This document shows, piece after piece, positions 1 to 64,000 of a DNA stretch of 64,000 nt (positions within the stretch are counted from its first letter, which is position 1; each line of letters opens with the position of its first letter). Where the stretch lies: positions 666,937 through 730,936 of the forward strand of contig OZ246401.1 of the NCBI GenBank assembly GCA_965230965.1. Direction: 5' to 3'. Both the position numbers and the translations under genes were made by a program. The DNA comes from an uncultured Gammaproteobacteria bacterium. GTDB lineage: Bacteria; Patescibacteriota; Microgenomatia; UBA1406; HO2-37-13b. Below the pieces are notes generated by a model, which saw nothing but the letters and a program-made list of their open reading frames with translations, did no database searches and was not told the origin of the DNA.

Positions 1-317
1 TTGAAGAAGCGGAGCATATTTTTGTCACATGGGGCAGTAATAAAGGGGTAATTCTGGATGCAATGGAAAAGTTGGATGAGCAAGGAAAAAAGGTAGCGAT
101 GATTCATTTTACCTATATGTTCCCGCTAAATGCGAATGCACTGAAGCCACTTTTTGCCCATAAAGGCCGCTATATTCTAGTAGAAAATAATAGCCGCGGC
201 CAGTTTGGCTTGTTGTTGAGGCAGGAAACGGGGATTAATATTGAAGAAAAGCTTCTTAAATATGACGGACGTCAATTTTTTGTTGAAGAAATTATAGAGG
301 CAGCAAACATAACATAA
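1..317 (+). CDS. 2-oxoacid:ferredoxin oxidoreductase alpha subunit, C-terminal fragment (gene starts left of the window)
   Basis: Reading frame is open from nt 3. The tail ...AEHIFVTWGSNKGVILDAMEKLDEQGKKVAMIHFTYMFPL...YDGRQFF resembles the C-terminal domain of KorA/PorA-type alpha subunits. The TPP-binding beta subunit lies at 2167..3009. Confidence 0.8.
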   Translation, partial: EEAEHIFVTWGSNKGVILDAMEKLDEQGKKVAMIHFTYMFPLNANALKPLFAHKGRYILVENNSRGQFGLLLRQETGINIEEKLLKYDGRQFFVEEIIEAANIT

Positions 318-2161
318 TGGATCCAATTGGAGAATCGCCACAACTTTCGAGAAGGGATTTCCTTCGTTTTCCATTTGTAGCAGGTGGTAATGCTGCTGGT
401 GAATTGGAAGATCAATCTACAGTAAGACCCCACACTGAAAGGCAAAACTATGTAAATCAACAACTAGAAAACATGGGTTTTCCCCATACCCGTGCTGAGG
501 TCAATTTCTATCCAGGAGATCATATGCTTAACAAGACACACCTTGCACTTTTTCAGAATGATGATGCTGTTACAGGGGAGATAGATAGAAATACGATGTG
601 CGTTATTTGGAATATTGAAGAAAATGCGGGCCAATTCGCTTTAACATTTCCTCAACAACACAACAAGAGTAAGGGCGTGCTTTGGTCCTTAATGCATCCG
701 GGAATAGAGGTGCCAACTAAAGAGAGGATTATGCAATCAATAGAAATATATCGCGAGCTTAAAGCTAGAGGGGTCAATATGTATTCGGGAGATGTGTCCT
801 CTACGGCAATATCCCAGCTTCAAAGCATTGATACTCTTGAAAGTGCGAATACACTTAACGTGGGGATTGCGGGGTTGTCGGCAATGTTACAGGTTGGATT
901 GATTGCTAATTCAGTTGCAGAATTAAGGAATAATGAGCCGATGACGCGCAGAAAATTTTTAAAACTGGGTGGAAAACTTGGATTGGCTGCAGGACTTAAT
1001 AAAATATTGAGATTGCAAATGAATTTTGATTTTTCTGGTGGAATTCCACTTGGAAGACAGCCGGCTCTTGAGCATGCAATCGACGCAGAAGCATCAATTG
1101 AAGAGGCCATACGCGATCTTGGCTTAACAGATTCCCAATACGAGACGTATACAAAAATGCTCGTTGAGCACAGGAATAATATTATGGCATTGCATGCGTG
1201 GAGAACACTTGGAGAAGAAGCGCAAACCAAAGAAGATCCTAAAGTTTCTATATTTTACGGCACGGGCCACGGAAGAACAGAAGATATTTTTGATAAAGGA
1301 CCTGAATATTGTGAGGATCAAATTCATGCACATGCTACAACATATCTTACTGATGGATTGGATTACTTAATGGAAGGTGAGTTGAGCGATGAAGAAATCA
1401 TCCTAGCCTTAGAGAATGGCATGACCTTATATCCACCGTGTCTACGCCATGGAGATGCGGTGTTGAGAGATGCGCTGGTAGGGCAAGTATTGCCTCGGAC
1501 TGCACAAATGATATTTGGAGACAGTCTTGTAGAGCAATTAGAAAGCGCTTCACAAAATGGTGATCATCGCCGCGTTCATATTCTGACTGAAGCAATGAAG
1601 AAATTTATTGAGCTTGTAAACGAAAGAGTATATGATGAAGGTAGGCTGACACAGTACTTTGACGCACCGGTAGGACACATTGAGGAAGATAGGGTGGCTC
1701 ATAGACGAGATGTGCGAACTAGTAATGAAACTGATGAGGTTGCAAGTGCATCGGGTATCACGGGAGATCCTTCGTATACTGCCTTAGGGAGATACCTACA
1801 AATTGGATTATATCGGGATACGAATGATACTTATCCCCTTGTCCTCAGCTCATTAGAAGGTGGCGATGAAGATAAAGATATGATGTTGCAAGAAGTAGTG
1901 CTTACCACGCGTGGTCATCTAGAAGGAGTGAAATATACGTGTGAACCTTTGGGCCCGGATGACATTCCTGATGGCGTTAGCAATGTAATATTTGTGCAAA
2001 GCAGTATGGCTTATGAGAGGGTTGCTCGGGATATTTTAAATATTGTGCCGGGTGACAGAGAAATGCTTACACACTATGATGTGTATAGGGCGAACGGTGT
2101 GATAGCCGGTATTGAAAACCCCTTTGTGTTACGATTTAAAAATAATAGCAATGACTCATAA
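317..2161 (+). CDS. hypothetical 614-aa protein inserted between the OFOR alpha and beta genes, with two twin-arginine-like motifs
   Basis: Long ORF. Its ATG overlaps the upstream stop (TAATG) and it ends 5 nt before the beta subunit gene. SRRDFLRF at aa 11-18 and MTRRKFLKLGGKLGLAAGL at aa 209-227. No catalytic motif recognised. Confidence 0.7.
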   Translation: MDPIGESPQLSRRDFLRFPFVAGGNAAGELEDQSTVRPHTERQNYVNQQLENMGFPHTRAEVNFYPGDHMLNKTHLALFQNDDAVTGEIDRNTMCVIWNIEENAGQFALTFPQQHNKSKGVLWSLMHPGIEVPTKERIMQSIEIYRELKARGVNMYSGDVSSTAISQLQSIDTLESANTLNVGIAGLSAMLQVGLIANSVAELRNNEPMTRRKFLKLGGKLGLAAGLNKILRLQMNFDFSGGIPLGRQPALEHAIDAEASIEEAIRDLGLTDSQYETYTKMLVEHRNNIMALHAWRTLGEEAQTKEDPKVSIFYGTGHGRTEDIFDKGPEYCEDQIHAHATTYLTDGLDYLMEGELSDEEIILALENGMTLYPPCLRHGDAVLRDALVGQVLPRTAQMIFGDSLVEQLESASQNGDHRRVHILTEAMKKFIELVNERVYDEGRLTQYFDAPVGHIEEDRVAHRRDVRTSNETDEVASASGITGDPSYTALGRYLQIGLYRDTNDTYPLVLSSLEGGDEDKDMMLQEVVLTTRGHLEGVKYTCEPLGPDDIPDGVSNVIFVQSSMAYERVARDILNIVPGDREMLTHYDVYRANGVIAGIENPFVLRFKNNSNDS

Positions 2162-2166
2162 CAAAC

Positions 2167-3009
2167 ATGTCAACAGTTGAAGAATTTAACGGAAATACAG
2201 CAACGTGGTGCCCAGGATGTGGAGATTGGGCCATTGGTGCAAGTATTAAGCGCGCATTTGTTGATCTTGGCTATCACCCATGGGACATGATGGTTGCTTT
2301 TGGAATAGGTTGTTCGGGAAACATGAATGATGTGCTGCATGCGTATGGTTTTCATAGTTTGCACGGACGTGCATTGCCGCAGGCGATTGGGATGAAAATT
2401 GGTCAGCATAATATGCCAGTCGTCTGTATTGTGGGTGATGGTGATACATATGGCGAGGGTGGTAATCATATGTTGCATGCCAGTCGTGGCAACCATGATA
2501 TTACTGTTGTAGTCCACGATAACGGTGTGTATGGGCTCACAACGGGTCAAGTATCGCCACGATCAGCAAAGGGCCAAAAATCGAAATCTACGCCGTCTGG
2601 GACGCTTGATGCGCCACTTAATCCACTTGCTCTGACATTGAGTCAGGGCGCCACATTTGTGGCGCAGGGGTTTGCAGGGAATGCGATGCAGCTTATTGAT
2701 TTGATAAAGAAGGGCATCGCGCATAAGGGCTTTTCTATTGTGAACGTGCTACAGCCTTGCGTGACGTTTAACAAAATTAATACTTACGATTATTATCGTG
2801 ATAAGGCATATGATCTGGAGGAAGGATATGATCCAAGTGATTTCAAAGCGGCGATGGAAAAAGCTCTTCAGCCAACACAAGAAGAAAAGTTCCCGCTGGG
2901 TGTGATATATGAATTCAAGAAGCCTACCTATACCGAGCAATTGCCACAGCTGGCTGAAAAGCAGCTTATTGATAGAGATAGGTTTACAGAATTCGAAAAA
3001 TTGATATAA
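2167..3009 (+). CDS. 2-oxoacid:ferredoxin oxidoreductase beta subunit (TPP-binding)
   Basis: WCPGCGDWAI cysteine motif near the N-terminus and the TPP-binding block IVGDGDTYGEGGNH. The 280-aa length is typical of KorB/PorB-type subunits. Confidence 0.9.
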   Translation: MSTVEEFNGNTATWCPGCGDWAIGASIKRAFVDLGYHPWDMMVAFGIGCSGNMNDVLHAYGFHSLHGRALPQAIGMKIGQHNMPVVCIVGDGDTYGEGGNHMLHASRGNHDITVVVHDNGVYGLTTGQVSPRSAKGQKSKSTPSGTLDAPLNPLALTLSQGATFVAQGFAGNAMQLIDLIKKGIAHKGFSIVNVLQPCVTFNKINTYDYYRDKAYDLEEGYDPSDFKAAMEKALQPTQEEKFPLGVIYEFKKPTYTEQLPQLAEKQLIDRDRFTEFEKLI

Positions 3010-3070
3010 TTTCATCGTTCTTTCACAACGCAGTTGATGTCTGGGCAATCGTGTCCTAGAACTGCGTCAA

Positions 3071-3475
3071 ATGGAGGTTGACATGGCAGACGTGACCGTC
3101 AAAGAGGCTTTGTGCATACTCGCCACTCCCTATCTCTGGATCATTCTAGGGGCATTGTTGTTTGGGTCTGCGATCCCAAACAAGTCGATCGCAAGAGTGC
3201 TTGGGTTATGCATTGCTGGACTGGGCATTGGGTTGAGGTTGGTCTTCTACTCTGCCTCGGTACGACAACTCAATCCTGCGTTCCACATGTGGCTTACGCA
3301 AAGCGGCCCGGCCACAATCGGGTGGATCAGCCTCTTCTTGGGGGCTTTGTCTACACATGTTGGGATTGAGCTAATAAAGAAGGATCGGATAGACGGTGCC
3401 TTGCTCCTCATGATTGCCGTTATCGAGGCGGCGGTTGCTGTTGTCCTAGTCATCCTGCCAGCTGTACCTATCTAG
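3071..3475 (+). CDS. small integral membrane protein (hypothetical)
   Basis: 134-aa ORF with about four hydrophobic helices. G+C is visibly higher than in the flanks. No homology recognised. Confidence 0.55.
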   Translation: MEVDMADVTVKEALCILATPYLWIILGALLFGSAIPNKSIARVLGLCIAGLGIGLRLVFYSASVRQLNPAFHMWLTQSGPATIGWISLFLGALSTHVGIELIKKDRIDGALLLMIAVIEAAVAVVLVILPAVPI

Positions 3476-3491
3476 AAGGATGGGTACGTGC

Positions 3492-3521
3492 GTGGGCCGC
3501 CTCGTAATCGGGGCGGCTCAC
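3492..3521. terminator. GC-rich hairpin between convergent genes (possible bidirectional terminator without a clear U-tract)
   Basis: 10-bp stem, 3492..3501 (gtgggccgcc) pairing with 3512..3521 (ggcggctcac), with a 10-nt loop. It lies between the stops at 3475 (+) and 3540 (-). Confidence 0.35.
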
Positions 3522-3539
3522 ATTTCCAATTAGAAGATA

Positions 3540-5318
3540 CTATTCTACAAACATCACCTGATCATCGGGTAGGCGGAAGAGCCCTTCGTCAAGGCGTTTT
3601 TGGTCGAGGTAGTGGGCGATGAAGCCTGCTGAACGGGGTAGAATAAAAAGTGCATTAAAGAACTCTGTATCAATGCACTCTTTCAGTTGTTCAGTTGAAA
3701 ATCCTTCTTTTTCTGCAAGTAGATCAAGCATAATTGCTGCAACAGCACCATCAAGATTGAGTATTAAGTTAGCTTTTTTGTCGGTCGTGATTTTTTCAAC
3801 TTCGAGTGCAAAACTTGTGTATTTTTTAGCGTGGAGTTGCTCTGTGAAAGTTAGCAATTTTGCAACGCGTGGATCTGGGTTGTCTGTGCGGTATTTTTTA
3901 TGGCCAATACCAGAGATGTATTGTTTTTTGGCCGCAAAAGATTCTACAAGTTCTTGTGGTGGCACGCCGCCTTCTACTGCTGAAAACCAGTTATGTGCCG
4001 CCTCATTTATAGCCCCGCCAAAGCGGGGGCCAATTGTCAAGATGCCCGCTGCCAATGAAGAAACCATATCTCGGCCGGCGCGGGCGGTAATCATGGTATT
4101 GACTGCTCCAGAGACATGGGGGCCGTGGTCGATCAAAAGTTTGAGCACGGTATCAACAAATTCGACCACTTCTTTTGACTTGATTTTTTTGCCCAAAAAC
4201 ATTGATATGAGGAGCTCTGCAAAACTTGTTGAAGCGCTTAATTCTGTCAAATCTGAGCCCAAAACTTCAACTTTCCCATCTTTTTCGCGCGAAATTGAAC
4301 TCATGAAAAGTGATTTTTTGCGTTCGCCAAGTTCTGGCTTTTCTTGATCGTCATTTTTTTGCATAGGAATAGTATCTAGCAAAGATAGGAATTCTGCAAA
4401 TGTATCTGGCGTGTTAATACCAGCCTCACGCAGAGCTGCTCTTTTTGCTTGTGCAGATTCGCCTTGCGTTTTTGCCATTGCTTTTGCATGGCCAAATTGT
4501 GGTGGCTCTTCAAAAAGATCCGAAATGGTGCCGGCAATGAAGGCATATACGGGTTTTGTGAGGGCACCTTCTTTTTTAAGTCGAACCAGTTCATATTCAT
4601 CATCGCCGCCGAGTTCACCATAATAAACGATAGCTTCAGTGGAGGAGTCGGCTTCAGCTTGGAGGAAGGCTTGGGCAGGGGAAAAAATAGGGAAGCGGTC
4701 ACCGCCAAAATGGAGAGCAAAGGATAATGAGTGACCGGCTTTTGTGACATTCCAAATGAGCTCGTTAGTCATCCCGCCGGAGGCGGAGAAGACGGCAACA
4801 TTACCGCGTGTAGCGGCGCGGGCGGTCTTTAACTGCGCATAATCAATGCCCGCAATTGCTCCGAGCTTTAGCTGGCCCGGCACCAGAACCCCAACGCTCG
4901 CCGGGCCAATGATCCAAATGCCTCTTTCTGCTGCTGTCGCAATAAGATCTGTGGCGTGCTGTTCTGGCATATTTTCTGCAAAAAGCACGCCGCCTTGTAC
5001 CGACGGCATATTATCAAGAAATTCCATTGTTGATGCGAACACTCGTCGCCCTGAGCTGACATTTAAGAATAGGGCACGATCCTGAAAAGACACGGTCTTA
5101 GAAAGGTCGTGCCCGCTTGCAAACACCGGGATCGCGACCTCGCGTTCGCCAAAAAAATACCTTTCAAATTTACGTCCACCAGCAATAATTGCCTTGATAG
5201 ATGGCTCCTTGCGGCCAATTATGTAGTCAAAATCGAGCATTGATTGAATGATCGGAGGGTGATTGCCGATACACACAATCGGTCCGCCTTCTGCAAAGAT
5301 AGTGCTTTCGGTTTTCAT
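3540..5318 (-). CDS. aclA: ATP-citrate lyase large subunit-like protein (SucD-like CoA-ligase domain fused to a citrate-synthase-like domain)
   Basis: Phosphohistidine-loop-like PPQFGHAKAMA followed by QAKRAALREAGI. The C-terminal half has citrate-synthase-type GIGHKKYRTDNPDPRV and LNLDGAVAAIMLDL. Its start overlaps the aclB stop (ATGA). Confidence 0.8.
   Translation of the reverse strand: MKTESTIFAEGGPIVCIGNHPPIIQSMLDFDYIIGRKEPSIKAIIAGGRKFERYFFGEREVAIPVFASGHDLSKTVSFQDRALFLNVSSGRRVFASTMEFLDNMPSVQGGVLFAENMPEQHATDLIATAAERGIWIIGPASVGVLVPGQLKLGAIAGIDYAQLKTARAATRGNVAVFSASGGMTNELIWNVTKAGHSLSFALHFGGDRFPIFSPAQAFLQAEADSSTEAIVYYGELGGDDEYELVRLKKEGALTKPVYAFIAGTISDLFEEPPQFGHAKAMAKTQGESAQAKRAALREAGINTPDTFAEFLSLLDTIPMQKNDDQEKPELGERKKSLFMSSISREKDGKVEVLGSDLTELSASTSFAELLISMFLGKKIKSKEVVEFVDTVLKLLIDHGPHVSGAVNTMITARAGRDMVSSLAAGILTIGPRFGGAINEAAHNWFSAVEGGVPPQELVESFAAKKQYISGIGHKKYRTDNPDPRVAKLLTFTEQLHAKKYTSFALEVEKITTDKKANLILNLDGAVAAIMLDLLAEKEGFSTEQLKECIDTEFFNALFILPRSAGFIAHYLDQKRLDEGLFRLPDDQVMFVE
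5072..5099 (+). repeat. copy of the conserved ~28-nt motif GGCACGATCCTnAACAAGACACGGTCTT, inside the aclA coding sequence
   Basis: gggcacgatcctgaaaagacacggtctt. Its 5' arm is repeated inverted at 5105..5114 (ggtcgtgccc). See the copies at 15607, 30607 and 55392. Confidence 0.6.
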
Positions 5319-6496
5319 ATTACATCTAATGATTTTTTAACAATTTCATTCAAACTTAATTCTGGACCAGCAACATATCCACGCAAACCCTGTTTTTCCA
5401 CAAAATTACGCATCATCGTTAGGCCTTTTTCCTGTTGTGGACCGCCACGACGTACAAAAATTGCAATATCTTGAGCTTGCAACTCTTTAATATGTTCTTC
5501 CAAAGTTCTTAAAATTCCCTTAAAAGTGACACTTACATCTGTGAAATTTGCTACGCCTCCGGCAATTAACAGTATCTTTTTTTTGGCTTCACTTTTCAGT
5601 AAGAGCGATAGAATTTGTTTTGCATATTCATATGTTTCATCAGCATTTGGTGCGCCACTATATTCTCCATAATTGCCAATCAGATTGCCTTTGCCAAGAT
5701 TGTTATATTCGTCGGCAATAACTAGACTTGCGCCTCCTCCAGATAATAACATCCACACACTCCCATTCTTATTCAAAACCTCTAATTTGAACGAGGAAGG
5801 ACTTTTCTCAGAAATTTTTACAACATTCTGTTCTTCTTCAATTGTTACTTTTTTTTGAACAAAATCTGACTTATTCCATGATGTGACAAAATAATCTCCT
5901 GCGCTATCAACTTCCACCGCAAGATCAAGAAGCTGTATATTATCCTCATTAATTAAAAGTGGATTAATTTCCAAAAATGCAAAATACTCCTTTTTAAATA
6001 TATCAATCAGTCTCTTTAATGTATCAAAAGATATCGATATGGCCTCAGAAACCTTTTTAATTTCTTCTTCATTATTGACCATGTACTCATCCACACCAGA
6101 TTCTTTTGTAGCATCCTCAATATCAACACCGCCTTCTGGGTGATACCATAGTTTTATTCCTTCACGAACTCGTTGTAAGGCGAGATACCGCTCAGTTTTT
6201 TGCTCATGTTTTGAAAATTCCTCGATTAAAAAAGAATTAAAACCTCGTGCTTCAAGTTTTCTAATAGCTGCCTCAAGTTCATCTCTTTTCACATCCAGTA
6301 CTAACAACCCCTGTTTTCCGCGTTTTTTCACACCCTGGTCGACTTTTACTACATACGTGTGATCTTTTGATAGTGCAGAAAGATTCTTGTTCCAATCTTG
6401 CTCAGAAGTATCAATGTGCAGACCAGAATAGATTTGTACAAGCTGAGGGAGGACGATGGATTTCGCTTTGAATTCAGTGATTTTTACCCGTGACAT
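5315..6496 (-). CDS. aclB: ATP-citrate lyase small subunit-like protein (SucC-like ATP-grasp subunit)
   Basis: SucC-like N-terminus MSRVKITEFKAKSIV, then LLSGGGASLV and IAGGVANFTDV blocks. The ORF-track start at 6511 is a TTG inside a TATAAT box, so the ATG at 6496 is preferred. Confidence 0.8.
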   Translation of the reverse strand: MSRVKITEFKAKSIVLPQLVQIYSGLHIDTSEQDWNKNLSALSKDHTYVVKVDQGVKKRGKQGLLVLDVKRDELEAAIRKLEARGFNSFLIEEFSKHEQKTERYLALQRVREGIKLWYHPEGGVDIEDATKESGVDEYMVNNEEEIKKVSEAISISFDTLKRLIDIFKKEYFAFLEINPLLINEDNIQLLDLAVEVDSAGDYFVTSWNKSDFVQKKVTIEEEQNVVKISEKSPSSFKLEVLNKNGSVWMLLSGGGASLVIADEYNNLGKGNLIGNYGEYSGAPNADETYEYAKQILSLLLKSEAKKKILLIAGGVANFTDVSVTFKGILRTLEEHIKELQAQDIAIFVRRGGPQQEKGLTMMRNFVEKQGLRGYVAGPELSLNEIVKKSLDVI

Positions 6497-6508
6497 TGCA
6501 ATATTATA
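6497..6508 (-). promoter_or_regulatory. -10 box TATAAT placed 6 nt upstream of the aclB ATG (leaderless-type arrangement)
   Basis: Minus strand reads aagacacggtcttgTATAATattgcaATG. Confidence 0.45.
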
Positions 6509-6509
6509 C

Positions 6510-6532
6510 AAGACCGTGTCTTATTTGATCGC
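6510..6532 (-). repeat. partial copy of the conserved motif (AAGACACGGTCTT core) spanning the sortase stop and the aclB promoter
   Basis: Minus strand reads gcgatcaaataagacacggtctt, directly abutting the TATAAT box. Confidence 0.45.
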
Positions 6533-7237
6533 TGGCTCGGCGAAAATCAGCATGCGTTGTGCAACTGTGCCTGGAGGCCAACAGGTCTGCAGCGTTAGAA
6601 ACTCGGTGTCAGTCTTTTTTGTAATGTAGCCTACCTCGCTAGGGTCAACGATTGTTTTTCCCGTCACGTTATATTTATGGCGAATGCCATGAAAGTAGAG
6701 ATTAATTTCATCGCCAACTTCCAATTTATATAACAGATAAAAAACCGCATTGTAGCGGCTCACATTTGTAAATGTATTTGTTGAATGCGCAAAAAGATAA
6801 ATATGGCCGTGCTCACCAGGGAATTTTGTTCCGGCAGCATGTGCTACACCAGATTCAAGCGCTGGTAAATATTGATCTGGATTAGCACTATCAACATTAG
6901 GAATAATATTTGCATTAGCACCAAGTTTAGGAACAAGAATGGAGAAGTTTGGATCTTTAGGTACAAGAACTTCAACATTATTTATTTTCAGCGCATCGCT
7001 CAACAAGCCTTTCGGCCCAGTATTTTCAGGTTGAGTAAATGTGGGAGCTTCATCAGCGAGTACATACTTTTTTCCAACGACCTGATTGTATGCGTATTTG
7101 ACTTCCTCTAGCGCTGGCTTATAGAAGACCCAGCTGATCATATAGATCGAGAATAGAACCAAAAAATTACCTACGGTTCGTAGCGTTAGAATGCGATAAA
7201 ACTCACTACGTGACATATTCTTGGGGATCGAGATCAT
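6521..7237 (-). CDS. sortase family transpeptidase
   Basis: Catalytic-Cys motif TLQTCWP (TLxTC), upstream His in HIYLFAHS, downstream Arg in VAQRML, and an N-terminal TM anchor. Confidence 0.8.
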   Translation of the reverse strand: MISIPKNMSRSEFYRILTLRTVGNFLVLFSIYMISWVFYKPALEEVKYAYNQVVGKKYVLADEAPTFTQPENTGPKGLLSDALKINNVEVLVPKDPNFSILVPKLGANANIIPNVDSANPDQYLPALESGVAHAAGTKFPGEHGHIYLFAHSTNTFTNVSRYNAVFYLLYKLEVGDEINLYFHGIRHKYNVTGKTIVDPSEVGYITKKTDTEFLTLQTCWPPGTVAQRMLIFAEPAIK

Positions 7238-7251
7238 ATCATTTCATTATA
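7238..7251 (-). promoter_or_regulatory. -10 box TATAAT 8 nt upstream of the sortase ATG, preceded by the hairpin GGTCTTcgctAAGACC (7255..7270)
   Basis: Minus strand reads ggtcttcgctaagaccataTATAATgaaatgatATG. Confidence 0.4.
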
Positions 7252-7258
7252 TATGGTC

Positions 7259-8497
7259 TTAGCGAAGACCGACAGAGTATACGTCGGGAAGTGTACGGGT
7301 TGAGCTATTAAAATTGGTCAAAATAAGCAGCTTCCCATCGCGCGTCATTGAGGCAAATTCAGGCTGGAATGGGCCGGAGTAGACAAGACGTTTGTTTGTT
7401 CCATCATAATCAACAATGGCCATACCTTCAGGTTGTCGCATCACAATATGTTGTGAATCAACATACCAAAATAAGGGTAGCTCAGGGTCAAATTCATCAG
7501 CAATTTTAAAGTTTTTATCTTCTTTTTTATCGTATACATAGACGGCTCCAGGCTTTATAGAACGCTCTTCAGGTGTTTGATTTGTTGCTATCAACGCCGG
7601 CTTGATAACTTGATCAATTGTGGCACTTTGAGTAGCTTCATAGAGAATTTTGGTCTCATCAGGTGAAAAACCAATGATATTGAATGAGCTGCTTGCTTTT
7701 ACAATAGGTTTTTTAAACGTTTCTATAAGTTTTGCATGAACTTCGACCTTTTCAATATCCCATGCACTTCTGATAGCCTGAACAGAATTAGTGACATCAA
7801 ATGGCTGAAGTGTCACGTCATCAGTTGAGAGAAGGTATATGGCCTTAACAACAGTTTGTGGTTGAGTGGGCTTTTTATTGCGCAATGTTGGTGTTGGAGT
7901 TGTTGTTTCGACAAATGAAACCAGCATTTGTTTTTCATTTGGTGAAAACTCAACCTGAGCAGTCTTGAATACAAATCCAGCAGGGAAGATGGATTTAAGA
8001 GCGAGTAGTTTTTGACCATTTATGCGTGCAAGCGGATTATTTCTATTGTCAATAAGATATATGCCATCTTTTTCAGTTGCGCCGGTTTCTGAGAAGAGAA
8101 TTGTTTTTTCCTGTGAATTGGTCGAAATTGCCTTTACGACGCCGAATGAGGTTAGTGGTGAAAGTGTTGGATTGACAGGGAAGAGCAAGGCATCGGCCTT
8201 AATGACGAGTTCACCTTTTATTGTAAGACGTTTTTTCCATGAAAGGTAGCCGTCTTGGGCAATTTCAACATCATACACGCCTGGCTTTACGCCAATATTT
8301 GAGTTCGTTGCTCCCTTGAGCTCACCATTCACTAGAATTTTTGCTCCATCAGGAGCTGATGAGGCAACAAGAATTCCTGTTGATGAGAATGTTTTTTGTG
8401 AAAAATCAAGTCTGTAGCCACGAGCAAAGCCAATAAGGAAAAAGAGAATGGCGCCAAAAATTATCAATAGCAATAGGCGGTAGACGAAAAATCTCAT
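7259..8497 (-). CDS. PEGA domain-containing membrane-anchored protein
   Basis: N-terminal TM helix. PEGA-type segment ILVNGELKGATNSNIGVKPGVYDVEIAQDGYLSWKKRLTIKGE. The C-terminal part is beta-rich. Confidence 0.7.
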   Translation of the reverse strand: MRFFVYRLLLLIIFGAILFFLIGFARGYRLDFSQKTFSSTGILVASSAPDGAKILVNGELKGATNSNIGVKPGVYDVEIAQDGYLSWKKRLTIKGELVIKADALLFPVNPTLSPLTSFGVVKAISTNSQEKTILFSETGATEKDGIYLIDNRNNPLARINGQKLLALKSIFPAGFVFKTAQVEFSPNEKQMLVSFVETTTPTPTLRNKKPTQPQTVVKAIYLLSTDDVTLQPFDVTNSVQAIRSAWDIEKVEVHAKLIETFKKPIVKASSSFNIIGFSPDETKILYEATQSATIDQVIKPALIATNQTPEERSIKPGAVYVYDKKEDKNFKIADEFDPELPLFWYVDSQHIVMRQPEGMAIVDYDGTNKRLVYSGPFQPEFASMTRDGKLLILTNFNSSTRTLPDVYSVGLR

Positions 8498-8509
8498 GTC
8501 CTTATTATA
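8498..8509 (-). promoter_or_regulatory. -10 box TATAAT 6 nt upstream of the ATG of the PEGA gene
   Basis: Minus strand reads atagTATAATaaggacATG. Confidence 0.4.
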
Positions 8510-8594
8510 CTATTTTTTTGATATCATATAGGGTAAGTTTCTTATTCAGAGCTCCAAAAAAGTATATATTACTATACTTTAAGTATATCAAAAT

Positions 8595-9599
8595 ATGACA
8601 TTTCAGCGCCAAGTAGCGATTGATTTAGGAACGGCAAACACATTAGTGTATATCGCCGGAAAAGGTATCGTTTTGAATGAGCCAACCGTTGTCGCATATT
8701 CAATTGAAAACCGACAGATTCTTGCGGTTGGTGATGATGCTCGTCAAATGCTCGGGAGAACCCCCGGATCAATAATTGCTTCGCGACCATTGAAGGATGG
8801 GGTTATTGCAGATTATTCAATAACCGAAGCAATGGTGTCATATTTTTTGAAGAAAGCGATTAAAGATTTTACCTTCAGAATAGATCTGATGATTTCTGTG
8901 CCTGGAGGTTCAACTCAGGTGGAAAAGCGTGCCGTGGTTTCAGCGTGTAAAAGCGCGGGCGCTACAGACGTGTATCTTATTGAGGAGCCGCTCGCGGCAG
9001 CGATTGGCGCCCGCATCCCCATTTCTCAGGCATCGGGCCATATGATTATCAACATCGGCGGTGGAACCGCCGAGGTTGCTGTTATTTCCCTCGGACAGTT
9101 GGTTGTATATAGAAGTGTCCGAGGAGCTGGAACAAAGTTAGATGAGGCCATTATTCAATATTTACGCAAGAAATATAATCTCATCATAGGTGAACGCACA
9201 GCAGAAGACATAAAGATAAAAATAGGCAATGCATACCTTGATTCAGCCTCAGAAGATAAAGTCATGGAAGTAAAAGGCCGAGATTTTCAAACAGGCTTGC
9301 CTAAAATTGTCAGTGTGAGCGAAAAAGCTGTATCTGAGTCCCTCCAAAAGCCGCTAAAGGTGATTTTGGAGGGGGTAAAAGAGGTTTTGTCGCTCACGCC
9401 GCCTGAATTGGCCTCAGATATTGTAGATCGAGGCATTGTTATATCTGGTGGCACCGGCTTATTGAAGAATATCGACAAATATTTCAGCCACAATATCGGC
9501 GTTGCAGCCTTTACAGCTGAAGAGCCACTTTTCTGCGTTATTCGCGGTGCAGGCATGGCCATTGAGAATCTTAACAGCTATAAAGAGGCCATACGCTAA
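8595..9599 (+). CDS. mreB: rod shape-determining protein MreB
   Basis: Actin-fold signatures AIDLGTANTLVY, VPGGSTQVEKRA, IINIGGGTAEVAV and ISGGTGLLKN. 334 aa. Confidence 0.95.
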   Translation: MTFQRQVAIDLGTANTLVYIAGKGIVLNEPTVVAYSIENRQILAVGDDARQMLGRTPGSIIASRPLKDGVIADYSITEAMVSYFLKKAIKDFTFRIDLMISVPGGSTQVEKRAVVSACKSAGATDVYLIEEPLAAAIGARIPISQASGHMIINIGGGTAEVAVISLGQLVVYRSVRGAGTKLDEAIIQYLRKKYNLIIGERTAEDIKIKIGNAYLDSASEDKVMEVKGRDFQTGLPKIVSVSEKAVSESLQKPLKVILEGVKEVLSLTPPELASDIVDRGIVISGGTGLLKNIDKYFSHNIGVAAFTAEEPLFCVIRGAGMAIENLNSYKEAIR

Positions 9600-9629
9600 C
9601 AAGCCCAGGGCTTAAAAAGATCGTGTCTT

Positions 9630-9637
9630 GGTATAAT
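9630..9637 (+). promoter_or_regulatory. extended -10 box (TGgTATAAT) 16 nt upstream of tRNA-Arg
   Basis: aagatcgtgtcTTGGTATAATaaagcacggttttact followed by the tRNA 5' end. Preceded by a partial AAGAnCGTGTCTT motif at 9617..9629. Confidence 0.4.
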
Positions 9638-9653
9638 AAAGCACGGTTTTACT

Positions 9654-9725
9654 GTTCTCGTAGTTCAATGGATAGAACCGGCCCCTCCTAAGGGTCAAAT
9701 GCAGGTTCGATTCCTGCCGAGAACA
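9654..9725 (+). tRNA. tRNA-Arg (anticodon CCT)
   Basis: Hand-folded cloverleaf: acceptor gttctcg/cgagaac, D-stem gttc/gaac, anticodon stem ggccc/gggtc with loop ctCCTaa, T-arm gcagg-ttcgatt-cctgc. No encoded CCA. Confidence 0.85.
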
Positions 9726-9974
9726 CATATAAGAATAAATATAGTATTTACTACTATTTAAGGAGAATAGAAGAGCACTTTAATATAGGAAGAAAATGGC
9801 CAAAAATTTAAGACGCATAGTAATAATTACTATCACCTATTAAAATTTTGCATTTTCAACTATTTTATATACATATTAGAAAGCTAAGACAATCTATAAT
9901 AAATGTATATAAAAATTGAACAAAACCCTATATTTCGACACCTAATTTTTTAATAAAACAAACTTATAATAATT

Positions 9975-10730
9975 ATGAAAACTGACCAGAAAAATACCAT
10001 ACTTTCGATTCCAATCCCAAATGACTCAAAAGCCGATATCCTAGAGAAAATTATTTTATACATAAAAAATCCACGTGGAATATTCCATATTGTCTCCCTG
10101 AATCCCGAAATTTTTGCTCTTGCTGAAGAAAACAATGAATTTAAAAAGGTTATTACAGAGGCCCAAATGCGCATAATCGATGGCACCTATGTATTCATCA
10201 TAGCTCGACTTATGGGCATCCACGCTCAAGTCCGCATGCAAGGGGTTGATCTTATGCAGACGCTATTAGATTACGCATCGAGAGAGCGCTTGAGAGTTAT
10301 GCTAATCGGTGGTGCGCCAGAAATAGCAGATAGGGTTGTTGACTGCCAAAAGCGAGTGTATCCGAGGCTAGAAATTACTGGCTTACAGGGTATTAAAGAT
10401 GTGCGTAATCCTTCTAAGCAGGAAGAAGACCATATTTTTGCCATAGTGGCTGATACAAAGCCACATTTCGTGTTTGTTGCCTTTGGTTCTCCATACCAAG
10501 AATTGTGGATTGACAAGCACAAAGATCAATTTGAGGCTAGTGTTGTCATGGGTGTGGGAGGAGCGTTCGATTTTCTCTCAGGGGCAGTGCCACGAGCTCC
10601 AAAATTCATGAGAAGCCTTGGTTTGGAATGGCTTTTCCGTCTTGTTCTGCAGCCCTGGAGAATAAAGAGGCAATTAACAGTCTTCAATTTCTTTGCCGCG
10701 GTTGTTAAAGAACAGTTAAAAAAGCATTAA
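9975..10730 (+). CDS. WecB/TagA/CpsF family glycosyltransferase
   Basis: Family blocks IIDGTYVFIIARL, LIGGAPEIADR, FVAFGSPYQELWI, GVGGAFDFLSG..RAP and LGLEWLFRL..QPWR. Confidence 0.85.
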   Translation: MKTDQKNTILSIPIPNDSKADILEKIILYIKNPRGIFHIVSLNPEIFALAEENNEFKKVITEAQMRIIDGTYVFIIARLMGIHAQVRMQGVDLMQTLLDYASRERLRVMLIGGAPEIADRVVDCQKRVYPRLEITGLQGIKDVRNPSKQEEDHIFAIVADTKPHFVFVAFGSPYQELWIDKHKDQFEASVVMGVGGAFDFLSGAVPRAPKFMRSLGLEWLFRLVLQPWRIKRQLTVFNFFAAVVKEQLKKH

Positions 10731-11164
10731 GCAGCTTTTCTTTGACCTGATGGAAGGAAGCTCCTAAGAAGTGCCGCTGCCTTCATTATGAATCCAGGTT
10801 CAGCCTGAGGCTGAAGAGGTCGGGGTTGTATTCTCTCTCTCATTCTATCCGCCTCAGCTCTTTCTGCCGCTAGTCTTTCCTGAGCTGCAGTTTCCTCAGC
10901 TAAAGCTAGTCTATGAGCCTCTTCTTGTGCACGTTCTTGCTTTCTAGCTGCGGACCAAGCCATGCTACGTTCACGTTCTTCCTTCTCAGCTTCAGCTATG
11001 TGAGCTTTTAATGCCTGTTCAGTCTGGCCAAATTCACTAGCGTTGAATGCAGCCATATCAGGCCCATGTGCTTCTTCCGTAGTAGTCATACCAGCTTCAT
11101 CATCATAAAGTTTTGAAGGAGTGACTGCATCGGTGTTTCCTCTATGTCTAATTTCATCATCCAT
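10727..11164 (-). CDS. hypothetical Glu/Ala/Arg-rich coiled-coil protein
   Basis: Low-complexity segment AEAEKEERERSMAWSAARKQERAQEEAHRLALAEETAAQERLAAERAEADRMRER. ATG at 11164 (MDDEIRH) chosen because the upstream in-frame starts overlap the promoter. Paralogue at 12135..12605. Confidence 0.55.
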   Translation of the reverse strand: MDDEIRHRGNTDAVTPSKLYDDEAGMTTTEEAHGPDMAAFNASEFGQTEQALKAHIAEAEKEERERSMAWSAARKQERAQEEAHRLALAEETAAQERLAAERAEADRMRERIQPRPLQPQAEPGFIMKAAALLRSFLPSGQRKAA

Positions 11165-11173
11165 ATAATATTT

Positions 11174-11225
11174 ATTACACACCGAGAGATACATATTTGT
11201 CAAGTACAAGATTATTTGAGAGAAT
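11174..11225. promoter_or_regulatory. divergent promoter pair sharing a palindromic -35 (TTGTCAAG / CTTGACAA)
   Basis: Plus strand: TTGTCA(11197-11202)-17-GAGAAT(11220-11225)-6-ATG(11232). Minus strand: TTGACA(11198-11203)-18-TGTAAT(11174-11179)-9-ATG(11164). Confidence 0.45.
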
Positions 11226-11231
11226 ATCACC

Positions 11232-12128
11232 ATGAGACGAGGTAACGGACGTGAAAAAACAGTTGAAAGCCATATTCTTGATGTTGTGAGGTACTTCCAT
11301 ATATTTCAATATGCCGCTGATGAAAGGCAACTATATACCTTCTTATCAAAAAAAGTCTCTAAAAACGCATTTAATGAGGCATTAGAAAAACTAGTGCGTC
11401 AAAAAAAGCTCGTTAAGGGTGAAATGAGTATGCCCCCTGGCAGTATATATGCCATGGGGGGGCATAGTATATTATTGAAGAAAAGGATTGCTAGAAAAGT
11501 CCAAACAGAAAAAAAGTTACAAAATCTTAAAAGATACTCCCATATACTCCACACATCTCCGTGGATACGTATGGTCGGCATATCTGGCTCATGTTCAATG
11601 GATAATGCGAAAGCCAATGATGATGTTGACTTTTTCATTATCACTGCCAAAAATCGCCTCTGGTTAGGTCGTGCATGGGCTATTGTTGTTGCGAAGCTCT
11701 TGGGAGTGCATCGTGGCAGACGTGATAAAGCGGTTTCTGGGAAGGCTTGTCTCAACATGTTCTTTGATGAGCAGGATCTTATAATTCCAGAATCAAAGAA
11801 AAACCTTTATATTGCACATGAGGTTGTTCAGATGAGATTAATCAATATGCCGGTAGGGGCTTATCACCATAGAAAGTTCTTACAATCGAATCAATGGATA
11901 AAGGCATATTTTCCCAATTTTAGAATGCCAAAAAGTCAAAAGGATGTAAGTATCATGTTGACTAATCAAAACCCTTTAATGGTCATTCTAGGGGCAGTCC
12001 TGGAACCTTTAGCAAAACACCTGCAGCTTGCCATTATGAAGCCCCATATAACGAAAGAAAGAATCTCTAATACCCAGTTATGGTTCTTTCCGAAGGATTT
12101 TGAGAAGAGAATTGCTAAAAAAATCTAA
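11232..12128 (+). CDS. nucleotidyltransferase-fold protein (hypothetical)
   Basis: Pol-beta-type signature GISGSCSMDNAKANDDVDFFII (G-S ... D-x-D). No further assignment possible by eye. Confidence 0.6.
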   Translation: MRRGNGREKTVESHILDVVRYFHIFQYAADERQLYTFLSKKVSKNAFNEALEKLVRQKKLVKGEMSMPPGSIYAMGGHSILLKKRIARKVQTEKKLQNLKRYSHILHTSPWIRMVGISGSCSMDNAKANDDVDFFIITAKNRLWLGRAWAIVVAKLLGVHRGRRDKAVSGKACLNMFFDEQDLIIPESKKNLYIAHEVVQMRLINMPVGAYHHRKFLQSNQWIKAYFPNFRMPKSQKDVSIMLTNQNPLMVILGAVLEPLAKHLQLAIMKPHITKERISNTQLWFFPKDFEKRIAKKI

Positions 12129-12134
12129 AGTAAA

Positions 12135-12605
12135 CTAATCATCAACTTCATTTTTACCCAATAATCTGGCGAGCAAGTTCATGGTTATGCTATCACCTGG
12201 ATTATTGAGCGTTGCTACAGATGGTGTGAAATTTGGATCATTTTGGCGGGCTATTTTTTCTTCTGCTTTAGCCTGCGCCCGAGCTTGACGAGCAGCATCC
12301 TGTGCCAGGCGAGCATTCCGCGCTTCTTTAAGAGCAGTCATATCTTTTTTTGCACTCTCAAGAGCTTCTTCTCTTCGTGCCTCAGCTATCCTCCTCCTCT
12401 CTGCAAGAATGGCCTCTTCCGTCTCAGAAAGCTCACTGCGCGTAGATTGATTTGTGACCATTGATTCTGTTATGGTGGTCGGTTCAGCAGGAGTTTTTTC
12501 GGCCTCGTCTCCTTCACGTATATAATCTCTCAATATACGCACCGCCTCAGCACTTGGGCCTGTTTTGCCTTGAGAATTCTTTTTGTTATCACCTCCTGCT
12601 TCCAT
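12135..12605 (-). CDS. hypothetical Glu/Ala/Arg-rich coiled-coil protein (paralogue of 10727..11164)
   Basis: EEAILAERRRIAEARREEALESAKKDMTALKEARNARLAQDAARQARAQAKAEEK. Both paralogues end in a short amphipathic tail (LLARLLGK here, ALLRSFLP in the other). Confidence 0.55.
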   Translation of the reverse strand: MEAGGDNKKNSQGKTGPSAEAVRILRDYIREGDEAEKTPAEPTTITESMVTNQSTRSELSETEEAILAERRRIAEARREEALESAKKDMTALKEARNARLAQDAARQARAQAKAEEKIARQNDPNFTPSVATLNNPGDSITMNLLARLLGKNEVDD

Positions 12606-12619
12606 AAATATGAGTACCC

Positions 12620-13345
12620 TTACTGGTTCAATAAAATCCAGTCAGTTTCAATGAAAGAGCTACCTTCAGCGCATTCTATCTTAACATTCGAACATGCGGG
12701 GGGGAGCACTTCATAGTGGCTTGTCCTATTAGCATCACTCTTCAACGTTATTATTTTTTCACCATCAATACATGCCGCTCGAGCTGAACAATCAAGTGGT
12801 GACTTTGTTTCACAGAATACAAGGAATCCAGCATCTGTTTTCTCGATAATATTCTTATTAATACATAGGCTTGTTGCTTGGGTCGTATGAGATGTGGGGG
12901 ATTGAAATACGCTTGATAAATAGGCAACTGAGAGCGTAGCCACGAGAATAAAGCTATATACCAGGACAGATTGTAATGCGGGTAGGGGTATCTGCCACGT
13001 TTTAAAATAAGAAATTTTTGCTTTTTGTGCCTTCTTAAAATTCACTAGGTCATCAGCATATGCAAAAACTTCACCAGTTGTTTTTGAGTGAAGTAGTGTG
13101 ACAAACTGCGGGATTGAATTGTCATTTATACGTAATAGCGGGCTTCCATCTTTAGGAGAAAATTTTTCCTCGCCTGAAATAACATCTGATTGTTTCATGG
13201 AGGCAAGTTTTCGTGCATCAGCCACTGTAATACGGTTAATCTCATTCATATCAAAGACTGTCGCACCACAAAAATTACAGTGATCCACCTCAATGGCATC
13301 CAATATGACTTTCGTCAAAATATGATGGCAATTCGGACAATGCAT
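12620..13345 (-). CDS. zinc-ribbon membrane protein (hypothetical)
   Basis: MHCPNCHHILTKVILDAIEVDHCNFCGATVFD (CxxC...CxxC), one TM helix (VLVYSFILVATLSVAYL) and a Cys-containing C-terminal domain. Start moved to the ATG at 13345 to avoid overlapping the divergent gene. Confidence 0.6.
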   Translation of the reverse strand: MHCPNCHHILTKVILDAIEVDHCNFCGATVFDMNEINRITVADARKLASMKQSDVISGEEKFSPKDGSPLLRINDNSIPQFVTLLHSKTTGEVFAYADDLVNFKKAQKAKISYFKTWQIPLPALQSVLVYSFILVATLSVAYLSSVFQSPTSHTTQATSLCINKNIIEKTDAGFLVFCETKSPLDCSARAACIDGEKIITLKSDANRTSHYEVLPPACSNVKIECAEGSSFIETDWILLNQ

Positions 13346-13398
13346 ATAATTAGTTGTACCACACTCGCGAAATAATTTCTTATAATACGAGTAATCGT

Positions 13399-13788
13399 AT
13401 GCCAAAGAAAAGCGCACAATGGGATTTTGTACCTGCAGAGGATATAAGAGAAATGGTTGCAGATTTGGTGAAGCGTCTTGAGTTTGACCACGTACAAATT
13501 CCAAATATTTTTTGTGTCAGAAGTAGGGGAAGCCGTACGCGAGCATATGCAAGAATTTGGGGGTTGTCAAGGATTTTTCAGGTTACAGCTGGATTTGCTC
13601 CAACGTATGTAATAGAAGTGCTCTCCCAGCATTTTGATAAGCTTCCGCATCACGAACAGCAGAAAGTTATTATTCACGAACTGCTTCATATTCCAAAAAC
13701 ATTTTCTGGGGCCTTGTTGTCGCACAAAGGACGATATCATAGCGTCGATCATAAAACAGTTGAAGAGTTGTTTAAAAAGTTAATATGA
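13399..13788 (+). CDS. predicted zinc metallopeptidase (HExxH)
   Basis: VIIHELLHIPKTFSG motif in a 129-aa single-domain protein. It resembles small archaeal-type predicted metallopeptidases. ATG at 13399. Confidence 0.6.
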   Translation: MPKKSAQWDFVPAEDIREMVADLVKRLEFDHVQIPNIFCVRSRGSRTRAYARIWGLSRIFQVTAGFAPTYVIEVLSQHFDKLPHHEQQKVIIHELLHIPKTFSGALLSHKGRYHSVDHKTVEELFKKLI

Positions 13789-15485
13789 AAATTATCGGAC
13801 GTGCTATTATAGGACTTTTTATTCTTGTGACAGGGTTTCTTGTGGTCACATCTTCGGTTTTTGCACAAGTAAACCCATTTGAAAATGTTGAGCATATTGA
13901 TAGGTACGAAGTATTAATTAACGTCCAGAAAGATGGAACATTGTCAATCACAGAGAAGATCCAATATGATTTTGCGAATGTTGATCGGCATGGTATCAAA
14001 CGATGGATCCCTCTGAGATTTCAAGATGGAGAAAAAGAATATGAGATGGAATTGACTAACGTGCAGATTTTAATGGATGGAGGAAGTAAAGTGCCCGTAG
14101 ATTTTTCTTCAAGCGAAGGGATTCGCGAAATTAAAATAGGAGATCCGAATAAGACAATTACCGGAAAACATACGTACGAAATTCGGTATATGATCGCAGG
14201 AGGTATGCGGTATTTTGATGATCATGATGAATTATATTGGAATGCAATTGGCCAAGATTGGCAAGTACCCATATTAGAAAGTGCTGTTCATATTGAGTAC
14301 CCACAGGAGGTGAATAGAGAATTGATAGAAGCACAGTGTTTCACAGGTGTGATTGGATCGACGGAACAAAATTGTCAGACGTTTGCTAATCAAGGTAGAG
14401 TAGATATTTCCTCAAGCAACATATTGTCACCTGGAGAAGGCATGACCATTGTTGTTGGCTTACCAACGGGTTCTGTTGCGCGGCTTTTGCCTAAGGAGTA
14501 CATACCGTTTAGTAAAACACCGTTAGGCAAACTTCTCATCACCATAGGAATGATTGTGGCTATTATTGGGGCAATTGCATGGTATATAGTTTATCCAATT
14601 TGGATTGCCGTACGATGGTTTTTATACGGTCGTGATCCTGATGTCGGAATAGATGTAACGGCTTATTTTGAAGGGCCAAAGGTTGGGAAAGGGCATCTGT
14701 CGCCAGCTGAAACAGGTGGGCTTATTGACGAAAAAGTTGATAGACGTGACATTGTTGCAGCTTTGGTTGATTTAGCAAGACGAGGATATGTAAAGATTGA
14801 AGAACGTGAGGAAAAGGATTTCTATCTTTATAGATTGCATGAGCAAAGAAAGAATGACAGATTGCAGGATTTTGAAGATGATATTTTGAACGCAATGTTT
14901 GCAACAGCAGACGAGGTGCGCTTAAAGGATGTTAAAAATATCACGTCTGAACTTTCAGTTATTGAAAATAAGATTTATCAGCGACTTATGGACGATGCAT
15001 TTTTCGTAAAAAATCCAAAGAAAGTGCGTGATTTTTATGGAGTAATTACCGGTATTGCTATGATGACGTTCAATTTTCAGCTGCTACTAATCAGCGCACT
15101 TTTTGGCAATGCTATGCCGCGCAAGACGTTAAAGGGTGCGCGCGCTGCGCAGCAGGCGCGCGGCCTGCAGAATTTCCTGACAAGTCAGGAACGCCAAATA
15201 AATTATCAAGGCAACATGCAGATGCTCTTTGAGAAGCTGTTGCCGTATGCCGTTGCCTTTGGCGTAGAGAAGCATTGGATACAGCGCTTCGCAGACCTTG
15301 GCGTAGAAATTGTGCAGCCAGTCTGGTATGTCGGCCAAAGCCATTTTGCGTCATCGTTCAGCGATTTCAATTCCGCTGCTCGTACATCATCATATACCCA
15401 GACGACCTCATCGTACTCATCTTCAGGCTTTTCTGGGGGATCATCCGGCGGCGGCGGTGGCGGTGGCGGTGGAGGCAGTTGGTAA
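13785..15485 (+). CDS. DUF2207 domain-containing membrane protein
   Basis: N-terminal signal/TM, IDRYEVLINVQKDGTLSITEKIQYDF...HGIKRWIPL, central TM helices, and a C-terminal poly-Gly tail SGGSSGGGGGGGGGGSW. Confidence 0.8.
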   Translation: MKIIGRAIIGLFILVTGFLVVTSSVFAQVNPFENVEHIDRYEVLINVQKDGTLSITEKIQYDFANVDRHGIKRWIPLRFQDGEKEYEMELTNVQILMDGGSKVPVDFSSSEGIREIKIGDPNKTITGKHTYEIRYMIAGGMRYFDDHDELYWNAIGQDWQVPILESAVHIEYPQEVNRELIEAQCFTGVIGSTEQNCQTFANQGRVDISSSNILSPGEGMTIVVGLPTGSVARLLPKEYIPFSKTPLGKLLITIGMIVAIIGAIAWYIVYPIWIAVRWFLYGRDPDVGIDVTAYFEGPKVGKGHLSPAETGGLIDEKVDRRDIVAALVDLARRGYVKIEEREEKDFYLYRLHEQRKNDRLQDFEDDILNAMFATADEVRLKDVKNITSELSVIENKIYQRLMDDAFFVKNPKKVRDFYGVITGIAMMTFNFQLLLISALFGNAMPRKTLKGARAAQQARGLQNFLTSQERQINYQGNMQMLFEKLLPYAVAFGVEKHWIQRFADLGVEIVQPVWYVGQSHFASSFSDFNSAARTSSYTQTTSSYSSSGFSGGSSGGGGGGGGGGSW

Positions 15486-15494
15486 TATAAGCAG

Positions 15495-15580
15495 CGGAGG
15501 TGATGGGATTCGAACCCATGAGAGGTTTTCACCTCGCAGGTTTAGCAAACCTGTGCACTAGGCCACTATGCGACACCTCC
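15495..15580 (-). tRNA. tRNA-Ser (anticodon GCT)
   Basis: Hand-folded: acceptor ggaggtg/cacctcc, anticodon stem caggt/acctg with loop ttGCTaa, long variable arm gaggt-gaaa-acctc, T-arm atggg-ttcgaat-cccat. Confidence 0.85.
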
Positions 15581-15597
15581 AAACAAACTCACGACTT

Positions 15598-15603
15598 ATT
15601 ATA
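15598..15603 (-). promoter_or_regulatory. extended -10 box (TGtTATAAT) 17 nt upstream of tRNA-Ser
   Basis: Minus strand reads aagaccgtgtcttgtttaggatcgtgccctgtTATAATaagtcgtgagtttgttt followed by the tRNA 5' end. Confidence 0.4.
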
Positions 15604-15606
15604 ACA

Positions 15607-15635
15607 GGGCACGATCCTAAACAAGACACGGTCTT
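15607..15635 (+). repeat. copy of the conserved ~28-nt motif (reference copy)
   Basis: gggcacgatcctaaacaagacacggtctt, between tRNA-Ser and the RHS gene. Nearly identical to the reverse complement of 55392..55419. Confidence 0.6.
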
Positions 15636-15702
15636 CTTTACTTCTTGACATGTTTGTCCAAAAAAATTACCATCAAATACATAGAGTAAGTTTGCATAAG
15701 CC

Positions 15703-18700
15703 ATGGTTAACAAATTGTTCAAAAAAGTTTCATCTGACCTCACTTTATTGCCTCACAAGGGTCTCTTTGTAACCCTATTTTTACTTATATCACTCTTGGT
15801 TACATTTGAACTTGCCCGTAACCCCGTCTTTAGATTGACCCGAGCTGACGAACTCAATTTGCCTGAGGGTTACTCTGCACTCGAATACTTACAAGCGTTG
15901 GGCCAAGCCGACACAAACAATGATGGCGTCATTAATCTTTTCGACTATGCTGTGCTCATGGATCAGGATTATGGAAAGCAAGACGCATTTATTACGTCTG
16001 ACGTTAATTATGATCAAAAAGCCAATGCGCTCGATGCCTCGTTCATGCTTAATCATTTTTATACCGAAGTTGACGGTGAACGTGAAAAAATCTTCTCAAG
16101 TCAACAGTACATAGATGAAATAAATAAAGAAATTGCCATGCGCAATGAAGATAAGCTTCCACAATCAAACGCTGATGACACTACGCTTTCTATCACCTCA
16201 GAAGAAGGTGGCTCTGAACCAGAATTTGGTCGTAACGTCATTCCACAAGTTTTAGGAACAGTTTCTGCATATACTGGAGCTTCTGCTTTTTCCATGAGTT
16301 TTGATGTGCCTAAAGGTCCTGGTGGTCTTGCTCCTGCGCTTGGTCTCAGCTATTCTTCTGCTTCGATTGATGATGCACGTGACAACGGCAGCGATGGCGG
16401 AAAACCTTTTTACGTCGATGCAAGCAGATACACTCCATTCCAAGCAGGTTACGGATTCTCGCTTTCTGGTGTAGGTTCAATTATCCGAGATACAAAAGGT
16501 GAGAAGGAAGTATATAAGTTGAAGGGTAATCTTTACCATCGTTATATTTTAAATCTTCCAGGAGGTATTTCAGCAGAGATGAAATATAATCCAACAACTG
16601 GTCGATGGGTTTCGATTCCACAATCTTTCATAAAAATTGAACATCGATCACCAGGAAAAGTCACCCTTGGAGCCCTAAGCTATCTTGATCCTTGGGATTG
16701 GAAGATTACGACTAAAGATGGGACGACATACTTTTTTGGCGAGGAGAATATAGAAACAAAATTAGCTGCAGATGCGCGTATTCATGGCTCAGAAGATATT
16801 CGTAATGCTGAAGGCAACCTAACTGGTACAAAGAATGGTAATCTATACGTTGAATTTGATAAAGGACAGTTATGCAAAGGTGATAGCGAACGTGATCCTT
16901 GCCGTGAAAGAGAGAAAGATGGGAAAGTCTTAATTGTGACAAAATGGCTTCTTCGCAAAGTAGAAACCGCTGATGGTCGTGCTATAAATTACACGTACGA
17001 CACACAGCAGAGTTATCTTGAAAAACCTTGGAAAGATACTTCAATTGCATTTGTTACCGCAACATCATATCCAAAGGAAATTACATGGAACGATGGAAAA
17101 CATCGTGCACGATTCGTTTTAGAAGACCGTCCTGATAAAGCTAACAATGGCTTCATGAACAATCGTATAAAGGAGGTTGTTGTAGAGACTAAACAGCAAG
17201 ATGATGATCAATATCATTTAGTTCGCCGCTACGCGCTGGGATATTTCGATTTAAATACAAAAACAAAAGACTTTTTGGGAGTAAAAGCCGGCGAAGAAAA
17301 TGAAGGTATTGCAAATGAATTTAAAGCATCATTCCTCACGTCTGTGCAAGAATTCGGTACGGACAACACGACAGCTCTACCACCAACGACGTTTAAGTAT
17401 ATACAATATGCCTTCCCACCACAGGGCTATCATGGTGGGGAGATTTATCTCTCAAATATTAATAATGGATATGGTGGCGAAACGCGATTTGCTTACCAAC
17501 CATTAACAGTAGGTGCATTTGATCCGAACGGGAAGGTTGCCCCTGGAAAAAATTGGCGTGTGCGCGTTATTCAAAAAGAAGTCGCAGATCTTGTAGCTAA
17601 TAAGTCCTCGCGTGAAACGTATACCTATGGTGATGCTGTGCAATTCGGAGAAAATTATCGCAAAGCTCCCGTTGGAGAAGGTGGATTTGCACTAGAATTT
17701 CTTGGTCATTCAAGTGTTGAAGTAAAACAGTATGATTTTGATGGTTCATTGCTTGGTCATTCCGAAACATTCTTTAATCAAGTCAATAGAGGAGAGGGCT
17801 GCTTTGAGCCCCATCCTGCAAAAGGTCAGCCATATCGTCAGGTTGTGTATCGTGGAGATGGCAAAGATATTGCTCAAGAAACGGATAGTGTCTTTCGCTA
17901 TCGACTTGATGGTCAGGATGGATTGAACCCGTCAGATGGATGTCAGAAGGATCGTAGAAACCAGCCATTGTTCCTATATGCATACGATACGACGAACGTA
18001 CAAAGAGAGCCTGCAAAAGATTTCGTACCGCTTGCATTCAAGAATAAAGTTCAGAGTGGGGGAAAGTCAGAGTTACGCACGTTGCAGAGGGTATTGGCTC
18101 ATGATGAGTATGGAAATCAAACATTATCTGTTAACTATGGTGAGGTTGATAGTAATGGCCACGATGTCGATACAAATGATAATCGTTTTTCGTACGCATA
18201 TTATTTAACGTCCGGTGAAAAATGGATAAAGGGACTCTCTAATTTAAGCTATGCATCAACGGTTCAGAATTGTGCGCCTGAAAATCTCGCCTGCCAATAT
18301 GGCCGCACAAAGTCATACTACGATAATTTTGATAAGAATTACTGGGAGTTAACGGCCGAAGAATTGCAGCCTCGATTCGGCTTCCTTACACAAAAAGAAA
18401 CATGGATTGACGATACACATGTTTCGGTTGAAGGATACGTTTACGACGATCTCTCGGGTAATAAAAATGATCAAGATCTTCGCAAGGGTGGCATCACACA
18501 AACCTATGGTCCAAAACCCAACATAAAAACCATTCAAGATGCACGAAAGGATGTCATGCTCATCTCGGAGAAGAAGTATGATCCGTATTATCACACACTC
18601 ATTTTGGAAGAAAAAAACGCTGCCGGATTTAAGAAGAATTACGAGGATTACAATATTTTAATTCAAATACCTACAACCATTAAGACACAAGTCCAAAATG

Positions 18701-20745
18701 TGCCCGAAGCTTTTGCTGTAAGTCGTATGCAATTTGATGCATTAGGTAGAATGACAGCACAATATGCGCCAGATCCAGAGAAGCTTGGTAACACGCTCGA
18801 CATACCATCATCACGAACGTACTTTTTTGAACAAGGGAATAATGGTTTGGTTATACGTAATGCACAGCTAACTTCACAAACACAAGATGGTCAACGACAC
18901 TATCAATTTTCGGACACGTTCTATGATGGTATAGGTCAAATACGACAGACTCAAGTATTGCAGACAAAAGTAGACGGTAAGGATCTAAGGAAAATAAATA
19001 ACAATGAGTACCATGCTGATGGAAGCACATCAAGAAGCTATGAGATACAAACAGCGGCACCTATGAATGTTGATATAAATAATCTCGGTGCCGTGCAGCC
19101 ACAGTATATTGCAGATGCAGCAAAAGTTGTGAATTCAGAAGTCCAATTTGATGCTTTGCGCCGTCCAGTGACAGCTACAAAAATTGAGACTCTAAGCGGC
19201 AAAAAATTCACGTCCACAACAGAATATACAATTCTTGGTTCAAAGAGCACCGATCCAAATGGTGTAGAAAAGATTGCTCTTGCTGATGTATGGGGTCGTG
19301 GAAAGTATGCCTTCACACAGGATCGCTCAAAAGAAAATGTACTTTTGACGGTCAATGAATATACAAAACCACTACTTGATAAGGCAACAAAAACAACGAT
19401 CGTTGATAAAGCAGGTACAAAAACCGAATCAATTTTTGACTACGATAAATCCGGTCGTTTGCTCTTCTCGCAGGATCCATCACTCGGTCAGTACCGCTTT
19501 GAATATGATATCTACGGAAATAAAACGCTTGAGATAAGCCAGCCACGTGAGGATGTGGGGTATGAATACGACCTACTTGGAAGATTGGTAAAAAAAACAT
19601 ACTTTAGCCTGAGTCAAGGTGAGTTATATAATAAAATGGTCAGTGACGAGGTTACCTATGACTACGATAACGGTCCATTCGCATTAGGAAAGCTAACAAA
19701 GGTACATCACCTTACAGGCTCGAAGGAATTTACCTATGACGGTGGGCAACGCCTTACAAAAACACGCATAGCTACATTCTCGAATGCTAAGGATTTCACC
19801 ACAACCTACAATCAGCTCTCTCAAGAAATAGAATCAACCTATCCTGATGGAACAAAGATCAATAAAGAATACGATCGTGAAGGAAGAGTGGTAAAGATGA
19901 AGGTCGATGGAAAAGATGTCTTTACAGGAGCAATATATGATAAGTTTGGCAACCAAAGAGTCGCACAAGTACAATTCCAAGGCACTCAATACACAAATAC
20001 AAACGATTTTGACACCTTAGGGAGACTTAAAGTGCTTGGTGTATCTAAAAAAGCAGCAGCATTTGGGGTTGGCATAGTTGATCAGGATCTTATAAAACAG
20101 AACCTAAACTACAACGACTATAGCGAAATTGACACACTTGATGAAACTGTTTCTGGGCAAACAACACTTTTTGACTACGGTTATGATGGATTCTCACAAC
20201 TTACGTCCGTTAAATCACCACTATATAACACATCGTACGAATATGATTTATTTGGTCGTATGTTAAAGAAGCAAGAAAAAGATAATGTGGTGATGAAATA
20301 TTCTTCAACATATCCATTCTTTGCCCCAAAGACAGTTGAGGTTACTGGCGAAGAGCAGACTGATGTCCAGCCAACAACTAGTCCGACCCCAGCAGTACCA
20401 ACGGCAACATTAACCCCAGTCCCGTTGCCAACAAAAGGTCCTGTTGAACAAACTCTCGGACTTACTACACGCTCGTACGACATTGGTTATACAAACGAGG
20501 GTGGTATGAAAAACGATGAAAATAACTGTTACCGTTACAATCGTGAAGGTGAATTAATCTTCTTGGGGATTAAGAAAAATAAAAAAGGCATGTGTTCAGA
20601 TGATAATTTTAAGAAAATCTACATGTTCTATTATGACGAGGGTGGAGCAATGAACTTACAAGAAGAATACGATCCGGCGAATCTACAAAAACCAACAAAG
20701 CAAATTTATCTATTTGGTCAATATGAAGAAGAGGTCACTAATTAA
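15703..20745 (+). CDS. RHS/YD-repeat shell protein with an SpvB/TcB-like N-terminal region and an N-terminal dockerin-like module; no RHS core or toxin tip
   Basis: TM anchor. Double Ca-loop DTNNDGVINLFDYAVLM / DVNYDQKANALDASFML at aa 69-118. SpvB-type FSMSFDVPKGPGGLAPALGLSYSS. YD repeats YDYDKSGRLLFSQD, FEYDIYGNKT, YEYDLLGRLVKK and YEYDLFGRM. The C-terminus ...IYLFGQYEEEVTN lacks a DPxG core motif. Confidence 0.85.
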   Translation: MVNKLFKKVSSDLTLLPHKGLFVTLFLLISLLVTFELARNPVFRLTRADELNLPEGYSALEYLQALGQADTNNDGVINLFDYAVLMDQDYGKQDAFITSDVNYDQKANALDASFMLNHFYTEVDGEREKIFSSQQYIDEINKEIAMRNEDKLPQSNADDTTLSITSEEGGSEPEFGRNVIPQVLGTVSAYTGASAFSMSFDVPKGPGGLAPALGLSYSSASIDDARDNGSDGGKPFYVDASRYTPFQAGYGFSLSGVGSIIRDTKGEKEVYKLKGNLYHRYILNLPGGISAEMKYNPTTGRWVSIPQSFIKIEHRSPGKVTLGALSYLDPWDWKITTKDGTTYFFGEENIETKLAADARIHGSEDIRNAEGNLTGTKNGNLYVEFDKGQLCKGDSERDPCREREKDGKVLIVTKWLLRKVETADGRAINYTYDTQQSYLEKPWKDTSIAFVTATSYPKEITWNDGKHRARFVLEDRPDKANNGFMNNRIKEVVVETKQQDDDQYHLVRRYALGYFDLNTKTKDFLGVKAGEENEGIANEFKASFLTSVQEFGTDNTTALPPTTFKYIQYAFPPQGYHGGEIYLSNINNGYGGETRFAYQPLTVGAFDPNGKVAPGKNWRVRVIQKEVADLVANKSSRETYTYGDAVQFGENYRKAPVGEGGFALEFLGHSSVEVKQYDFDGSLLGHSETFFNQVNRGEGCFEPHPAKGQPYRQVVYRGDGKDIAQETDSVFRYRLDGQDGLNPSDGCQKDRRNQPLFLYAYDTTNVQREPAKDFVPLAFKNKVQSGGKSELRTLQRVLAHDEYGNQTLSVNYGEVDSNGHDVDTNDNRFSYAYYLTSGEKWIKGLSNLSYASTVQNCAPENLACQYGRTKSYYDNFDKNYWELTAEELQPRFGFLTQKETWIDDTHVSVEGYVYDDLSGNKNDQDLRKGGITQTYGPKPNIKTIQDARKDVMLISEKKYDPYYHTLILEEKNAAGFKKNYEDYNILIQIPTTIKTQVQNVPEAFAVSRMQFDALGRMTAQYAPDPEKLGNTLDIPSSRTYFFEQGNNGLVIRNAQLTSQTQDGQRHYQFSDTFYDGIGQIRQTQVLQTKVDGKDLRKINNNEYHADGSTSRSYEIQTAAPMNVDINNLGAVQPQYIADAAKVVNSEVQFDALRRPVTATKIETLSGKKFTSTTEYTILGSKSTDPNGVEKIALADVWGRGKYAFTQDRSKENVLLTVNEYTKPLLDKATKTTIVDKAGTKTESIFDYDKSGRLLFSQDPSLGQYRFEYDIYGNKTLEISQPREDVGYEYDLLGRLVKKTYFSLSQGELYNKMVSDEVTYDYDNGPFALGKLTKVHHLTGSKEFTYDGGQRLTKTRIATFSNAKDFTTTYNQLSQEIESTYPDGTKINKEYDREGRVVKMKVDGKDVFTGAIYDKFGNQRVAQVQFQGTQYTNTNDFDTLGRLKVLGVSKKAAAFGVGIVDQDLIKQNLNYNDYSEIDTLDETVSGQTTLFDYGYDGFSQLTSVKSPLYNTSYEYDLFGRMLKKQEKDNVVMKYSSTYPFFAPKTVEVTGEEQTDVQPTTSPTPAVPTATLTPVPLPTKGPVEQTLGLTTRSYDIGYTNEGGMKNDENNCYRYNREGELIFLGIKKNKKGMCSDDNFKKIYMFYYDEGGAMNLQEEYDPANLQKPTKQIYLFGQYEEEVTN

Positions 20746-22237
20746 GTCGATAGCGTTGCTAACTGCGTCAGTTTTTTCACTGACGTATTTTTTTCTTATC
20801 CCGTTTGCAAGAATTAATGCTTCTCACGCTCAAAATCCTGATGTTCCACAGCCGACACGAACTCCTAATGTAGAGAAGCGCATAAGCAAAGTGTATATAC
20901 CGACGGGTGCGAGCTCCACGTTTATGAAAACAAGTGAGGGTGAAGAGAATCTTCTTATTCAAGATCACATAACTTCAACACGTATCGTTGAATCAAATAA
21001 GGGTGAGGAGCAGCAGGCATATTATCCATATGGTATGACGAATGGGGAAGCAAACACGATTTCAGATAAACAGTTTACAAGCCATCGAAGTCTTGCTGAT
21101 ACGGGCGTGTATCATGCGGGTGCTCGATTCTATAATCCACAATTGGGTGTTTTTGTATCGGCAGATAAAGTGCAGGGTCCGAATAGATATATGTATGGTG
21201 CAGCGAATCCAACGCTTTACACCGATCCATCAGGAAAAATTATTCCTATTATTATCGCAGCAATTATTATTGGCGGCGCAGCATTTGGTGCTGGCTTCGG
21301 AGCGGGCTATGAACATGGGACTCAGGTAGCAAAATACGGATCAGTTAAAGAGCCGTCAAATATTATCGTGGCAGGAGTAGCTGGCGGTGCAGTCGGTGCT
21401 GGCGCAGGATATATGGGTGCCGTGGCTATTCCGGCAGCAATAGGTGCTGTCAGTACGGGAGTTGGGGCCGCAAGTGCAGTCGGCGTTATGGGTGGAGCTC
21501 AGATTGGCGTGGCGACATGCTTGGGAAATCCTAACTGCGTTAGGGCAGTTGAGTCTGGTGCTGAAATAGCTTCAGGATCAAATCTTCCACCAGGATACAG
21601 TGCCGCAAATTATATAACCTCACCATATAATCCAGGTGAGGCTTTTTATGATCCTCGCCAAGCTTCCAAAGCCGTTGATGAGCTTGTTGACTCTGTCAAT
21701 GAAGGCCGTTCAGTATTTGGTACTGTTTTGGTTAAGGGCACTTGGCAAATTGAAACAGACTATCGAATTAGAACAAGTGATATAGCTGGTCAAGATGAAG
21801 CTATTGCTAACGATATTGTAAAACGAGTGAATAGCCAACTTGCCTATGATCTAGGCAGAGCAGACTATGCTGATGGCTTAGGCTCGCTTGATGCTTTGTG
21901 GGAAGGTGGCACAGGTGTGTGTAGGCACGCTGCTAGTTTATGCACAGGAGCTGCAATGAAAATTTGGGGGGAAGATGCAGCTGAATATTTTGCCTTTAAT
22001 CGTATTCCGAAGGGTGTTGCATCGATGGGGCAAGATGCCACAGAAGGATTTGCCGCTCATGCTGTCGCGCATATAAATACTGGCTTTTTCAATGCAACTC
22101 TAGATGCATCAAATGGTTCTCGTGGTTTAGTCACAGGAATTAGTGACCTTGAATCGTATGCCAGAAATTTTGGTCAAGTTGATGGTGGTGTGAGATACTC
22201 TTTTAACAATCGCTCTGGTTCATGGGTACAAAAATAA
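20714..22237 (+). CDS. secreted RHS-repeat-associated core protein with a variable C-terminal toxin-like domain (Gly-zipper plus transglutaminase/papain-like Cys-His-Asp)
   Basis: Signal peptide (the ATG at 20723, MKKRSLIK, may be the true start). Core: LIQDHITSTRIV..YYPYG..KQFTSHR..GVYHAGARFYNPQLGVFVSADK..GPNRYMYGAANPTLYTDPSGK. Then IIAAIIIGGAAFGAGFGAG...GAGAGYMGAV, then GTGVCRHAASL...AAHAVAHIN...LDAS. Confidence 0.75.
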   Translation: MVNMKKRSLIKSIALLTASVFSLTYFFLIPFARINASHAQNPDVPQPTRTPNVEKRISKVYIPTGASSTFMKTSEGEENLLIQDHITSTRIVESNKGEEQQAYYPYGMTNGEANTISDKQFTSHRSLADTGVYHAGARFYNPQLGVFVSADKVQGPNRYMYGAANPTLYTDPSGKIIPIIIAAIIIGGAAFGAGFGAGYEHGTQVAKYGSVKEPSNIIVAGVAGGAVGAGAGYMGAVAIPAAIGAVSTGVGAASAVGVMGGAQIGVATCLGNPNCVRAVESGAEIASGSNLPPGYSAANYITSPYNPGEAFYDPRQASKAVDELVDSVNEGRSVFGTVLVKGTWQIETDYRIRTSDIAGQDEAIANDIVKRVNSQLAYDLGRADYADGLGSLDALWEGGTGVCRHAASLCTGAAMKIWGEDAAEYFAFNRIPKGVASMGQDATEGFAAHAVAHINTGFFNATLDASNGSRGLVTGISDLESYARNFGQVDGGVRYSFNNRSGSWVQK

Positions 22238-23493
22238 TAATTCTACACGAGTGTATTGCTATAATCTGTTTTCTGGGGTTTTTTACAGGTGGTGCCAATG
22301 CCCAAGAAACGACCACTCGCCTTTATATTCCAACTTCGTCTCAAACCACACTGATTAAAGAAGGGAATGAGAGCTCTATGATAGTAAAAGATTATCTAGG
22401 TTCGACAAGGCAAAAAGATTTTTATCCATATGGTACAGACGTGAAAAATACGGCAAGTACCACGGATAGACAATTTACTGGCCATAGAAATCTTGAAGAT
22501 GCACACATCTATCATGCCGGCGCACGATTCTACAGCCCTGAACTCGGTCAATTTATTCAAGCAGACGAAGCCGAAGGCCCCCAACGATACGCCTATGCAC
22601 TTAATAATCCTGTCACACACACAGATCCAACGGGGAATTGTGTCGAATGCCAACAGGAAGAACCCCAATATATCGATATCAGCGATTATTACACACAATA
22701 TGCATTGAGTCCAGAATTTAGAGGCGCAGATATCTATCAAATGCCACCAGATCAAGGCATATCAGACAGCATTTATTATCCAGTTGTAGGAGGGGCAGCC
22801 GCAGGAGCTGTTGTTGCTGGAGGTATATACGCAGCCCCTGTGGTTGCAGGCTCAGGAGTAGTTTCTTCAATAGGTAGTGCCGCGAGCACAGCGCTCGAAT
22901 ACTCTGCGGTTCAAGGAGCCATCGGCAGTGTTGGTGTGGAAGCGATAGGGCAAGGAATTCAAGGGAAATTTGATGGGGAAAAACTTGTTACACAAGGTAT
23001 TGTAGGTGCAGTTGGTGGAAAGTGGATTGGTGCGGCTCGTGGATTTATAAGTCCACGGTATGCTAGTTTAATTGAAAAAAGCCCGGCATTGGTACGTGCC
23101 GCAGCAAATACGAAAGTTGGCCATTTGGCCTATGAGTTTACGGCAGAATCTGCAATTGTATCACCACTTATTGCGTATGGGACGGCTCACGATATGAGAA
23201 AAGTTGATGGCCCTACATTTGGAAAAGCATTTCTTACGAACTACTTAGCTACAAAAGCCGGGCTTCAAGTTGCAATGTTGGGTAGATATGGTGGAGGAAA
23301 GCTGGGTGGGGTTGTGACAAAAAAAGCTTTGAACAAAATGTTTCCTCAGATTGAGGGAATACTGACAAACACGGGGACATATTTTGGGTTAACCAATCAT
23401 CTGAGAACAAACAATTCGATCCAAGAACCACTACGAAATTTGGAGGCGGCTATTGTGAAGAGTTTTATGGGAAAGGAGTCATATGCGCACTAA
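22222..23493 (+). CDS. secreted RHS-repeat-associated core protein with a variable Gly/Ala-rich C-terminal domain
   Basis: Signal peptide ...GGANAQETTTRLYIPTS. Core: VKDYLGSTR..FYPYG..RQFTGHR..IYHAGARFYSPELGQFIQADE..GPQRYAYALNNPVTHTDPTGN. The C-terminal ~280 aa is unrelated to those of the neighbouring cassettes. Confidence 0.75.
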   Translation: MGTKIIILHECIAIICFLGFFTGGANAQETTTRLYIPTSSQTTLIKEGNESSMIVKDYLGSTRQKDFYPYGTDVKNTASTTDRQFTGHRNLEDAHIYHAGARFYSPELGQFIQADEAEGPQRYAYALNNPVTHTDPTGNCVECQQEEPQYIDISDYYTQYALSPEFRGADIYQMPPDQGISDSIYYPVVGGAAAGAVVAGGIYAAPVVAGSGVVSSIGSAASTALEYSAVQGAIGSVGVEAIGQGIQGKFDGEKLVTQGIVGAVGGKWIGAARGFISPRYASLIEKSPALVRAAANTKVGHLAYEFTAESAIVSPLIAYGTAHDMRKVDGPTFGKAFLTNYLATKAGLQVAMLGRYGGGKLGGVVTKKALNKMFPQIEGILTNTGTYFGLTNHLRTNNSIQEPLRNLEAAIVKSFMGKESYAH

Positions 23494-24688
23494 ACTGGTC
23501 GTTATTCTAACTTTTTCGTATTTATTTTTATCTGTCGTGGCAACGCAACGCGTGACTTTTGCTCAAGAAACAACTACTCGCCTTTATATTCCAACATCAA
23601 ACCAAACAATGATCGTAAAAGATGCTGCAAAAACTTCTCTTGTGGTGAAAGATTATCTTGGTTCAAGTAGGGCCGTTGACCAAAACAACACGATGCAGGT
23701 AGAGGAATATTATCCATATGGTGCGGACGTGAAAGATATGGATATTGATGTAGATCGGAAGTTTACGGGCCATCGTGAGCTCGATGACGCAGGTGTCTAT
23801 CATGCCGGAGCGAGGTTTTATAATCAGGAATTAGGTATTTTTGTGCAGGCAGATAAAGTTGAAGGACCAAATAGATATGGATATGTACAAGGGAATCCAA
23901 TAAGCAATAATGACCCAACAGGACATTCTTCAAGTAATAATATGACAGAGTCACAAAGAGTTGGAAATCCTTTACCTGATTTCCCTCATGCATTGCCGCT
24001 GCAGGATATAAGATATGCGGAACTTTATAACGACCCATTATTGCCAAAGCTCGCCGAATATTATACAAAGAAAAATCCATATGATCCCGTAAAAAATAAA
24101 AAGGAATTTGTTGAATACTTATCCAAAGATATATATGAAAGTTCATCTTATAACAAAGATCTAGCAAGAATATGGAGACAACAATCAGAAGTTGAATCAA
24201 GTATTTCATATATGAGTCATATAGATCAAAGTGATGAGAGATTTAAAAATATCCCAGTAGAAACTGAACTTCAAGATTTATATCAAGCTCAGCGGGCTTA
24301 TGATAAAGAAGAAAAACAGTATCATCGTGAGTACAAAAGTCTTTCTCTAGGTCAAAGAATGGCTAATTGCAAGTCAATCTGCGCGGATTTTACAGCATTT
24401 ACCGGTTATGTCTTAGCAAAAAATGGCATTGCAACTGCCGTTGGGGGTACCGACGATTTACAACATGCCTTTGGTGTGGTTGAAATTGGAAATGTTCCTT
24501 ATGTCTATGATACAACATGGGGCGGTGGTCAAATGCATACTTTTTTTGAAGATAGAACAGGCCAGAATAAATGGAGAAGACACTATGAAACATGGGATTT
24601 CCAAACCCCCTGGGGCAATAATTTTGAATTCAACCTACAAAATACTACGGATGAGGATAAGAACGATGGTCTCTCACCATATTATTAA
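23483..24688 (+). CDS. secreted RHS-repeat-associated core protein with a variable C-terminal transglutaminase/papain-like domain
   Basis: Signal peptide ...VTFAQETTTRLYIPTS. Core: VKDYLGSSR..YYPYG..RKFTGHR..GVYHAGARFYNQELGIFVQADK..GPNRYGYVQGNPISNNDPTGH. The C-terminus has CKSICADFTAFTGYVLAKNGI...LQHAFGVVEI...YVYDTTWG (Cys/His/Asp order). Confidence 0.75.
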   Translation: MRTKLVVILTFSYLFLSVVATQRVTFAQETTTRLYIPTSNQTMIVKDAAKTSLVVKDYLGSSRAVDQNNTMQVEEYYPYGADVKDMDIDVDRKFTGHRELDDAGVYHAGARFYNQELGIFVQADKVEGPNRYGYVQGNPISNNDPTGHSSSNNMTESQRVGNPLPDFPHALPLQDIRYAELYNDPLLPKLAEYYTKKNPYDPVKNKKEFVEYLSKDIYESSSYNKDLARIWRQQSEVESSISYMSHIDQSDERFKNIPVETELQDLYQAQRAYDKEEKQYHREYKSLSLGQRMANCKSICADFTAFTGYVLAKNGIATAVGGTDDLQHAFGVVEIGNVPYVYDTTWGGGQMHTFFEDRTGQNKWRRHYETWDFQTPWGNNFEFNLQNTTDEDKNDGLSPYY

Positions 24689-24693
24689 GATAT

Positions 24694-25647
24694 TTACTTA
24701 AACTCCAACACATCCACAATCGTCTTCGCAATGAATTTGTGGCCTTCGACGGAAGGATGAATGTTGTCACTTGGGTTGACGAGCTCGCGCTTTCCTTCTT
24801 TTACACCTTCTTGTAGTGATGGGGTATAGGCATCAATCAGTGGAACGTGTAACGTTCGTGAAAGTCCTAGTACATTTTCAAGTTGTTCAATAATCTTTTC
24901 GGTATGACTCCAAGCCGTTGACGGCTCCCAATTTACCCCATTCGGTCCAAATCCAAAACCCCGGCGCATTGGTGCAATCTCAGCAAGCATGTAGACATTA
25001 GGTGTTAGTCTCTGTGCACGTTGCACAAGTTCCGTATAGCCCAACCAGTGAGCATTTCTATCATGAGGAACAAACACATTGTAGGCAAATGAACCAACAA
25101 TAATAATGTTTGGTTTTAATTCTGTAATTGCTGGGAAGCTCCGATCCATATAGCGAAGCGGCTTGTTCCATCGTTCAAGGCCATCATGAACGTTTTGTGA
25201 GCCTACACCATAGTTGTAGAGGTGAAAGGTGGTGTGGGGATAGCGTTCAAGTAGCTCATGCTCAAGATATTCTAATCGTTCACCCATGGTGTCAACCATA
25301 GAATCACCATAAATTGCGATTGAATATTCCTGTCGTGGAGGTTGTGGATATGATGTTGGTTCGGGCGTGAGATTTTCTGTCGGTTCTTCAACATGTTCGT
25401 CTTCAGTGCCCAGGACAGCACTCTCAACAGTAGCTTCTTGTGGCTCTTTTGGTTTTTCAGCACTCGAATCTTCTTCATACGCAAGTGGAGAAGTAACAGA
25501 TGTCGGGAGTGATGCTTCTTTTAGATATGTGTTAAGGCTAATGCCACCATAGCCAAGGGCCAACATCACCAAAAATCCTGCCTGAATGGCTAAAATTCCG
25601 ATATGTTTTTTGACTGATTGCAGCGAAGGCTCGCCGAAGTTAAACAT
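24694..25647 (-). CDS. SGNH/GDSL-type hydrolase, membrane-anchored
   Basis: Block I IAIYGDSMVD and block V SDNIHPSVEGH, with an N-terminal TM helix. The first 30 aa of the ORF-track model are antisense to tRNA-Leu, so the start was moved to the ATG at 25647 (MFNFGEP). Confidence 0.75.
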   Translation of the reverse strand: MFNFGEPSLQSVKKHIGILAIQAGFLVMLALGYGGISLNTYLKEASLPTSVTSPLAYEEDSSAEKPKEPQEATVESAVLGTEDEHVEEPTENLTPEPTSYPQPPRQEYSIAIYGDSMVDTMGERLEYLEHELLERYPHTTFHLYNYGVGSQNVHDGLERWNKPLRYMDRSFPAITELKPNIIIVGSFAYNVFVPHDRNAHWLGYTELVQRAQRLTPNVYMLAEIAPMRRGFGFGPNGVNWEPSTAWSHTEKIIEQLENVLGLSRTLHVPLIDAYTPSLQEGVKEGKRELVNPSDNIHPSVEGHKFIAKTIVDVLEFK

Positions 25648-25667
25648 GCTATGAGTATAGCAAAAAA

Positions 25668-25751
25668 TGGTGCCGGAGAGAGGACTCGAACCTCCATGTC
25701 TTGCGACACACGCTTCTGAAGCGTGCGCGTCTACCATTTCGCCACCCCGGC
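25668..25751 (-). tRNA. tRNA-Leu (anticodon CAG), CCA encoded
   Basis: Hand-folded: acceptor gccgggg/ctccggc, anticodon stem cacgc/gcgtg with loop ttCAGaa, long variable arm, T-arm ggagg-ttcgagt-cctct, 3' acca. Confidence 0.85.
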
Positions 25752-25774
25752 TTCTTGTGGAGCTGAAAATACAG

Positions 25775-25780
25775 TATACT
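25775..25780 (+). promoter_or_regulatory. -10 box TATACT 7 nt upstream of the pth ATG
   Basis: acagTATACTacattctATG. The palindromic AGTATACT could also serve the divergent tRNA-Leu. Confidence 0.35.
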
Positions 25781-25787
25781 ACATTCT

Positions 25788-26324
25788 ATGAAACTACTTG
25801 TTGGGCTCGGGAATCCGGGAGAAAAGTATGCGAAAAACCGCCATAATGTTGGGTTTATGTTTTTAGATATACTGGCAGGTGAAGCGACCTGGCGCGAGGA
25901 AAAGAAAATCCATGGCATGGTAGCAGAAGTTGAAATTGAGGGAGAGAAATGTATTTTACTAAAGCCGAATACGTTTATGAATGATAGTGGGCAGGCAGTT
26001 GCTGCTGTTGTGAATTTCTATAAATTAACAAAAGACAATATATTTGTCGTGCATGATGATTTAGATATTGTTTTTGGTGCATGGAAAATACAAAAAGATA
26101 AGGGTCCAAAAATTCATAACGGGATTCTGTCGATAGAGGAGCATTTGGGCAGCACTGATTTTTGGCGAGTGCGTGTTGGTGTTGATGGTCGCGATCCTGA
26201 AAATAGAATGGAAGGTCACGCATATGTCTTGCAGGATTTTAGTAGCGAGGAAATTGTGGAATTAAAGGGAAACGTATTCGATAAAATTGGTGAGGAAATA
26301 AAAATCCGCCTTGCGGCGGATTAG
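25788..26324 (+). CDS. pth: peptidyl-tRNA hydrolase
   Basis: MKLLVGLGNPGEKYAKNRHNVGFM and VVHDDLD signatures. 178 aa. Confidence 0.95.
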   Translation: MKLLVGLGNPGEKYAKNRHNVGFMFLDILAGEATWREEKKIHGMVAEVEIEGEKCILLKPNTFMNDSGQAVAAVVNFYKLTKDNIFVVHDDLDIVFGAWKIQKDKGPKIHNGILSIEEHLGSTDFWRVRVGVDGRDPENRMEGHAYVLQDFSSEEIVELKGNVFDKIGEEIKIRLAAD

Positions 26325-26339
26325 TGTCTAGAGATTGAT

Positions 26340-26373
26340 CCAAGATTCTCTAATTATAGAAGATTCTTGGTTT
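26340..26373 (+). terminator. probable intrinsic terminator after pth
   Basis: ccaagattct...agaagattcttgg imperfect ~10-bp stem followed by ttt, starting 15 nt after the pth stop. Confidence 0.5.
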
Positions 26374-26387
26374 ATGTCAATCTGATA

Positions 26388-26459
26388 GTGTGGAGGTGAG
26401 GGGAGTTGAACCCCTGCTCTTGATTTCTTGGATCAATTGCTCACCTGACACCCCCACAC
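26388..26459 (-). ncRNA. tRNA-like element lacking a canonical D-arm (degenerate tRNA or other structured RNA)
   Basis: Minus strand reads gtgtGGGGGTGtcaggtgagcaaTTGATccaagaaATCAAgagcAGGGGttcaactCCCCTCACCTCCacac. It has a good T-arm, a 7-bp acceptor extendable to 11 bp, and an anticodon-like hairpin. Only 12 nt occupy the position where a D-arm should be. Confidence 0.3.
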
Positions 26460-26496
26460 CAACGCTAGAATAGCAAACGATTATTAAATTAAACTT

Positions 26497-27321
26497 ATGA
26501 TCATAGGCGGACATGTTTCTATTGCAGGAGGATTAGACAAAGCTGTTGGTCGAGCAGTAGCCGAGGAGTTTAATGCGATGCAAATTTTCGTCTCCTCACC
26601 GCGCTCATTTAAACCCAATATTTATACAACAGAGCAGATCAATGCATTTGTAGCTGCATACAAAACTGCTAAGATGCAGGCACTCTTTTTTCATGCAATA
26701 TATTTGGTTAATTTGGGAAGTGAAAATGAAAATTTGCATACGCTATCTATAAATTCGCTCAAAAACTACTTAGAAGTGGGTGAGCAACTAGGCTCCAATG
26801 GTACGATCGTACATATTGGTAGCGGAAGTATTGAAAAAATATCAGAAAGTCTTGCGCATATTCTTTTCGATACTCCCACGTCACAGAATGTTTTGGTAGA
26901 AAACATGGCATCTGAGAAACGTGTTATCTTTAAACTTGAACAGTGTGTCGAGATTTTAGAGCGCGTGCAATCGGATCGTGTAAAATTTTGTATTGATACG
27001 CAGCATCTTTTTGCCTCTGGCATTGATATTCGCGATGGAGAAACGGTAAAAAATTGGCTTGATGATGTGGAACGTATGATTGGTATTGAAAAAATCGCCT
27101 GTATTCATGTTAATGATTCAAAAACAGCTTGCGGCTCACAGCATGATCGTCATGAAAATCTTGGTGAGGGTGAAATTGGCCTTGCAGGAATCAAAAAATT
27201 TCTTTCAGAACCGCGTCTCGCACATATTCCATTGATTCTAGAAGTTCCAGGTTTTGCCGATAAAGGACCAGATAAGAAAAATAAGGATCTACTTATGAAC
27301 GCTCTTCAAGGTACTCTCTGA
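26497..27321 (+). CDS. nfo: deoxyribonuclease IV (endonuclease IV, AP endonuclease family 2)
   Basis: MIIGGHVSIAGG, HAIYLVNL, VENMA, CIDTQHLFASG and HVNDSK..GSQHDRHENLGEGEIG blocks. Confidence 0.9.
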   Translation: MIIGGHVSIAGGLDKAVGRAVAEEFNAMQIFVSSPRSFKPNIYTTEQINAFVAAYKTAKMQALFFHAIYLVNLGSENENLHTLSINSLKNYLEVGEQLGSNGTIVHIGSGSIEKISESLAHILFDTPTSQNVLVENMASEKRVIFKLEQCVEILERVQSDRVKFCIDTQHLFASGIDIRDGETVKNWLDDVERMIGIEKIACIHVNDSKTACGSQHDRHENLGEGEIGLAGIKKFLSEPRLAHIPLILEVPGFADKGPDKKNKDLLMNALQGTL

Positions 27322-28150
27322 CAGCTTTTAAAGCAGGAGCGTAATTTAATTGTGGTGCAGCATTAGCCTCAAATATATATGGTTTTCCTGTTTCTTTATC
27401 CACAACAATGTCCACTCCGCATACCTCGCGTTTTAATAACTTACTAGCTTTTTCAGCAAGCTTACAAAGCTTACGTATCTTTGTATGATCAACAAGTTCG
27501 CGACTACCGCCTTTAGAGACATTATTTAAATGAGTATCGGTATTCTTTCCTCTAATACGCTTATATACAATGGTCGTTTTATATCCCACGGTGAGTATTC
27601 TATAGTCAAAATCGTTTGGAATAAATTCTTGAGCAACAAAAAGCATATCCTCTCCATAGTTTGCCATAACATGCACGAATTCTTCTTTATTCTTAATGCA
27701 AAAATTATCTTCACCTTTACGACCCCCAACGGCTTTAATGATAAAAGGGTAGCCAAGTTTTTTTTCGAAAATGGGGAGCATTTTTTTCATCTTATCGGCG
27801 AAGGCGATGATACTATGAGGAAAGGGGAGCCCATTAAAGAGGAATATTGCATATTGATATGATTTTGAGGAAATTTGTTTGGCTAAAAGTGCACTATCAA
27901 TAAACGGAATGCCTAATTTATTAAGACAAAGTGCGAGGGGAATTGCCATCTTTTCTTTATCGTCAGCGGTACGGAAGTATACAAAGGAATAGTCAGTGAT
28001 ACTGTGGTTTTTTTCTACAATTTCAAAGGTAGAACTCTTAGGTTCTAATTCAATAGAAATATCATTGTATGAACGAAGTGTATGCCCACTACTTAATCTG
28101 TGGTGGTGTGGTTTATCAGGAAAAGATGATAGTATTAATACTTTTTTCAT
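27293..28150 (-). CDS. RimK-type ATP-grasp ligase
   Basis: PFIIKAVGGRKGEDNF, LFVAQEFIPNDFDYRILTVG and VCGVDIVVDKETGKPYIFEANAAPQL. The 3' end overlaps the convergent nfo gene by 29 nt. Confidence 0.8.
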   Translation of the reverse strand: MKKVLILSSFPDKPHHHRLSSGHTLRSYNDISIELEPKSSTFEIVEKNHSITDYSFVYFRTADDKEKMAIPLALCLNKLGIPFIDSALLAKQISSKSYQYAIFLFNGLPFPHSIIAFADKMKKMLPIFEKKLGYPFIIKAVGGRKGEDNFCIKNKEEFVHVMANYGEDMLFVAQEFIPNDFDYRILTVGYKTTIVYKRIRGKNTDTHLNNVSKGGSRELVDHTKIRKLCKLAEKASKLLKREVCGVDIVVDKETGKPYIFEANAAPQLNYAPALKAVREYLEERS

Positions 28151-29586
28151 AATGATGGTGTTTTTGTTTTTGCTGGATCTACTAAAAAGTCCTTCAAGTC
28201 TTTTTTACCAATAATGATGGGGAAAAGCAGATTGCTTCTATCGGTAACTGTTGCATGGGCAAGAAATTCTCTTTCTTGCATTTTTGCCCGAAGCCCAAGG
28301 ATAATACGGTAACTTCTTCCGTTACTATTTACGATAACTTCAGTATTGACAATGTCGTTGTCTCCCTCGGTCAGAATAGTATGGTATTTTTCTGCGATTG
28401 CGACACCTTCTTCGAGAGTTGCAATTTGCTTTGGAATATCAAGTTTCTCAAATTGTTTGATTGCCTGACTGTATCCAAGATCAATAGCGATCTGGCGATC
28501 GATTGAAGAGTAGGTTGCGCCGGTGTCGATTTTTGCCATGTAGGTAATGCTGCGTTTTTCTGTTTTGTGGTAAAGTTTTACCGGTTGAATGAGGCCAATG
28601 ACTTTTTTACCGGCAATAGCTTCAATTTCTTCTTCAATCTCACCTCCAAAGAGATCTTTGCCAAGGCGAATGCCGTGGGCAATTGTTTTTGCACGGACGT
28701 GTTTTATTTGTTCAAGTCTCCAACGAAGACCATCTTGATTTGCAAGTTGAATACGAAGGCCAGGTCGTGCGTTGAGCTCGACGACAAGTGGACCACGCTC
28801 ACGGTCAATAAGGAAGTCAACCCCACAAAAGCCAAGTCCGGTGGCTTTTGCGGACTTAACTGCATACGTTAATATCTTATCCCAGTAGGGAACTTTGAAA
28901 CCAGAATAGCGTATGCGAGTGACATCAACATACTCAAGATCAATAATGCGACCCTCTTTTGTTTCTTTAATGGTGTGGGTCGTAATACCTGTTGCTAAGT
29001 CAAGGCCGCTGCCTGCAGCGCCTTGAGAAAAATTTGCCCGCCCGGCAGAATCTTTAGTTGGCCAGCGAATCATAGCCATAACCGGAACTTTTTTAAATAC
29101 GATAACACGGATATCTGGTACGCCTTTGTAACTGAATGGCCTTAATTTATGGTGCGGGCGCACTCTTTCTTCAATAAGAACTTTATCTGGACTGTAATTT
29201 AAAGAATATGCACCTTCCAAGATGTTCGCCATCTGCGTTTTTAACGCCTCTGGCGTAATTTTTTGTCCCAGTGCATTAATAAAATTGCCGTCCTTGTCGC
29301 GGTTATAAATAATCTCTATGCCTTGCCCCGCGACGCCACTACCTGGCTTAACCACAAATGTTTTTGGCAGCCCTTCTATATCAAGTTTTGCAAGTTGATC
29401 AGGATTCTTAACAATATGCAAAACCTTTGTTGTTGGCACTTCGACATCAGCGAGTATTTTTTTGGTGAGTAATTTATTATCGGCTATTTTTCGGGCCGAG
29501 GGAAGATTGTACTTTTTAACGTACGATATATTGCGTTCATTAAGTCCAAGAATGCGCGATTTATTCGCTAAGATCTTCAGGATCAT
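28147..29586 (-). CDS. ATP-grasp (alpha-L-glutamate-ligase-like) protein fused to a C-terminal retropepsin-like domain
   Basis: TFVVKPGSGVAGQGIEII, IRVIVFKKVPVMAMIRWP and FCGVDFLIDRERGPLVVELNARPGL. The C-terminus has AKIDTGATYSSID ... LLFPIIIGKKDLKDFLVDP, as in the RimK-associated protease family. Confidence 0.75.
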   Translation of the reverse strand: MILKILANKSRILGLNERNISYVKKYNLPSARKIADNKLLTKKILADVEVPTTKVLHIVKNPDQLAKLDIEGLPKTFVVKPGSGVAGQGIEIIYNRDKDGNFINALGQKITPEALKTQMANILEGAYSLNYSPDKVLIEERVRPHHKLRPFSYKGVPDIRVIVFKKVPVMAMIRWPTKDSAGRANFSQGAAGSGLDLATGITTHTIKETKEGRIIDLEYVDVTRIRYSGFKVPYWDKILTYAVKSAKATGLGFCGVDFLIDRERGPLVVELNARPGLRIQLANQDGLRWRLEQIKHVRAKTIAHGIRLGKDLFGGEIEEEIEAIAGKKVIGLIQPVKLYHKTEKRSITYMAKIDTGATYSSIDRQIAIDLGYSQAIKQFEKLDIPKQIATLEEGVAIAEKYHTILTEGDNDIVNTEVIVNSNGRSYRIILGLRAKMQEREFLAHATVTDRSNLLFPIIIGKKDLKDFLVDPAKTKTPSL

Positions 29587-30274
29587 GGGAGTCTTGACTC
29601 AGAATGTTTCTAAATCTGAAATATTCAAGAAGCTTAAGCCCTCGCCATTTACCAACTAAAAAGCTAGTAACGATCATAAGGCCTGCGATTTCTGGATAAT
29701 CAATAAGTGCGTTTTGCAAAATTTCTTGACTCATCAAAATGAAAAGAGCAGAGGCAAGAATAATGGTGAAAATCATCAAGCGTATAGCCTTTTTGACACC
29801 ATGTCGTACATAGCTTTTTACCAACGCTTCAACCGACACTATAAAAAGAAGAATAGTCAATGGATTGACCATGTTGAGCGAAACCTGGTCAATATAGGTA
29901 GAAACATACAAAAGGAAGAGGGTTCCAATAGTCGAAAACGACATGACGATACTTACTTTTGAAAGATAATGAAGTCTGACATCATGCAACCACGAATGTA
30001 CCATAAGTCCTACTGCAGAGGTTGCCACGATAAATAAACTTCCATAGAAAAGGGCACCTGAATAGTCAGTGAGACCTTTGTGAATGTAGCCCAGGTCAAA
30101 CAAGGCATACGCAAGCAAGATAGTTGTATAGATATTAATTGTTCTCCAACCAATAATATAGCGCGTAATAGTTATAAGCGCTGTTACCAAAGGGAGAAAG
30201 AGCAACATAATGATTGTATACTCTGAAATCCCGCTGCGAATTAAGTATTGTATAAATGGTGCAAACATGCTCAT
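29561..30274 (-). CDS. 7-TM membrane protein, first gene of the ATP-grasp operon
   Basis: About seven hydrophobic helices and no soluble domain. Overlaps the next gene by 26 nt. Confidence 0.55.
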   Translation of the reverse strand: MSMFAPFIQYLIRSGISEYTIIMLLFLPLVTALITITRYIIGWRTINIYTTILLAYALFDLGYIHKGLTDYSGALFYGSLFIVATSAVGLMVHSWLHDVRLHYLSKVSIVMSFSTIGTLFLLYVSTYIDQVSLNMVNPLTILLFIVSVEALVKSYVRHGVKKAIRLMIFTIILASALFILMSQEILQNALIDYPEIAGLMIVTSFLVGKWRGLKLLEYFRFRNILSQDSHDPEDLSE

Positions 30275-30322
30275 ATTATATCATATTATGGGCTATTGCA
30301 ATACTGTATACTAATGGTGATT

Positions 30323-30679
30323 ATGGACTCAATAAAAGACGTTTTAAAGACATTTAATCCCACATCAGACCGCTATATATCAAGAGAATATCAATCATTT
30401 GGCGTGCATCTCGCCGAGAAACTCGGCGACGAACAACATAAGAGTTTGTATATTAAATTATCCAAACAAGTGCCGCGCCCAATGTTGTTAAAAGCGTTGC
30501 AGTTTGTGGTCGATTCGGGCGCACGTAGGAAAGGAGCGCTTTTTATGTGGAAGCTCAAGGAATTAAATGCATTTCCAGAAAAAATCAGCTCAACAAAGAA
30601 GAAAAAGGCACGATCCTCAACAAGACCTGGTCTTACTGTTCCCGACGTAGTTCAGGGTTCAATTCTGGAGCAAGATTAA
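30323..30679 (+). CDS. hypothetical protein
   Basis: ORF with a TATACT box (30307-30312) 10 nt upstream of the ATG at 30323 (MDSIKDVLK). The Lys-rich C-terminal tail overlaps the convergent gene and contains a copy of the 28-nt motif. Confidence 0.45.
   Translation: MDSIKDVLKTFNPTSDRYISREYQSFGVHLAEKLGDEQHKSLYIKLSKQVPRPMLLKALQFVVDSGARRKGALFMWKLKELNAFPEKISSTKKKKARSSTRPGLTVPDVVQGSILEQD
30607..30634 (+). repeat. copy of the conserved ~28-nt motif at a convergent gene junction
   Basis: ggcacgatcctcaacaagacctggtctt, located where the 3' ends of 30323..30679 (+) and 30633..32756 (-) overlap. Confidence 0.55.
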
Positions 30680-32756
30680 GTCTACAACCCTCACCTTTGC
30701 CGAAGTTAGCCTGCGTAAAGACGAGGTCAAATCCATTGATAATACCATCGCCATTTATATCAGAGCTATTTTGATCGGTCGGTCCAATCTCTTCTGCATA
30801 TTTTGTAGCTACAACAGAGAAATCGTTTGCATTACAGCAAGAATCTTTATTAACATCACATGCGTCAATTTCAGTTACCCCTTGCCCGGTTATGCTTCCT
30901 GCTTCTGAGGCTACGATACGATAAATGACGTTCTGGCGGAGTGGGGTGGTTACCTCATTTGGACAATTCACAGGTGTTGAACTACCTTCGAATGTAGCTC
31001 GGCACTTAACGCTGTAATCATTAATACCTTGTGGCAAGACCAAATTTGTCTCAACTGTGCCTCGTTGTCTTGGCTGGATCGAGGTATTAACAAGTTCAGA
31101 TGTGCATTGTGTTTTTCCTGGACCATAACAGGTGATTGTTGTAATACTGGTCACCGCTTTTGAGGAACCATTGTAGAAGGAAATACTTGTGTAAAAACCA
31201 GCATTTGATGTGTCTGGCGTTGGTGTTGGTGAAAATCTAGGATTTGGTGTTGCTGTTGCGCGTGGGGTTAAGCTTGGTGTAGGTGGAATTGTGGTTGGTG
31301 TTGGTGACCAGATTGGTGTTGCTGTAGGTGCGGCATTTTCACAGCTTACAGCACCAGAGCTACGTACGTTTGCCTCATTTTCTGTTGTGGGATATTTTGA
31401 TTTATCAAAGGTACACACAATCACCTGACCAGCAGGGAGTGTAATTGCATTTTCTACTTCAAAGAAATTTTGAACCAGTTCTGGTGTATCAACAGGCGCA
31501 TTGACCTCACAAATTTTATCATTTTCGTCAAATGTGCCATTACAGCGACCTAACAGCCAATAGAGTTTTTCCTCAGTTGTGCCATTGTTGTGATAGGTGA
31601 CTTTAATATTGTTGCCCGCGGCGCTTGAACTACATTGTCCGCGATTACCTTCGCTATCAGAGCCTTGTTTGTTATTTGTGTCGATTGCATGTGTACACGG
31701 ATCGAGCAAAGATCGTGCTTCGCCATCCTCTTTTCCAAGTCGCAATTCATACGTTGTGACATTGGCGGTAGGGAGTTGCAACTTAAATGTTGTTGTTTTA
31801 CCTGAAGCGCCGAGATTAATACCACATACAAATGCACCAAAATCTACATAAGAAGGCGAACAATTTGTATTGTTTATTGGTTCAATACGCACTCCCGTAT
31901 TATCTGCCTTTCCATCATCACGCTTGTAGTCGTAGAAAAGCACAAGAGCTTTTGCACCTCCTGGTGTATCATTTATTGTTAAATTCACCGTCTTATTTAT
32001 TGTCGTACCTGTACCTTTGCGTGTAATATCTGTGTTTGATGTTTTGTTTCCCTGTGCGCCACACGATTCCCAGTTAATGTCTCCTTGTTCGGTAAAATCA
32101 CAGGTCATGGCGGTTGCTTGGAACTCTGTAAAGTTAGATTTCCATGTTCCCGCAAGCTGCAGATTGACCGTTATGTCGCCTGGCTGAGCTGGAGTAGGTG
32201 ATTGATTCGGATTGTTTGTTGGTTGTGGATCGTCAGGACAGAAGTAGCTGCGACTTATTTTTCCTACCTCTGCTTGTAGCTGCCATGGTGGGCCAGCTGT
32301 GTCAACACGAATATCAAGATCGCCAGCTGGTAAACATTCAGCGCCTTCTGGCAGGCGGGTTGCCGCTGGCATATTTATAGGCGCATTAAACAAGAGCATT
32401 GGATTGCCATCTTTGCAGCGAGCAGTAGCAGGGTTTGAAACTGTCTTTTGTACACTGGCGCCAATAGGAATTTCTGGCTGCAAAAGATCGTCATGATATA
32501 TCGATACTTTCCATTTTCCATTTAATGGTGGGTTGTTGGTAAAACAAAGTCCGCCAGTTAACATATAATCCCAGCGATTATGCGGAGCCAAGCTGGTAAA
32601 TTCGATAGTTACATCTTGATTTGCCACCTCGGTTAACTCAGGTGGGACTGCAGCTTCGGTTGTTCTTTGTTGAAGCTGGGGGCTTGTTACCAAGGAGACA
32701 CCAATGATAAGTCCTAGTGTCATTATTGCTAAAACGGCTAATGATAGTGTTTTCAT
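30633..32756 (-). CDS. large secreted surface protein with a C-terminal dockerin-like module
   Basis: Signal/TM anchor. Pro/Thr linker APTATPIWSPTPTTIPPTPSLTPRATATPNPRFSPTPTPD. C-terminal double Ca-loop CDVNKDSCCNANDFSVVATKY / DINGDGIINGFDLVFTQANFG. Confidence 0.75.
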   Translation of the reverse strand: MKTLSLAVLAIMTLGLIIGVSLVTSPQLQQRTTEAAVPPELTEVANQDVTIEFTSLAPHNRWDYMLTGGLCFTNNPPLNGKWKVSIYHDDLLQPEIPIGASVQKTVSNPATARCKDGNPMLLFNAPINMPAATRLPEGAECLPAGDLDIRVDTAGPPWQLQAEVGKISRSYFCPDDPQPTNNPNQSPTPAQPGDITVNLQLAGTWKSNFTEFQATAMTCDFTEQGDINWESCGAQGNKTSNTDITRKGTGTTINKTVNLTINDTPGGAKALVLFYDYKRDDGKADNTGVRIEPINNTNCSPSYVDFGAFVCGINLGASGKTTTFKLQLPTANVTTYELRLGKEDGEARSLLDPCTHAIDTNNKQGSDSEGNRGQCSSSAAGNNIKVTYHNNGTTEEKLYWLLGRCNGTFDENDKICEVNAPVDTPELVQNFFEVENAITLPAGQVIVCTFDKSKYPTTENEANVRSSGAVSCENAAPTATPIWSPTPTTIPPTPSLTPRATATPNPRFSPTPTPDTSNAGFYTSISFYNGSSKAVTSITTITCYGPGKTQCTSELVNTSIQPRQRGTVETNLVLPQGINDYSVKCRATFEGSSTPVNCPNEVTTPLRQNVIYRIVASEAGSITGQGVTEIDACDVNKDSCCNANDFSVVATKYAEEIGPTDQNSSDINGDGIINGFDLVFTQANFGKGEGCRLNLAPELNPELRREQ

Positions 32757-32759
32757 TGT

Positions 32760-33392
32760 TTAGTCGAAAATATGTAGTGTTGCTGGCTCGGTTACTTGTA
32801 AAAGATTTTTTCCATCCTGTGCTGCGATTGTGCGGTCCTTATCGAATTGGATGACCGTCTCTTGTGTCTTCTTTAAGGCACGCGCCTTAAATTTAAGAAC
32901 GATGCCCTCTTTTTTGAACGTATTTTTGCCTGGGTCGTATGCGGCTGAAAAAGTTATGGTGCCTGGTTTTTGTTCATTAAGTATGACTCGATCAAAGACA
33001 TCGCCATTTTCAACGGTGCTGACAGCTATATACGTAGGATCATAGGTCAAAACTGTATCAACAGCATATGCGGGTGCGCCACTCATAGTCACAAAGAAGG
33101 TAATCTCTTCATTTGGCTTCATAAATTTACTTTGAGGCAAGAGGGAAAGGCGCACGCCATCTGTTTTTTCGAGGGCAGCTCCTGGGGCTGCTTCATGTAG
33201 CACATTGCGCTTAAACTTTGGTGAAAAAATAACGCCAATAAGAATGCTCAAGATAAAGAGAATAATAAGTTGAATTGCGAGCAAGAACTTAACTTGAGGG
33301 CTGAGCGTAAAAAAATCCTTTACATCTTTACGCACAGTAGTAGCGACGGTGTCCATGTATCCATTATAGAGAGATTGTGAATTGTTTGTCAA
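32760..33392 (-). CDS. membrane-anchored cohesin-like domain protein
   Basis: N-terminal TM (FLLAIQLIILFILSILIGVIF), then a ~140-aa beta-sandwich pattern: VRLSLLPQS..EEITFFVTMSGAPAYAVDTVLTYDPTYIAVSTVENGDVFDRV..GTITFSAAY..IVLKFKARALK. Confidence 0.65.
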   Translation of the reverse strand: MTNNSQSLYNGYMDTVATTVRKDVKDFFTLSPQVKFLLAIQLIILFILSILIGVIFSPKFKRNVLHEAAPGAALEKTDGVRLSLLPQSKFMKPNEEITFFVTMSGAPAYAVDTVLTYDPTYIAVSTVENGDVFDRVILNEQKPGTITFSAAYDPGKNTFKKEGIVLKFKARALKKTQETVIQFDKDRTIAAQDGKNLLQVTEPATLHIFD

Positions 33393-36300
33393 TTAAAGCT
33401 CAGTTCCAAATGAGTTCATGAAGATGGAGAGGTCGAGCGCATTCACTGCGCCATCTTGATTCACATCTGTGGTCGACGCGCCTTCGGCGCCATATTCATC
33501 GTAGAGGTACTGAAGGTCGATTGTATTAATGACACCATCCTGGTTTATATCGAGATCAATAGATACTGGTTGTATTGGTCGAGCTCCATTACTCGGACAG
33601 AGTGAACCAAGACTCGATTTATCAATCACGCCAGATCTTACAGAAATATTGTAAATATAACATGTATCTCCTGTGACATTAATTTCCGCGGGCGTACACA
33701 GCTTGGTGTTTGACCCATCAAATACTACTGAACATTGAACAGAATGTTTTCCTTTTGGAACATCGTTATATAGCACGTTGTGTTCATATGTGTTTGTGCC
33801 GTGGAGTGATCCAAGTGTGAACTCACTCCCTGTGAAAAGGAAGGGAACGGGGCCTGAAAGTACTGGTTTTAGGGTAAAGGCGGTCAATCTAAATGCTTCA
33901 ATTTTATATTTTATAGTTACACGATATTTAGGTTGAACAACTTTTGTTGGTTCAGGCTGTTGAATCTTACTACAGTACCCAGTACCAGTGCGAGATTTTT
34001 GTGCGCTACAGTTATCAACACCCATCTCACGGCACTGCTTTTCAGCTTCGCCTTTGCTAGGGAAAGCAGGGGAACGCCCATTAATGCCATATTCTTTCTT
34101 CTCATTATCACATGTACCAATATTGCCCTTAATCTTACAGCAGAATCCAGATGTACCAATTTTGCTGTTAGGTGATTTCACAACCTCAACCAGATTAGAT
34201 CCATATGTGCCAGTACATCTTGCAGTTGCCTCATCTTTATTTCCAGGAACTGCTTGATCTCTATTAATACCTACACCTCGTAAACCATCTTGAGCTGAAC
34301 AACTACCTATATCAGCAGTATGTACACCGCAACAATGGCGAGATCCATCTCGTTTGCCAGTATTTTTATCGAGTGGGTGGTTGTATGACATAAATCCATT
34401 CGCACGGACACATTTATTTGCGGAAGCAGGAAATGGTCCGTAGGTTCCAACTGTACATTCGTAAGGGTCGGTTTGGCCATTACCACCGCCACCCGTCCCA
34501 CCGCCAGGACCACCAGACGTTCCAAACGAGCAACAGTATCCTCCATCAGATGCATTAACAGGTCCATTACTTCCAGGCCATACACTTTGACATACGCCAC
34601 GATCACTTTCTGAACTAACTTTTATGAATGATTCACCAACGCGGCCTTCTTGGCCGTACGAATTTGCTGGGCAGACACCTTGGCCACCGCCACCTGGATT
34701 GCCACCACCTGGGTTACCAGGATTTCCTGGATTACCGCCACCGCCTGGGCCTTCGCCACCTGGTGGTTCTGTGCCTGGAGGGCAACACCATAGATCGGTG
34801 CCGCTACAAGGTTGATCACTTGGTGGGGTTTTTGGTACATATCCACGACTTCTACAAAAGCTTTCTGGAGCACACCACTGTGGACATACACCACCGCCAC
34901 TACCTGGATCACCAGGTTCTTTAGGTTCTTCCGGATCGTCAGAATCATCGCGTGCAACGCCAGTAAAGTCGAGTGAGACAGGGTTGCTCATACAGGCACC
35001 ATCTTTATCTAAGAATGAATAAAGATACGCAGTATACTCATGGCCCTCATCATAATAATCCCTACGAACTACATTTACTTGATGTGGTGCCTCACCTGGA
35101 TTACGATCGTTTGTCTTAACGCCAGTATCTTCATCTTTCATTCCTCTTCGTGAAGCTACAATTTCTCCTGTTTCCTTATCTTTCACAATAATCCAGTATC
35201 GATCAGAACCACGCTTAAATGCTGGACAATTACCAGCAACATCCCATTCAAGATTCGCTGTTCGTTCTTTTATTTCTTTAATACGGAAGTTTCGAGGCTT
35301 ACAGCCCTCGTTTTGTGTAGCAGAAACATTGTTGTCGTCGCGCAGCGCGCATGATACAGAGCCAATGGGTGCACCACCAACAGGAGGCTCAGCAGCTGGA
35401 GGTTGTGGGGTAGGGGTTGGAGGAATCTTTTCCAATACCCAGCCATATTCCAGATTTGCATTACATGCAATACGAAGGTTTTCAAAGATTTTTGGATTGC
35501 GAAGCTTACTCATGTCTGTCTCGCTCCATGTATCTGTATAACCAGGGCACGCAGGCACACTTGAATTTTTACTTGTACATTCTTGTTTGACCACACGATA
35601 GTCGTCAGCATAGAGTTTTACTGCAGCCAAAGCATCGCGGCCCCAAGTTTTAGTTTCTCTGAAATCACCCAAGTCAGTGAGGTGGAAGTCAACACGTCCG
35701 GGATTGCTGCCAAGGTTATTGAAGGTTAGTGTTTCAATTGGCTTATCACCACGATCGAAAAGTTGTTTATTGTTGACCGTTCCATATATGCCGGGTTTAT
35801 TATCGAGTGCAGTAAGGATATTGCCACTTGTGTCTTTTACATATGAAACAGCGTCAAACGCACAGCCGCAGGTGCGATTTGCATAGACTTCAAAGTCGCG
35901 CTTGTCGCCAGGTTTTACGCGCAATTTTTCTCCTTGTTCACGCTCGGAATCAAAATAGGTAGCATCGTTATCAAAAAAACCAGCAGCACGACTTAAGAAG
36001 TATGTTTTAGAAGGATCAAGTAACTTATTGTTTTCATCTGTGCTTATTCTGTACTTATACATCCAGGTTCCATCATCATTTGTGTCGTCAAGCCAAATAC
36101 CATGATCACTCGGTCCAGGGGTGAATGGCAGCGCCACAACTTTTCCGCCATTTAATTCATCACAGGTTTCGCCTGTGCAAAAATCTACAGCTACTCGCGA
36201 AGGTTTCTTACATGCAAATACAGAAACCCGCCCAGAAATTGTTCCATCTGGTGTTGGAGTAGGGGTTAGCGTTGGTGTGACTGGAGCGTCACTTGGTGCA

Positions 36301-36974
36301 GGTGTTTCGCTCGGGCCGGGTGTTTCACTTGGTTCGGTAGGGTCTGTCGTTGGCCCGGTACCTGGCTCCAATGTTGGAGTGGGGCTCTCGGTAGGGCCAC
36401 ATACATCTTTGATTTGGTCAAGAGCAATCTTTGCAAATGGGGTTCCTGAGAACCATGTTCCTCTGTAATGTAGATATACTTCTGGACAATAACTTGCACT
36501 TAGTCGGCGTGGTGTTGTTGCAATGACAGAGAAGCGATGTGGTTGTTTTTGATTTTTATCAAGCATCTTTCCTATACCTGCAGCCCGATCCACATATTCA
36601 CAGCTTGCGGGGAAGCTTCCATTGCCGGCCACATATAGACGGCCACCATCGATATAGCTTCCATCATTTTCACCATCTAGTGCCTTGCCACGATTATCGG
36701 TAGCCCAAAGCGTCCATTCTTCTTTTCCTCCGCTTTGAAGATGGCGTGAGTAACAAATCTGACCGCTGATTTCTACATGAGTATCATCAATGCGACGTAC
36801 ATCAAGAGTATTTTCTTGCAACATGACACCTGTTGAGTTTAGGGCTGCCTGTGAAGAGGTGCCAAGATTGTTTTGAGTAATACCTATGACTGTTGCAGCA
36901 AGTGCAATAACGCTGATACCAGCAACAAGCATACCTGCAATTGAGCCTCGATTATTGAGTTTCATTGACATCAA
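33393..36974 (-). CDS. giant secreted surface protein (FN3-like module, Gly-rich spacers, Cys-rich CC-motif repeats) with a C-terminal dockerin-like module
   Basis: Signal/TM anchor, PT linker, FN3-like PRNFRIKEIKERTANLEWDV...YTAYLYSF, GGEGPGGGGNPGNPGNPGGGNPGGGGQG, repeated ...CC motifs, and C-terminal DINQDGVINTIDLQYLYDEYG / DVNQDGAVNALDLSIFMNSFG. Confidence 0.75.
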   Translation of the reverse strand: MMSMKLNNRGSIAGMLVAGISVIALAATVIGITQNNLGTSSQAALNSTGVMLQENTLDVRRIDDTHVEISGQICYSRHLQSGGKEEWTLWATDNRGKALDGENDGSYIDGGRLYVAGNGSFPASCEYVDRAAGIGKMLDKNQKQPHRFSVIATTPRRLSASYCPEVYLHYRGTWFSGTPFAKIALDQIKDVCGPTESPTPTLEPGTGPTTDPTEPSETPGPSETPAPSDAPVTPTLTPTPTPDGTISGRVSVFACKKPSRVAVDFCTGETCDELNGGKVVALPFTPGPSDHGIWLDDTNDDGTWMYKYRISTDENNKLLDPSKTYFLSRAAGFFDNDATYFDSEREQGEKLRVKPGDKRDFEVYANRTCGCAFDAVSYVKDTSGNILTALDNKPGIYGTVNNKQLFDRGDKPIETLTFNNLGSNPGRVDFHLTDLGDFRETKTWGRDALAAVKLYADDYRVVKQECTSKNSSVPACPGYTDTWSETDMSKLRNPKIFENLRIACNANLEYGWVLEKIPPTPTPQPPAAEPPVGGAPIGSVSCALRDDNNVSATQNEGCKPRNFRIKEIKERTANLEWDVAGNCPAFKRGSDRYWIIVKDKETGEIVASRRGMKDEDTGVKTNDRNPGEAPHQVNVVRRDYYDEGHEYTAYLYSFLDKDGACMSNPVSLDFTGVARDDSDDPEEPKEPGDPGSGGGVCPQWCAPESFCRSRGYVPKTPPSDQPCSGTDLWCCPPGTEPPGGEGPGGGGNPGNPGNPGGGNPGGGGQGVCPANSYGQEGRVGESFIKVSSESDRGVCQSVWPGSNGPVNASDGGYCCSFGTSGGPGGGTGGGGNGQTDPYECTVGTYGPFPASANKCVRANGFMSYNHPLDKNTGKRDGSRHCCGVHTADIGSCSAQDGLRGVGINRDQAVPGNKDEATARCTGTYGSNLVEVVKSPNSKIGTSGFCCKIKGNIGTCDNEKKEYGINGRSPAFPSKGEAEKQCREMGVDNCSAQKSRTGTGYCSKIQQPEPTKVVQPKYRVTIKYKIEAFRLTAFTLKPVLSGPVPFLFTGSEFTLGSLHGTNTYEHNVLYNDVPKGKHSVQCSVVFDGSNTKLCTPAEINVTGDTCYIYNISVRSGVIDKSSLGSLCPSNGARPIQPVSIDLDINQDGVINTIDLQYLYDEYGAEGASTTDVNQDGAVNALDLSIFMNSFGTEL

Positions 36975-38682
36975 CGCCTTGCAAACTTGTAACGAGAGAT
37001 AAATCTAATGCATCTACTGACTTGTCTTTATTAATATCACATGTCAGTTTGTCAGATTTCTGACCCCATTCATCAATACAGGCAACAAGGTCGGCTGTGT
37101 TAATAAAACCATCATTGTTTATGTCGACATCTTCAGGTTTTGCAACGCGCATGACTTCAGCATTTGAGCCTGTTGCATTTTTACGAATATACCAATCATA
37201 AGAAACATCAACACCACATGCAACGCGGAAACCAAGGAAATTGGGTTCATCAACGAGTGTTGATTCATTTTCGAGGGTACCTCCAGGACACGCATGGACT
37301 TGACTTTGTGGAGTTGTCTGGCAGCGCTGCTTTACAACGCTATAGCCTGGCGCATAGAGACGAACATGTGCCATGCCATCTATACCGTATGGCGTCCATG
37401 GACCAACTTTATTGCTGTAACTTATATCGTGAAGACTTTCGAGCACGTCGAGCACCCCATTAGTAAATGGACTTACTGGTTTGTCGCCGCGAGTAATTAT
37501 CTGCATGTCATTTGCACTGCCATAGGTAAGATCTTTACCGGGAACGAGTGCCTCATCAAGAGCAGTTGTTATTTCACCAGTATCTGCATCACGCACATGT
37601 GCTCGAGCGTGGAATACGCACGCGCATGTTTGGGCTGCTGCATTGACGGTTAAATCGCGCGAGCCTGGGACAGACACTTCTTTTTTATCTTCCTTTGTCG
37701 ATGCGAATGCCTCGATTGTTGTATCCTTGAAGCGTTTTATGCGAGCATTCGCGTTATAGATGGCATACGTCTTACTCTTGTCTAAGGCATTTCCAGCCTT
37801 ATCTTTTATGATGCGATACTTATATATGAATGTGCGCTCATTGGTATCGTCGTCGAGCCAGACTGACTGATCTTGCTCAGACGGTGCAAGACTGATATCT
37901 GCACAGCTTGTTCCGCTAGGATCATCGCAATAACTCAAGGTGACATTTTCAGGTTGGGCACATGAGAAAACTGTTATGCGACCTTCGATTGCATCAGGTG
38001 TAGGAGTTGGCGTTGCAGTTAGGATAGGTGTAGATGTGGGCGCTGCTGGGGTTGTGGTAGCGCGTGGTCGAAATGGAATACGAGTTGGTGCAGGCTTATT
38101 TGGTGTTGGTGTATTGCCACCGCCACCTGGTGCTGTTGTTACAGTTGGGTCAGGGTCTTTGATCACGCCATCGGGACACAAAAAGCTTCGTTCAATATAT
38201 GCCACATCCTCTTGTGGAATAGGGCGCCAAGGGCCTTTTGTAGTAACCTTTACTTTAATACGTGGGCAACTTTCAACCCAGCGCTCCTGAGGAGGCACGT
38301 TGAAAGGTGCGTTTGCTACAAGTCGTCGTAATCTTCCTGAGCCACAGCGCGCCGTGGAGGGTGTTGTAATGAGTTGATTAACTGATGCGCCAATGACTTC
38401 TTCTTTCTTAATCGCTGGATTTACTTTGTCTTTAAGTTCCATGGTAAGCTGAACGGATGCACTTCCGGCTGCTGAAGGAGGAGAGGCGGTAAAACAGAAA
38501 TCAGAATTTAAAATATAGTCCCACTGTTTTGATGGATTTATGGCAGAAATATTAAATCCAATGTCCGGATTTCTGATGTAAGTTACTTCTGGCTTGGACT
38601 GTCCGTAAGCCACAGAACCTAAACTTAGGAGACTAATAAAAAGTGTCAATATAAAAATATGAGCAGTCTTTACGACGTACAT
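36952..38682 (-). CDS. secreted surface protein with a C-terminal dockerin-like module
   Basis: Signal peptide, PT linker TTTPAAPTSTPILTATPTPTPD, and C-terminal DINNDGFINTADLVACIDEWG / CDINKDKSVDALDLSLVTSLQG. Shares modules with 30633..32756 and 33393..36974. Confidence 0.75.
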   Translation of the reverse strand: MYVVKTAHIFILTLFISLLSLGSVAYGQSKPEVTYIRNPDIGFNISAINPSKQWDYILNSDFCFTASPPSAAGSASVQLTMELKDKVNPAIKKEEVIGASVNQLITTPSTARCGSGRLRRLVANAPFNVPPQERWVESCPRIKVKVTTKGPWRPIPQEDVAYIERSFLCPDGVIKDPDPTVTTAPGGGGNTPTPNKPAPTRIPFRPRATTTPAAPTSTPILTATPTPTPDAIEGRITVFSCAQPENVTLSYCDDPSGTSCADISLAPSEQDQSVWLDDDTNERTFIYKYRIIKDKAGNALDKSKTYAIYNANARIKRFKDTTIEAFASTKEDKKEVSVPGSRDLTVNAAAQTCACVFHARAHVRDADTGEITTALDEALVPGKDLTYGSANDMQIITRGDKPVSPFTNGVLDVLESLHDISYSNKVGPWTPYGIDGMAHVRLYAPGYSVVKQRCQTTPQSQVHACPGGTLENESTLVDEPNFLGFRVACGVDVSYDWYIRKNATGSNAEVMRVAKPEDVDINNDGFINTADLVACIDEWGQKSDKLTCDINKDKSVDALDLSLVTSLQGVDVNETQ

Positions 38683-38688
38683 ACGATC

Positions 38689-38717
38689 ATTCTAGTTAAG
38701 AATAGAGGAGATTACAA
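38689..38717 (-). promoter_or_regulatory. internal promoter TTGTAA-17-TAGAAT, with the -10 box 6 nt upstream of the ATG at 38682
   Basis: Minus strand reads cTTGTAAtctcctctattcttaacTAGAATgatcgtATG. The -35 box overlaps the stop of the upstream gene. Confidence 0.45.
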
Positions 38718-39506
38718 GAGAGAAATCTGACTGGTGAGCAAGGTGTAATCGAGCGCATTTACTTTATTGTCATTATTTAGGTCGCCCATAAGCCCCGGAC
38801 CTTGTTCGCCATACGTATCTAAGACGATAAATAGATCAAATGTATTGCAGGCGTTGTCATGATTGAGATCACATGTAGTTGTCAACGCCGAATCTGTACG
38901 TGCGGCTGGGTCGGCTTGTTTGCCAGCTCGTCTTTCAACGACCCAGCCTGCCTTTAATGTCATATTACAATCCATTGATATATTTTTTACTGTGTCCAAA
39001 TCAATAGTCTCAGTCACATCATCTTGAAGCGTTGCATTATTGCAGAGGTGTGGGTGGGTGGGTGAGGAGCATGTGTTAATTTCCTGCTTCACTATAGCAA
39101 ATAGATCGCTTTGGTAATTTAATTTTAACGATGTGCTTTCACCCTTTCGATACACATCAATACTTCTTGGTAAAGAACTAAATGTAAGTGCATCAGCAGT
39201 ATGTAAGTATTCCATACGCGGCAATTCATTAAAATACAAAGGCTGCGCATTTGGTCTCACGCCATCAATGACGTTCCACGCTAGGATGTTAATATCTGGA
39301 TATTTTTCAATTGAAAGTGGAATTTCTTGGCCGACCTCATCCTTTTCATATACATATATTTCAGCATTGATAGGGCAATACACAGGTTTGTATTCTTGTG
39401 CACTTGAAAAAAGAGCAAAGGGGCGATCGGTTTGTAGGGTAAGTACGCCGATGATAATCCCAAAGGTGAGAAAAAGAATACTCGAAACAAACGTTATTGC
39501 CTTCAT
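38712..39506 (-). CDS. secreted protein with a C-terminal dockerin-like module
   Basis: Signal/TM anchor. C-terminal CDLNHDNACNTFDLFIVLDTYG / DLNNDNKVNALDYTLLTSQ. Confidence 0.7.
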   Translation of the reverse strand: MKAITFVSSILFLTFGIIIGVLTLQTDRPFALFSSAQEYKPVYCPINAEIYVYEKDEVGQEIPLSIEKYPDINILAWNVIDGVRPNAQPLYFNELPRMEYLHTADALTFSSLPRSIDVYRKGESTSLKLNYQSDLFAIVKQEINTCSSPTHPHLCNNATLQDDVTETIDLDTVKNISMDCNMTLKAGWVVERRAGKQADPAARTDSALTTTCDLNHDNACNTFDLFIVLDTYGEQGPGLMGDLNNDNKVNALDYTLLTSQISLL

Positions 39507-42055
39507 TGTGATTCAAGCTCTGGACTCACTACTGTACCCAGATCACCAATCATGAGGGAGACATCGAGCGAGTTGATGACACCATCGTCATTAAGATCTC
39601 CAGGAAGTTCTGTGCCTTGCTGGAAGTAAGCGTCATAGAGATTGAAGAGGTCGACAGTATTAATAATGCCATCGTCATTCATATCTTTTGCCCGCATAAA
39701 CGCTGTGTGCAATGCTTCTGTTTGAGCACAAGAGTTAAGACTTTGTTGGACACGGCCGAAGATCTCGCTTATTGACACATTTGCTGCGGTAGAGAATGCC
39801 CATGTGTCATCTGAGGCGACGACTTTAATAACTCTGAGAAGTTCGGCATTTACAAGTTCACCTGGAACAGGGTTGTTTGCGGCATTAGGATCACCATAGC
39901 CGATACCAATGACTGTTGGTGGTACGTTGCCTGTTGCAGCAGTATTCATCGCTTTGAGCTTATCAGCCTCAGTCTTGATTTCAGCCTCGTAGCCCCCAGC
40001 TCGTGGATTGCCTGGGTCACTGTTTGGAAGACCATCGGATAAGAATACAACAACCACTCTTCGAGATTTATCTGTACGGAAGTTGGTGAGAAGATTCATG
40101 GTTTCACGAAGTCCACATTCAATACAAGTCCCTTCTTCGTATGTAAGACTGTTTGTTGCATCATTCTTTACGGTATCTATATTGTTAGTGAGTGGGGTAA
40201 CAATACGTGTATTTCTACGGCTACTAAACTGGATGAGCGCAGCTCGATGATCGCCACCACTATTTTTGATATTTGTAAGGAAGTCTTGAAGTTCTTTCAT
40301 TGCGGCATCCTTCTTAAGTTCGCCACCACGATCGCGTGTTTTGATCATTGACGTTGATGTATCCATGACGAATATGTAGTCAAAGTCTGCATTACATTTT
40401 TGAACAGTCCAACCGTAAACAATATTTTGGCCACATCCGACGGTAAGGCCTGTGACTGTATCGCGAGGATCGCGCTTGGTCAGATCAACACTATTGTCAA
40501 TTCTATTTGCCTGGAATGCTGGAAGATTACATGCTCCAACAGTGTTTCCCTTTATATTGTTTTTACAAAACTTGATTTCATTACCTTCAGGCACAATGCG
40601 ATAATCTGGTCGTTTAAGTGTAAGGCGTATTGATGCGTCCTCCATATTTGCGTAGCGCTCATTTGGATAGGTGAAAGTGGGTGGTATAAACATCCCGTTA
40701 CCCGATGCAACTGGATTCACTCCAGCTGGAACAGGCTGCGTGAGATCTGCTCTGAAGTATGAGAGTTGTGAGCCGAGTATGCCGCCACCGTAATAAGGAT
40801 AGTTTTTAATAATGTCGGCGGCCTCAATTGGATTACCAGTGAATAGATTAAAGCGAGAAGCTGGTCCTTGACCATAACGACCACCAGCGAGTTGCTTATT
40901 ATTTATAGTGCCAAAGTTTGTAAGCTCAGCCGTCGAAAGAGCACGAGCCATAAAATTACCTCTCGCGTCACGTACGCATTGTCCCTGAGCATTAAATTGT
41001 GTACATTCTTGCACATAAACAAGTGCGCTAAAGCTGCATGATGTTGCAGTAATTGGCGTTGGTGTTACGCTTGGCGTGCCAGACAGCGGTGTACTTGGCG
41101 TCGCTGTCGGTGGGCATGTTGGGCCTCCACACGATGGCGTCGGAGTAATGCTCGGTGGTGGGCAAGTTGGGCCTCCACACGATGGTGTTGGTGTAGGTGA
41201 TTTCAATATAATCGTCACAAATATATTTGTAGGTGTTGGACTTTTTGTAGGTGTGGGGGTTGGTGACTTTACTACTATAGTTATAAGCCAATTTGTAGGC
41301 GTAGGTGTTACGGATGGTGTGCCTGATAAAGGTCCTGTCGGCGTTACGCTAGGTGTGCCCGAGAGCGAACCTGTTGGCGTAACTGTTGTTTCAGGGCCAC
41401 AGCCCTTTTTGCCTTTAGCAATTTGTGAATAACGTCGAGTGACACCAGCTGTTTTTGCATCAAATTCAAAATAGAATAACGCGTCTTCACCACCTGTTAA
41501 CCAGCTTGGACGATCATACACAAAGTATTTATGATCGCTTGGTCCTTGACGAACACTCAAGAGAATTTGACCTTTTTTAATATCATACCCTGTTGCTTTG
41601 CGTATATTTGCTTTTTGAGCATCGGTATAATCGATGCGTGGATCCCAGTTAACCGAAATGCCATATGCACGATTACTACACGCGCCAGTAATGGATTTGC
41701 CGATTGGTGTGCCATTTGGATTTCCACGACCGGTAACATCAACACCTAAATCAAGTTTTTGTGAGCCATCTAAAGAGCGAATCTCAAGTTTCTGTATGAG
41801 AGGGTCTGAATTACAGGTAAATTCAGCTGCACATATCATTCCTTGTGAACCATCAAACCATCGACCACCGGTATAACCAAGATCAATAGGTGTGGGGGCA
41901 TCAACAGCGAATGGGGTAGTAGATATGGGTCGTGATGCTTGATTAATCTGTGTTCCTATAACGATGCCTGCTGTAATAACCAGCATCGATACAATAGTTA
42001 ATAACGAGGCGACTTCACCTCGTTGGTGTCGATTTTTTCTCTTAAATATGTTCAT
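39503..42055 (-). CDS. vWA-domain surface protein with a TadE/G-like N-terminal hydrophobic segment and a C-terminal dockerin-like module
   Basis: N-terminus KRKNRHQRGEVASLLTIVSMLVITAGIVIG. vWA MIDAS DYIFVMDTSTSM ... GTCIECGL ... VVVFLSDGLPN. Repetitive PT/Cys linker. C-terminal DMNDDGIINTVDLFNLYDAYF / DLNDDGVINSLDVSLMIGDLG. Confidence 0.8.
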   Translation of the reverse strand: MNIFKRKNRHQRGEVASLLTIVSMLVITAGIVIGTQINQASRPISTTPFAVDAPTPIDLGYTGGRWFDGSQGMICAAEFTCNSDPLIQKLEIRSLDGSQKLDLGVDVTGRGNPNGTPIGKSITGACSNRAYGISVNWDPRIDYTDAQKANIRKATGYDIKKGQILLSVRQGPSDHKYFVYDRPSWLTGGEDALFYFEFDAKTAGVTRRYSQIAKGKKGCGPETTVTPTGSLSGTPSVTPTGPLSGTPSVTPTPTNWLITIVVKSPTPTPTKSPTPTNIFVTIILKSPTPTPSCGGPTCPPPSITPTPSCGGPTCPPTATPSTPLSGTPSVTPTPITATSCSFSALVYVQECTQFNAQGQCVRDARGNFMARALSTAELTNFGTINNKQLAGGRYGQGPASRFNLFTGNPIEAADIIKNYPYYGGGILGSQLSYFRADLTQPVPAGVNPVASGNGMFIPPTFTYPNERYANMEDASIRLTLKRPDYRIVPEGNEIKFCKNNIKGNTVGACNLPAFQANRIDNSVDLTKRDPRDTVTGLTVGCGQNIVYGWTVQKCNADFDYIFVMDTSTSMIKTRDRGGELKKDAAMKELQDFLTNIKNSGGDHRAALIQFSSRRNTRIVTPLTNNIDTVKNDATNSLTYEEGTCIECGLRETMNLLTNFRTDKSRRVVVVFLSDGLPNSDPGNPRAGGYEAEIKTEADKLKAMNTAATGNVPPTVIGIGYGDPNAANNPVPGELVNAELLRVIKVVASDDTWAFSTAANVSISEIFGRVQQSLNSCAQTEALHTAFMRAKDMNDDGIINTVDLFNLYDAYFQQGTELPGDLNDDGVINSLDVSLMIGDLGTVVSPELESQ

Positions 42056-42076
42056 TTGTCTTTAATCCTTTATATA

Positions 42077-42622
42077 TTATCGAACGGTAATAGTAACTGG
42101 TTCAGCTGTACCAAGTGTATTGGTGCCAGTATGAGCAGTAATAGTTAGATCTTTATTAAAATCTATTGTAGCCGTTCCAGAATCCATTGCGGTTACGGTA
42201 AAGGTGAAAAGAGTGCCTGCTTTTAGATCTGTTGGATTATTGGGATCCACAGCAGAGGAGACGATAAGCTGATTATCTTTTATTTCACTACGTAGAATGT
42301 CAGGAAACACGGTGCCATTGACAATGTCTGAGGCCTTCAGAAGCTTTGCATCAAATGTCAAAACAACGTCAGCTGCTTGTGAAGGGGCACCTGTGAGTTC
42401 AACAGCAACTTGCGTACTTTCACCCTTGTTCAAACTTGTGACTTGAGGCTTTAATACAAGCTGTGTGGTACCTAATTGATTCTCTGTTTTGGAACCAGTC
42501 ATTCCAGATTTGCCTTTTTGGGCAAAGAGAAGCCCCATAATCAAACTAACAGCAAAGACAAAAAAGATGATGCCGATAAGTGCAATATTTTTATTAGGTT
42601 GAAGGGTTTTAGATTGATCCAT
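42077..42622 (-). CDS. membrane-anchored cohesin-like domain protein
   Basis: TM helix [21 protein letters not shown], then [77 protein letters not shown] at 42622 (MDQ...) preferred because the ATG at 42631 lies inside the -10 box and the paralogue starts MDN. Confidence 0.65.
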
Positions 42623-42629
42623 GAGAATC

Positions 42630-42659
42630 ATTGTACGGGTTATAAAAGTTGTTTGTCAA
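42630..42659 (-). promoter_or_regulatory. promoter TTGACA-18-TACAAT, with the -10 box 7 nt upstream of the ATG at 42622
   Basis: Minus strand reads cTTGACAaacaacttttataacccgTACAATgattctcATG. Confidence 0.5.
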
Positions 42660-42673
42660 GAGAAAATAAGAGG

Positions 42674-45600
42674 TTAATTGAAGACATCACCAATTACTTT
42701 TTGAGCAGTGTTATTTTCTTGTGGGACTACTTTGCCCATACTGTTGACGATGATTGATACGTCGAGTGAGTTGACGATTTGATCATTGTTCAAATCTTCT
42801 GGAACATCTTGACCTCGTGCAAAGTAATTATCGTAGATAAGGAAGAGGTCAATTGTATTAATAACACCGTCACCATTAATATCTTGTGAGCTGACGAAGT
42901 TTGCATACAAGGCATCCGAGCGAGCACAAGAGTTCAGGCTGACTTCAATGCTATTGTAAATTTCCTCAATACTGACCTCACTTGTTGTAGAGAAGGCGAG
43001 GTCGGGCGTGCTCGTGAAATGCTGAATAACACGAAGTATCTCGGCATCAGCATTCACGCCTGTTTTTGTTGGATCGCCAACGCCTATGCCATACACTGTT
43101 GTATTAGGTATGGCTTTTATTTCTGTTCCAAGTTTTATGATTACATCTTCAGAGCCTGGATTTGGATTTCCTTCAGGACAATTTGGCATACCGTCTGTTA
43201 AGAATACGACATGTGTTTTTCTCGCTGTACCATTTCTTTTCAATAAAGAGATGGTTTCACGCAAACCGTCTTCAATACAGGTGCCTGATTGATAGCGAAG
43301 CTTTGTATCAACAGCTCCGAGGACAGAATCAATATTGGTAGTAAGATCTTGTACTGTTGCTGTATTTGCTGTTGAACTAAATTGTACTAATGCTGCGCGG
43401 CTATCTTTTCCGTAAGTCTTGATGTTTGTTAAGAAGGTGCGCAATGCCTTCTTTGCTGCATCGATTTTCAGTTGTCCTGATGCATCTTTTCCTGTTGTCA
43501 TCGAGGACGAAGTATCAATGACAAATATATAATCGGCTGGCGCGGTATTACATTTCTGCAATGTCCAGCCGTAGACAATATTCTGACCGCATCCAACAGT
43601 TAGGCCATCGATGGTATCCCGTGGATCTCGTGAGGCAGGGTCAACAGTGTTATCAAAGCGTGAAGATTGGAATGATGCAAGATTACAAGCGCCTATCGCT
43701 GTACCCATAAGCGCATTATTACAGTAGGCAATTTCATTTCCATCTGGAACGACTCTATATTCTTTATTGCCAAAGTTAGCATACAGGCGTACACTTGCAT
43801 TTTCACGATTAAAGTATTGTTCGTTTGGATATTGATGCACAGGTGCAATAAGAATTGGATTCTTAGCACGTCCTTCTGGTGTTAAGTCGGCTGCTGAGCC
43901 TGGCTCTAAAGGATTTTTCCCTGCTGGGATAGGCACACTTGCCTGATAATCTAAGAATGACATTTCACTAAATTGGAGCGTACTAAGATAAGGGAAGCGT
44001 ACTTTAAGACCATCAAAAGCCCCTACAAAAGTATTAGTTTGATACTGGAATGGTGTTGCTGGGTTTGTACCATAGCGACCACCAGCAATCTGCTTATTGT
44101 TACTTGCGCCCCAACCATTAAGCACGTTTGCTTGAATAGCTTTTGCCTGAAAGCGGCCGTTCCCAGCACGCTTACATTGTCCAGTTGCATCAATCTCTAA
44201 ACACTCTTGGACATAGGCAAGTGCATCGAAGCTACATGCTTGTGGTGTACCAGTTGTCGTTGTTATCGTAGGTGGTGGGGGGGTTACTGTTTTTGCTGGT
44301 GTTATTGAGACTAATGGATTCGTTGGTGTTGGAGAAACCTTCACATTTGGACATGCAAGATCTGGACTTTCACAAGAACCTGGGTTTGCCTGACATCGCT
44401 GTGGTAGACATAGACAGTCAACATCACCATTTTGACAGATTGATAATACATTATTAGCCCCATCAGTATTTTTTGCGGTTGTTGGGAAAGTAGGTGGAAG
44501 AATATTGAACCCATCAACATTTAAACATAGCATACGTTTGCCTGTAGCTGGATCAACATCACATTTTGTAATAGGTGTACATCGTTGATAACACTGTGCG
44601 ACTGGTGGTGTTACGGATGGTGTGCCTGACAATGGTCCTGTTGGTGTTGGACTTACTAATGGCGTGACAGTCACAGGTACCGAAGGTGTTGGGCTTCCAC
44701 CTTGACCTGTTGTTGGTGTCGGTGTGACATTTGGGTTACAAAGGTCTTTTGCCTCATCTTCGCCCAATACATCACGTAAATTTATCTTGAATATATTATA
44801 TGTGTCCTTTGGCTTAGCTTTATCACCAGCTGTTATATTGTCGCGGAGGTGGATATAGACTTCACATGCTTCCTCGTCGAATTTTTGGTGGATTGTTGGA
44901 TCCTGCTTTGCTCGCTCAATTGCACTCTTTATACTTGCTTTTGCGGCTTGAATATTAAAGAGAAGAGGATTATCTGTTTTTCTGTAATCTGTTGCGTCAA
45001 CTTTTCCATTGGTAAACGTACAAACCTCATCACGAGCTCTCGCAACAAACAACTCATCAGTATTATTTGAAGCAGCTTTATCTTCTGCAGCTGCGATTTT
45101 ATAACGAAGGACATCGTTGATATCATTTTCTTCAATACCAACCTGACCCTTGTCATCATAAAACTTTCGAACTCCAAAGAGACTGATATAAACCTCGACG
45201 TCTTCTGTTGAGAGTCGACCATTGCCTGCAACTGAGCTTCGGTTAAGACAAAGTCCTCCGTATATTTGTAATGTCCGCTGATCTTTTGCTGTTACAGCGA
45301 CAATAAGTGGGTTTTGTTTTGACTGTTCTGTGCCTTGAAAGATTTGATTAAAAATTTGTTTTGCGCGTGCATCCGCGGTTTTAATGATGTCGCGTGTTAA
45401 AAGAGCAGGGTACATTCGTGTACGACAATACTTATCGCGCACTTGTTGGTTCTTATCACCACCAGGGAAACAAACCTGGTCATGTCTGTCAACACCTTCA
45501 GCTGGAATCGGGGATGTTGTTGTTGGGCCGGCAGCTTGTGGAGCGGGATTAATTGTTGCTGAATTTCTGTTGATCTGATATCCGACGAGAAGGCCAATGG

Positions 45601-45679
45601 AAAGAACAACCATTGACACAATGGTTAAAAGTGAGGCTACTTCACCTCGTTGTCTTTGCGAACGCTCAAAATATCTCAT
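42674..45679 (-). CDS. vWA-domain surface protein with a TadE/G-like N-terminal hydrophobic segment and a C-terminal dockerin-like module (paralogue of 39503..42055)
   Basis: N-terminus RSQRQRGEVASLLTIVSMVVLSIGLLVG. vWA DYIFVIDTSSSM ... GTCIEDGL ... HVVFLTDGMPN. C-terminal DINGDGVINTIDLFLIYDNYF / DLNNDQIVNSLDVSIIVNSMG. Confidence 0.8.
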   Translation of the reverse strand: MRYFERSQRQRGEVASLLTIVSMVVLSIGLLVGYQINRNSATINPAPQAAGPTTTSPIPAEGVDRHDQVCFPGGDKNQQVRDKYCRTRMYPALLTRDIIKTADARAKQIFNQIFQGTEQSKQNPLIVAVTAKDQRTLQIYGGLCLNRSSVAGNGRLSTEDVEVYISLFGVRKFYDDKGQVGIEENDINDVLRYKIAAAEDKAASNNTDELFVARARDEVCTFTNGKVDATDYRKTDNPLLFNIQAAKASIKSAIERAKQDPTIHQKFDEEACEVYIHLRDNITAGDKAKPKDTYNIFKINLRDVLGEDEAKDLCNPNVTPTPTTGQGGSPTPSVPVTVTPLVSPTPTGPLSGTPSVTPPVAQCYQRCTPITKCDVDPATGKRMLCLNVDGFNILPPTFPTTAKNTDGANNVLSICQNGDVDCLCLPQRCQANPGSCESPDLACPNVKVSPTPTNPLVSITPAKTVTPPPPTITTTTGTPQACSFDALAYVQECLEIDATGQCKRAGNGRFQAKAIQANVLNGWGASNNKQIAGGRYGTNPATPFQYQTNTFVGAFDGLKVRFPYLSTLQFSEMSFLDYQASVPIPAGKNPLEPGSAADLTPEGRAKNPILIAPVHQYPNEQYFNRENASVRLYANFGNKEYRVVPDGNEIAYCNNALMGTAIGACNLASFQSSRFDNTVDPASRDPRDTIDGLTVGCGQNIVYGWTLQKCNTAPADYIFVIDTSSSMTTGKDASGQLKIDAAKKALRTFLTNIKTYGKDSRAALVQFSSTANTATVQDLTTNIDSVLGAVDTKLRYQSGTCIEDGLRETISLLKRNGTARKTHVVFLTDGMPNCPEGNPNPGSEDVIIKLGTEIKAIPNTTVYGIGVGDPTKTGVNADAEILRVIQHFTSTPDLAFSTTSEVSIEEIYNSIEVSLNSCARSDALYANFVSSQDINGDGVINTIDLFLIYDNYFARGQDVPEDLNNDQIVNSLDVSIIVNSMGKVVPQENNTAQKVIGDVFN

Positions 45680-46251
45680 TATTTAACAGTAATAGTTACG
45701 GGTTCCGTCATACCTAACGTATTGACACCGTTTGTTGCTGTGATGGTAAGATCTTTATCAAAATTTAATGCCGCTGAACCAACACCCACACCTTTAAGCG
45801 TGAAGGAAAAAAGGGTTCCAGTTTTAACATCCGCTGGATTATTTGGATCTACAGCTGCAGAAACAATAACTTGGTTGTTAACTACCTCGCTACGAAGAAT
45901 GTCAGGAAAGACATCACCATTTGTAATGTCAGAGATAGCAACAAGTTTTGGATCAAATGTTATGACAACATCAACTGCTTGGGCACCTGTATCGTTCACA
46001 TTAACGCTAACTTTTGTTGCAGCTCCTTTTGCGATTGATGGTGATTCAGGAACAATGCTCAGCTGTGACATGCCTTTATTCGTATCCTTTATCACATCAC
46101 TTGGGGCTTTACGGAGCCCACTTTGACCAGCAAAATAAAGACCCGCACCAATGCTTAATGCAAAAATGACAGCAATAATCGAAAGGGCTTTGAGTTTTTT
46201 TTGAGGGTGAAGCGTATGAAATTCTTGAATATCATCCTGTACATTGTCCAT
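45679..46251 (-). CDS. membrane-anchored cohesin-like domain protein (paralogue of 42077..42622)
   Basis: TM helix ALSIIAVIFALSIGAGLYF, then [58 protein letters not shown]. The first base of its stop codon (45679) is also the A of the downstream gene's ATG. Confidence 0.65.
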   Translation of the reverse strand: MDNVQDDIQEFHTLHPQKKLKALSIIAVIFALSIGAGLYFAGQSGLRKAPSDVIKDTNKGMSQLSIVPESPSIAKGAATKVSVNVNDTGAQAVDVVITFDPKLVAISDITNGDVFPDILRSEVVNNQVIVSAAVDPNNPADVKTGTLFSFTLKGVGVGSAALNFDKDLTITATNGVNTLGMTEPVTITVK

Positions 46252-46257
46252 CCCATC

Positions 46258-46287
46258 ATTCTACGGCCTGGGAAAATGCTTTGTCAA
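46258..46287 (-). promoter_or_regulatory. promoter TTGACA-18-TAGAAT, with the -10 box 6 nt upstream of the ATG at 46251
   Basis: Minus strand reads cccTTGACAaagcattttcccaggccgTAGAATgatgggATG. Confidence 0.55.
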
Positions 46288-46320
46288 GGGTTTTTTTGAA
46301 CAATTTTACAAGTCCGGGGC

Positions 46321-46857
46321 TCAGTATTCAGGAAATTCATTGAGATCATTAAGTAATACGCAGCCATCCTGATTTATATCAAGTGCGGGATTATAGTCTG
46401 TATCACCTTTGCATGCACCATACACATCGTTTGAATAGGCTGAAGCATCTATACCAAATGTTTTACTTAATGGGCTCGCAGGTACAAAAACCTCAATAGG
46501 TTCCTGATCACCACTATATATATAACAATAATAAGGTGTATTGGCATTCAGGGTCACATTAAATTTTTGTGTATTAATAAGGTGTTGTGTGGAAGGCTCG
46601 CCGTCTTCGCCGGCGAAAAATTTAACACCTGTGCGCGATAGCGCACATTGAAGACTTGTTGCGACAGATGTTGATGTTTGATAGGTAATTTCTGCAGCAA
46701 CATTTGAGATACGCACGGCTTTTGCATTCAGAATTTCTGTATTACCTGATGCCTTTGAACGTAATTGAGTTGTGTAATATACACCGCCAAAAATGAGCGG
46801 CAATAAAATCAGGGATGCAATGATCAAAAGCGTGCGTGGATTCATATTGTGCATCAT
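46321..46857 (-). CDS. membrane-anchored beta-rich protein with a single dockerin/EF-hand-like Ca-loop
   Basis: N-terminal TM. FN3-like segment ...HLINTQKFNVTLNANTPYYCYIYSGDQEPIEVFVPAS. C-terminal DINQDGCVLLNDLNEF. Confidence 0.55.
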   Translation of the reverse strand: MMHNMNPRTLLIIASLILLPLIFGGVYYTTQLRSKASGNTEILNAKAVRISNVAAEITYQTSTSVATSLQCALSRTGVKFFAGEDGEPSTQHLINTQKFNVTLNANTPYYCYIYSGDQEPIEVFVPASPLSKTFGIDASAYSNDVYGACKGDTDYNPALDINQDGCVLLNDLNEFPEY

Positions 46858-47648
46858 AGCAAAATCTTTATCAAAATGCTTAATAACGTTAGGCCAACTC
46901 CTATTGCGATTGCCAACGTTGTTGGCTCAATATTGCCCGTCTCAGGAAGTGTTGAAGGGGTGGGGCCTGTCGTGGGGGTGGGGGAAATAGCAAGAGTCGG
47001 CGTCAGGCTTATTGCTAATGTTGGAGTCGCCGACGCAATTTTTGGTGTCACCGAAGGTGTTAGAGATTTACTCAGTGTAGGTTTTGGGGTGCCGCTCAAT
47101 CCTGATGTTGGCGCAGGATTGCTGCCTGTACCGCTCACCGTTATTTTTGTGCTTGTGGCTTTGCTACAATCTATTATGTCAGTTACGCGCTGATTTCTTT
47201 TGAGCGTTATGTTTGAGTCAGTAGTTTTTCCGTCTTCGCATTGCACACTTGCCAATGTTTCGCCATCGGCTATGCCCTGAAATACTATTGTCGCGATCAA
47301 TCCATCGCCCGATTGCGGTGTTCCTTGAGGAAGAATTGCAGACCCCACAAAAACTTTATTGGCCTTATTATTCAAGAAAAAGCGGGGAAAGAATTTTTCA
47401 CTTTGTTCAGGTTCTTTTACTTCTACCACTTTTAATTTTGCAGGATCATATACAACAATAGCATCAGTCGTTGTTGGTTTTTCACCTTCAGTATTAATAC
47501 GAATATTAACCTCAAGTTTTGTATTGTCTGTCACAGAGCCCGAAGTTGGATCGAGATAGATGTACGCGGCGTTAATAGATGTTGCACTAAAAAGAAAAAT
47601 AACCAAGCAAAAAGCTAATGCATATACAAATAATTTATATGACCCCAT
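46854..47648 (-). CDS. sortase-anchored cohesin-like scaffold protein (LPETG)
   Basis: Signal peptide. Cohesin-like IYLDPTSGSVTDNTKLEVNIRINTEGEKPTTTDAIVVYDPAKLKVVEV..GLIATIVFQGIADG. PT linker. LPETG at 46935..46949 followed by a hydrophobic helix and a K-containing tail. ATG at 47648 preferred over the TTG at 47666. Confidence 0.75.
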   Translation of the reverse strand: MGSYKLFVYALAFCLVIFLFSATSINAAYIYLDPTSGSVTDNTKLEVNIRINTEGEKPTTTDAIVVYDPAKLKVVEVKEPEQSEKFFPRFFLNNKANKVFVGSAILPQGTPQSGDGLIATIVFQGIADGETLASVQCEDGKTTDSNITLKRNQRVTDIIDCSKATSTKITVSGTGSNPAPTSGLSGTPKPTLSKSLTPSVTPKIASATPTLAISLTPTLAISPTPTTGPTPSTLPETGNIEPTTLAIAIGVGLTLLSILIKILL

Positions 47649-47655
47649 ATGTAGG

Positions 47656-47684
47656 ATGGTACACAATAGGTAGAGAATTCACAA
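47656..47684 (-). promoter_or_regulatory. promoter TTGTGA-17-TACCAT, with the -10 box 7 nt upstream of the ATG at 47648
   Basis: Minus strand reads aTTGTGAattctctacctattgtgTACCATcctacatATG. It is back-to-back with the plus-strand promoter at 47691. Confidence 0.4.
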
Positions 47685-47690
47685 TAGTTC

Positions 47691-47719
47691 TTGACAATGA
47701 TTTTGAAACTATCTATAGT
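47691..47719 (+). promoter_or_regulatory. promoter TTGACA-17-TATAGT upstream of the glutaredoxin-like gene
   Basis: cTTGACAatgattttgaaactatcTATAGTtgattatagatATG (ATG at 47731). Confidence 0.55.
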
Positions 47720-47730
47720 TGATTATAGAT

Positions 47731-48420
47731 ATGAAGATTACTGTTTATACTATTACTGACTGCCCGTTTTGCAAACAAGAAAAGGAATTTCTTACGGCCC
47801 AAGGCCTTCAGTTTGAGGAAAAGAATGTTCAAGAAAATCGACAGTTTTTAACAGAAATGCTTGATGTCTCGGATAAGTTTGCAGGTGTTCCTTTTACTTT
47901 GGTAGAGAAGGATAGTGGAGAAAAAATTGGACTTAAAGGATTCACGCAAAGTGAGTTTGAAGCAGCACTTGGTTTATCTGCGGCCGCTCCTGCAGCCCCA
48001 GCCGCTATGTCAGCTGCTCCTGTCGATATGCCAGCTGCTCCAGCACCCTCTGTTGCTGATCCAATGCCAGCACCAGCACCAGCTGACCCAATGACGGTCG
48101 TGCCTGCGGCTCCAGTAGATATGCCTACAACATCAACTACCACATCTATGCCAGATGCGGCACCAAATATGCCTTCAATGCCAGGGATTGACGAAGCCCC
48201 AGCTGCTCCTGCTCCAGTAACAGCAGCCCCCAATATGCCATCTGCAGCACCAGTAGAACCAGCACCAGCAAATCCACAGAATCAACTCGATGGTCTCTTG
48301 GCTGATCTTCAAACAAAAGCACAGCCAGATCTTCCAGATTTTACTGCTCCTTCTGGTCCAACTGTTCCAGCGGCGCCAGTTAATACAGCTGCTGATCCAA
48401 TGACAGCGCCTCAACAATAA
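47731..48420 (+). CDS. glutaredoxin/NrdH-like redoxin fused to a long Pro/Ala-rich tail
   Basis: MKITVYTITDCPFCKQEKEFLTAQGLQFEEKNV (CPFC active site), then ~140 aa of AAPAAPAAMSAAPVDMPAAPAP...AAPVDMP...APNMPS repeats. Confidence 0.75.
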   Translation: MKITVYTITDCPFCKQEKEFLTAQGLQFEEKNVQENRQFLTEMLDVSDKFAGVPFTLVEKDSGEKIGLKGFTQSEFEAALGLSAAAPAAPAAMSAAPVDMPAAPAPSVADPMPAPAPADPMTVVPAAPVDMPTTSTTTSMPDAAPNMPSMPGIDEAPAAPAPVTAAPNMPSAAPVEPAPANPQNQLDGLLADLQTKAQPDLPDFTAPSGPTVPAAPVNTAADPMTAPQQ

Positions 48421-48427
48421 GCTACGC

Positions 48428-48457
48428 TTGACAGTACTTATTTACTCCTGATATATT
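48428..48457 (+). promoter_or_regulatory. promoter TTGACA-18-TATATT, with the -10 box 6 nt upstream of the ATG at 48464
   Basis: cTTGACAgtacttatttactcctgaTATATTcaatgtATG. Confidence 0.5.
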
Positions 48458-48463
48458 CAATGT

Positions 48464-48781
48464 ATGCACAATGATGATGCACAAGATGGTTTAGTTCACG
48501 ATTTACAGAAAAAACTCCTTAATGACCTCATTGCTGCGGTAGAAGCGGGTGAAATGACCATGTCAGAGATGCGCGACGCTGCAAAATTTATCCTTGAAAA
48601 AACTCGATCGATAACAGAGGCAGATGTTCCTGCATTTCTCAAAGAGCTTAGTGAAAAATGGACTGCGTTTAAGAACACAGAGGTTGTTGAAGGTGGGAAG
48701 GCAGTAGAAGATAAAGAAAAAGAGGTTATTGATAAATTGTCCGAGTACATTAAAACTATGGACACAGATACTACAAACTAA
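48464..48781 (+). CDS. hypothetical small acidic helical protein
   Basis: 105-aa ORF directly downstream of a consensus promoter. No recognisable motif. Confidence 0.5.
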   Translation: MHNDDAQDGLVHDLQKKLLNDLIAAVEAGEMTMSEMRDAAKFILEKTRSITEADVPAFLKELSEKWTAFKNTEVVEGGKAVEDKEKEVIDKLSEYIKTMDTDTTN

Positions 48782-48784
48782 CTT

Positions 48785-50893
48785 ATGGCAGAACCAGACA
48801 CATTACGTACAGTAGCACAAGAGGCGGTAGCAAGAGTCGAGGGCGCTCCAGCGCCGAAAGATCGCACAAATCATGGAAAACAAGTAGCAGCAGCTTTAAG
48901 GGCTGAGGCAGATAGAGATGTTTTTACAACACTCCAAATCGCTGCAGGCGAGCAAGTGAGTCCAGCGATACTTCAAGCTAATATTAATGTAGCGATCGGC
49001 ATTATTGATAAAGATGGCAAAGTGGAAAGATCTGCTCCACCATATTCTGTACGTTATGCCCGTGCTGGAGAAGCAGTAGAGAACATAAAAGCATATTTTG
49101 ATGATAAGCTAACTTTTGAGGCTTTTGCTTCGTCCTCGGAAGGTACGCGGATTATCGATAATACAGGTAGTTTTTTGATGAGGCATCCAGCTTTATCGGA
49201 ATATTTTGCAAATATCAAAGATCCAGCAAGGCGTGTCGATGCTGCGAAAGCACTTGCAAGGCAATATCTTCAAAATCCATTTGCACGAGAAAAGATTCGT
49301 GAGGCAGTAACCGGCTCCCAATTAAATAAAGGAGACGTTGCTGATGAGTATTCTGAAGCTGCAAGAAAGAGAGATGCACTCGCTGTTAAAGCTACTGCAT
49401 TAGAAGCAAAGATCAAAAAGCTCGAAGGTGATTCTACAACGAAAGGTGAGATAGATACAATGGGTGATCGAAGGCGGGAATTTGATCGTATTTCAAATCC
49501 AGGTAGTGGAACTCCGAAACCTGGAAAAGAATTTGGTCTCATTCAAACGCGCTTAGGAGAAATAGCTGGACTAAACACTGATATTGCAGCAATAAATTCC
49601 GATTTGCAAAAATTACAGCAGCAAGAGACCAATTTGCAGAGTGAACGACGAAGAATGCAAAAAATGGTTGATGATGGTAAAGTGCCAACCAGAGACCCTG
49701 CAGTCATTGATGGCGAGATAGCCACAAAGCAAGGCGATATTGCAGGAAAGCTAAAAGATAAAAGTTCCAAGGAAGGTGAGAAGGCTACAAAAGAAGCCGA
49801 GATTAAAGCTATTGAGGAAGATAGAAGGCAGTTAGACGAAAAAATTAATCAAAAAATCGAGGAATTAAAGGTATTAAAAGGTGAGTTGAGTGGTATTAAG
49901 AATGAACATGGAGAGATAGTTGTTAAGTTGGCAAGGCTAGAAGCAGGTAAAGGTCGTAGTGAAGAACTTGCAGTTGCAGAGCTTGAAAATGTATTTAAGA
50001 AGGGTATTGAGCAGGAACTTATATCTCGTCTTGAGCGTGCAAAAGAGGCTGCTGATAAGGCGCTTCAAGAATCTGCAGATAAGGCAAAAGATGTTGACGA
50101 AAAGCAGTATAAGGAATTGCGAGCAAAGCGACATAAGGATGCGAATGGTAAAGTTGATGGCGCATCGATCAACAAGGACTTTGATGCCATGATGAAAAAT
50201 AGTACTGAATACCATATCGTTCAAGACCCAGCAAACCCGAATAAAGTTATTATCACTGAAATGCCAGCGGGAGGTTGGGCTACTCCACCAGCAGGGAATG
50301 AAGTATTTTATCTAACCGGTCCCGAGTTTTCTATGTTACAGATGATGAATGATACCAGTGAATTTGGCGGAAAATTTATGTTAGGTAAGCTGAAAGATGC
50401 CGAATGGATGCAGTCAGAGTCACAAGATTTTCTTGCACAAACGCTTCAAGATAAAATGTATGCAAGCCGCAGTTGGCTACAACGAAGAAACAATGGTGTT
50501 AAGAAGCTTAGTTCTGCTGAAATAACAAAGATCCAAAACAGTACCTGGGGAGTCGGCATGCTTGAACGCGCACTTGAACAAAATAAAGCACATATCGAAG
50601 AGTTAGAAAGGGTCATGAATGGTGGGTCTTTGAAAGGTGAAGTCTTACGAGGCCCAGGAACATGGAAAGAAAAGATTGGTCGTATGAATAAGGCACAACT
50701 CGCACTTCTTATTTTAGCCTTAACAGCCGGTGGTATAATGCTCGGTCCAGTAGCGTATGGATTAGGAACGGGAGCGGCTGAGTTCTTAGCTACGCCAGCA
50801 GCAGCAGCTGCCATTACAACAGCCAAGGTTGGAGGCGGTTTAGCCGGAGCAGGTTTAGGAGCAGCAGCAGTCAGATCAAGAAAGACGTATTAA
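48785..50893 (+). CDS. hypothetical coiled-coil protein with a C-terminal hydrophobic anchor
   Basis: 702 aa, with long Lys/Glu heptad-like stretches at about aa 190-430. The C-terminus has LALLILALTAGGIMLGPVAYGLGTGAAEF and AGLGAAAV. Confidence 0.6.
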   Translation: MAEPDTLRTVAQEAVARVEGAPAPKDRTNHGKQVAAALRAEADRDVFTTLQIAAGEQVSPAILQANINVAIGIIDKDGKVERSAPPYSVRYARAGEAVENIKAYFDDKLTFEAFASSSEGTRIIDNTGSFLMRHPALSEYFANIKDPARRVDAAKALARQYLQNPFAREKIREAVTGSQLNKGDVADEYSEAARKRDALAVKATALEAKIKKLEGDSTTKGEIDTMGDRRREFDRISNPGSGTPKPGKEFGLIQTRLGEIAGLNTDIAAINSDLQKLQQQETNLQSERRRMQKMVDDGKVPTRDPAVIDGEIATKQGDIAGKLKDKSSKEGEKATKEAEIKAIEEDRRQLDEKINQKIEELKVLKGELSGIKNEHGEIVVKLARLEAGKGRSEELAVAELENVFKKGIEQELISRLERAKEAADKALQESADKAKDVDEKQYKELRAKRHKDANGKVDGASINKDFDAMMKNSTEYHIVQDPANPNKVIITEMPAGGWATPPAGNEVFYLTGPEFSMLQMMNDTSEFGGKFMLGKLKDAEWMQSESQDFLAQTLQDKMYASRSWLQRRNNGVKKLSSAEITKIQNSTWGVGMLERALEQNKAHIEELERVMNGGSLKGEVLRGPGTWKEKIGRMNKAQLALLILALTAGGIMLGPVAYGLGTGAAEFLATPAAAAAITTAKVGGGLAGAGLGAAAVRSRKTY

Positions 50894-51154
50894 TTAAGCT
50901 ACTTCAACGTCTACACCAAGCATACGAAGCACCACTTCTTTTCTGTAGCGTCGATCACCACGAGAATTTATACGAATTGCCGGAAGCTTTCCACGTTTAC
51001 CCCAACGTTTTATTGTAAGTGGAGATACGCGGAGAATGTCTGCGACTTCACGAATAGTGAGAAGATCTGGTAAGTCTTCAAGTGATAGCTTTTTAGCACT
51101 TGTGCCTTCGATTGACATAGACGGTATTATAAACGAGCTGTTATATCCTGTCAA
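50894..51154 (-). CDS. helix-turn-helix DNA-binding protein (excisionase/MerR-type HTH)
   Basis: LLTIREVADILRVSPLTIKRWGKRGKLPAIRINSRGDRRYRKEVV. Confidence 0.65.
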   Translation of the reverse strand: MTGYNSSFIIPSMSIEGTSAKKLSLEDLPDLLTIREVADILRVSPLTIKRWGKRGKLPAIRINSRGDRRYRKEVVLRMLGVDVEVA

Positions 51155-51175
51155 TAGACTGGATTGTTACATCGC

Positions 51176-51472
51176 TTAAATTACCTTGAGGGCTTTGAAA
51201 AAGACGAATGTGACAGCGTAAAACAAAAGCACCTGAAATAGGGGGAGGAACATGGTCAAAAGGATTGTCACAATAGCGTGAAGGAAAAAAGCTTCATTAT
51301 GAATAGAGGGAAGGAGACCTTTCAATATAAGGAAGATTACGGCAAGAGTAAGGAGGGATTGCGGTTCGAAGAAGAGAAGTTGGATATTAAAGTAGAGAGC
51401 CGCGGCCAATAGAATAATGGCAAGTATTAAAAATAACTCCTTTGTATCAAAAAAGAACGGACCAATTCTCAT
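51176..51472 (-). CDS. small membrane protein (hypothetical)
   Basis: 98 aa with three hydrophobic helices. Lies between the S8 protease and the HTH gene on the same strand. Confidence 0.5.
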   Translation of the reverse strand: MRIGPFFFDTKELFLILAIILLAAALYFNIQLLFFEPQSLLTLAVIFLILKGLLPSIHNEAFFLHAIVTILLTMFLPLFQVLLFYAVTFVFFKALKVI

Positions 51473-51474
51473 GC

Positions 51475-53160
51475 TTAGTTATAAATTGCTTTTCGTATAT
51501 ATTCAAACCAAGGCGAGAGGGCAGCTGAACCCTTTTTAAATTCACCTTCCCATGCCTTGTAATCATTGTCGTCTGTTGGCGTTGTGCAGTTGTAATTTCC
51601 TTTTGCTGCTTCTTCTGGACATGGATGCGCTTTTGGTGCGCTTGTTGGAGCCCCAGCTGGGTTTGTAGGTGCTGGTGTGGTGCCGCTACTTGTTGGTTGT
51701 GGGGCACTTGTTGGTTGTCCTGGGACATTACATGTAGGAATATTGCCACTTTTTACTGCATCAACTGCAGCTTTAAGATTTAGACGACCATGGCCGTAGA
51801 TTTCATCCCAGCCGGTTGCGCCCAAGTCATCAGCTGTACATTGCAGCGCATTTTGTACTTGATCTGGTGTTAAATTAGGATTTATGGAAAGTAAAACGGC
51901 AGCAGCACCGACGACGTGAGGTGTTGCCATACTTGTACCTGAGATTGTATTGTAGCCGGTTGAAGGCCATGTTGATTCAATCTGTACGCCCGGAGCAGCA
52001 ATATCATTTGCATTTCCTCGATTGGAGAAAGATGCTGATTGATCGCTTGAAGTCGTTGCGGCGACTGTAATTACTTCTGGATATGCCGCGGGGTAGGTAT
52101 AGTCAGAACTTCCACGTTGTGTCTGGTCTGGAAGCGGACATTTTTGTGATTGTGGTTGTCCCCAACAATTACCAGCAGCCACAATAACTGTGACACCTGA
52201 ATTTTTTGCATTGATTATTGCGTTATGAAAGGTGGTTGAATCACCATTGCCTCCAAGACTCATATTTATGACTTTATTTCCATCGGCTACTGCTTTATTA
52301 ACACCTGCGGCAATACCTGCCATTGATCCTGAACCACCTGAACAGAGTACGGCGTAGCCATTAATACTTACTGCCCAGTTTACGCCGACTACGCCTTGGC
52401 CATTGTCACCAACGGCGCCGATTGTTCCTGCAACGTGCGAGCCATGACCACCAGTGTCAACGGTATCTTGACATCCGGTGCCAACACCCTCACTTTTTAA
52501 CACATTTGCTTTTAAGTCTGGATGATTTACTTCAACACCCGTATCGACGACAGCAACTTTTACGGAGTTGGATCCCGTCGTGATATCCCATGCTTCTTCA
52601 GCATTAATTTTTTTCATTCCCCATAAGTTACTGAATTTTGGATCGTTTGGGGCCTTAGAAGCTGAATATATATAGTTTGGCTCTATATACTCAACATTAT
52701 CCATTTTGTTGTAATCATTGAGGATATCATTAGGATTTGCGTTGCTACTATATTTATATAGATATGTTTCTTTAAAGAGGGCCTCGGCCCCAGGATTGCC
52801 ATAAGTTTCGATTGCTGCAGTAGATTGTAGGTCATATTTATTTTCAAGTGTTTTGAAAGAATTTAATTCTGCTTGTGGGCCAGATTGTATGCCCAAGAGA
52901 GAACGGACGCGACGCAAAAAAGTAGGGGCTTGGTCTTCTGAGGATGTCGCGGCTTGAAGTTGAACAGGTGAGTGGCCATCTTTATATTTAATAATAAACT
53001 GACCAGGAACATATTGACCTGGCTCGAGGGTGTATATCTGTGGCGATGATTGTGCTTGTGCTGGTTTCGATTGATGAAGAAATGTCAATAATCCAATAGC
53101 GAGTAGTGAAACTAATGCAAGGGATAGTAATGAAAATTTAAGATATTTCATATCAATCAA
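51475..53160 (-). CDS. secreted subtilisin-like serine protease (peptidase S8) with an N-terminal propeptide
   Basis: Catalytic triad blocks VAVVDTGVEVNHPDL (Asp), GHGSHVAGTIGA (His) and SGTSMATPHVVGAAA (Ser). Signal peptide, I9-like propeptide (QFIIKYKDG...YIEPNYIYSA), and a Pro/Thr-rich C-terminal tail. Confidence 0.9.
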   Translation of the reverse strand: MIDMKYLKFSLLSLALVSLLAIGLLTFLHQSKPAQAQSSPQIYTLEPGQYVPGQFIIKYKDGHSPVQLQAATSSEDQAPTFLRRVRSLLGIQSGPQAELNSFKTLENKYDLQSTAAIETYGNPGAEALFKETYLYKYSSNANPNDILNDYNKMDNVEYIEPNYIYSASKAPNDPKFSNLWGMKKINAEEAWDITTGSNSVKVAVVDTGVEVNHPDLKANVLKSEGVGTGCQDTVDTGGHGSHVAGTIGAVGDNGQGVVGVNWAVSINGYAVLCSGGSGSMAGIAAGVNKAVADGNKVINMSLGGNGDSTTFHNAIINAKNSGVTVIVAAGNCWGQPQSQKCPLPDQTQRGSSDYTYPAAYPEVITVAATTSSDQSASFSNRGNANDIAAPGVQIESTWPSTGYNTISGTSMATPHVVGAAAVLLSINPNLTPDQVQNALQCTADDLGATGWDEIYGHGRLNLKAAVDAVKSGNIPTCNVPGQPTSAPQPTSSGTTPAPTNPAGAPTSAPKAHPCPEEAAKGNYNCTTPTDDNDYKAWEGEFKKGSAALSPWFEYIRKAIYN

Positions 53161-53645
53161 AACGCGTGAAATGTATAATTTGGTTCTGCGTATTCAACTT
53201 CAGGTAGCGCTTCATATGTTTTAATCGCGTCTTCAATGCTTTTCGAAGGGTCTAATTCGATGACAAATAAGTTTCGCTGATTTTCGTCATTAGCATCAAA
53301 TATGCGTGTTTTGTTTTTTGCACCAGCTTTTTCATCAGCAGCTTGGATACGTGCTAATTTATCTTCTGGTAAAGCCTGTTTTGCCATTTTATATTTGAGA
53401 TTTTCGAAAAAAAGGCGGATAGAACCAAAAGTACTGGATCGCTCGACTTTTCGTTCGTCGACTTTAAGCTGTAGTGCTTGTGGGGAAAGGTCTTTCTTAT
53501 ATTTGACAATGACCTGGTTAGGAGTGGGCTGTGTAGCAAAACTATTGGTTGTGTTGGTTTTAGGTGTTGCGGCCATTGTGGGCGCTATAAGGGCGAAGGA
53601 AGTGAAAGCTGCGAGCAATAAAAGAAATGATATGTGCTTTGCCAT
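53157..53645 (-). CDS. secreted free-standing subtilisin-propeptide (inhibitor I9)-like protein
   Basis: Signal peptide. QVIVKYKKDLSPQALQ ... AIKTYEALPEVEYAEPNYTFHAF mirrors the propeptide of the downstream S8 protease. 4-nt overlap with that gene. Confidence 0.6.
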   Translation of the reverse strand: MAKHISFLLLLAAFTSFALIAPTMAATPKTNTTNSFATQPTPNQVIVKYKKDLSPQALQLKVDERKVERSSTFGSIRLFFENLKYKMAKQALPEDKLARIQAADEKAGAKNKTRIFDANDENQRNLFVIELDPSKSIEDAIKTYEALPEVEYAEPNYTFHAF

Positions 53646-53741
53646 ATTTATATATACACGTTATATGAAAATTTGGTTAATTGCAAGTACTAGTGAGTTC
53701 GACTACAGGGTAGTGGGGTTTGCCATGTATTTCAAGAGCTA

Positions 53742-53903
53742 GCGTGCATCGATGTGCGAAAGCGCTTTGGAATTTTGTACTCATTTTCTACTTTGCTATC
53801 ATGCTTCGATATGCGAAAGCAAGATAAAATGTTGAGCATAATTCTGTGCCATGTTATCGTGCTTCGATGTACGAAAGCATTCATAAAGATGGTTGAGAAG
53901 TAA
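53742..53903. repeat. about 2.5 tandem copies of a ~58-nt unit, each carrying a TGCTTCGATrTrCGAAAGCA hairpin
   Basis: gcgtgcatcgatgtgcgaaagcgc (53742), tatcatgcttcgatatgcgaaagcaagataaaatgttgagcataa (53797), and ttatcgtgcttcgatgtacgaaagcattcataaagatggttgagaagtaa (53854). Lies in the 307-nt intergenic region upstream of the TrpR/YerC-like gene. Confidence 0.6.
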
Positions 53904-53952
53904 GCCTATCTACATAAGAAGATTTTAATCTTACTCATTTATACTCACCAAC

Positions 53953-54240
53953 ATGCACAATGGCGACATTATAACAACGCGAGGTCTTATTGAATCCGAG
54001 TATTTTGACGATCTTGTGCTTCGCTTGGTAGGCATTACGTCTTTTGAAAAAGCTGAACGCTTCATTAAGGCAGTACTTACCCCAAAAGAAGCCTATTTTA
54101 TTGGCCAGCGCACTTTAATAGTGGCCTTTCTAGAAGAAGGTCGCACATATCGCGACATTGCCAAAACTTTACGAGTAAGTTTTTCAACCATTGCACGTGC
54201 TGCCCGCCAAATTCAGGACGAACGCTTTCCAGTCTTGTAA
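53953..54240 (+). CDS. TrpR/YerC-YecD family DNA-binding protein
   Basis: Pattern ...FEKAERFIKAVLTPKEAYFIGQRTLIVAFLEEGRTYRDIAKTLRVSFSTIARAARQI matches the YerC/TrpR helix-turn-helix layout. TATACT box 7 nt upstream of the ATG. Confidence 0.6.
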   Translation: MHNGDIITTRGLIESEYFDDLVLRLVGITSFEKAERFIKAVLTPKEAYFIGQRTLIVAFLEEGRTYRDIAKTLRVSFSTIARAARQIQDERFPVL

Positions 54241-54335
54241 TTTCTACACCCTTGTTATACAATAACAGCTGTTCAGAGACCGCGGGTCGTCGCAAGACAT
54301 AAATTACTAAAAAGTTCCAGCGGTAGAACACATAC

Positions 54336-54899
54336 ATGCCAAATACACAGAAACGTGAATACGTAGAGAATATTGTTAGCTTACTCAAGGAAAATCCTCA
54401 ATTTATTGTTGTGGGTTTTGCCGGAACAAAACACAAGAAGCTTGAAGAATTTCGTGCAAAACTTCGTGAACTTTCCTCAGATCCAACAGCCAAATCAGGG
54501 CTCATGATTCTCAAAAACTCACTATTCAAGGTTGCTTTAGAAAAATTTAATAAAAATGCGCAGCTTGTCTCTTCAGACGAGATTGAAAAAATCGCGGCGG
54601 GAACTGAAGGCCAGTCAGCTGTTCTTTTTCTTTCTGAAGATTGGATAGGTAACCTCAAAACTTTCAAAGGCTTTGCAAAAGAAGAAGAGGGGATGCAATT
54701 TAAAGTTGGATTGATCGACGGTGTTGTGTATGTCCAAGCGGGACTTTCACAGCTTGCTGATCTCCCAGGTAAAGACGAATTGGTTGCAAAGATTATTGGA
54801 TCACTCCGAACTCCATCCACGAAGCTTGTGTATGGTCTTAAGTTTAATGCAACGCAACTCGTAACTGTACTTAAAAATGCTGCAGAGAAAGCTAACTGA
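54336..54899 (+). CDS. rplJ: 50S ribosomal protein L10
   Basis: N-terminus MPNTQKREYVENIVSLLKENPQFIVVGFAGTKHKKLEEFRAKLRE. Position immediately upstream of rplL. Confidence 0.9.
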   Translation: MPNTQKREYVENIVSLLKENPQFIVVGFAGTKHKKLEEFRAKLRELSSDPTAKSGLMILKNSLFKVALEKFNKNAQLVSSDEIEKIAAGTEGQSAVLFLSEDWIGNLKTFKGFAKEEEGMQFKVGLIDGVVYVQAGLSQLADLPGKDELVAKIIGSLRTPSTKLVYGLKFNATQLVTVLKNAAEKAN

Positions 54900-54955
54900 C
54901 ATTATTAGTTCGATAACGATTTATTAAAAGATTATTAGAAGGAGGTGAAAAAGGT

Positions 54956-55393
54956 ATGGCAGATGAACAAACAGAAGAAGTAAAAGAAACAAAGGAAACA
55001 ACGAAACTTTCAGCAAAAGTTGAAAAGATCGCAAAAGAAATAGAAGGTCTTACAGCATTGGAGCTTTCAGAACTGGCAAAGCACCTCGAAGAGGTGTTTG
55101 GTGTGTCCGCAATGCCAGCGATGGCTGCTATGCCAATGGCTGGTGCTCCAGCAGCTGGTGGTGAAGCGGCTGAGGAAAAAACATCCTTCAGCGTTATGCT
55201 CACAGACGCAGGTGCTAATAAACTCGCTGTTATTAAGGCAGTTCGTGAGGTCAAGCCTGAGCTTGGACTTATGGATGCAAAGAAGCTTGTCGAAGAAGCT
55301 CCAAAAGAGATTCTCGCTGGCGCTAAAAAAGAAGACGCTGATGCAGCTGTGGCAAAAATCACAGAAGCAGGCGGTAAAGCAGAACTTAAATAA
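54956..55393 (+). CDS. rplL: 50S ribosomal protein L7/L12
   Basis: C-terminal domain [57 protein letters not shown]. Strong SD GGAGGTG (54941-54947) 8 nt upstream of the ATG. Confidence 0.95.
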
Positions 55394-55419
55394 GACCGTG
55401 TCTTGTTTAGGATTGTGCC
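55392..55419 (-). repeat. copy of the conserved ~28-nt motif (reverse orientation) overlapping the rplL stop codon
   Basis: Plus strand aagaccgtgtcttgtttaggattgtgcc is the reverse complement of ggcacaatcctaaacaagacacggtctt. Confidence 0.6.
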
Positions 55420-55446
55420 TTCTTATGAAGAGCAGCTACAAAAAAA

Positions 55447-55470
55447 GGCCCCGATTCGGGGCCTTTTTTT
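55447..55470 (+). terminator. rho-independent terminator after rplL
   Basis: ggccccg-att-cggggcc 7-bp GC stem followed by seven T and preceded by an A-run. Confidence 0.85.
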
Positions 55471-55491
55471 GTGCTCAATAAAATATCCCTA

Positions 55492-55520
55492 TTGACACTG
55501 ATTTTCAGCTATGTTTTACT
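55492..55520 (+). promoter_or_regulatory. promoter TTGACA-17-TTTACT, with the -10 box 7 nt upstream of the ATG at 55528
   Basis: aTTGACActgattttcagctatgtTTTACTtattcctATG. Confidence 0.5.
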
Positions 55521-55527
55521 TATTCCT

Positions 55528-56817
55528 ATGAACACACGGTTCGCCGCTATTGCTGGTACACTTCTCGTTGGCCTATCTCTTTTTGTCACCACGCTCATTA
55601 CGAATAACCTAAATAACAGCACATTATCAACATCTTCGCTTGCAGCGGGGAGAAGCGGCACGTGTAAAGCCTTTGCTACCTGTGAGAAATGCGCTCCAAC
55701 TTGTACTGGCTCACAATGCACTAAAAAAATAACGCAAGTTGGATGTAAATATATAGATGAAAATGGTCAAGAGGTAATTGTGCCCGTGCCAAGCGATATG
55801 CCGCTACCTACGCAACAATATACCGGAGATGGCAATCCTTATGCGTGCATACAACCTAATTCTTGTAGTGTATATGCTGCAAGATTAACCTCAAAATTTC
55901 AAAATTGGTGTGAAGGTTTTTGTAATGGAACAAGACGGGCTCCTCAAAATACTTCAACGCCATCCCCAACACAAGCCGCCACTCAGCCATACTGTACTTC
56001 AACAGTTCCCGCAGGTGCAAGATGTGATGGCTTAGGTGTGTGTTGTGCAAGTGGGTCATTCTGTATAGATCTTGGTGCGCCAGGGAAGTATTGTTTGGGC
56101 ATATCGCCCACACCAGGAGCGTTCCAATGTCTTAATGGTTCATTTAAAGGTTCAAAGTATGGCTGCAATAATCCAAATGTACCAGGAGGTAATCCATGTT
56201 GTGCACCACGAACCTGTAAAGTAGTAGCCGAATACCCTGGACCTCCAAAAAGCTATGATATTGACTGTGTGTTGCCAACATTAACACCAACCCCGTCTCC
56301 AACACCACGAGCAGGTTCGTGCTTTGACTCCTGCAGTGGCAATGCTCCTGGGCAATGTATAGAAGGTTCTTGCAGAAGCTTAAGTGATCCAAGTAATCCA
56401 AATCCAGATTGTAGAACAAAAGGAGATTGTAAATGCATTCGCAATGACACCTGTAAAGATGATAAATCGAAGGATTGTCTTTGCTTCGATCCTCAGTCGT
56501 GTCCAAATCTTGATGAAGGAGATTTTGATTTATGTGGATGTTGGCGTCGAGATGCGACTGGTAAATGTTTGAATCCAGCTGGTGAATGTAAAGCTCCTCT
56601 AGAATGTTCAGAGAAGGTTGGGGTAGGCTACTGTACAAGTAAGTATTGTGTAACCCCAACTCCAACACCAGATTCACCTTGGTTTAAGAATCCCGTTGAC
56701 TCTGAGAGGTCTCAAGAAGTTCGTATTGAAAGAATATTAAGAGCGAATCCCAATGTCACTAGACAACAATTAGAGAGCCTTCCAAATCAATATCGCAGAA
56801 ATCTGGGTCTTGATTAA
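55528..56817 (+). CDS. secreted cysteine-rich protein (hypothetical)
   Basis: TM/signal MNTRFAAIAGTLLVGLSLFV. Many Cys, e.g. GTCKAFATCEKCAPTCTGSQC and PDCRTKGDCKCIRNDTCKDDKSKDCLCFDPQSC. The ORF-track GTG at 55471 abuts the terminator, so the ATG at 55528 is preferred. Confidence 0.6.
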   Translation: MNTRFAAIAGTLLVGLSLFVTTLITNNLNNSTLSTSSLAAGRSGTCKAFATCEKCAPTCTGSQCTKKITQVGCKYIDENGQEVIVPVPSDMPLPTQQYTGDGNPYACIQPNSCSVYAARLTSKFQNWCEGFCNGTRRAPQNTSTPSPTQAATQPYCTSTVPAGARCDGLGVCCASGSFCIDLGAPGKYCLGISPTPGAFQCLNGSFKGSKYGCNNPNVPGGNPCCAPRTCKVVAEYPGPPKSYDIDCVLPTLTPTPSPTPRAGSCFDSCSGNAPGQCIEGSCRSLSDPSNPNPDCRTKGDCKCIRNDTCKDDKSKDCLCFDPQSCPNLDEGDFDLCGCWRRDATGKCLNPAGECKAPLECSEKVGVGYCTSKYCVTPTPTPDSPWFKNPVDSERSQEVRIERILRANPNVTRQQLESLPNQYRRNLGLD

Positions 56818-56823
56818 CATTTA

Positions 56824-56853
56824 TTGACACCCACATTCCGTTTGTGCTATGCT
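56824..56853 (+). promoter_or_regulatory. promoter TTGACA-18-TATGCT, with the -10 box 6 nt upstream of the ATG at 56860
   Basis: aTTGACAcccacattccgtttgtgcTATGCTtgataaATG. Confidence 0.5.
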
Positions 56854-56859
56854 TGATAA

Positions 56860-57438
56860 ATGCTGAATATAAGAAACATTTCTTTATTATTTCTGCTTGG
56901 TTTTTTACTTTTTTCTTCAACTACGCCCACCTATGCACAAAGGCCCGTTGGACAATGCGGTCAATCCTGTCCAGCAGCAGGTTGCCAGGTAGGGAAGCAG
57001 TGTATTAATGGCACGTGCTATGAAGCAGGCTGCAATCCCGCCGGTGGTGATCCTCCATGTTGTAAGTCGCAACGTGTAATCCGTCCAACAACCCCTCCGG
57101 GTGGAGGTGGTGGTGGTGGAGGCAGCCCAACAACTCCTGGCACAACGCCAGGTACTATTGTGACGCCCGGACCTGGTAAAAGTACGACACCTGGCATGAC
57201 ACCATTGACCCCATTTATTACCATAACCCCAGGTGGTCCAGTAGGCGGTTCTGCAGGTGACTGCTCAGGGCCTACAGAAGGTGTAAAAGATGGCAAAGTT
57301 GACCTGGTTGATTTCAATTTACTTCGCAAAGAACTCAGTGGAAGTTCTACAACAGTAGCATGTGATTTCGACACAAATGGTCTTGTAGATTTGTTAGACT
57401 TTAATATATTTAGAATAGCGTTTATCGCTCAGAAATAA
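56860..57438 (+). CDS. small secreted Cys-rich protein with a C-terminal dockerin-like module
   Basis: Signal peptide, CGQSCPAAGCQVGKQCINGTCYEAGC, a Gly/Pro/Thr spacer, and C-terminal KDGKVDLVDFNLLRKELSG / CDFDTNGLVDLLDFNIFRIAF. Confidence 0.7.
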   Translation: MLNIRNISLLFLLGFLLFSSTTPTYAQRPVGQCGQSCPAAGCQVGKQCINGTCYEAGCNPAGGDPPCCKSQRVIRPTTPPGGGGGGGGSPTTPGTTPGTIVTPGPGKSTTPGMTPLTPFITITPGGPVGGSAGDCSGPTEGVKDGKVDLVDFNLLRKELSGSSTTVACDFDTNGLVDLLDFNIFRIAFIAQK

Positions 57439-57444
57439 CGAATA

Positions 57445-58266
57445 ATGAACACAACAACCAGGCTTACCGTACTTGGGTTAGTTTTTGTATTATCCACGTT
57501 ATTTTTCTGGCAAGCAATTAATACCTACCTTATTCCTTCAAAAGCCCAGCTTGCGCCAAATATGAAAATCTTCATATCAGAGAAGGCGATTCAATGTAAC
57601 GATAAAATTGATTCACTTTGTCTCGTGCATATTTTTGGTTCAACGGATGCGACTACTGGTGTTGCGGGTGTGACCGGAGCAATGGCATTTTCAGAGAATC
57701 TTGCACTCCAAGGCATAACTCAGGAAGGATTTTGTGGTCAGGCTTCGTTTGGCCTTGATTTGGTCTTGAAGTATGCGCCAGTGACATCAGGGCTTAAATT
57801 TTCACTAGGTAGCTTAAAGGGTGATAACTTATTGGCTTCTGGCACAAAGTGTATTACAACTGTTGGTTTTAAGCGAGTTCCTACCTCAAATGGTGGTACG
57901 GCAACTGATGCTAAAGTAGTGCTAGCAGATGCAGCACAGTGGCAGGGGGTTGGTTCTAAGGCCATTGTTCCTGATGTTGACACAACACCGGTCGGCATAA
58001 CATTTTCGCCGAATGCACCTATCCCAAGTATTACAATTACACCACCCCCAATAGGTGGACCTGTTAATCCGCCATTAACGCCACCAGCTGGTGGGAGTTG
58101 CTCTACAAAATCAAAAGGCGATTGCAGCTGTGACGGCAAAATAAATGTTGAGGATTGGGAGATACTCAGAAGCTCAATACGAAGTGAAGGTCAAGCGTGC
58201 GATCCAAACGGTGACGGGACTATAAATAGTGTCGATTTATCAATCTGGAAAACTAACCATGACTAA
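57445..58266 (+). CDS. secreted beta-rich (possibly cohesin-like) protein with a C-terminal dockerin-like module
   Basis: Signal/TM anchor. Beta-rich segment ...GVAGVTGAMAFSENLALQGITQEG...KCITTVGFKRV. C-terminal CDGKINVEDWEILRSSI / CDPNGDGTINSVDLSIWKTN. Confidence 0.65.
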   Translation: MNTTTRLTVLGLVFVLSTLFFWQAINTYLIPSKAQLAPNMKIFISEKAIQCNDKIDSLCLVHIFGSTDATTGVAGVTGAMAFSENLALQGITQEGFCGQASFGLDLVLKYAPVTSGLKFSLGSLKGDNLLASGTKCITTVGFKRVPTSNGGTATDAKVVLADAAQWQGVGSKAIVPDVDTTPVGITFSPNAPIPSITITPPPIGGPVNPPLTPPAGGSCSTKSKGDCSCDGKINVEDWEILRSSIRSEGQACDPNGDGTINSVDLSIWKTNHD

Positions 58267-60034
58267 TAACAAGATTTCAATGCGTGTACCATTCTTTATT
58301 TTCGTAGGTCTTGTTGCCATGGTGTTTTTCGGTAGTTTTGTAAATCGCTATGTTCTTCAATCAAACGCTGCTCAAAGCAAGATCAGCGTTGAATTTTCTC
58401 CACAAACAGGAACACTTGGCGATGCACCATTCCGCATTGTTCTAAAGCCCGAAAAAACAACAGACAAAGTTTCTGGAGCAGATGTCACCTTGACTGTACA
58501 AAATGGAACAATTAGTTCATGGCTTCCTTGTAAGCCGCTCGAAGAAGGAAAGACGCCGCAAATAAAGCCCTTGATTGAAACGATTGGTACAAATCCACGA
58601 TATAGCTGTGTTGTGCTTGATAAAGATGAGAATTTGGTATCCGGCTTGATTATCTCTGGAGCAGTGCAGTGTTCTGGAACAGCACCTGTCATTATTTCAC
58701 TTGACACACAAAAATCACAAGTGAGTGGTCCTGTTGAAGGGGCTTTGTATAGCTTTAATCCTTCACAAACGGTGACATACACCTGTAATGGTGCAGGAAC
58801 AACACCAACGCCAATTCCTTCAGATGTAAGTGCAGAGTTTGATCCAACGACCTGTCGTGGCGATAAGGGGAGCGCGTGTAATTATGGCTTGACCATCAAA
58901 TCTAACGATGGCGCAAAGAAAATTTCAGGGTATTTTGTAAAGATTAATTTTGATAAGACTATTCTTAAAGGAAAAGCGGCTGCAGGCCCAGCATCGGTAA
59001 AAGGATTGCTTGCACAAGCAATTGTGCCTACAAATACTCCTGCTCCTGTAATTAATGCACCAACAGCTGTACCTGCCGCACCAACAGCAGCACCGGGAGC
59101 TCCAACAACAGCGCCGGGTACACCGACGGGTATAGCTTCGACACCAACTGTTACTGGTGGTGTGACACCAACCGGTTCTATAACAGGCACAATAACACCT
59201 CCCGTAGGTGGTGGGAAACCTGTCATTGTGCCTCCAAAAGAATCTACCTGTAGTATGGTTACTGCTGATGTCGATAATGAAAAAGGTGTCATGACATTGC
59301 TTTATGTGTGTGATAGCGCAAGTGCAGAGCTTAAAACAAGCTATACAAACACACTTACGTTTGATGCTATCGCCGAGGGCGAAGGGTCTTTAAGTATTGC
59401 AGATGTTCAGGTTGTAGGCCCACAAGCAGTGGCTGGGCTTTATAGTGTGAATAAAGGCACAGCAAAATATATTATTGGTCAGGGCGGTGGAAACGTTGAT
59501 GTGAAACTCAAGCTTCGCATGCAAGGTATTACCAAGAAGCCATCCAAGCGCGATACTATGCAGGTTCGCATCGGTGTGGGTGATGGTGGACTAGCCGAGC
59601 CAGTCTATAAGACCGTCGAATTCAAATCCGATGAAAACGGCCACTTTAGTGGAACAGCGAGCTTCAATGTTCCATCACGCAAAGATTATAAGCTGCTCGT
59701 GAAGTGTGAACACTGCTTACAACGCAAGGTTTGTGATAAAGATGCAAAAGAAGCCGAAGCAGCTTCATACAGCTGTGATAAAGGAAAGATTGAGCTTAAA
59801 AATGGTCAAAATAGCTTCGATCTCTCAGGTATAGTGCAATTAGCATGTGATATTCCTGCCGGCAAACAGGATGGCGTGTGTAACTCAGCTGACTTTGCAC
59901 TCGTACGCAACCTGCTCGGAAAGACCGATGAAGATTCTCTTCGAAAAGCTGACTTGAACTTTGACGGCATCGTCAATGCCCTCGATTTCTCAATAATGAC
60001 AGCGTCACGAATAAATGTTGCAGATATAAAATGA
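58259..60034 (+). CDS. secreted multi-module (cohesin-like repeats?) protein with a C-terminal dockerin-like module
   Basis: Signal/TM anchor (ATG at 58259, MTNNKISMRVPFFIF). Beta-rich modules KISVEFSPQTGTLGDAPFRIVLKPEKTTDKVSGADVTLTV and KKISGYFVKINFDKTILKG. PA/T linker. C-terminal CNSADFALVRNLLG / DLNFDGIVNALDFSIMTA. Confidence 0.7.
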   Translation: MTNNKISMRVPFFIFVGLVAMVFFGSFVNRYVLQSNAAQSKISVEFSPQTGTLGDAPFRIVLKPEKTTDKVSGADVTLTVQNGTISSWLPCKPLEEGKTPQIKPLIETIGTNPRYSCVVLDKDENLVSGLIISGAVQCSGTAPVIISLDTQKSQVSGPVEGALYSFNPSQTVTYTCNGAGTTPTPIPSDVSAEFDPTTCRGDKGSACNYGLTIKSNDGAKKISGYFVKINFDKTILKGKAAAGPASVKGLLAQAIVPTNTPAPVINAPTAVPAAPTAAPGAPTTAPGTPTGIASTPTVTGGVTPTGSITGTITPPVGGGKPVIVPPKESTCSMVTADVDNEKGVMTLLYVCDSASAELKTSYTNTLTFDAIAEGEGSLSIADVQVVGPQAVAGLYSVNKGTAKYIIGQGGGNVDVKLKLRMQGITKKPSKRDTMQVRIGVGDGGLAEPVYKTVEFKSDENGHFSGTASFNVPSRKDYKLLVKCEHCLQRKVCDKDAKEAEAASYSCDKGKIELKNGQNSFDLSGIVQLACDIPAGKQDGVCNSADFALVRNLLGKTDEDSLRKADLNFDGIVNALDFSIMTASRINVADIK

Positions 60035-60861
60035 TAGAAGAATTGAAAGAACACAAATCGCTGTTGATAGCTCTTATAGTGGTCCTTTTACTGGCTGCTG
60101 GTGGCATTATGTTCCTTCAAGGAACGCGCAAAGGCACGAGCATTCAAACCGGGAAGAAAAATAGTGTTACCCCAAGTTCAAATGAGGTTGTAAAAGGAAG
60201 ATTGAGCATAGAGCCAATGACAGGTAGACAAATTTATGAAGTGGGTGAGTCGATCACGCTTTTATTGCGTGGCAATTCTGATGGAAAAGATGCAGTTGGT
60301 TTTGATGCAGCAGTTAAAGTAAATCAAGATGTAATGACGTTTAGTCAAGTCAAGTCTCTGCTCACCACATTCGAAACCTTTAGTAACGTAAATGCAGAGC
60401 GCGTATATATTGGGGGGATTCGAAAGCTAGATAGTAAAAATGCTACAGTTCTTGATAATACCGATCTTGCTGAGGTTACGTTTAAAGCACGAAGTGAAGG
60501 TCATTCAAATGTTGATTTCCTCTTTAAACCTGACGACACAACAGAATCAAACATTGTCCTTACAAGCTCAAAAGACGGTCTGGGAGATGTAAAAGGTACT
60601 GATATTTATGTAGGAAAGAAGGTTGCGCTTACTACAGATAGTGCTGTAGTTGTCCCTAACGCGAATTTCAGATTAACATTAAAAAACATAACAACCGAGT
60701 CGGCTCAAATTGACATTGCCCTGGGCAATCAAACTGATACAAAGAAATTTACATGGGGGGTTGGAGGAACAGTATCAAAAAATATAGAAACGTTTTCTGG
60801 TTTTATGTTTCAAGTTGAAAAAACAAGCCCGAATGGCGTAACTGTCTATTATGGAAGATGA
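60031..60861 (+). CDS. membrane-anchored cohesin-like domain protein
   Basis: TM helix LLIALIVVLLLAAGGIMF, then RLSIEPMTGRQIYEVGESITLLLRGNSDGKDAVGFDAAVKVNQDVMTFSQV..LAEVTFKARSEG. ATGA overlap with the upstream gene. Confidence 0.6.
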   Translation: MIEELKEHKSLLIALIVVLLLAAGGIMFLQGTRKGTSIQTGKKNSVTPSSNEVVKGRLSIEPMTGRQIYEVGESITLLLRGNSDGKDAVGFDAAVKVNQDVMTFSQVKSLLTTFETFSNVNAERVYIGGIRKLDSKNATVLDNTDLAEVTFKARSEGHSNVDFLFKPDDTTESNIVLTSSKDGLGDVKGTDIYVGKKVALTTDSAVVVPNANFRLTLKNITTESAQIDIALGNQTDTKKFTWGVGGTVSKNIETFSGFMFQVEKTSPNGVTVYYGR

Positions 60862-61483
60862 TAAAGAAATAAAAAACAAAATGATGCTTACCGGCATATT
60901 GTCTATTGTTGGCATCGTTCTTGTGGTGGGAGGTATTATGTACGTTGCGCAAAGAAAACTACCTGAAAAGTACAAAACACAGGAGAAAAATTTGTTAAAT
61001 ACTATCGTTCACAATGCAGAGCCGACACAAGCCCCACTTACCGGTGTGATGAATATGAATGTAAAATCAGCGAAAGAGGCGTATAAAAAAGGCGACTTGG
61101 TAACGCTTACTGTTTCTGCTGATTCAAAAAATGATCATATTGCCGGGTATGATGTTGTTTTGCGCTACGATCCAACACTTTTGAAGGTTGATAAAGTAAC
61201 ATCGTTGGTAGAAGGCATGGATTTGTATCAGGCAAGTACGCCAGCAGAAGTCCCAGGTTTGCAGGATCTTGTGGTGACAGGTATTCAAAGTATTAGTCAG
61301 AAAGATCCGTACGTGTTTGCAAACACGCCGATTGCTGAGGTGACATTCAGTGTATTGAAGGTGGGTACGGCAAATGTGGATATAGTGTTTACGCCAAACC
61401 ATACTGCCGACTCTAATCTCATGAATACGCAAACACAAGATATTTTGAGCAACGTAGAAGGGCTCACGTTGCAGATTAATTAA
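60851..61483 (+). CDS. membrane-anchored cohesin-like domain protein
   Basis: TM helix LTGILSIVGIVLVVGGIMYV, then KKGDLVTLTVSADSKNDHIAGYDVVLRYDPTLLKVDKVTSLVEG..IAEVTFSVLKVGTANVDIVF. Confidence 0.65.
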   Translation: MEDDKEIKNKMMLTGILSIVGIVLVVGGIMYVAQRKLPEKYKTQEKNLLNTIVHNAEPTQAPLTGVMNMNVKSAKEAYKKGDLVTLTVSADSKNDHIAGYDVVLRYDPTLLKVDKVTSLVEGMDLYQASTPAEVPGLQDLVVTGIQSISQKDPYVFANTPIAEVTFSVLKVGTANVDIVFTPNHTADSNLMNTQTQDILSNVEGLTLQIN

Positions 61484-61485
61484 GT

Positions 61486-62142
61486 ATGAAATATAAGGGT
61501 ATTGTAACAATATGTGTGCTCGGATGGCTCCTCGCAGCAGCGCCGATTCTCGGCGCAGTATCTGCTGCGACGCTAAAATTTGATCCGAGCACGGTTAGTA
61601 CAAATGTCGGCGAGACGTTTAAGCTTGATGTGGTCGCCGACGCAGAAGAGAAGGAGATTCTTGGGGTTGACGCCCTTATTGAATATGACCCGGCTATCTG
61701 TGAAATTGAGAGTATCACCGATGGTGATTTCCTCGAAATCGGTATTAAAGAATTTACGCAGCCAGGCAAAATTTATATTGCCGGCGTCGTCTCTAACCCT
61801 GGCGAGTCAGTAACAGGAGAAGGTGTGCTTGCATCGGTGCAATGTAAAGCCAAGGCTTCAGGAAAGACCACGTTTACCTATACGTGCGAAACTGGCGAGA
61901 CAAATGAATCAAACATTTCTGAGAAATCCACCGATGCACCAGATTTAATTCAATGTGCATCGAATGGAGAAGCTGTTGTTACGGTAGGAGGCAGCACAAA
62001 GACAAAAGTTTCTACCGGTAGTGGGAAGACGCCATCAGAGTTGCCCCGTACAGGTATTGTTGAAGACTTTATGTTGTACGGAGCTATCGGACTGGGCTTT
62101 ATGATGATAGGCCTTGGCGCAAAAGCGCTTTTACGCATATGA
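61486..62142 (+). CDS. sortase-anchored cohesin-like protein (LPRTG)
   Basis: Signal peptide. LKFDPSTVSTNVGETFKLDVVADAEEKEILGVDALIEYDPAICEIESITDGDF..GVLASVQCKAKASG. LPRTG at 62041..62055 followed by a hydrophobic helix and the KALLRI tail. Confidence 0.75.
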   Translation: MKYKGIVTICVLGWLLAAAPILGAVSAATLKFDPSTVSTNVGETFKLDVVADAEEKEILGVDALIEYDPAICEIESITDGDFLEIGIKEFTQPGKIYIAGVVSNPGESVTGEGVLASVQCKAKASGKTTFTYTCETGETNESNISEKSTDAPDLIQCASNGEAVVTVGGSTKTKVSTGSGKTPSELPRTGIVEDFMLYGAIGLGFMMIGLGAKALLRI

Positions 62143-62846
62143 ACAAAAAATCACAAAAAATAGCAGCGATTGGTATTGGATTTATTCTTTCAGTACTTCT
62201 TATTTATATTGGCTTTCGTATTGTGCAAAAAAGAGGCTCACAAGCAGGTGTAACAGAGAATTTCAAATGTGTAAGAAGCAAAGATACAGAAAGCACCTGT
62301 ACCTGGACAAGTAGAACTGATGAAGTCGGCCGTATTTTATATGCAAGTATGCCACCAGGCGGCCTTCAAGATTGCAGTCTTGTTTTTATAGCTGAGGAAC
62401 TTGGCACGCCAGTTGCTTTGGGTGATGGTAACTTTGAACATACGGTTGTTTTGCAGCCACTTGTTTCAAAGCAGAGTTATTGTGCAGCCCCAGCAGGTAG
62501 TGAGGACAATATGATTGAAGTTCCTGCTTCAGTAGACGGAGCAAGCGCAGGAACTACTGGAGGTACCGGAGGGCAAACAGTACTCGATGTAACCCCAAGT
62601 CCAACCACAGGTGTTGTGATTGAGCCGACAGCAGCCCCGACAAGTCCCCAAGCACTTCCATCGCCACAACCATCACTTGGGACAACTACAGACACAGAAA
62701 TTGATGCCTACTTTAAGAACGCATCAAGTACAGACGACTGGGGTGACTGCTTGGACTATTTTGAGAAGAAAGGTCAGCAAGTAAGTGGTAACGCCTGTAT
62801 TAAGGGCTATTATCGTCATAACGTAACTCCAACCCCAGCTTCTTAA
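62139..62846 (+). CDS. membrane-anchored beta-rich protein with a Pro/Thr tail (counterpart of 46321..46857)
   Basis: TM helix IAAIGIGFILSVLLIYIGF. ...HTVVLQPLVSKQSYCAAPAGSEDNMIEVPAS resembles ...YYCYIYSGDQEPIEVFVPAS of 46321..46857. Same position immediately after an LPxTG cohesin gene. Confidence 0.5.
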   Translation: MNKKSQKIAAIGIGFILSVLLIYIGFRIVQKRGSQAGVTENFKCVRSKDTESTCTWTSRTDEVGRILYASMPPGGLQDCSLVFIAEELGTPVALGDGNFEHTVVLQPLVSKQSYCAAPAGSEDNMIEVPASVDGASAGTTGGTGGQTVLDVTPSPTTGVVIEPTAAPTSPQALPSPQPSLGTTTDTEIDAYFKNASSTDDWGDCLDYFEKKGQQVSGNACIKGYYRHNVTPTPAS

Positions 62847-62896
62847 GGTGGGTAAAACTATAGGATTGCGACTTTTCATCTTTCTTTTTAGGCGAT

Positions 62897-62912
62897 ACAT
62901 CATATATGATGT
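62897..62912. promoter_or_regulatory. perfect 16-bp palindrome ACATCATATATGATGT upstream of the XRE-type regulator (candidate operator)
   Basis: Read directly from the sequence. It lies 80 nt upstream of the ATG at 62992, in the only sizeable intergenic gap there. Confidence 0.35.
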
Positions 62913-62991
62913 AAACCCCAATTTGATATTCAAAACCTCTTGAGCTCATAGTAATCAGATTTTCTTAATCAATGTGCGATAATATTCTCAT

Positions 62992-63264
62992 ATGTATCGA
63001 AATGTGTATGATTTCATGTACCAGTGCGGTAGAACCTTTATGAATGCTCGAATTGACATGGGATATACTCAAGCTGAGTTGGCAAAGAAGACCAAGCTGT
63101 CTCAACAAGCTATTTCGCGTTTAGAATCCGGTTTGTCAAATCCTTCTATAAGTTTTCTTTACAAAATAGCAACAGCTCTGGATAAAGAATTAAACATAGA
63201 ACTACAAAAACCGCCCAGTCTTGAGGATATTTTGAACGAGCTCTTAGGGAATGAGAATCCCTAG
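62992..63264 (+). CDS. XRE-family helix-turn-helix transcriptional regulator
   Basis: MGYTQAELAKKTKLSQQAISRLESGLSNPSISFLYKIATAL. GATAAT box 8 nt upstream of the ATG. Confidence 0.75.
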   Translation: MYRNVYDFMYQCGRTFMNARIDMGYTQAELAKKTKLSQQAISRLESGLSNPSISFLYKIATALDKELNIELQKPPSLEDILNELLGNENP

Positions 63265-63876
63265 AAAGAAGCTCACCACAGGCCCGATGAACGTCTGAAG
63301 AATTGATCTACCACCAGCGAAAGGCAATATAACAAACATAAGGAGAAGAAAACCATAACGCTCCAAACCATACCATTCATCAGCTTGATCCTCAGGAATC
63401 AAGCCACCGACGATTCTGAAACCATCTAAGGGTGCAATAGGAATGAAGTTAAATACGCCTAGGATAAGATTTGTTGAAATAAAAATAGATAGAAATGCAC
63501 CAAAAATGTTGGCATGTGCAAACTCTTGCCCCAAAATATGCAACAGAACCCCACTCATAATCGCCATCCCAAAGTTTGAAAGGGGACCCGCCAACGCAAT
63601 CATTGCCGCGTCTCTACGTGGATTTTTTAGGTTGTAAGGGTCATATGGCACCGGCTTTCCCCAGCCAAAGCCAAAAAGGAGAAATAAAAGCGAACCAAGA
63701 GGGTCAAGATGTGAGCGTGGATCTAGGGTGATTCGGCCTTGCATACCTGGTGTTGGATCGCCGAGATTATCAGCAACTTTTGCATGACAGAACTCATGAA
63801 CTGTAACCGCGATAATAATAGAAAGGAGGAAGAGGACAGCCCCAACAGGATTTGTGAACAACTCTGTTAATACCAT
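63244..63876 (-). CDS. site-2 protease family (M50) membrane metalloprotease
   Basis: HEFCHA zinc motif in a TM helix and the NFIPIAPLDG motif. Multiple TM helices. ATG at 63876 preferred over the TTG at 63885. TATAAT box 8 nt upstream. Confidence 0.8.
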   Translation of the reverse strand: MVLTELFTNPVGAVLFLLSIIIAVTVHEFCHAKVADNLGDPTPGMQGRITLDPRSHLDPLGSLLFLLFGFGWGKPVPYDPYNLKNPRRDAAMIALAGPLSNFGMAIMSGVLLHILGQEFAHANIFGAFLSIFISTNLILGVFNFIPIAPLDGFRIVGGLIPEDQADEWYGLERYGFLLLMFVILPFAGGRSILQTFIGPVVSFFLGILIP

Positions 63877-63893
63877 ATAAGGCAATTATAACA

Positions 63894-63922
63894 TTGATTT
63901 TACCTCTAGTATTTGATATCAT
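63894..63922 (+). promoter_or_regulatory. promoter TTGATT-17-TATCAT, with the -10 box 7 nt upstream of the ATG at 63930
   Basis: aTTGATTttacctctagtatttgaTATCATacaacccATG. Confidence 0.45.
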
Positions 63923-63929
63923 ACAACCC

Positions 63930-64000
63930 ATGGCTCACTGTTACGTATCCGGAAAATCATCAATGCATGGACGAACCCATACACATCATCGTGGTGTGGC
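63930..64000 (+). CDS. rpmB: 50S ribosomal protein L28, N-terminal fragment (runs off the window)
   Basis: Translation MAHCYVSGKSSMHGRTHTHHRGV fits the L28 N-terminal pattern M-x-x-C-x-V-(S/T)-G-K-x4-G-x-x-x-(S/T)-H. Not in the ORF track because it is truncated. Confidence 0.5.
   Translation, partial: MAHCYVSGKSSMHGRTHTHHRGV

Follow-up and report, generated by a model that had tools for sequence, protein, structure and literature searches.

A gene pair consisting of a membrane-anchored cohesin and a vWA protein that ends in a dockerin has been duplicated in tandem within one genus of Microgenomates, and both copies have been kept since. The duplicated gene arrangement exceeds chance. That the cohesin tethers the dockerin of its operon mate is well supported by context, from which we infer the binding itself, and we find it fairly likely that the locus is part of a non-cellulosomal cohesin–dockerin system for the surface display of proteins.

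The host is an uncultured Microgenomates (CPR) bacterium with a genome of 0.94 Mb. A life attached to other cells is generally assumed for CPR bacteria; how their attachment proteins are mounted and varied is, to our knowledge, largely unknown. The window (the whole 64-kb stretch of DNA that was analysed) contains all six Pfam cohesin matches of the genome and 13 of its 15 dockerin matches, and the island comprises seven cohesin-type genes (six with a Pfam cohesin match) and ten dockerin proteins. The literature on cohesins and dockerins in CPR, Microgenomates or Patescibacteria yielded no description of such pairs, a preprint on Pam pili mentions neither cohesin nor vWA, and the comparison with PHROGs returned nothing relevant.

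Gene pairs and their promoters

The features of the locus are listed in the direction of transcription.

46321..47666, minus strand, upstream pair: LPETG (sortase-sorted) cohesin, then a 178-aa TM protein
46258..46287, minus strand, unit A promoter TTGACA-18-TAGAAT (11/12 match)
45679..46251, minus strand, cohA, TM-anchored cohesin, 190 aa
42674..45679, minus strand, vWA-dockerin A, 1001 aa
42722..42883, minus strand, dockerin module A, two F-hand repeats
42630..42659, minus strand, unit B promoter TTGACA-18-TACAAT (11/12 match)
42077..42622, minus strand, cohB, TM-anchored cohesin paralogue, 181 aa
39503..42055, minus strand, vWA-dockerin B, 850 aa
39527..39685, minus strand, dockerin module B
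33393..39506, minus strand, three more dockerin-tailed proteins (264, 576 and 1193 aa), after vWA-dockerin B
33363..33392, minus strand, unit C promoter, perfect TTGACA-18-TATAAT (12/12)
32760..33356, minus strand, cohC, TM-anchored cohesin
30633..32756, minus strand, 707-aa dockerin protein, operon mate of cohC

Open reading frames, spacing and domains bear out the original prediction of a tandem two-gene unit, in which a TM-cohesin gene stands upstream of a vWA-dockerin gene. The TAA of cohA and the ATG of the 1001-aa gene have one base in common (TAATG), and this overlap, or a 4-nt overlap or gap, is retained in all eight related loci; 21 nt separate the end of cohB from the 850-aa gene. 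Coupling of the genes is tight or translational. Each of the three TM-cohesin genes is preceded by a near-consensus promoter, 6–7 nt before its ATG and kept in six genus-mates: the −10 box of unit A lies 6 nt ahead of the cohA ATG, and the unit B promoter 7 nt ahead of the cohB ATG at 42622. They also rank first to third among the minus-strand promoter matches within 18.5 kb, and they include the two foreseen for units A and B. The cohB start had been placed correctly, since the ATG at 42631 falls within the −10 box. A third pair had been proposed as well; its cohesin gene does end 3 nt from the 707-aa gene, but it had been given a start at 33392, where the TTG is the −35 box of the 12/12 promoter, and cohC therefore most likely starts at the ATG at 33356.

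Gene spacing and promoter motifs together suggest co-transcription within the units, and the unit A transcript is likely to be leaderless. The unit B promoter precedes four dockerin genes; those after vWA-dockerin B follow one another with overlaps or short gaps, no strong promoter match was seen among these three, and they probably share the transcript of unit B.

Relatives of the locus were collected through homologous proteins and their encoding contigs as well as by genome searches; a locus search of genome contigs with cohA itself gave no related loci. The order cohA, vWA-dockerin, cohB, vWA-dockerin is repeated in five loci of the genus (L001, L003, L004, L006 and L008) and partially in three more (L002, L005 and L007). 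A TM-cohesin gene directly before a vWA-dockerin gene is found in four genera of the family (g1, g3, g9 and g10), and the pair of cohC and the 707-aa dockerin gene is conserved in other genera. In the smallest loci (L015 and L016) there are two cohesin genes and no more, and behind each of them stands a single gene with a dockerin-type motif.

The cohesin sockets and the dockerin proteins

The cohA protein is composed of a cytoplasmic N-terminus, a TM helix (about aa 16–43), a linker of about 18 aa and the cohesin domain (aa 61–190). Its AF2 model, built on a 44-sequence alignment, has a mean pLDDT of 85.7 and reaches about 97 in the cohesin domain; it was used in place of a single-sequence model with a pLDDT of 60. 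AF2 and Foldseek agree on the nine-stranded beta-sandwich (jelly-roll) fold of cohesins: the top 50 PDB matches are all cohesins with probability 1.00, type I cohesins are matched with a TM score (target) of 0.7–0.78, and the nearest structures include OlpA (3ul4), OlpC (4dh2) and R. flavefaciens ScaC (5lxv) and ScaE (2zf9). The model also matches 2jh2 and 2xdh by fold. The TM-cohesin family profile finds PDB cohesins with E-values from 2.9e-5 (5lxv) to 2.5e-4 and NagJ cohesins by sequence with 8e-5, and many members of the family carry a precomputed PF00963 match. Next to the membrane, cohA and cohC share with cohesins from sister genera the motif D-(I/V)-x-(D/E/Q)-F-x-(T/K/Q)-L-x-P-x-x-K.

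Against Pfam PF00963, cohA scores 13.6, cohB 20.9 and cohC 38.4 bits, so that cohC lies above the curated cut-off of 24.1 bits and cohA and cohB below it. The low scores could mean that these small TM proteins share the beta-sandwich of cohesins without being dockerin receptors, and act, for example, as chaperones of export or assembly or as structural proteins of the envelope; it would fit that their paralogue specificity and clade conservation are highest in the cytoplasmic and TM segments. We consider this very unlikely, given that the top structural matches are all true cohesins, many of them solved with dockerins, that cohesins and dockerins of this genome co-occur almost exclusively, and do so in one 50-kb region, and that the dockerins are under strong constraint.

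The dockerins themselves are of type I. Both vWA proteins score 28.7 bits against Dockerin_1 (PF00404; cut-off 22.9), both 22-residue calcium-binding F-hand repeats of each dockerin have D or N at loop positions 1, 3, 5, 9 and 12 (the repeats of dockerin A begin DINGDGVINTIDL and DLNNDQIVNSLDV), and dockerin A aligns with the PDB dockerin 2y3n_B over aa 932–985 (E 2e-4). It is also the slowest-evolving part of its protein, with a p-distance of 0.135 as compared with 0.388 for the vWA domain. Because a true cohesin fold is thus paired with true type-I-like dockerins, a receptor–ligand relation between the operon mates is the most economical reading.

The remainder of vWA-dockerin A consists of an N-terminal hydrophobic anchor or signal with the motif QRGEVASLLTIVSM, a paralogue-specific head, Pro/Thr linkers, a shared middle module and the vWA domain (aa 706–915), which is followed by the dockerin (aa 933–986) and a 15-aa tail. 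vWA-dockerin B has the N-terminal motif in common with A but not the head domain; the shared middle module, the vWA domain and the dockerin complete it. Pfam VWA/VWA_2 matches in the two proteins have E-values of 1e-8 to 6e-16, with 5.8e-16 (A) and 1.4e-11 (B) for PF00092/PF13519, and both proteins score above the Pfam cut-off for vWA. The MIDAS motif DxSxS reads DTSSS in A, where it stands at the start of the domain, and DTSTS in B, and GTCIE with TDG (A) or SDG (B) are candidates for the further MIDAS Thr and Asp.

The N-terminus, (R/K/H)GE(V/I)A(S/T) followed by about 20 hydrophobic residues, is conserved in both vWA proteins and has no canonical signal-peptidase site close behind the hydrophobic segment; it gave no informative NCBIfam match. 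A TadG or type IV pilin N-terminus was considered and rejected: the first 70 residues match none of Tad (PF13400), TadE (PF07811) and N_methyl (PF07963) at E ≤ 1, and where the pilin signature is G-x4-E the vWA protein reads G-EVASL, with no Glu at +5. If the segment stays uncleaved, the vWA protein is already anchored in the membrane and a tethering role of the cohesin becomes less obvious. The proteins would then be held by their own N-terminal TM segment, and the distal dockerin would plug into a wall-bound LPXTG cohesin, or into cohesins on the cell next to it, so that envelope or cells become cross-linked, with the adjacent TM-cohesin not its main partner. Such an arrangement would suit the better conservation of the motif and hydrophobic segment than of the heads (the first 50 aa of the paralogues are 56% identical; the heads that follow have no detectable similarity), the recurrence of the motif on other dockerin proteins in sister genera, the presence in the genome of two sortase-sorted cohesins and three sortase genes, and Pro/Thr linkers that could span a cell wall. 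We nevertheless think it unlikely. It is the TM-cohesin, and not the LPXTG cohesin, that is tightly coupled and conserved in adjacency to the vWA gene; the LPXTG cohesin has a conserved downstream partner of its own, and its orientation relative to the TM-cohesin/vWA unit differs between genera. At the present locus the LPETG cohesin gene is followed by that of the 178-aa TM protein, which has a single F-hand at its end, DINQDGCVLLNDL. Moreover, P-(Q/F/L)-A-A, about 15 residues past the hydrophobic segment and conserved in both paralogues, could be a processing site.

Duplication and the specificity of the couples

The cohesin tree recovers cohA and cohB as sisters (support 95/99), which places the duplication within the genus. 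The vWA-protein tree has long branches and a polytomy; the sister relation of vwaA and vwaB in it is weakly supported (52/87) and compatible with the cohesin tree. A clade of vwaA and the upstream copy of g3/g10 is rejected by a narrow margin (p-AU 0.036); one of vwaB and that copy is not rejected (p 0.39). The cohA and cohB proteins, first estimated to be about two-thirds identical, share 51% of residues overall and 58% in the cohesin domain; identity is 32% between cohC and cohA, and 47% between the two vWA proteins over their C-terminal 560 aa. The paralogous units differ mainly in the adhesin head and in the cytoplasmic and TM segments of the anchor, and little in the cohesin domain.

The original prediction had further held that the couples are mutually specific, cohA binding only dockerin A and cohB only dockerin B, so that each adhesin would have a private anchor. 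Several observations point this way. No genus-mate locus that extends that far has lost either of the two pairs since the duplication; fixed A/B differences amount to 11% in the dockerin and 5% in the vWA domain, about twice as dense; those of the dockerin cluster in the second helix, at positions 15–22 (SIIVNNMGK in A, SLMIGDLGT in B); a conserved 15-aa tail, QENNTAQKxIGDVFN, is found only in A; and 18 positions of the cohesin domain discriminate A from B, several with a change of charge. Even so, the anchors differ least in the cohesin domain, where 14% of sites are discriminating; the TM helix has 48% and the cytoplasmic N-terminus 71%. The discriminating sites lie mostly on strands 1, 2, 4 and 7, with fewer on strands 3, 5, 6 and 8, the ones that make up the dockerin-binding face in cohesins of known structure (cohA strands being assigned to sheets by textbook topology). 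Dockerins A and B do not differ at the canonical recognition positions 10/11 (T-I/V and S-L), and a mirror-tree analysis of only six genomes gave r of 0.62 and 0.67 for cognate and 0.62 and 0.62 for non-cognate pairs, with no cognate excess. Two vWA-dockerin genes surround a single TM-cohesin gene in g3 and g10, and the unit B promoter lies ahead of four dockerin genes. Mutually specific couples are thus not supported and appear rather doubtful; since the cohesin domains differ so little, the two couples are probably cross-compatible or at most partly specific, rather than orthogonal. It remains plausible that each adhesin sits on its own membrane anchor rather than on a common scaffold.

Because the divergence between the A and B anchors resides mainly in the cytoplasmic N-terminus and the TM helix, both conserved among orthologues, the TM-cohesins might be transmembrane couplers rather than passive pegs, each linking its adhesin to a different cytoplasmic or membrane partner. 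We regard this as decidedly improbable; were it true, the partner might set the position, gate export, or sense load or occupancy during host binding.

A model for display and its relation to known systems

In the mechanism that we favour, tethering of the dockerin by its operon mate, transcription of a unit would begin at the strong promoter, probably to give a leaderless message. The first gene would yield a small type-II membrane protein with a single cohesin some 20 residues above the membrane and, as the linker is so short, beneath any cell wall, which counts against the model; the next gene or genes would yield exported proteins ending in a type-I-like dockerin. After export, the calcium-loaded dockerin would plug into the cohesin made from the same mRNA, the joint would hold the middle module and vWA base at the membrane, and the Pro/Thr linkers would push the variable N-terminal head outward.

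This would resemble OlpA, OlpC and SdbA of C. thermocellum and ScaE/CttA of R. flavefaciens, where one envelope-bound cohesin takes hold of a secreted protein by the dockerin at its C-terminus; R. flavefaciens CttA is a non-enzymatic adhesin held by its dockerin. The resemblance has limits. The anchors of cellulosomal Firmicutes are SLH domains or sortase, whereas here an N-terminal TM helix with a stalk of about 20 aa is found; their cargo is enzymes and here an adhesin-like vWA protein; and, unlike theirs, the present system has a translationally coupled cohesin/dockerin gene pair with its own, probably leaderless, promoter, has no multi-cohesin scaffoldin or CBM, and occurs in a CPR bacterium with a small genome. 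As with the NagJ family of C. perfringens and the 2xdh cohesin of Archaeoglobus fulgidus, the modules would serve outside cellulose degradation; those, however, are borne by enzymes, toxins and soluble proteins, and not by duplicated anchor-plus-adhesin operons. Non-cellulosomal cohesin–dockerin pairs were reportedly surveyed by Peer and colleagues in 2009 (FEMS Microbiol Lett 291:1). TadG-like proteins and S. sanguinis PilB (with a grafted vWA) likewise combine a vWA domain with a hydrophobic N-terminus after a basic residue and Gly, but have no counterpart of the C-terminal dockerin.

The locus offers a compact, testable model in which a cohesin socket in the membrane and a vWA adhesin with a dockerin plug would come from the same leaderless mRNA, and in which a recent duplication swapped the outward head and left the base of plug and socket in place. 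As a natural experiment, the duplicated pair bears on how fast cohesin–dockerin specificity diverges after duplication: orthogonal couples would provide small new parts for protein-assembly engineering, and cross-reacting ones a shared docking platform for interchangeable adhesins.

A cellulosome, with a multi-cohesin scaffoldin, a CBM and dockerin-borne glycoside hydrolases, was considered and rejected for this array, as each cohesin protein at the locus carries one cohesin only and the dockerin proteins of the array have no Pfam enzyme or CBM match. The sole enzyme seen nearby is a pectate lyase in the array of a relative (L010), and of the profiles used only a purpose-built HMM recognised the dockerin on it.

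Organization of the array and identity of its cohesins and dockerins

The genome of the host is a single 938-kb contig, of which the window covers bases 666,937-730,936. Among named organisms "Microgenomates bacterium OLB23" is the closest relative, which places the host in the CPR/Patescibacteria. From 47,666 down to 30,633 every gene of the window lies on the minus strand.

Genes of the array, in the order in which the minus strand is read
46854-47666, minus: LPETG cohesin
46321-46857, minus: 178-aa TM protein with one F-hand at its end (DINQDGCVLLNDL)
45679-46251, minus: TM-anchored cohesin A (cohA)
42674-45679, minus: vWA-dockerin A (vWA-A), 1001 aa
42077-42622, minus: TM-anchored cohesin B (cohB)
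39503-42055, minus: vWA-dockerin B (vWA-B), 850 aa
33393-39506, minus: dockerin proteins of 264, 576 and 1193 aa
32760-33356, minus: TM-anchored cohesin C (cohC)
30633-32756, minus: 707-aa dockerin protein

The spacings originally given for the three cohesin/dockerin units proved exact: a one-base overlap (TAATG) joins cohA to vWA-A, a 21-nt gap containing AAGGA lies between cohB and vWA-B, and 3 nt separate the end of cohC from the 707-aa gene. VWA and Dockerin_1 are over the Pfam cut-off in both vWA-A and vWA-B. With the cohesin cut-off at 24.1 bits, only cohC passes (38.4 bits), cohB reaching 20.9 and cohA 13.6, and the structure of cohA was modelled for this reason. The model built without an alignment had a pLDDT of 60; a second, based on an alignment of 44 homologues, predicted a structure with a mean pLDDT of 85.7 (about 97 over aa 61-190), in which a long helix (aa 16-43) is followed by a disordered linker (aa 44-58). 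The best 50 Foldseek matches of the cohA model in the PDB are all cohesins (probability 1.00), among them CaCohA2, the OlpA, OlpC, ScaC and CipA cohesins, an A. fulgidus cohesin and the C. perfringens NagJ cohesin. By sequence, too, the TM-cohesin family profile matches PDB cohesins (5lxv, E 2.9e-5; NagJ, E 8e-5), and dockerin A matches the solved dockerin 2y3n_B (E 2e-4). Dockerins A and B each contain two complete F-hand repeats. Judged by fold and sequence, the cohesins and dockerins of these units are genuine. The vWA domains of both A and B carry a DxSxS motif and are plausibly metal-binding.

Probable transcription units and duplication of the two-gene unit

Between 30,000 and 48,500, a sigma-70 match of at least 11/12 positions is reached at only five sites. 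The three of these on the minus strand sit directly ahead of cohA, cohB and cohC, the -10 box lying 6-7 nt before each ATG, which bears out the original prediction that units A and B each have their own promoter. Ahead of cohC the promoter agrees with the consensus at all 12 of 12 positions, and its -35 box contains the TTG that the ORF finder had used as start; cohC therefore most likely begins at 33356, from where it reads MDTVATTVRKDV... and aligns with the MDNVQDDIQEF of cohA. This corrects the start of the predicted third pair from 33392. In six genus-mates the promoters of cohA and cohB are preserved nearly base by base, and most sister-genus loci have a similar promoter ahead of the TM-cohesin. 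Since conserved promoters directly precede them, each TM-cohesin gene probably opens a leaderless unit of its own. Unit A would consist of cohA and vWA-A, and unit C of cohC and the 707-aa protein. The sigma-70 scan gave no strong match between vWA-B and the 264-, 576- and 1193-aa dockerin genes, and unit B probably comprises these three together with cohB and vWA-B.

The tandem duplication of the cohesin/vWA-dockerin unit is confirmed by comparison with related genomes. The order cohA, vWA-A, cohB, vWA-B and its tight coupling are kept in the genus-mate loci that reach that far. In a maximum-likelihood tree of TM-cohesins, with cohC-type cohesins as outgroup, the cohA and cohB clades are sisters (95/99) and cohesins from three sister genera branch outside them. 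The tree of the vWA proteins has poor resolution; A and B are united in its best topology as well (52/87), and the AU test marginally rejects (p-AU 0.036) a grouping of vWA-A with the vWA copy that lies upstream in other genera. Taken with the gene order, the two trees make it most likely that the unit was duplicated once, in the ancestor of the genus, and that both copies have been retained since. Two genes are each broken into two overlapping frames, namely vWA-B of OLB23 (14214-16506 of locus L003) and the upstream vWA-dockerin copy of sister genus g10 (3830-6009 of locus L013); these are frameshifts or assembly errors, and could be a mark of decay in one copy. The two cohesins had been estimated to be about two-thirds identical, a figure that alignment lowers to 51% overall and 58% in the cohesin domain. 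vWA-A and vWA-B share 47% identity over the C-terminal 560 residues (middle module, vWA and dockerin) and 56% over the 50 N-terminal residues; between these, the head with its Pro/Thr/Cys linkers (about 200-400 residues) shows no similarity beyond short Pro/Thr stretches.

In a sample of 151 genomes of the order, 103 encode a member of the small TM-cohesin family, usually a single one. The vWA-dockerins have a far more restricted distribution, being present in 10 of 25 genomes of the family and represented by 24 clusters among 5.8 billion proteins. In sister genus g9 one TM-cohesin is followed by one vWA-dockerin; g3 and g10 have an additional vWA-dockerin gene upstream that lacks a TM-cohesin ahead of it. 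Loci L015 and L016 have two cohesin genes and no more, and after each comes one gene with a dockerin-type motif: in one pair an LPXTG cohesin precedes a TM protein that ends in one F-hand, in the other a TM-cohesin precedes a vWA-dockerin. The former pair is also seen in L012 and L013, and which way it faces with respect to the TM-cohesin unit varies between loci; in L014 only the LPXTG cohesin falls inside the fetched stretch. A cohesin gene followed by a dockerin gene is thus a conserved theme, and a strict one-to-one ratio is not.

Specificity of the predicted couples

Orthologues of the two units (seven A and seven B cohesins; seven A and five or six B vWA proteins) were compared, a position being considered discriminating if its A and B residue sets do not overlap. 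Such positions make up 71% of the cytoplasmic N-terminus of the cohesin proteins, 48% of the TM helix, 22% of the linker and 14% of the cohesin domain; within each clade the N-terminus and TM helix are well conserved. Strands 3, 5, 6 and 8 form the dockerin-binding face in solved cohesin complexes. Of the 18 discriminating positions of the cohesin domain, 3 would fall on these strands and 8 on strands 1, 2, 4 and 7, as assigned from DSSP of the model and textbook topology, not from coordinates. One 22-residue block and the sequence DLTITA are nearly identical between cohesins A and B. On the dockerin side, 44% of positions are invariant over all A and B sequences, and positions 10/11 are common to A and B in both repeats (T-I/V and S-L). 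Fixed A/B differences are twice as dense in the dockerin as in the vWA domain (11% versus 5%) and concentrate in the second helix (SIIVNNMGK in A, SLMIGDLGT in B); a C-terminal tail, QENNTAQKxIGDVFN, is conserved in A only (QENNTAQKVIGDVFN in vWA-A). A mirror-tree comparison over six genomes showed no excess for cognate pairs (r = 0.62 and 0.67, with both non-cognate pairs at 0.62). Within its protein, dockerin A evolves most slowly (p-distance 0.135, versus 0.388 for the vWA domain), which argues for a conserved partner. The original prediction of cognate, possibly mutually specific couples is thus partly supported: the duplicated units and their promoters stand, and binding between operon mates is a well-supported prediction, but that each cohesin would bind its own dockerin only is equivocal, leaning negative.

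Both vWA proteins start with a basic stretch followed by QRGE(V/I)ASLLT(I/V)VSM within about 20 hydrophobic residues (45580-45645 in vWA-A and 41950-42020 in vWA-B, minus strand). This motif, which had no Tad, TadE or N_methyl match in Pfam, hardly varies across the two paralogues and all their orthologues; its strict form occurs in the host genome in these two proteins only. Variants, (R/K/H)GE(V/I)A(S/T) plus about 20 hydrophobic residues, head other dockerin proteins of the family (L009, L010, L012, L013 and L014), and a looser form, NRGSIAGML, starts the 1193-aa protein. A conserved P-(Q/F/L)-A-A about 15 residues past the hydrophobic segment may serve for processing. With the N-terminus cleaved, the protein would be tethered by its dockerin-cohesin link alone, with the variable head pointing outward on its Pro/Thr linkers. 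If cleavage does not occur, the protein would be held at both ends or, alternatively, its dockerin would be free to reach the wall-anchored LPXTG cohesin or another cell. The genome has three sortase genes, one inside the window (6521-7237, minus; Pfam Sortase, E 8e-23). Right before the TM helix, on its cytoplasmic side, the TM-cohesins have a juxtamembrane motif in common, D(I/V)x(D/E/Q)Fx(T/K/Q)LxPxxK (46200-46251 and 33300-33356, minus; also in sister-genus loci), of which cohB retains the second half only (TLQPNKN).

Relation to known systems and neighbouring genes

In function, the TM-cohesins resemble the anchoring cohesins of cellulosomal Firmicutes, and the cohesin/vWA-dockerin unit resembles the ScaE-CttA adhesin link of R. 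flavefaciens. A cellulosome is ruled out because the Pfam scan found no multi-cohesin scaffoldin, CBM or glycoside hydrolase in the array. Cohesin-dockerin pairs outside cellulosomes are known; literature searches on CPR bacteria found no description of adjacent TM-cohesin/dockerin gene pairs. Particular to this locus are the vWA cargo and a tandem duplication, specific to the genus, that took in the whole unit. The same would hold, judging from the sequences, for the promoter and leaderless-cohesin architecture and for paralogous anchors whose binding domain has diverged less than their cytoplasmic and TM segments.

Among the cargo, an enzyme was recognised just once: an array protein with Pectate_lyase_4 in a sister genus (2019-4787 of L010), with a putative C-terminal dockerin that was matched only by an HMM built here. 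Directly downstream of the array (27293-30274, minus) lie genes for a 7TM_transglut membrane protein, an ATPgrasp_ST + RimB/Zn-protease-like fusion and a RimK-like ATP-grasp protein; the same three-gene set occurs in several genera (L009, L010, L011, L015 and L016), in L015 and L016 right after the single vWA-dockerin gene. Close to the N-terminus of a 1680-aa RHS-repeat protein (15703-20745, plus) lies a dockerin-like module (aa 69-118; 19 bits in Pfam, under the cut-off, and over it if the matches of the frame are summed), so that the RHS toxin cage may also be docked on a cohesin. A second cohesin-dockerin island (56860-62846, plus) has its dockerin genes (192, 273 and 601 aa) ahead of its cohesin genes, which encode TM-anchored cohesin-like proteins (276 and 210 aa) and an LPRTG cohesin, with a 235-aa TM protein. 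In both islands the gene for a sortase-sorted cohesin (LPETG or LPRTG) overlaps by 4 nt the gene that comes after it, which encodes a small TM protein (46321-47666, minus; 61486-62846, plus).

Follow-up and report, generated by a model that had tools for sequence, protein, structure and literature searches.

Whether the gene block lying just 3' of the ribosomal L10/L12 genes in the reduced genome (938 kb, 0.94 Mb) of a Microgenomates (CPR) bacterium encodes a layered cohesin-dockerin assembly is the question raised by this locus. Within the window, by which we mean the whole analysed stretch of 64,000 nucleotides, the plus strand carries eight open reading frames between 55528 and 62846, here g1 to g8, each at the coordinates listed in the Table. 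We consider it reasonably probable that the products of this block, referred to as cluster 2, build a cohesin-dockerin surface scaffold of several tiers that is not a cellulosome; its binding partners and its assembly order (anchor, adaptor, cargo) are predicted from the modules and the gene syntax.

Table. Features of cluster 2 and its surroundings, in positions of the window (nt) and residues of the encoded proteins (aa).
Feature	nt	aa	Strand	Remarks
Cluster 1	30633-47666			Within same window
rplL intrinsic terminator	55441..55470		+	Bounds cluster upstream; G+C hairpin then T-run
g1 promoter-like site	55492..55520		+	TTGACA-17-TTTACT; consensus match only
g1	55528..56817		+	Secreted or anchored, hyper-Cys-rich, without dockerin, fast-evolving
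g2 promoter-like site	56824..56853		+	TTGACA-18-TATGCT, extended -10 TG; consensus match only
g2	56860..57438		+	Signal peptide, 8-Cys head, Gly/Pro/Thr linker, class-C dockerin
g2 8-Cys head	56938-57069	27-70	+	
g2 class-C dockerin	57256-57432	133-191	+	
g3	57445..58266		+	273 aa; cohesin-fold module, Pro-rich linker, dockerin
g3 N-terminal signal or anchor		1-35	+	PSKAQ invariant
g3 cohesin-fold module	57556-58020	38-192	+	AF2 and Foldseek
g3 class-B four-Cys dockerin	58099-58254	219-270	+	
g4	58259..60034		+	Two cohesin-like modules, X module, dockerin
g4 signal or anchor		1-37	+	
g4 cohesin-like module 1	58370-58804	38-182	+	
g4 split cohesin module 2	58820-58984 + 59240-59482	188-242 + 328-408	+	
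g4 Pro/Thr linker interrupting module 2	58985-59239	243-327	+	85 residues
g4 X module	59483-59842	409-528	+	
g4 class-A dockerin	59843-60022	529-588	+	
g5	60031..60861		+	TM anchor aa 10-31; cohesin aa 55-195, nt 60193-60615
g6	60851..61483		+	TM anchor aa 12-34; cohesin aa 61-210
g7	61486..62142		+	Signal peptide, cohesin aa 28-168, LPRTG, hydrophobic tail, KALLRI
g7 LPRTG sorting signal	62041-62055	186-190	+	Then hydrophobic stretch, basic tail
g8	62139..62846		+	TM anchor aa 8-29, FN3-like domain aa 38-128, Pro/Thr linker, small 2-Cys C-terminal domain

The preliminary description placed the start of the block after the rplL terminator, and this terminator, AAAAAAAGGCCCCG-ATTC-GGGGCCTTTTTTT, proved to be real (dG -39.8 kcal/mol; z -6.5 against shuffles). 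The promoter-like site of g1 ends 7 nt 5' of its ATG, so that a leaderless mRNA would be implied by what is a consensus match only, and that of g2 ends 6 nt 5' of its ATG. The start codons of g1 (55528) and g4 (58259) are consistent with the N-termini of their orthologues. From g3 to g8 the junctions consist of overlaps of 8, 4, 11 and 4 nt and one 2-nt gap, the 8-nt overlap translationally coupling g3 and g4; because these genes overlap or abut, they probably form one operon.

The order of the genes is kept across nine or more genomes of a single Microgenomates family, as rplJ-rplL-(g1)-g2-g3-g4-g5-(M4-X-Doc)-g6-g7-g8, and the block is therefore not a chance arrangement. The bracketed M4 gene encodes, in sister genera, a thermolysin-like protease with an X-dockerin dyad inside the cluster; the host genus has lost it. 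The earlier statement that the block holds no recognisable enzymes is thus correct for the host genome and fails for the sister genera. Glycoside hydrolases and carbohydrate-binding modules (CBMs) are absent from the system, which is therefore not a cellulosome. Identity to orthologues is 78-88% for g3, g4 and g7, equal to the conservation of ribosomal protein L10, and falls to about 60% for g2 and about 45% for g1, both of which diverge fast; among genus-level orthologues the values are about 45% for g1 and about 80% for g3 and g4.

The anchoring proteins were largely as first described. Among the two TM-anchored proteins, g6 exceeds the Pfam Cohesin cut-off (39.6 bits) and is also found by an HMM built from cluster-1 cohesins only (5.6e-5), and g5, which has no Pfam match and ends in an 80-aa module of no assigned family, is its clear paralogue (BLASTP 5e-19 over 186 aa). 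The LPRTG-bearing g7 likewise exceeds the cut-off (45.1 bits) and has the LPETG cohesin of cluster 1 as a paralogue (E 2e-16); most of its orthologues retain LPxTG, and the genome holds three sortase genes, one of them within the window at 6521-7237. Its TM partner g8 has no Pfam match itself, and its HMM matches, at 3e-6, the protein at L019 2251-2976, which contains Pur_ac_phosph_N/fn3 at 38.8 bits; the initial label can thus be refined to a membrane-anchored protein that is FN3-like as judged from distant homologues.

As for the Cys-rich genes, g1 contains 40 Cys in 429 aa (genome median 0.7%) and a hydrophobic segment at its N-terminus, with no dockerin, as had been noted; it has no family in Pfam or NCBIfam and only 7 homologues among 5.8 billion clusters. 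The dockerin attributed to the small Cys-rich g2 scores just below the Pfam Dockerin_1 cut-off of 22.9 bits, both in the full protein (18.3 bits) and as an isolated domain (21.5 bits), and escapes the cluster-1 dockerin HMM; it is upheld by the tails of all eight orthologues (8/8), which match Dockerin_1 with a best E of 6.9e-5, and by its similarity to the g3 dockerin (BLASTP 7.5e-6).

The central claim of the preliminary description was that g3 and g4 combine cohesins with dockerins. Both dockerins exceed the Pfam cut-off (27.1 bits in g3, 35.2 bits in g4), and PDB profile searches with the two tails returned dockerins only. In alignment the dockerins of g2, g3 and g4 fall into three distinct sequence classes, each kept across the family. 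The g3 module was modelled with AF2 (pLDDT 76 overall, about 85 in the core), and in Foldseek searches against PDB (E 8e-8, TMt 0.72-0.74) cohesin or cohesin-like modules made up 49 of the 50 best hits. Similarity to cohesins by hhalign was not significant (P 0.07 to 0.0047), and in a relative, P0041, the equivalent region gives a Pfam Cohesin match below threshold. The assignment of this module as a cohesin therefore rests on fold, with weak sequence similarity.

This weak similarity leaves room for a one-tier display, in which g3 and g4 would be dockerin-tagged cargo whose cohesin-fold sandwiches, instead of receiving dockerins, bind a ligand such as a glycan or host surface protein or serve as spacers, and in which the anchors g5, g6 and g7 each hold one dockerin class (A, B, C). 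We judge it unlikely, although it has points in its favour: anchors and dockerin classes, three of each, would map neatly 1:1, the g3 module and g4 module 1 have conserved Cys pairs, which the TM-anchored cohesins lack, and a jelly-roll beta-sandwich is common to CBMs as well. Against it, the top Foldseek ranks of g3 are cohesins and not CBMs, and a sister genus has at the g3 position a protein whose cohesin exceeds the Pfam cut-off and whose dockerin is found at 9e-12 by an HMM derived from dockerins of the window (Pfam lists none at E <= 0.01). Module 2 of g4 also argues against a one-tier display. With the linker removed, its profile matches Pfam-positive cohesins across the splice (E 2e-7; hhalign P 2.9e-5), which makes the module their sequence homologue; in orthologues the linker position holds a 6-Cys mini-domain. 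For module 1, scaffoldin chains of R. flavefaciens, which we take to be cohesins, fill the first three ranks of the PDB profile search (E 0.07-0.29). The AF2 model of g4 (pLDDT 75-82 within modules, 59 overall, which is low) has as its best Foldseek match 3l8q_C, a pair of linked cohesins (dyad) from the adaptor ScaA (E 1.8e-10 over 427 columns), in a list where integrins, pilins and other generic multi-beta-sandwich proteins also occur. Finally, the whole genome encodes 12 dockerins (10 of them in the window) against only seven anchored cohesins (the 7/7 sequence-recognisable cohesins of the genome all lie in the window), so that extra sockets would be useful. With cohesin-fold modules and a dockerin on one chain, g3 and g4 thus have the architecture of adaptor scaffoldins (as defined in PMC4959524), and the fold checks bear out the initial proposal.

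Comparison with known systems places this architecture more closely. R. flavefaciens ScaC (Rincon et al. 2004, PMC387807, as cited in PMC4959524) is a small secreted adaptor with one cohesin and a C-terminal dockerin, encoded in the scaffoldin cluster; g3 has the same architecture, a similar size and a place among scaffold genes. Unlike ScaC, g3 has a cohesin that only the fold reveals, a dockerin with four conserved Cys and partners that are predicted, and it comes from a CPR bacterium whose system lacks glycoside hydrolases. The g4 protein resembles the ScaA/ScaB-type adaptors of Acetivibrio cellulolyticus and the type II X-dockerin of C. thermocellum CipA (PDB 3l8q, 4fl4, 2b59) in its layout, where more than one cohesin precedes an X module and then a dockerin that is presumed to dock on an anchoring cohesin; the X-dockerin dyad is also found on further proteins of the system, the X module being common to g4 and the M4 proteases of sister genera. 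In contrast to these proteins, g4 has only two cohesins, the second of them split, and lacks a CBM; neither Pfam nor PDB gives a family match for its X module, and anchoring in cluster 2 relies on TM helices or a sortase signal rather than SLH modules. R. flavefaciens ScaE, a sortase-anchored single cohesin (PDB 4iu2/4iu3, among the g3 Foldseek matches), shares with g7 the layout of signal peptide, one cohesin, LPXTG and hydrophobic tail, together with sortases in the host genome; unlike ScaE, g7 is always followed by the membrane-anchored FN3-like g8, and the gene pair occurs again in cluster 1. Cluster 1 has the same module families, including the LPxTG-cohesin and TM-FN3 pair and TM-anchored single cohesins, and its cargo consists of large vWA and unknown-module proteins; none of its proteins carries a cohesin and a dockerin together according to Pfam, whereas cluster 2 has the sole candidate adaptors and X-dockerin.

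Self-recognising cohesin-dockerin proteins have been reported for Archaeoglobus fulgidus, which suggests another reading, in our view improbable: the dockerin of g3 (or g4) would bind the cohesin of an identical copy, or g3 and g4 would alternate, giving chains that extend head to tail from an anchored cohesin, i.e. a filament and not a branched scaffold. One cohesin and one dockerin per chain form the minimal polymerising unit, g3 and g4 are translationally coupled and equally conserved, and PDB 2xdh is among the g3 Foldseek matches. The three different dockerin classes favour specificity between distinct partners instead, and to our knowledge known adaptor scaffoldins avoid self-binding. A. 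fulgidus ORF2375 (PDB 2xdh), whose dockerin serves as a tool (PMC4959524) and whose pair appears in PMC12484212, is a non-cellulosomal parallel to cluster 2, from an organism that has both modules, combined in one protein, and degrades no cellulose; cluster 2 differs as a conserved, operon-like set of eight genes in a reduced CPR genome, with two adaptors, three anchors and three classes of dockerin. Less probable still is a membrane-resident complex, in which the long N-terminal helices modelled by AF2 (g3 aa 3-28, g4 aa 9-37), with hydrophobic cores of about 20 residues that exceed the usual length in signal peptides, remain uncleaved. In that case g3 and g4 would not be free adaptors, every protein from g3 to g8 would reside in the membrane or wall, and dockerins would cross-link neighbouring anchors in cis into a surface lattice without outward hierarchy. 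Against this, the invariant P-S-K-A-Q (g3) and S-N-A-A-Q (g4) after the helix resemble putative signal-peptidase sites, with small residues at positions -3 and -1, like TYA-Q of g2.

In the multi-tier scaffold that we favour, g5 and g6 carry single cohesins on membrane anchors and g7, a sortase substrate through LPRTG, carries a third, and dockerins would plug calcium-dependently into cohesins of matching specificity. As adaptors, g3 and g4 would place docking sites further out than the three anchors do and increase their number. Because the gene syntax "X-dockerin protein, then membrane cohesin" is conserved, we propose that the g4 X-dockerin pairs with the g5 cohesin and the X-dockerin of the sister-genus M4 protease with that of g6; g2, dockerin proteins of cluster 1, or both may occupy the cohesins left free on g3 and g4. 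So read, the system is a multi-tier, non-cellulosomal version of the already known cohesin-dockerin system. Conserved scaffold parts with fast-diverging tips fit a constant platform (g3, g4, g7) that would present variable binding or attack modules (g1, g2) to a host cell or substrate, and the layered surface scaffold that this bacterium can probably build would hold Cys-rich proteins, joined by a protease in the sister genera, rather than cellulases.

The host genome consists of a single contig of 938 kb with 41% G+C, of which bases 666937-730936 form the window. All eight open reading frames previously outlined in this block (g1-g8, cluster 2) were found, together with the terminator ahead of them, an intrinsic one that follows rplL (see table). 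Successive genes from g3 to g8 are joined by overlaps of 8, 4, 11 and 4 nt and a single 2-nt gap, and leaderless-type promoter-like sites lie upstream of g1 and of g2. Near homologues of the cluster proteins occur in metagenome-assembled genomes such as that of 'Microgenomates bacterium OLB23', which places the host in the Microgenomates group of the CPR (Patescibacteria). The order rplJ-rplL-(g1)-g2-g3-g4-g5-g6-g7-g8, followed by an M50 peptidase gene on the opposite strand, is found genus-wide, and it is retained, with changes, throughout the family (f1), where g3 is matched at full length in nine genomes. Identity to genus-level orthologues is 78-88% for g3, g4 and g7, the level of ribosomal protein L10, 60-76% for g5, g6 and g8, about 60% for g2, and only about 45% for g1, against about 80% for its neighbours g3 and g4.

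Coordinates of cluster 2 and associated features, in the window, on the host contig (C1) or in loci of relatives (L numbers)
Feature	Location	Strand	Remark
g1	window 55528-56817	+	
g2	window 56860-57438	+	
g3	window 57445-58266	+	
g4	window 58259-60034	+	
g5	window 60031-60861	+	
g6	window 60851-61483	+	
g7	window 61486-62142	+	
g8	window 62139-62846	+	
rplL intrinsic terminator	window 55441-55470		parts cluster 2 from rplJ-rplL directly upstream; dG -39.8 kcal/mol, z -6.5
Linker splitting the putative second cohesin of g4	window 58985-59239		aa 243-327
Dockerin ORF outside the window	C1:791566-792144	+	193 aa
Dockerin ORF outside the window	C1:561136-562344	-	403 aa
M4 peptidase	L004 13711-16536		
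M4 peptidase	L014 10611-13481		
M4 peptidase	L016 5944-8796		
M4 peptidase	L017 12992-15901		
M4 peptidase	L021 4495-7800		
S8 subtilase	window 51475-53645	-	
RHS-repeat protein	window 15703-20745		1680 aa
ORF with glutaredoxin domain	window 47719-48420		between clusters 1 and 2
Cluster in another family	L019 2251-11503		

Cohesins were assigned by the PF00963 gathering cut-off of 24.1 bits, which is exceeded by g6 (39.6 bits) and g7 (45.1 bits). No Pfam match was obtained for g5, nor any family match for its C-terminal domain, and we count it as a third anchored cohesin because BLASTP aligns it with g6 (5e-19 across 186 aa); the two cohesin-like proteins described as anchored by transmembrane helices are in this way both accounted for. 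The LPRTG-anchored protein proposed beside them is supported as well: g7 carries LPRTG at aa 186-190, followed by IVEDFMLYGAIGLGFMMIGLGAKALLRI, a hydrophobic stretch with a basic tail, and the genome encodes three sortases over the PF04203 cut-off, one of them inside the window, so that g7 is a predicted sortase-anchored surface protein. Its neighbour g8 is membrane-anchored and has no family match, Pfam included; FN3-type Pur_ac_phosph_N is the domain recognised in distant homologues both of g8 and of the corresponding cluster-1 protein. The seven sequence-recognisable cohesins of the genome all lie within the window, and an HMM built from the window's cohesins found no further member in the genome, the best match outside the set being g4 (E 1.6).

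Dockerin type I membership was defined by the PF00404 gathering cut-off of 22.9 bits together with two EF-hand-like calcium loops, each with a helix after it. The proposal that g3 and g4 end in dockerins is confirmed by scores of 27.1 and 35.2 bits, and dockerins were the sole matches when the two tails were used in PDB profile searches; both D-x-N/D-x-D-G...D loops are legible in g3, and in g4 three residues are inserted into the first loop. The dockerin ascribed to g2 stands on its orthologues, whose tails match PF00404 in eight of eight cases (best E 6.9e-5), but g2 itself remains under the cut-off, scoring 18.3 bits over its whole length and 21.5 bits when the domain is taken alone. Its tail matches the g3 dockerin (7.5e-6), is not found by the cluster-1 dockerin HMM, and gives weak PDB profile matches in which EF-hand pairs are mixed with dockerins; we regard it as a dockerin that has diverged. 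When all the dockerins found in the loci are aligned, those of cluster 2 fall into three conserved classes, with the cluster-1 dockerins as a fourth group. Class A, comprising g4 and the M4 proteases of relatives, reads GDLPxGxQDG...NAVD and always has an X module ahead of it; class B, that of g3, reads C..KGDCxCDGKID..DWE.LRS...CDVNxDG with four invariant cysteines; and class C, that of g2, reads GDCSGP..G.KDGKVDL.DF.LLRKE...CDFDTNG.VDLLDF. Elsewhere in the window, an RHS-repeat protein carries an N-terminal dockerin, detected by an HMM of cluster-1 dockerins only (E 1.9e-11) and scoring 19 bits in Pfam, under the cut-off; given this domain, the toxin-like protein may dock on one of the cohesins of these clusters.

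For the modules ahead of the dockerins of g3 and g4, we built family alignments, of 16 sequences in the case of g3 and 8 in that of g4, and a structure was predicted for each protein. For g3, the model has a pLDDT of 76 overall and of 80-92 across most of residues 40-190. When it was compared with the PDB by Foldseek, 49 of the 50 best matches were cohesins or cohesin-like, including type I, II and III cohesins, the non-cellulosomal cohesin of Archaeoglobus and the cohesin-like modules of C. perfringens, with E values from 8e-8 to 2e-5 and a target-normalised TM of 0.68-0.74 for single-module entries. Two marks were used to judge the module, the nine-stranded jelly-roll fold of cohesins and a place in PF00963 by sequence. 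In the predicted structure the module (aa 38-192) has a cohesin fold, although in sequence it lies outside PF00963, with no Pfam match. An hhalign comparison with 35 family cohesins was weak (P 0.07) and reached P 0.0047 over 94 collinear columns once relatives were added. The relative P0041 is matched by the g3 domain profile (E 1.3e-13) and combines a dockerin with a sub-threshold PF00963 match (17.3 bits) in the region of the g3 module. A weak Pfam Cohesin match was seen in two of the ten g3-type module matches scanned. In a sister genus (L017), the protein at the g3 position combines a g3-type module with a PF00963 cohesin over the cut-off (27.6 bits) and a dockerin recognised by the window-derived HMM (9e-12), with no Pfam dockerin listed at E <= 0.01; its composition lends independent support to the predicted cohesins of g3 and g4. 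Only 15 clusters among 1.84 billion representatives were recovered with the g3 domain, which marks the module as lineage-restricted, and a scan of genome contigs with the g3 family returned four relatives only, plus a spurious Phycisphaerae dockerin match.

The g4 model, with a pLDDT of 59 overall, is weaker than that of g3; its modules reach about 75 (aa 40-178), about 82 (aa 190-240) and about 75 (aa 330-400), and a disordered segment (242-328) lies between them. Its best PDB match in Foldseek is 3l8q_C (E 1.8e-10), a dyad of type II cohesins from ScaA, an adaptor of A. cellulolyticus, in an alignment of 427 columns against a target 335 residues long, about the dyad plus linker; the list also includes generic multi-sandwich proteins. 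For the cohesins of g4 we consider the sequence evidence stronger than that from Foldseek. Unspliced, g4 has no Cohesin match in Pfam. When the Pro/Thr linker was cut out of module 2 and aa 188-242 were joined to aa 328-408, the resulting HMM aligned without a break across the splice to Pfam-positive LPxTG cohesins, that of locus L014 at E 2e-7 and those of L016 and L004 as well, and hhalign against 35 cohesins gave P 2.9e-5 across 108 columns. Because the spliced profile aligns in this manner, we interpret module 2 as a cohesin interrupted in a loop, the one after the conserved 'isGy-v-i-fDk-iLk' strands. Module 1 (aa 38-182) is probably a cohesin too: hhalign relates it to module 2 (P 0.0015) and weakly to cohesins (P 0.004), and the best three matches in a PDB profile search were R. 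flavefaciens scaffoldin chains, which we take to be cohesins (E 0.07-0.29); none of its eight family members has a Pfam match.

In several g4 orthologues (P0019, P0023, P0025 and P0026) the linker also carries a 43-residue mini-domain with six cysteines, which neither the window nor L001 possesses. This mini-domain has a tail, CDIPAGxxxGxC, that is similar to the first loop of the dockerin of g4 itself, CDIPAGKQDGVC. Identity of the insert with the Cys-rich parts of g1 and g2 was considered and rejected, as a search gave no matches to them. More speculatively, the split cohesin may exemplify a new use of cohesin loops, namely to display an additional mini-domain.

The hhalign signal arose only after domain cutting, removal of the g4 linker and addition of relatives; with the whole-protein alignments A1 and A2, no significant similarity to the seven cohesins of the window was obtained (P 0.13 and 0.048), and PDB profile searches returned dockerins and no cohesins, which places the cohesin modules beyond the reach of plain HMMs. 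A display of one tier only, with the cohesin-fold heads of g3 and g4 binding nothing, is the alternative that survives best, and we consider it rather unlikely; the genome holds twelve dockerins against seven anchored cohesins, which makes additional sockets on adaptors plausible. In an adaptor scaffoldin, cohesins bind dockerin-bearing proteins and the protein's own dockerin attaches to another scaffoldin (PMC4959524). Both g3 and g4 combine cohesin or cohesin-fold module(s) and a dockerin on one polypeptide, and at the level of modules and architecture their earlier, conditional designation as adaptor scaffoldins is supported, with binding and hierarchy as predictions. Head-to-tail polymerisation of these two chains appears improbable to us, and their anchoring in the membrane without cleavage very improbable indeed.

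To the module inventory, anchor signals, conserved synteny and dockerin classes observed here, we add a predicted adaptor hierarchy. Dockerins would dock on matching cohesins in a calcium-dependent manner, g3 and g4 would contribute three further sockets besides the three that are anchored, g7 would form a wall-linked base, and the adaptor cohesins would be occupied by g2 and/or cluster-1 proteins. The order 'X-dockerin protein, then membrane cohesin' recurs in g4-g5, in M4-g6 and in the other-family locus L019, and from this recurrence we propose that g4 would dock on g5 and the sister-genus protease on g6. The cluster at L019 (genome G098, same order) differs in composition and shares the syntax: a pair of dockerin proteins comes first, next an X-dockerin protein whose Cys repeats are of the EB-module kind, then two cohesins and finally two transmembrane proteins with FN3 (Pur_ac_phosph_N). 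Dockerins are present in 68 of the 151 genomes of the order.

The protease is encoded in L004/L012, L014, L016, L017 and L021 by an extra gene after the g5 orthologue, which sits between the g5 and g6 orthologues in all but L021, that is, where the contig continues. The product is a thermolysin-like M4 peptidase of 950-1100 aa ending in a beta-sandwich module as in g4 aa 409-528 and then a dockerin of the same class. Judged by sequence, the ends of this peptidase and of g4 are X-module-dockerin dyads in the cellulosome sense; the X module of g4 matched nothing in Pfam or the PDB. The preliminary description had found no recognisable enzymes, which holds for the window's genome, where no M4 peptidase was found, but not for the sister genera, whose clusters carry this dockerin-bearing one. 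The lack of enzymes therefore reflects a recent loss and not a property of the system, and the loss was clean, as g5 and g6 overlap by 11 nt. The S8 subtilase of the window, with its separate propeptide-like gene, is retained beside rplJ in L001 and L002, and in L004 the subtilase alone is; it therefore travels with the cluster, though without a dockerin, which was ruled out because Pfam and the window-derived dockerin HMM both came back empty.

As described earlier, g1 is Cys-rich and has no dockerin: it contains 40 cysteines in 429 residues (genome median 0.7%) and matches no family, Pfam included. Its C-terminus is a conserved, non-Cys segment of roughly 45 aa (...SPWF...ILRANPN.TR..L..LP...), common to L007 and absent from L001. 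The cysteine counts of the nine dockerin proteins of both clusters (window 30633-62846) are all even, from 6 to 42, and the transmembrane-anchored cohesins have none, a pattern that suggests extracytoplasmic disulfide bonding. A glutaredoxin-domain ORF lies between the clusters.

To our knowledge, almost all that is known of cohesin-dockerin assembly comes from Firmicutes that degrade cellulose. A cellulosome is defined by glycoside hydrolases that bear dockerins and a scaffoldin with a cellulose-binding CBM; neither g1-g8 nor cluster 1 contains a GH or CBM at the Pfam cut-off, and the system consequently falls outside this definition, the sole enzyme tied to cluster 2 being the M4 peptidase of the sister genera. 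In architecture, g3 resembles the one-cohesin adaptor of ScaC type, g4 a small version of the cohesin arrays with X-dockerin of ScaA, ScaB and CipA type, and g7 the sortase-anchored cohesin of ScaE type. Cluster 2 differs from these systems in its transmembrane-helix anchors, its dockerins with conserved Cys pairs and its one split cohesin. A search of the available literature revealed no account of tiered cohesin-dockerin assembly among CPR bacteria; the nearest is a passing mention of a dockerin protein that is essential in a Saccharibacterium (PMC10633639).

A more speculative reading, which we hold to be unlikely, is that the cluster encodes the host-contact organelle of this ultra-small bacterium, a conserved plug-and-socket mast whose fast-evolving tips (g2, perhaps g1) bind and breach the envelope of a host or prey. 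Its base would be g7 or g5, its spacer g4 with the Pro/Thr-extended split cohesin, and its second-tier adaptor g3, so holding disulfide-knot tips at a distance of tens of nanometres from the cell, together with the thermolysin-like protease where sister genera have it. If this were true, swaps of tip genes (M4 loss, g1 gain) on a constant mast would track host switches.

The individual parts of cluster 2 are already known. Its significance lies in a full, putatively multi-tier grammar, in which anchors of membrane and sortase type are combined with adaptors of one or two cohesins, with an X-dockerin dyad and with three dockerin classes in a 0.94-Mb CPR genome, set beside the L10/L12 genes and with Cys-rich proteins or a protease, not cellulases, as cargo. 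If the predicted adaptor pairings hold, the cluster would provide an example of a cohesin tolerating a large loop insertion, new orthogonal cohesin-dockerin pairs for protein engineering, disulfide-braced dockerins included, and a tractable entry to surface organisation and partner attachment in CPR bacteria.
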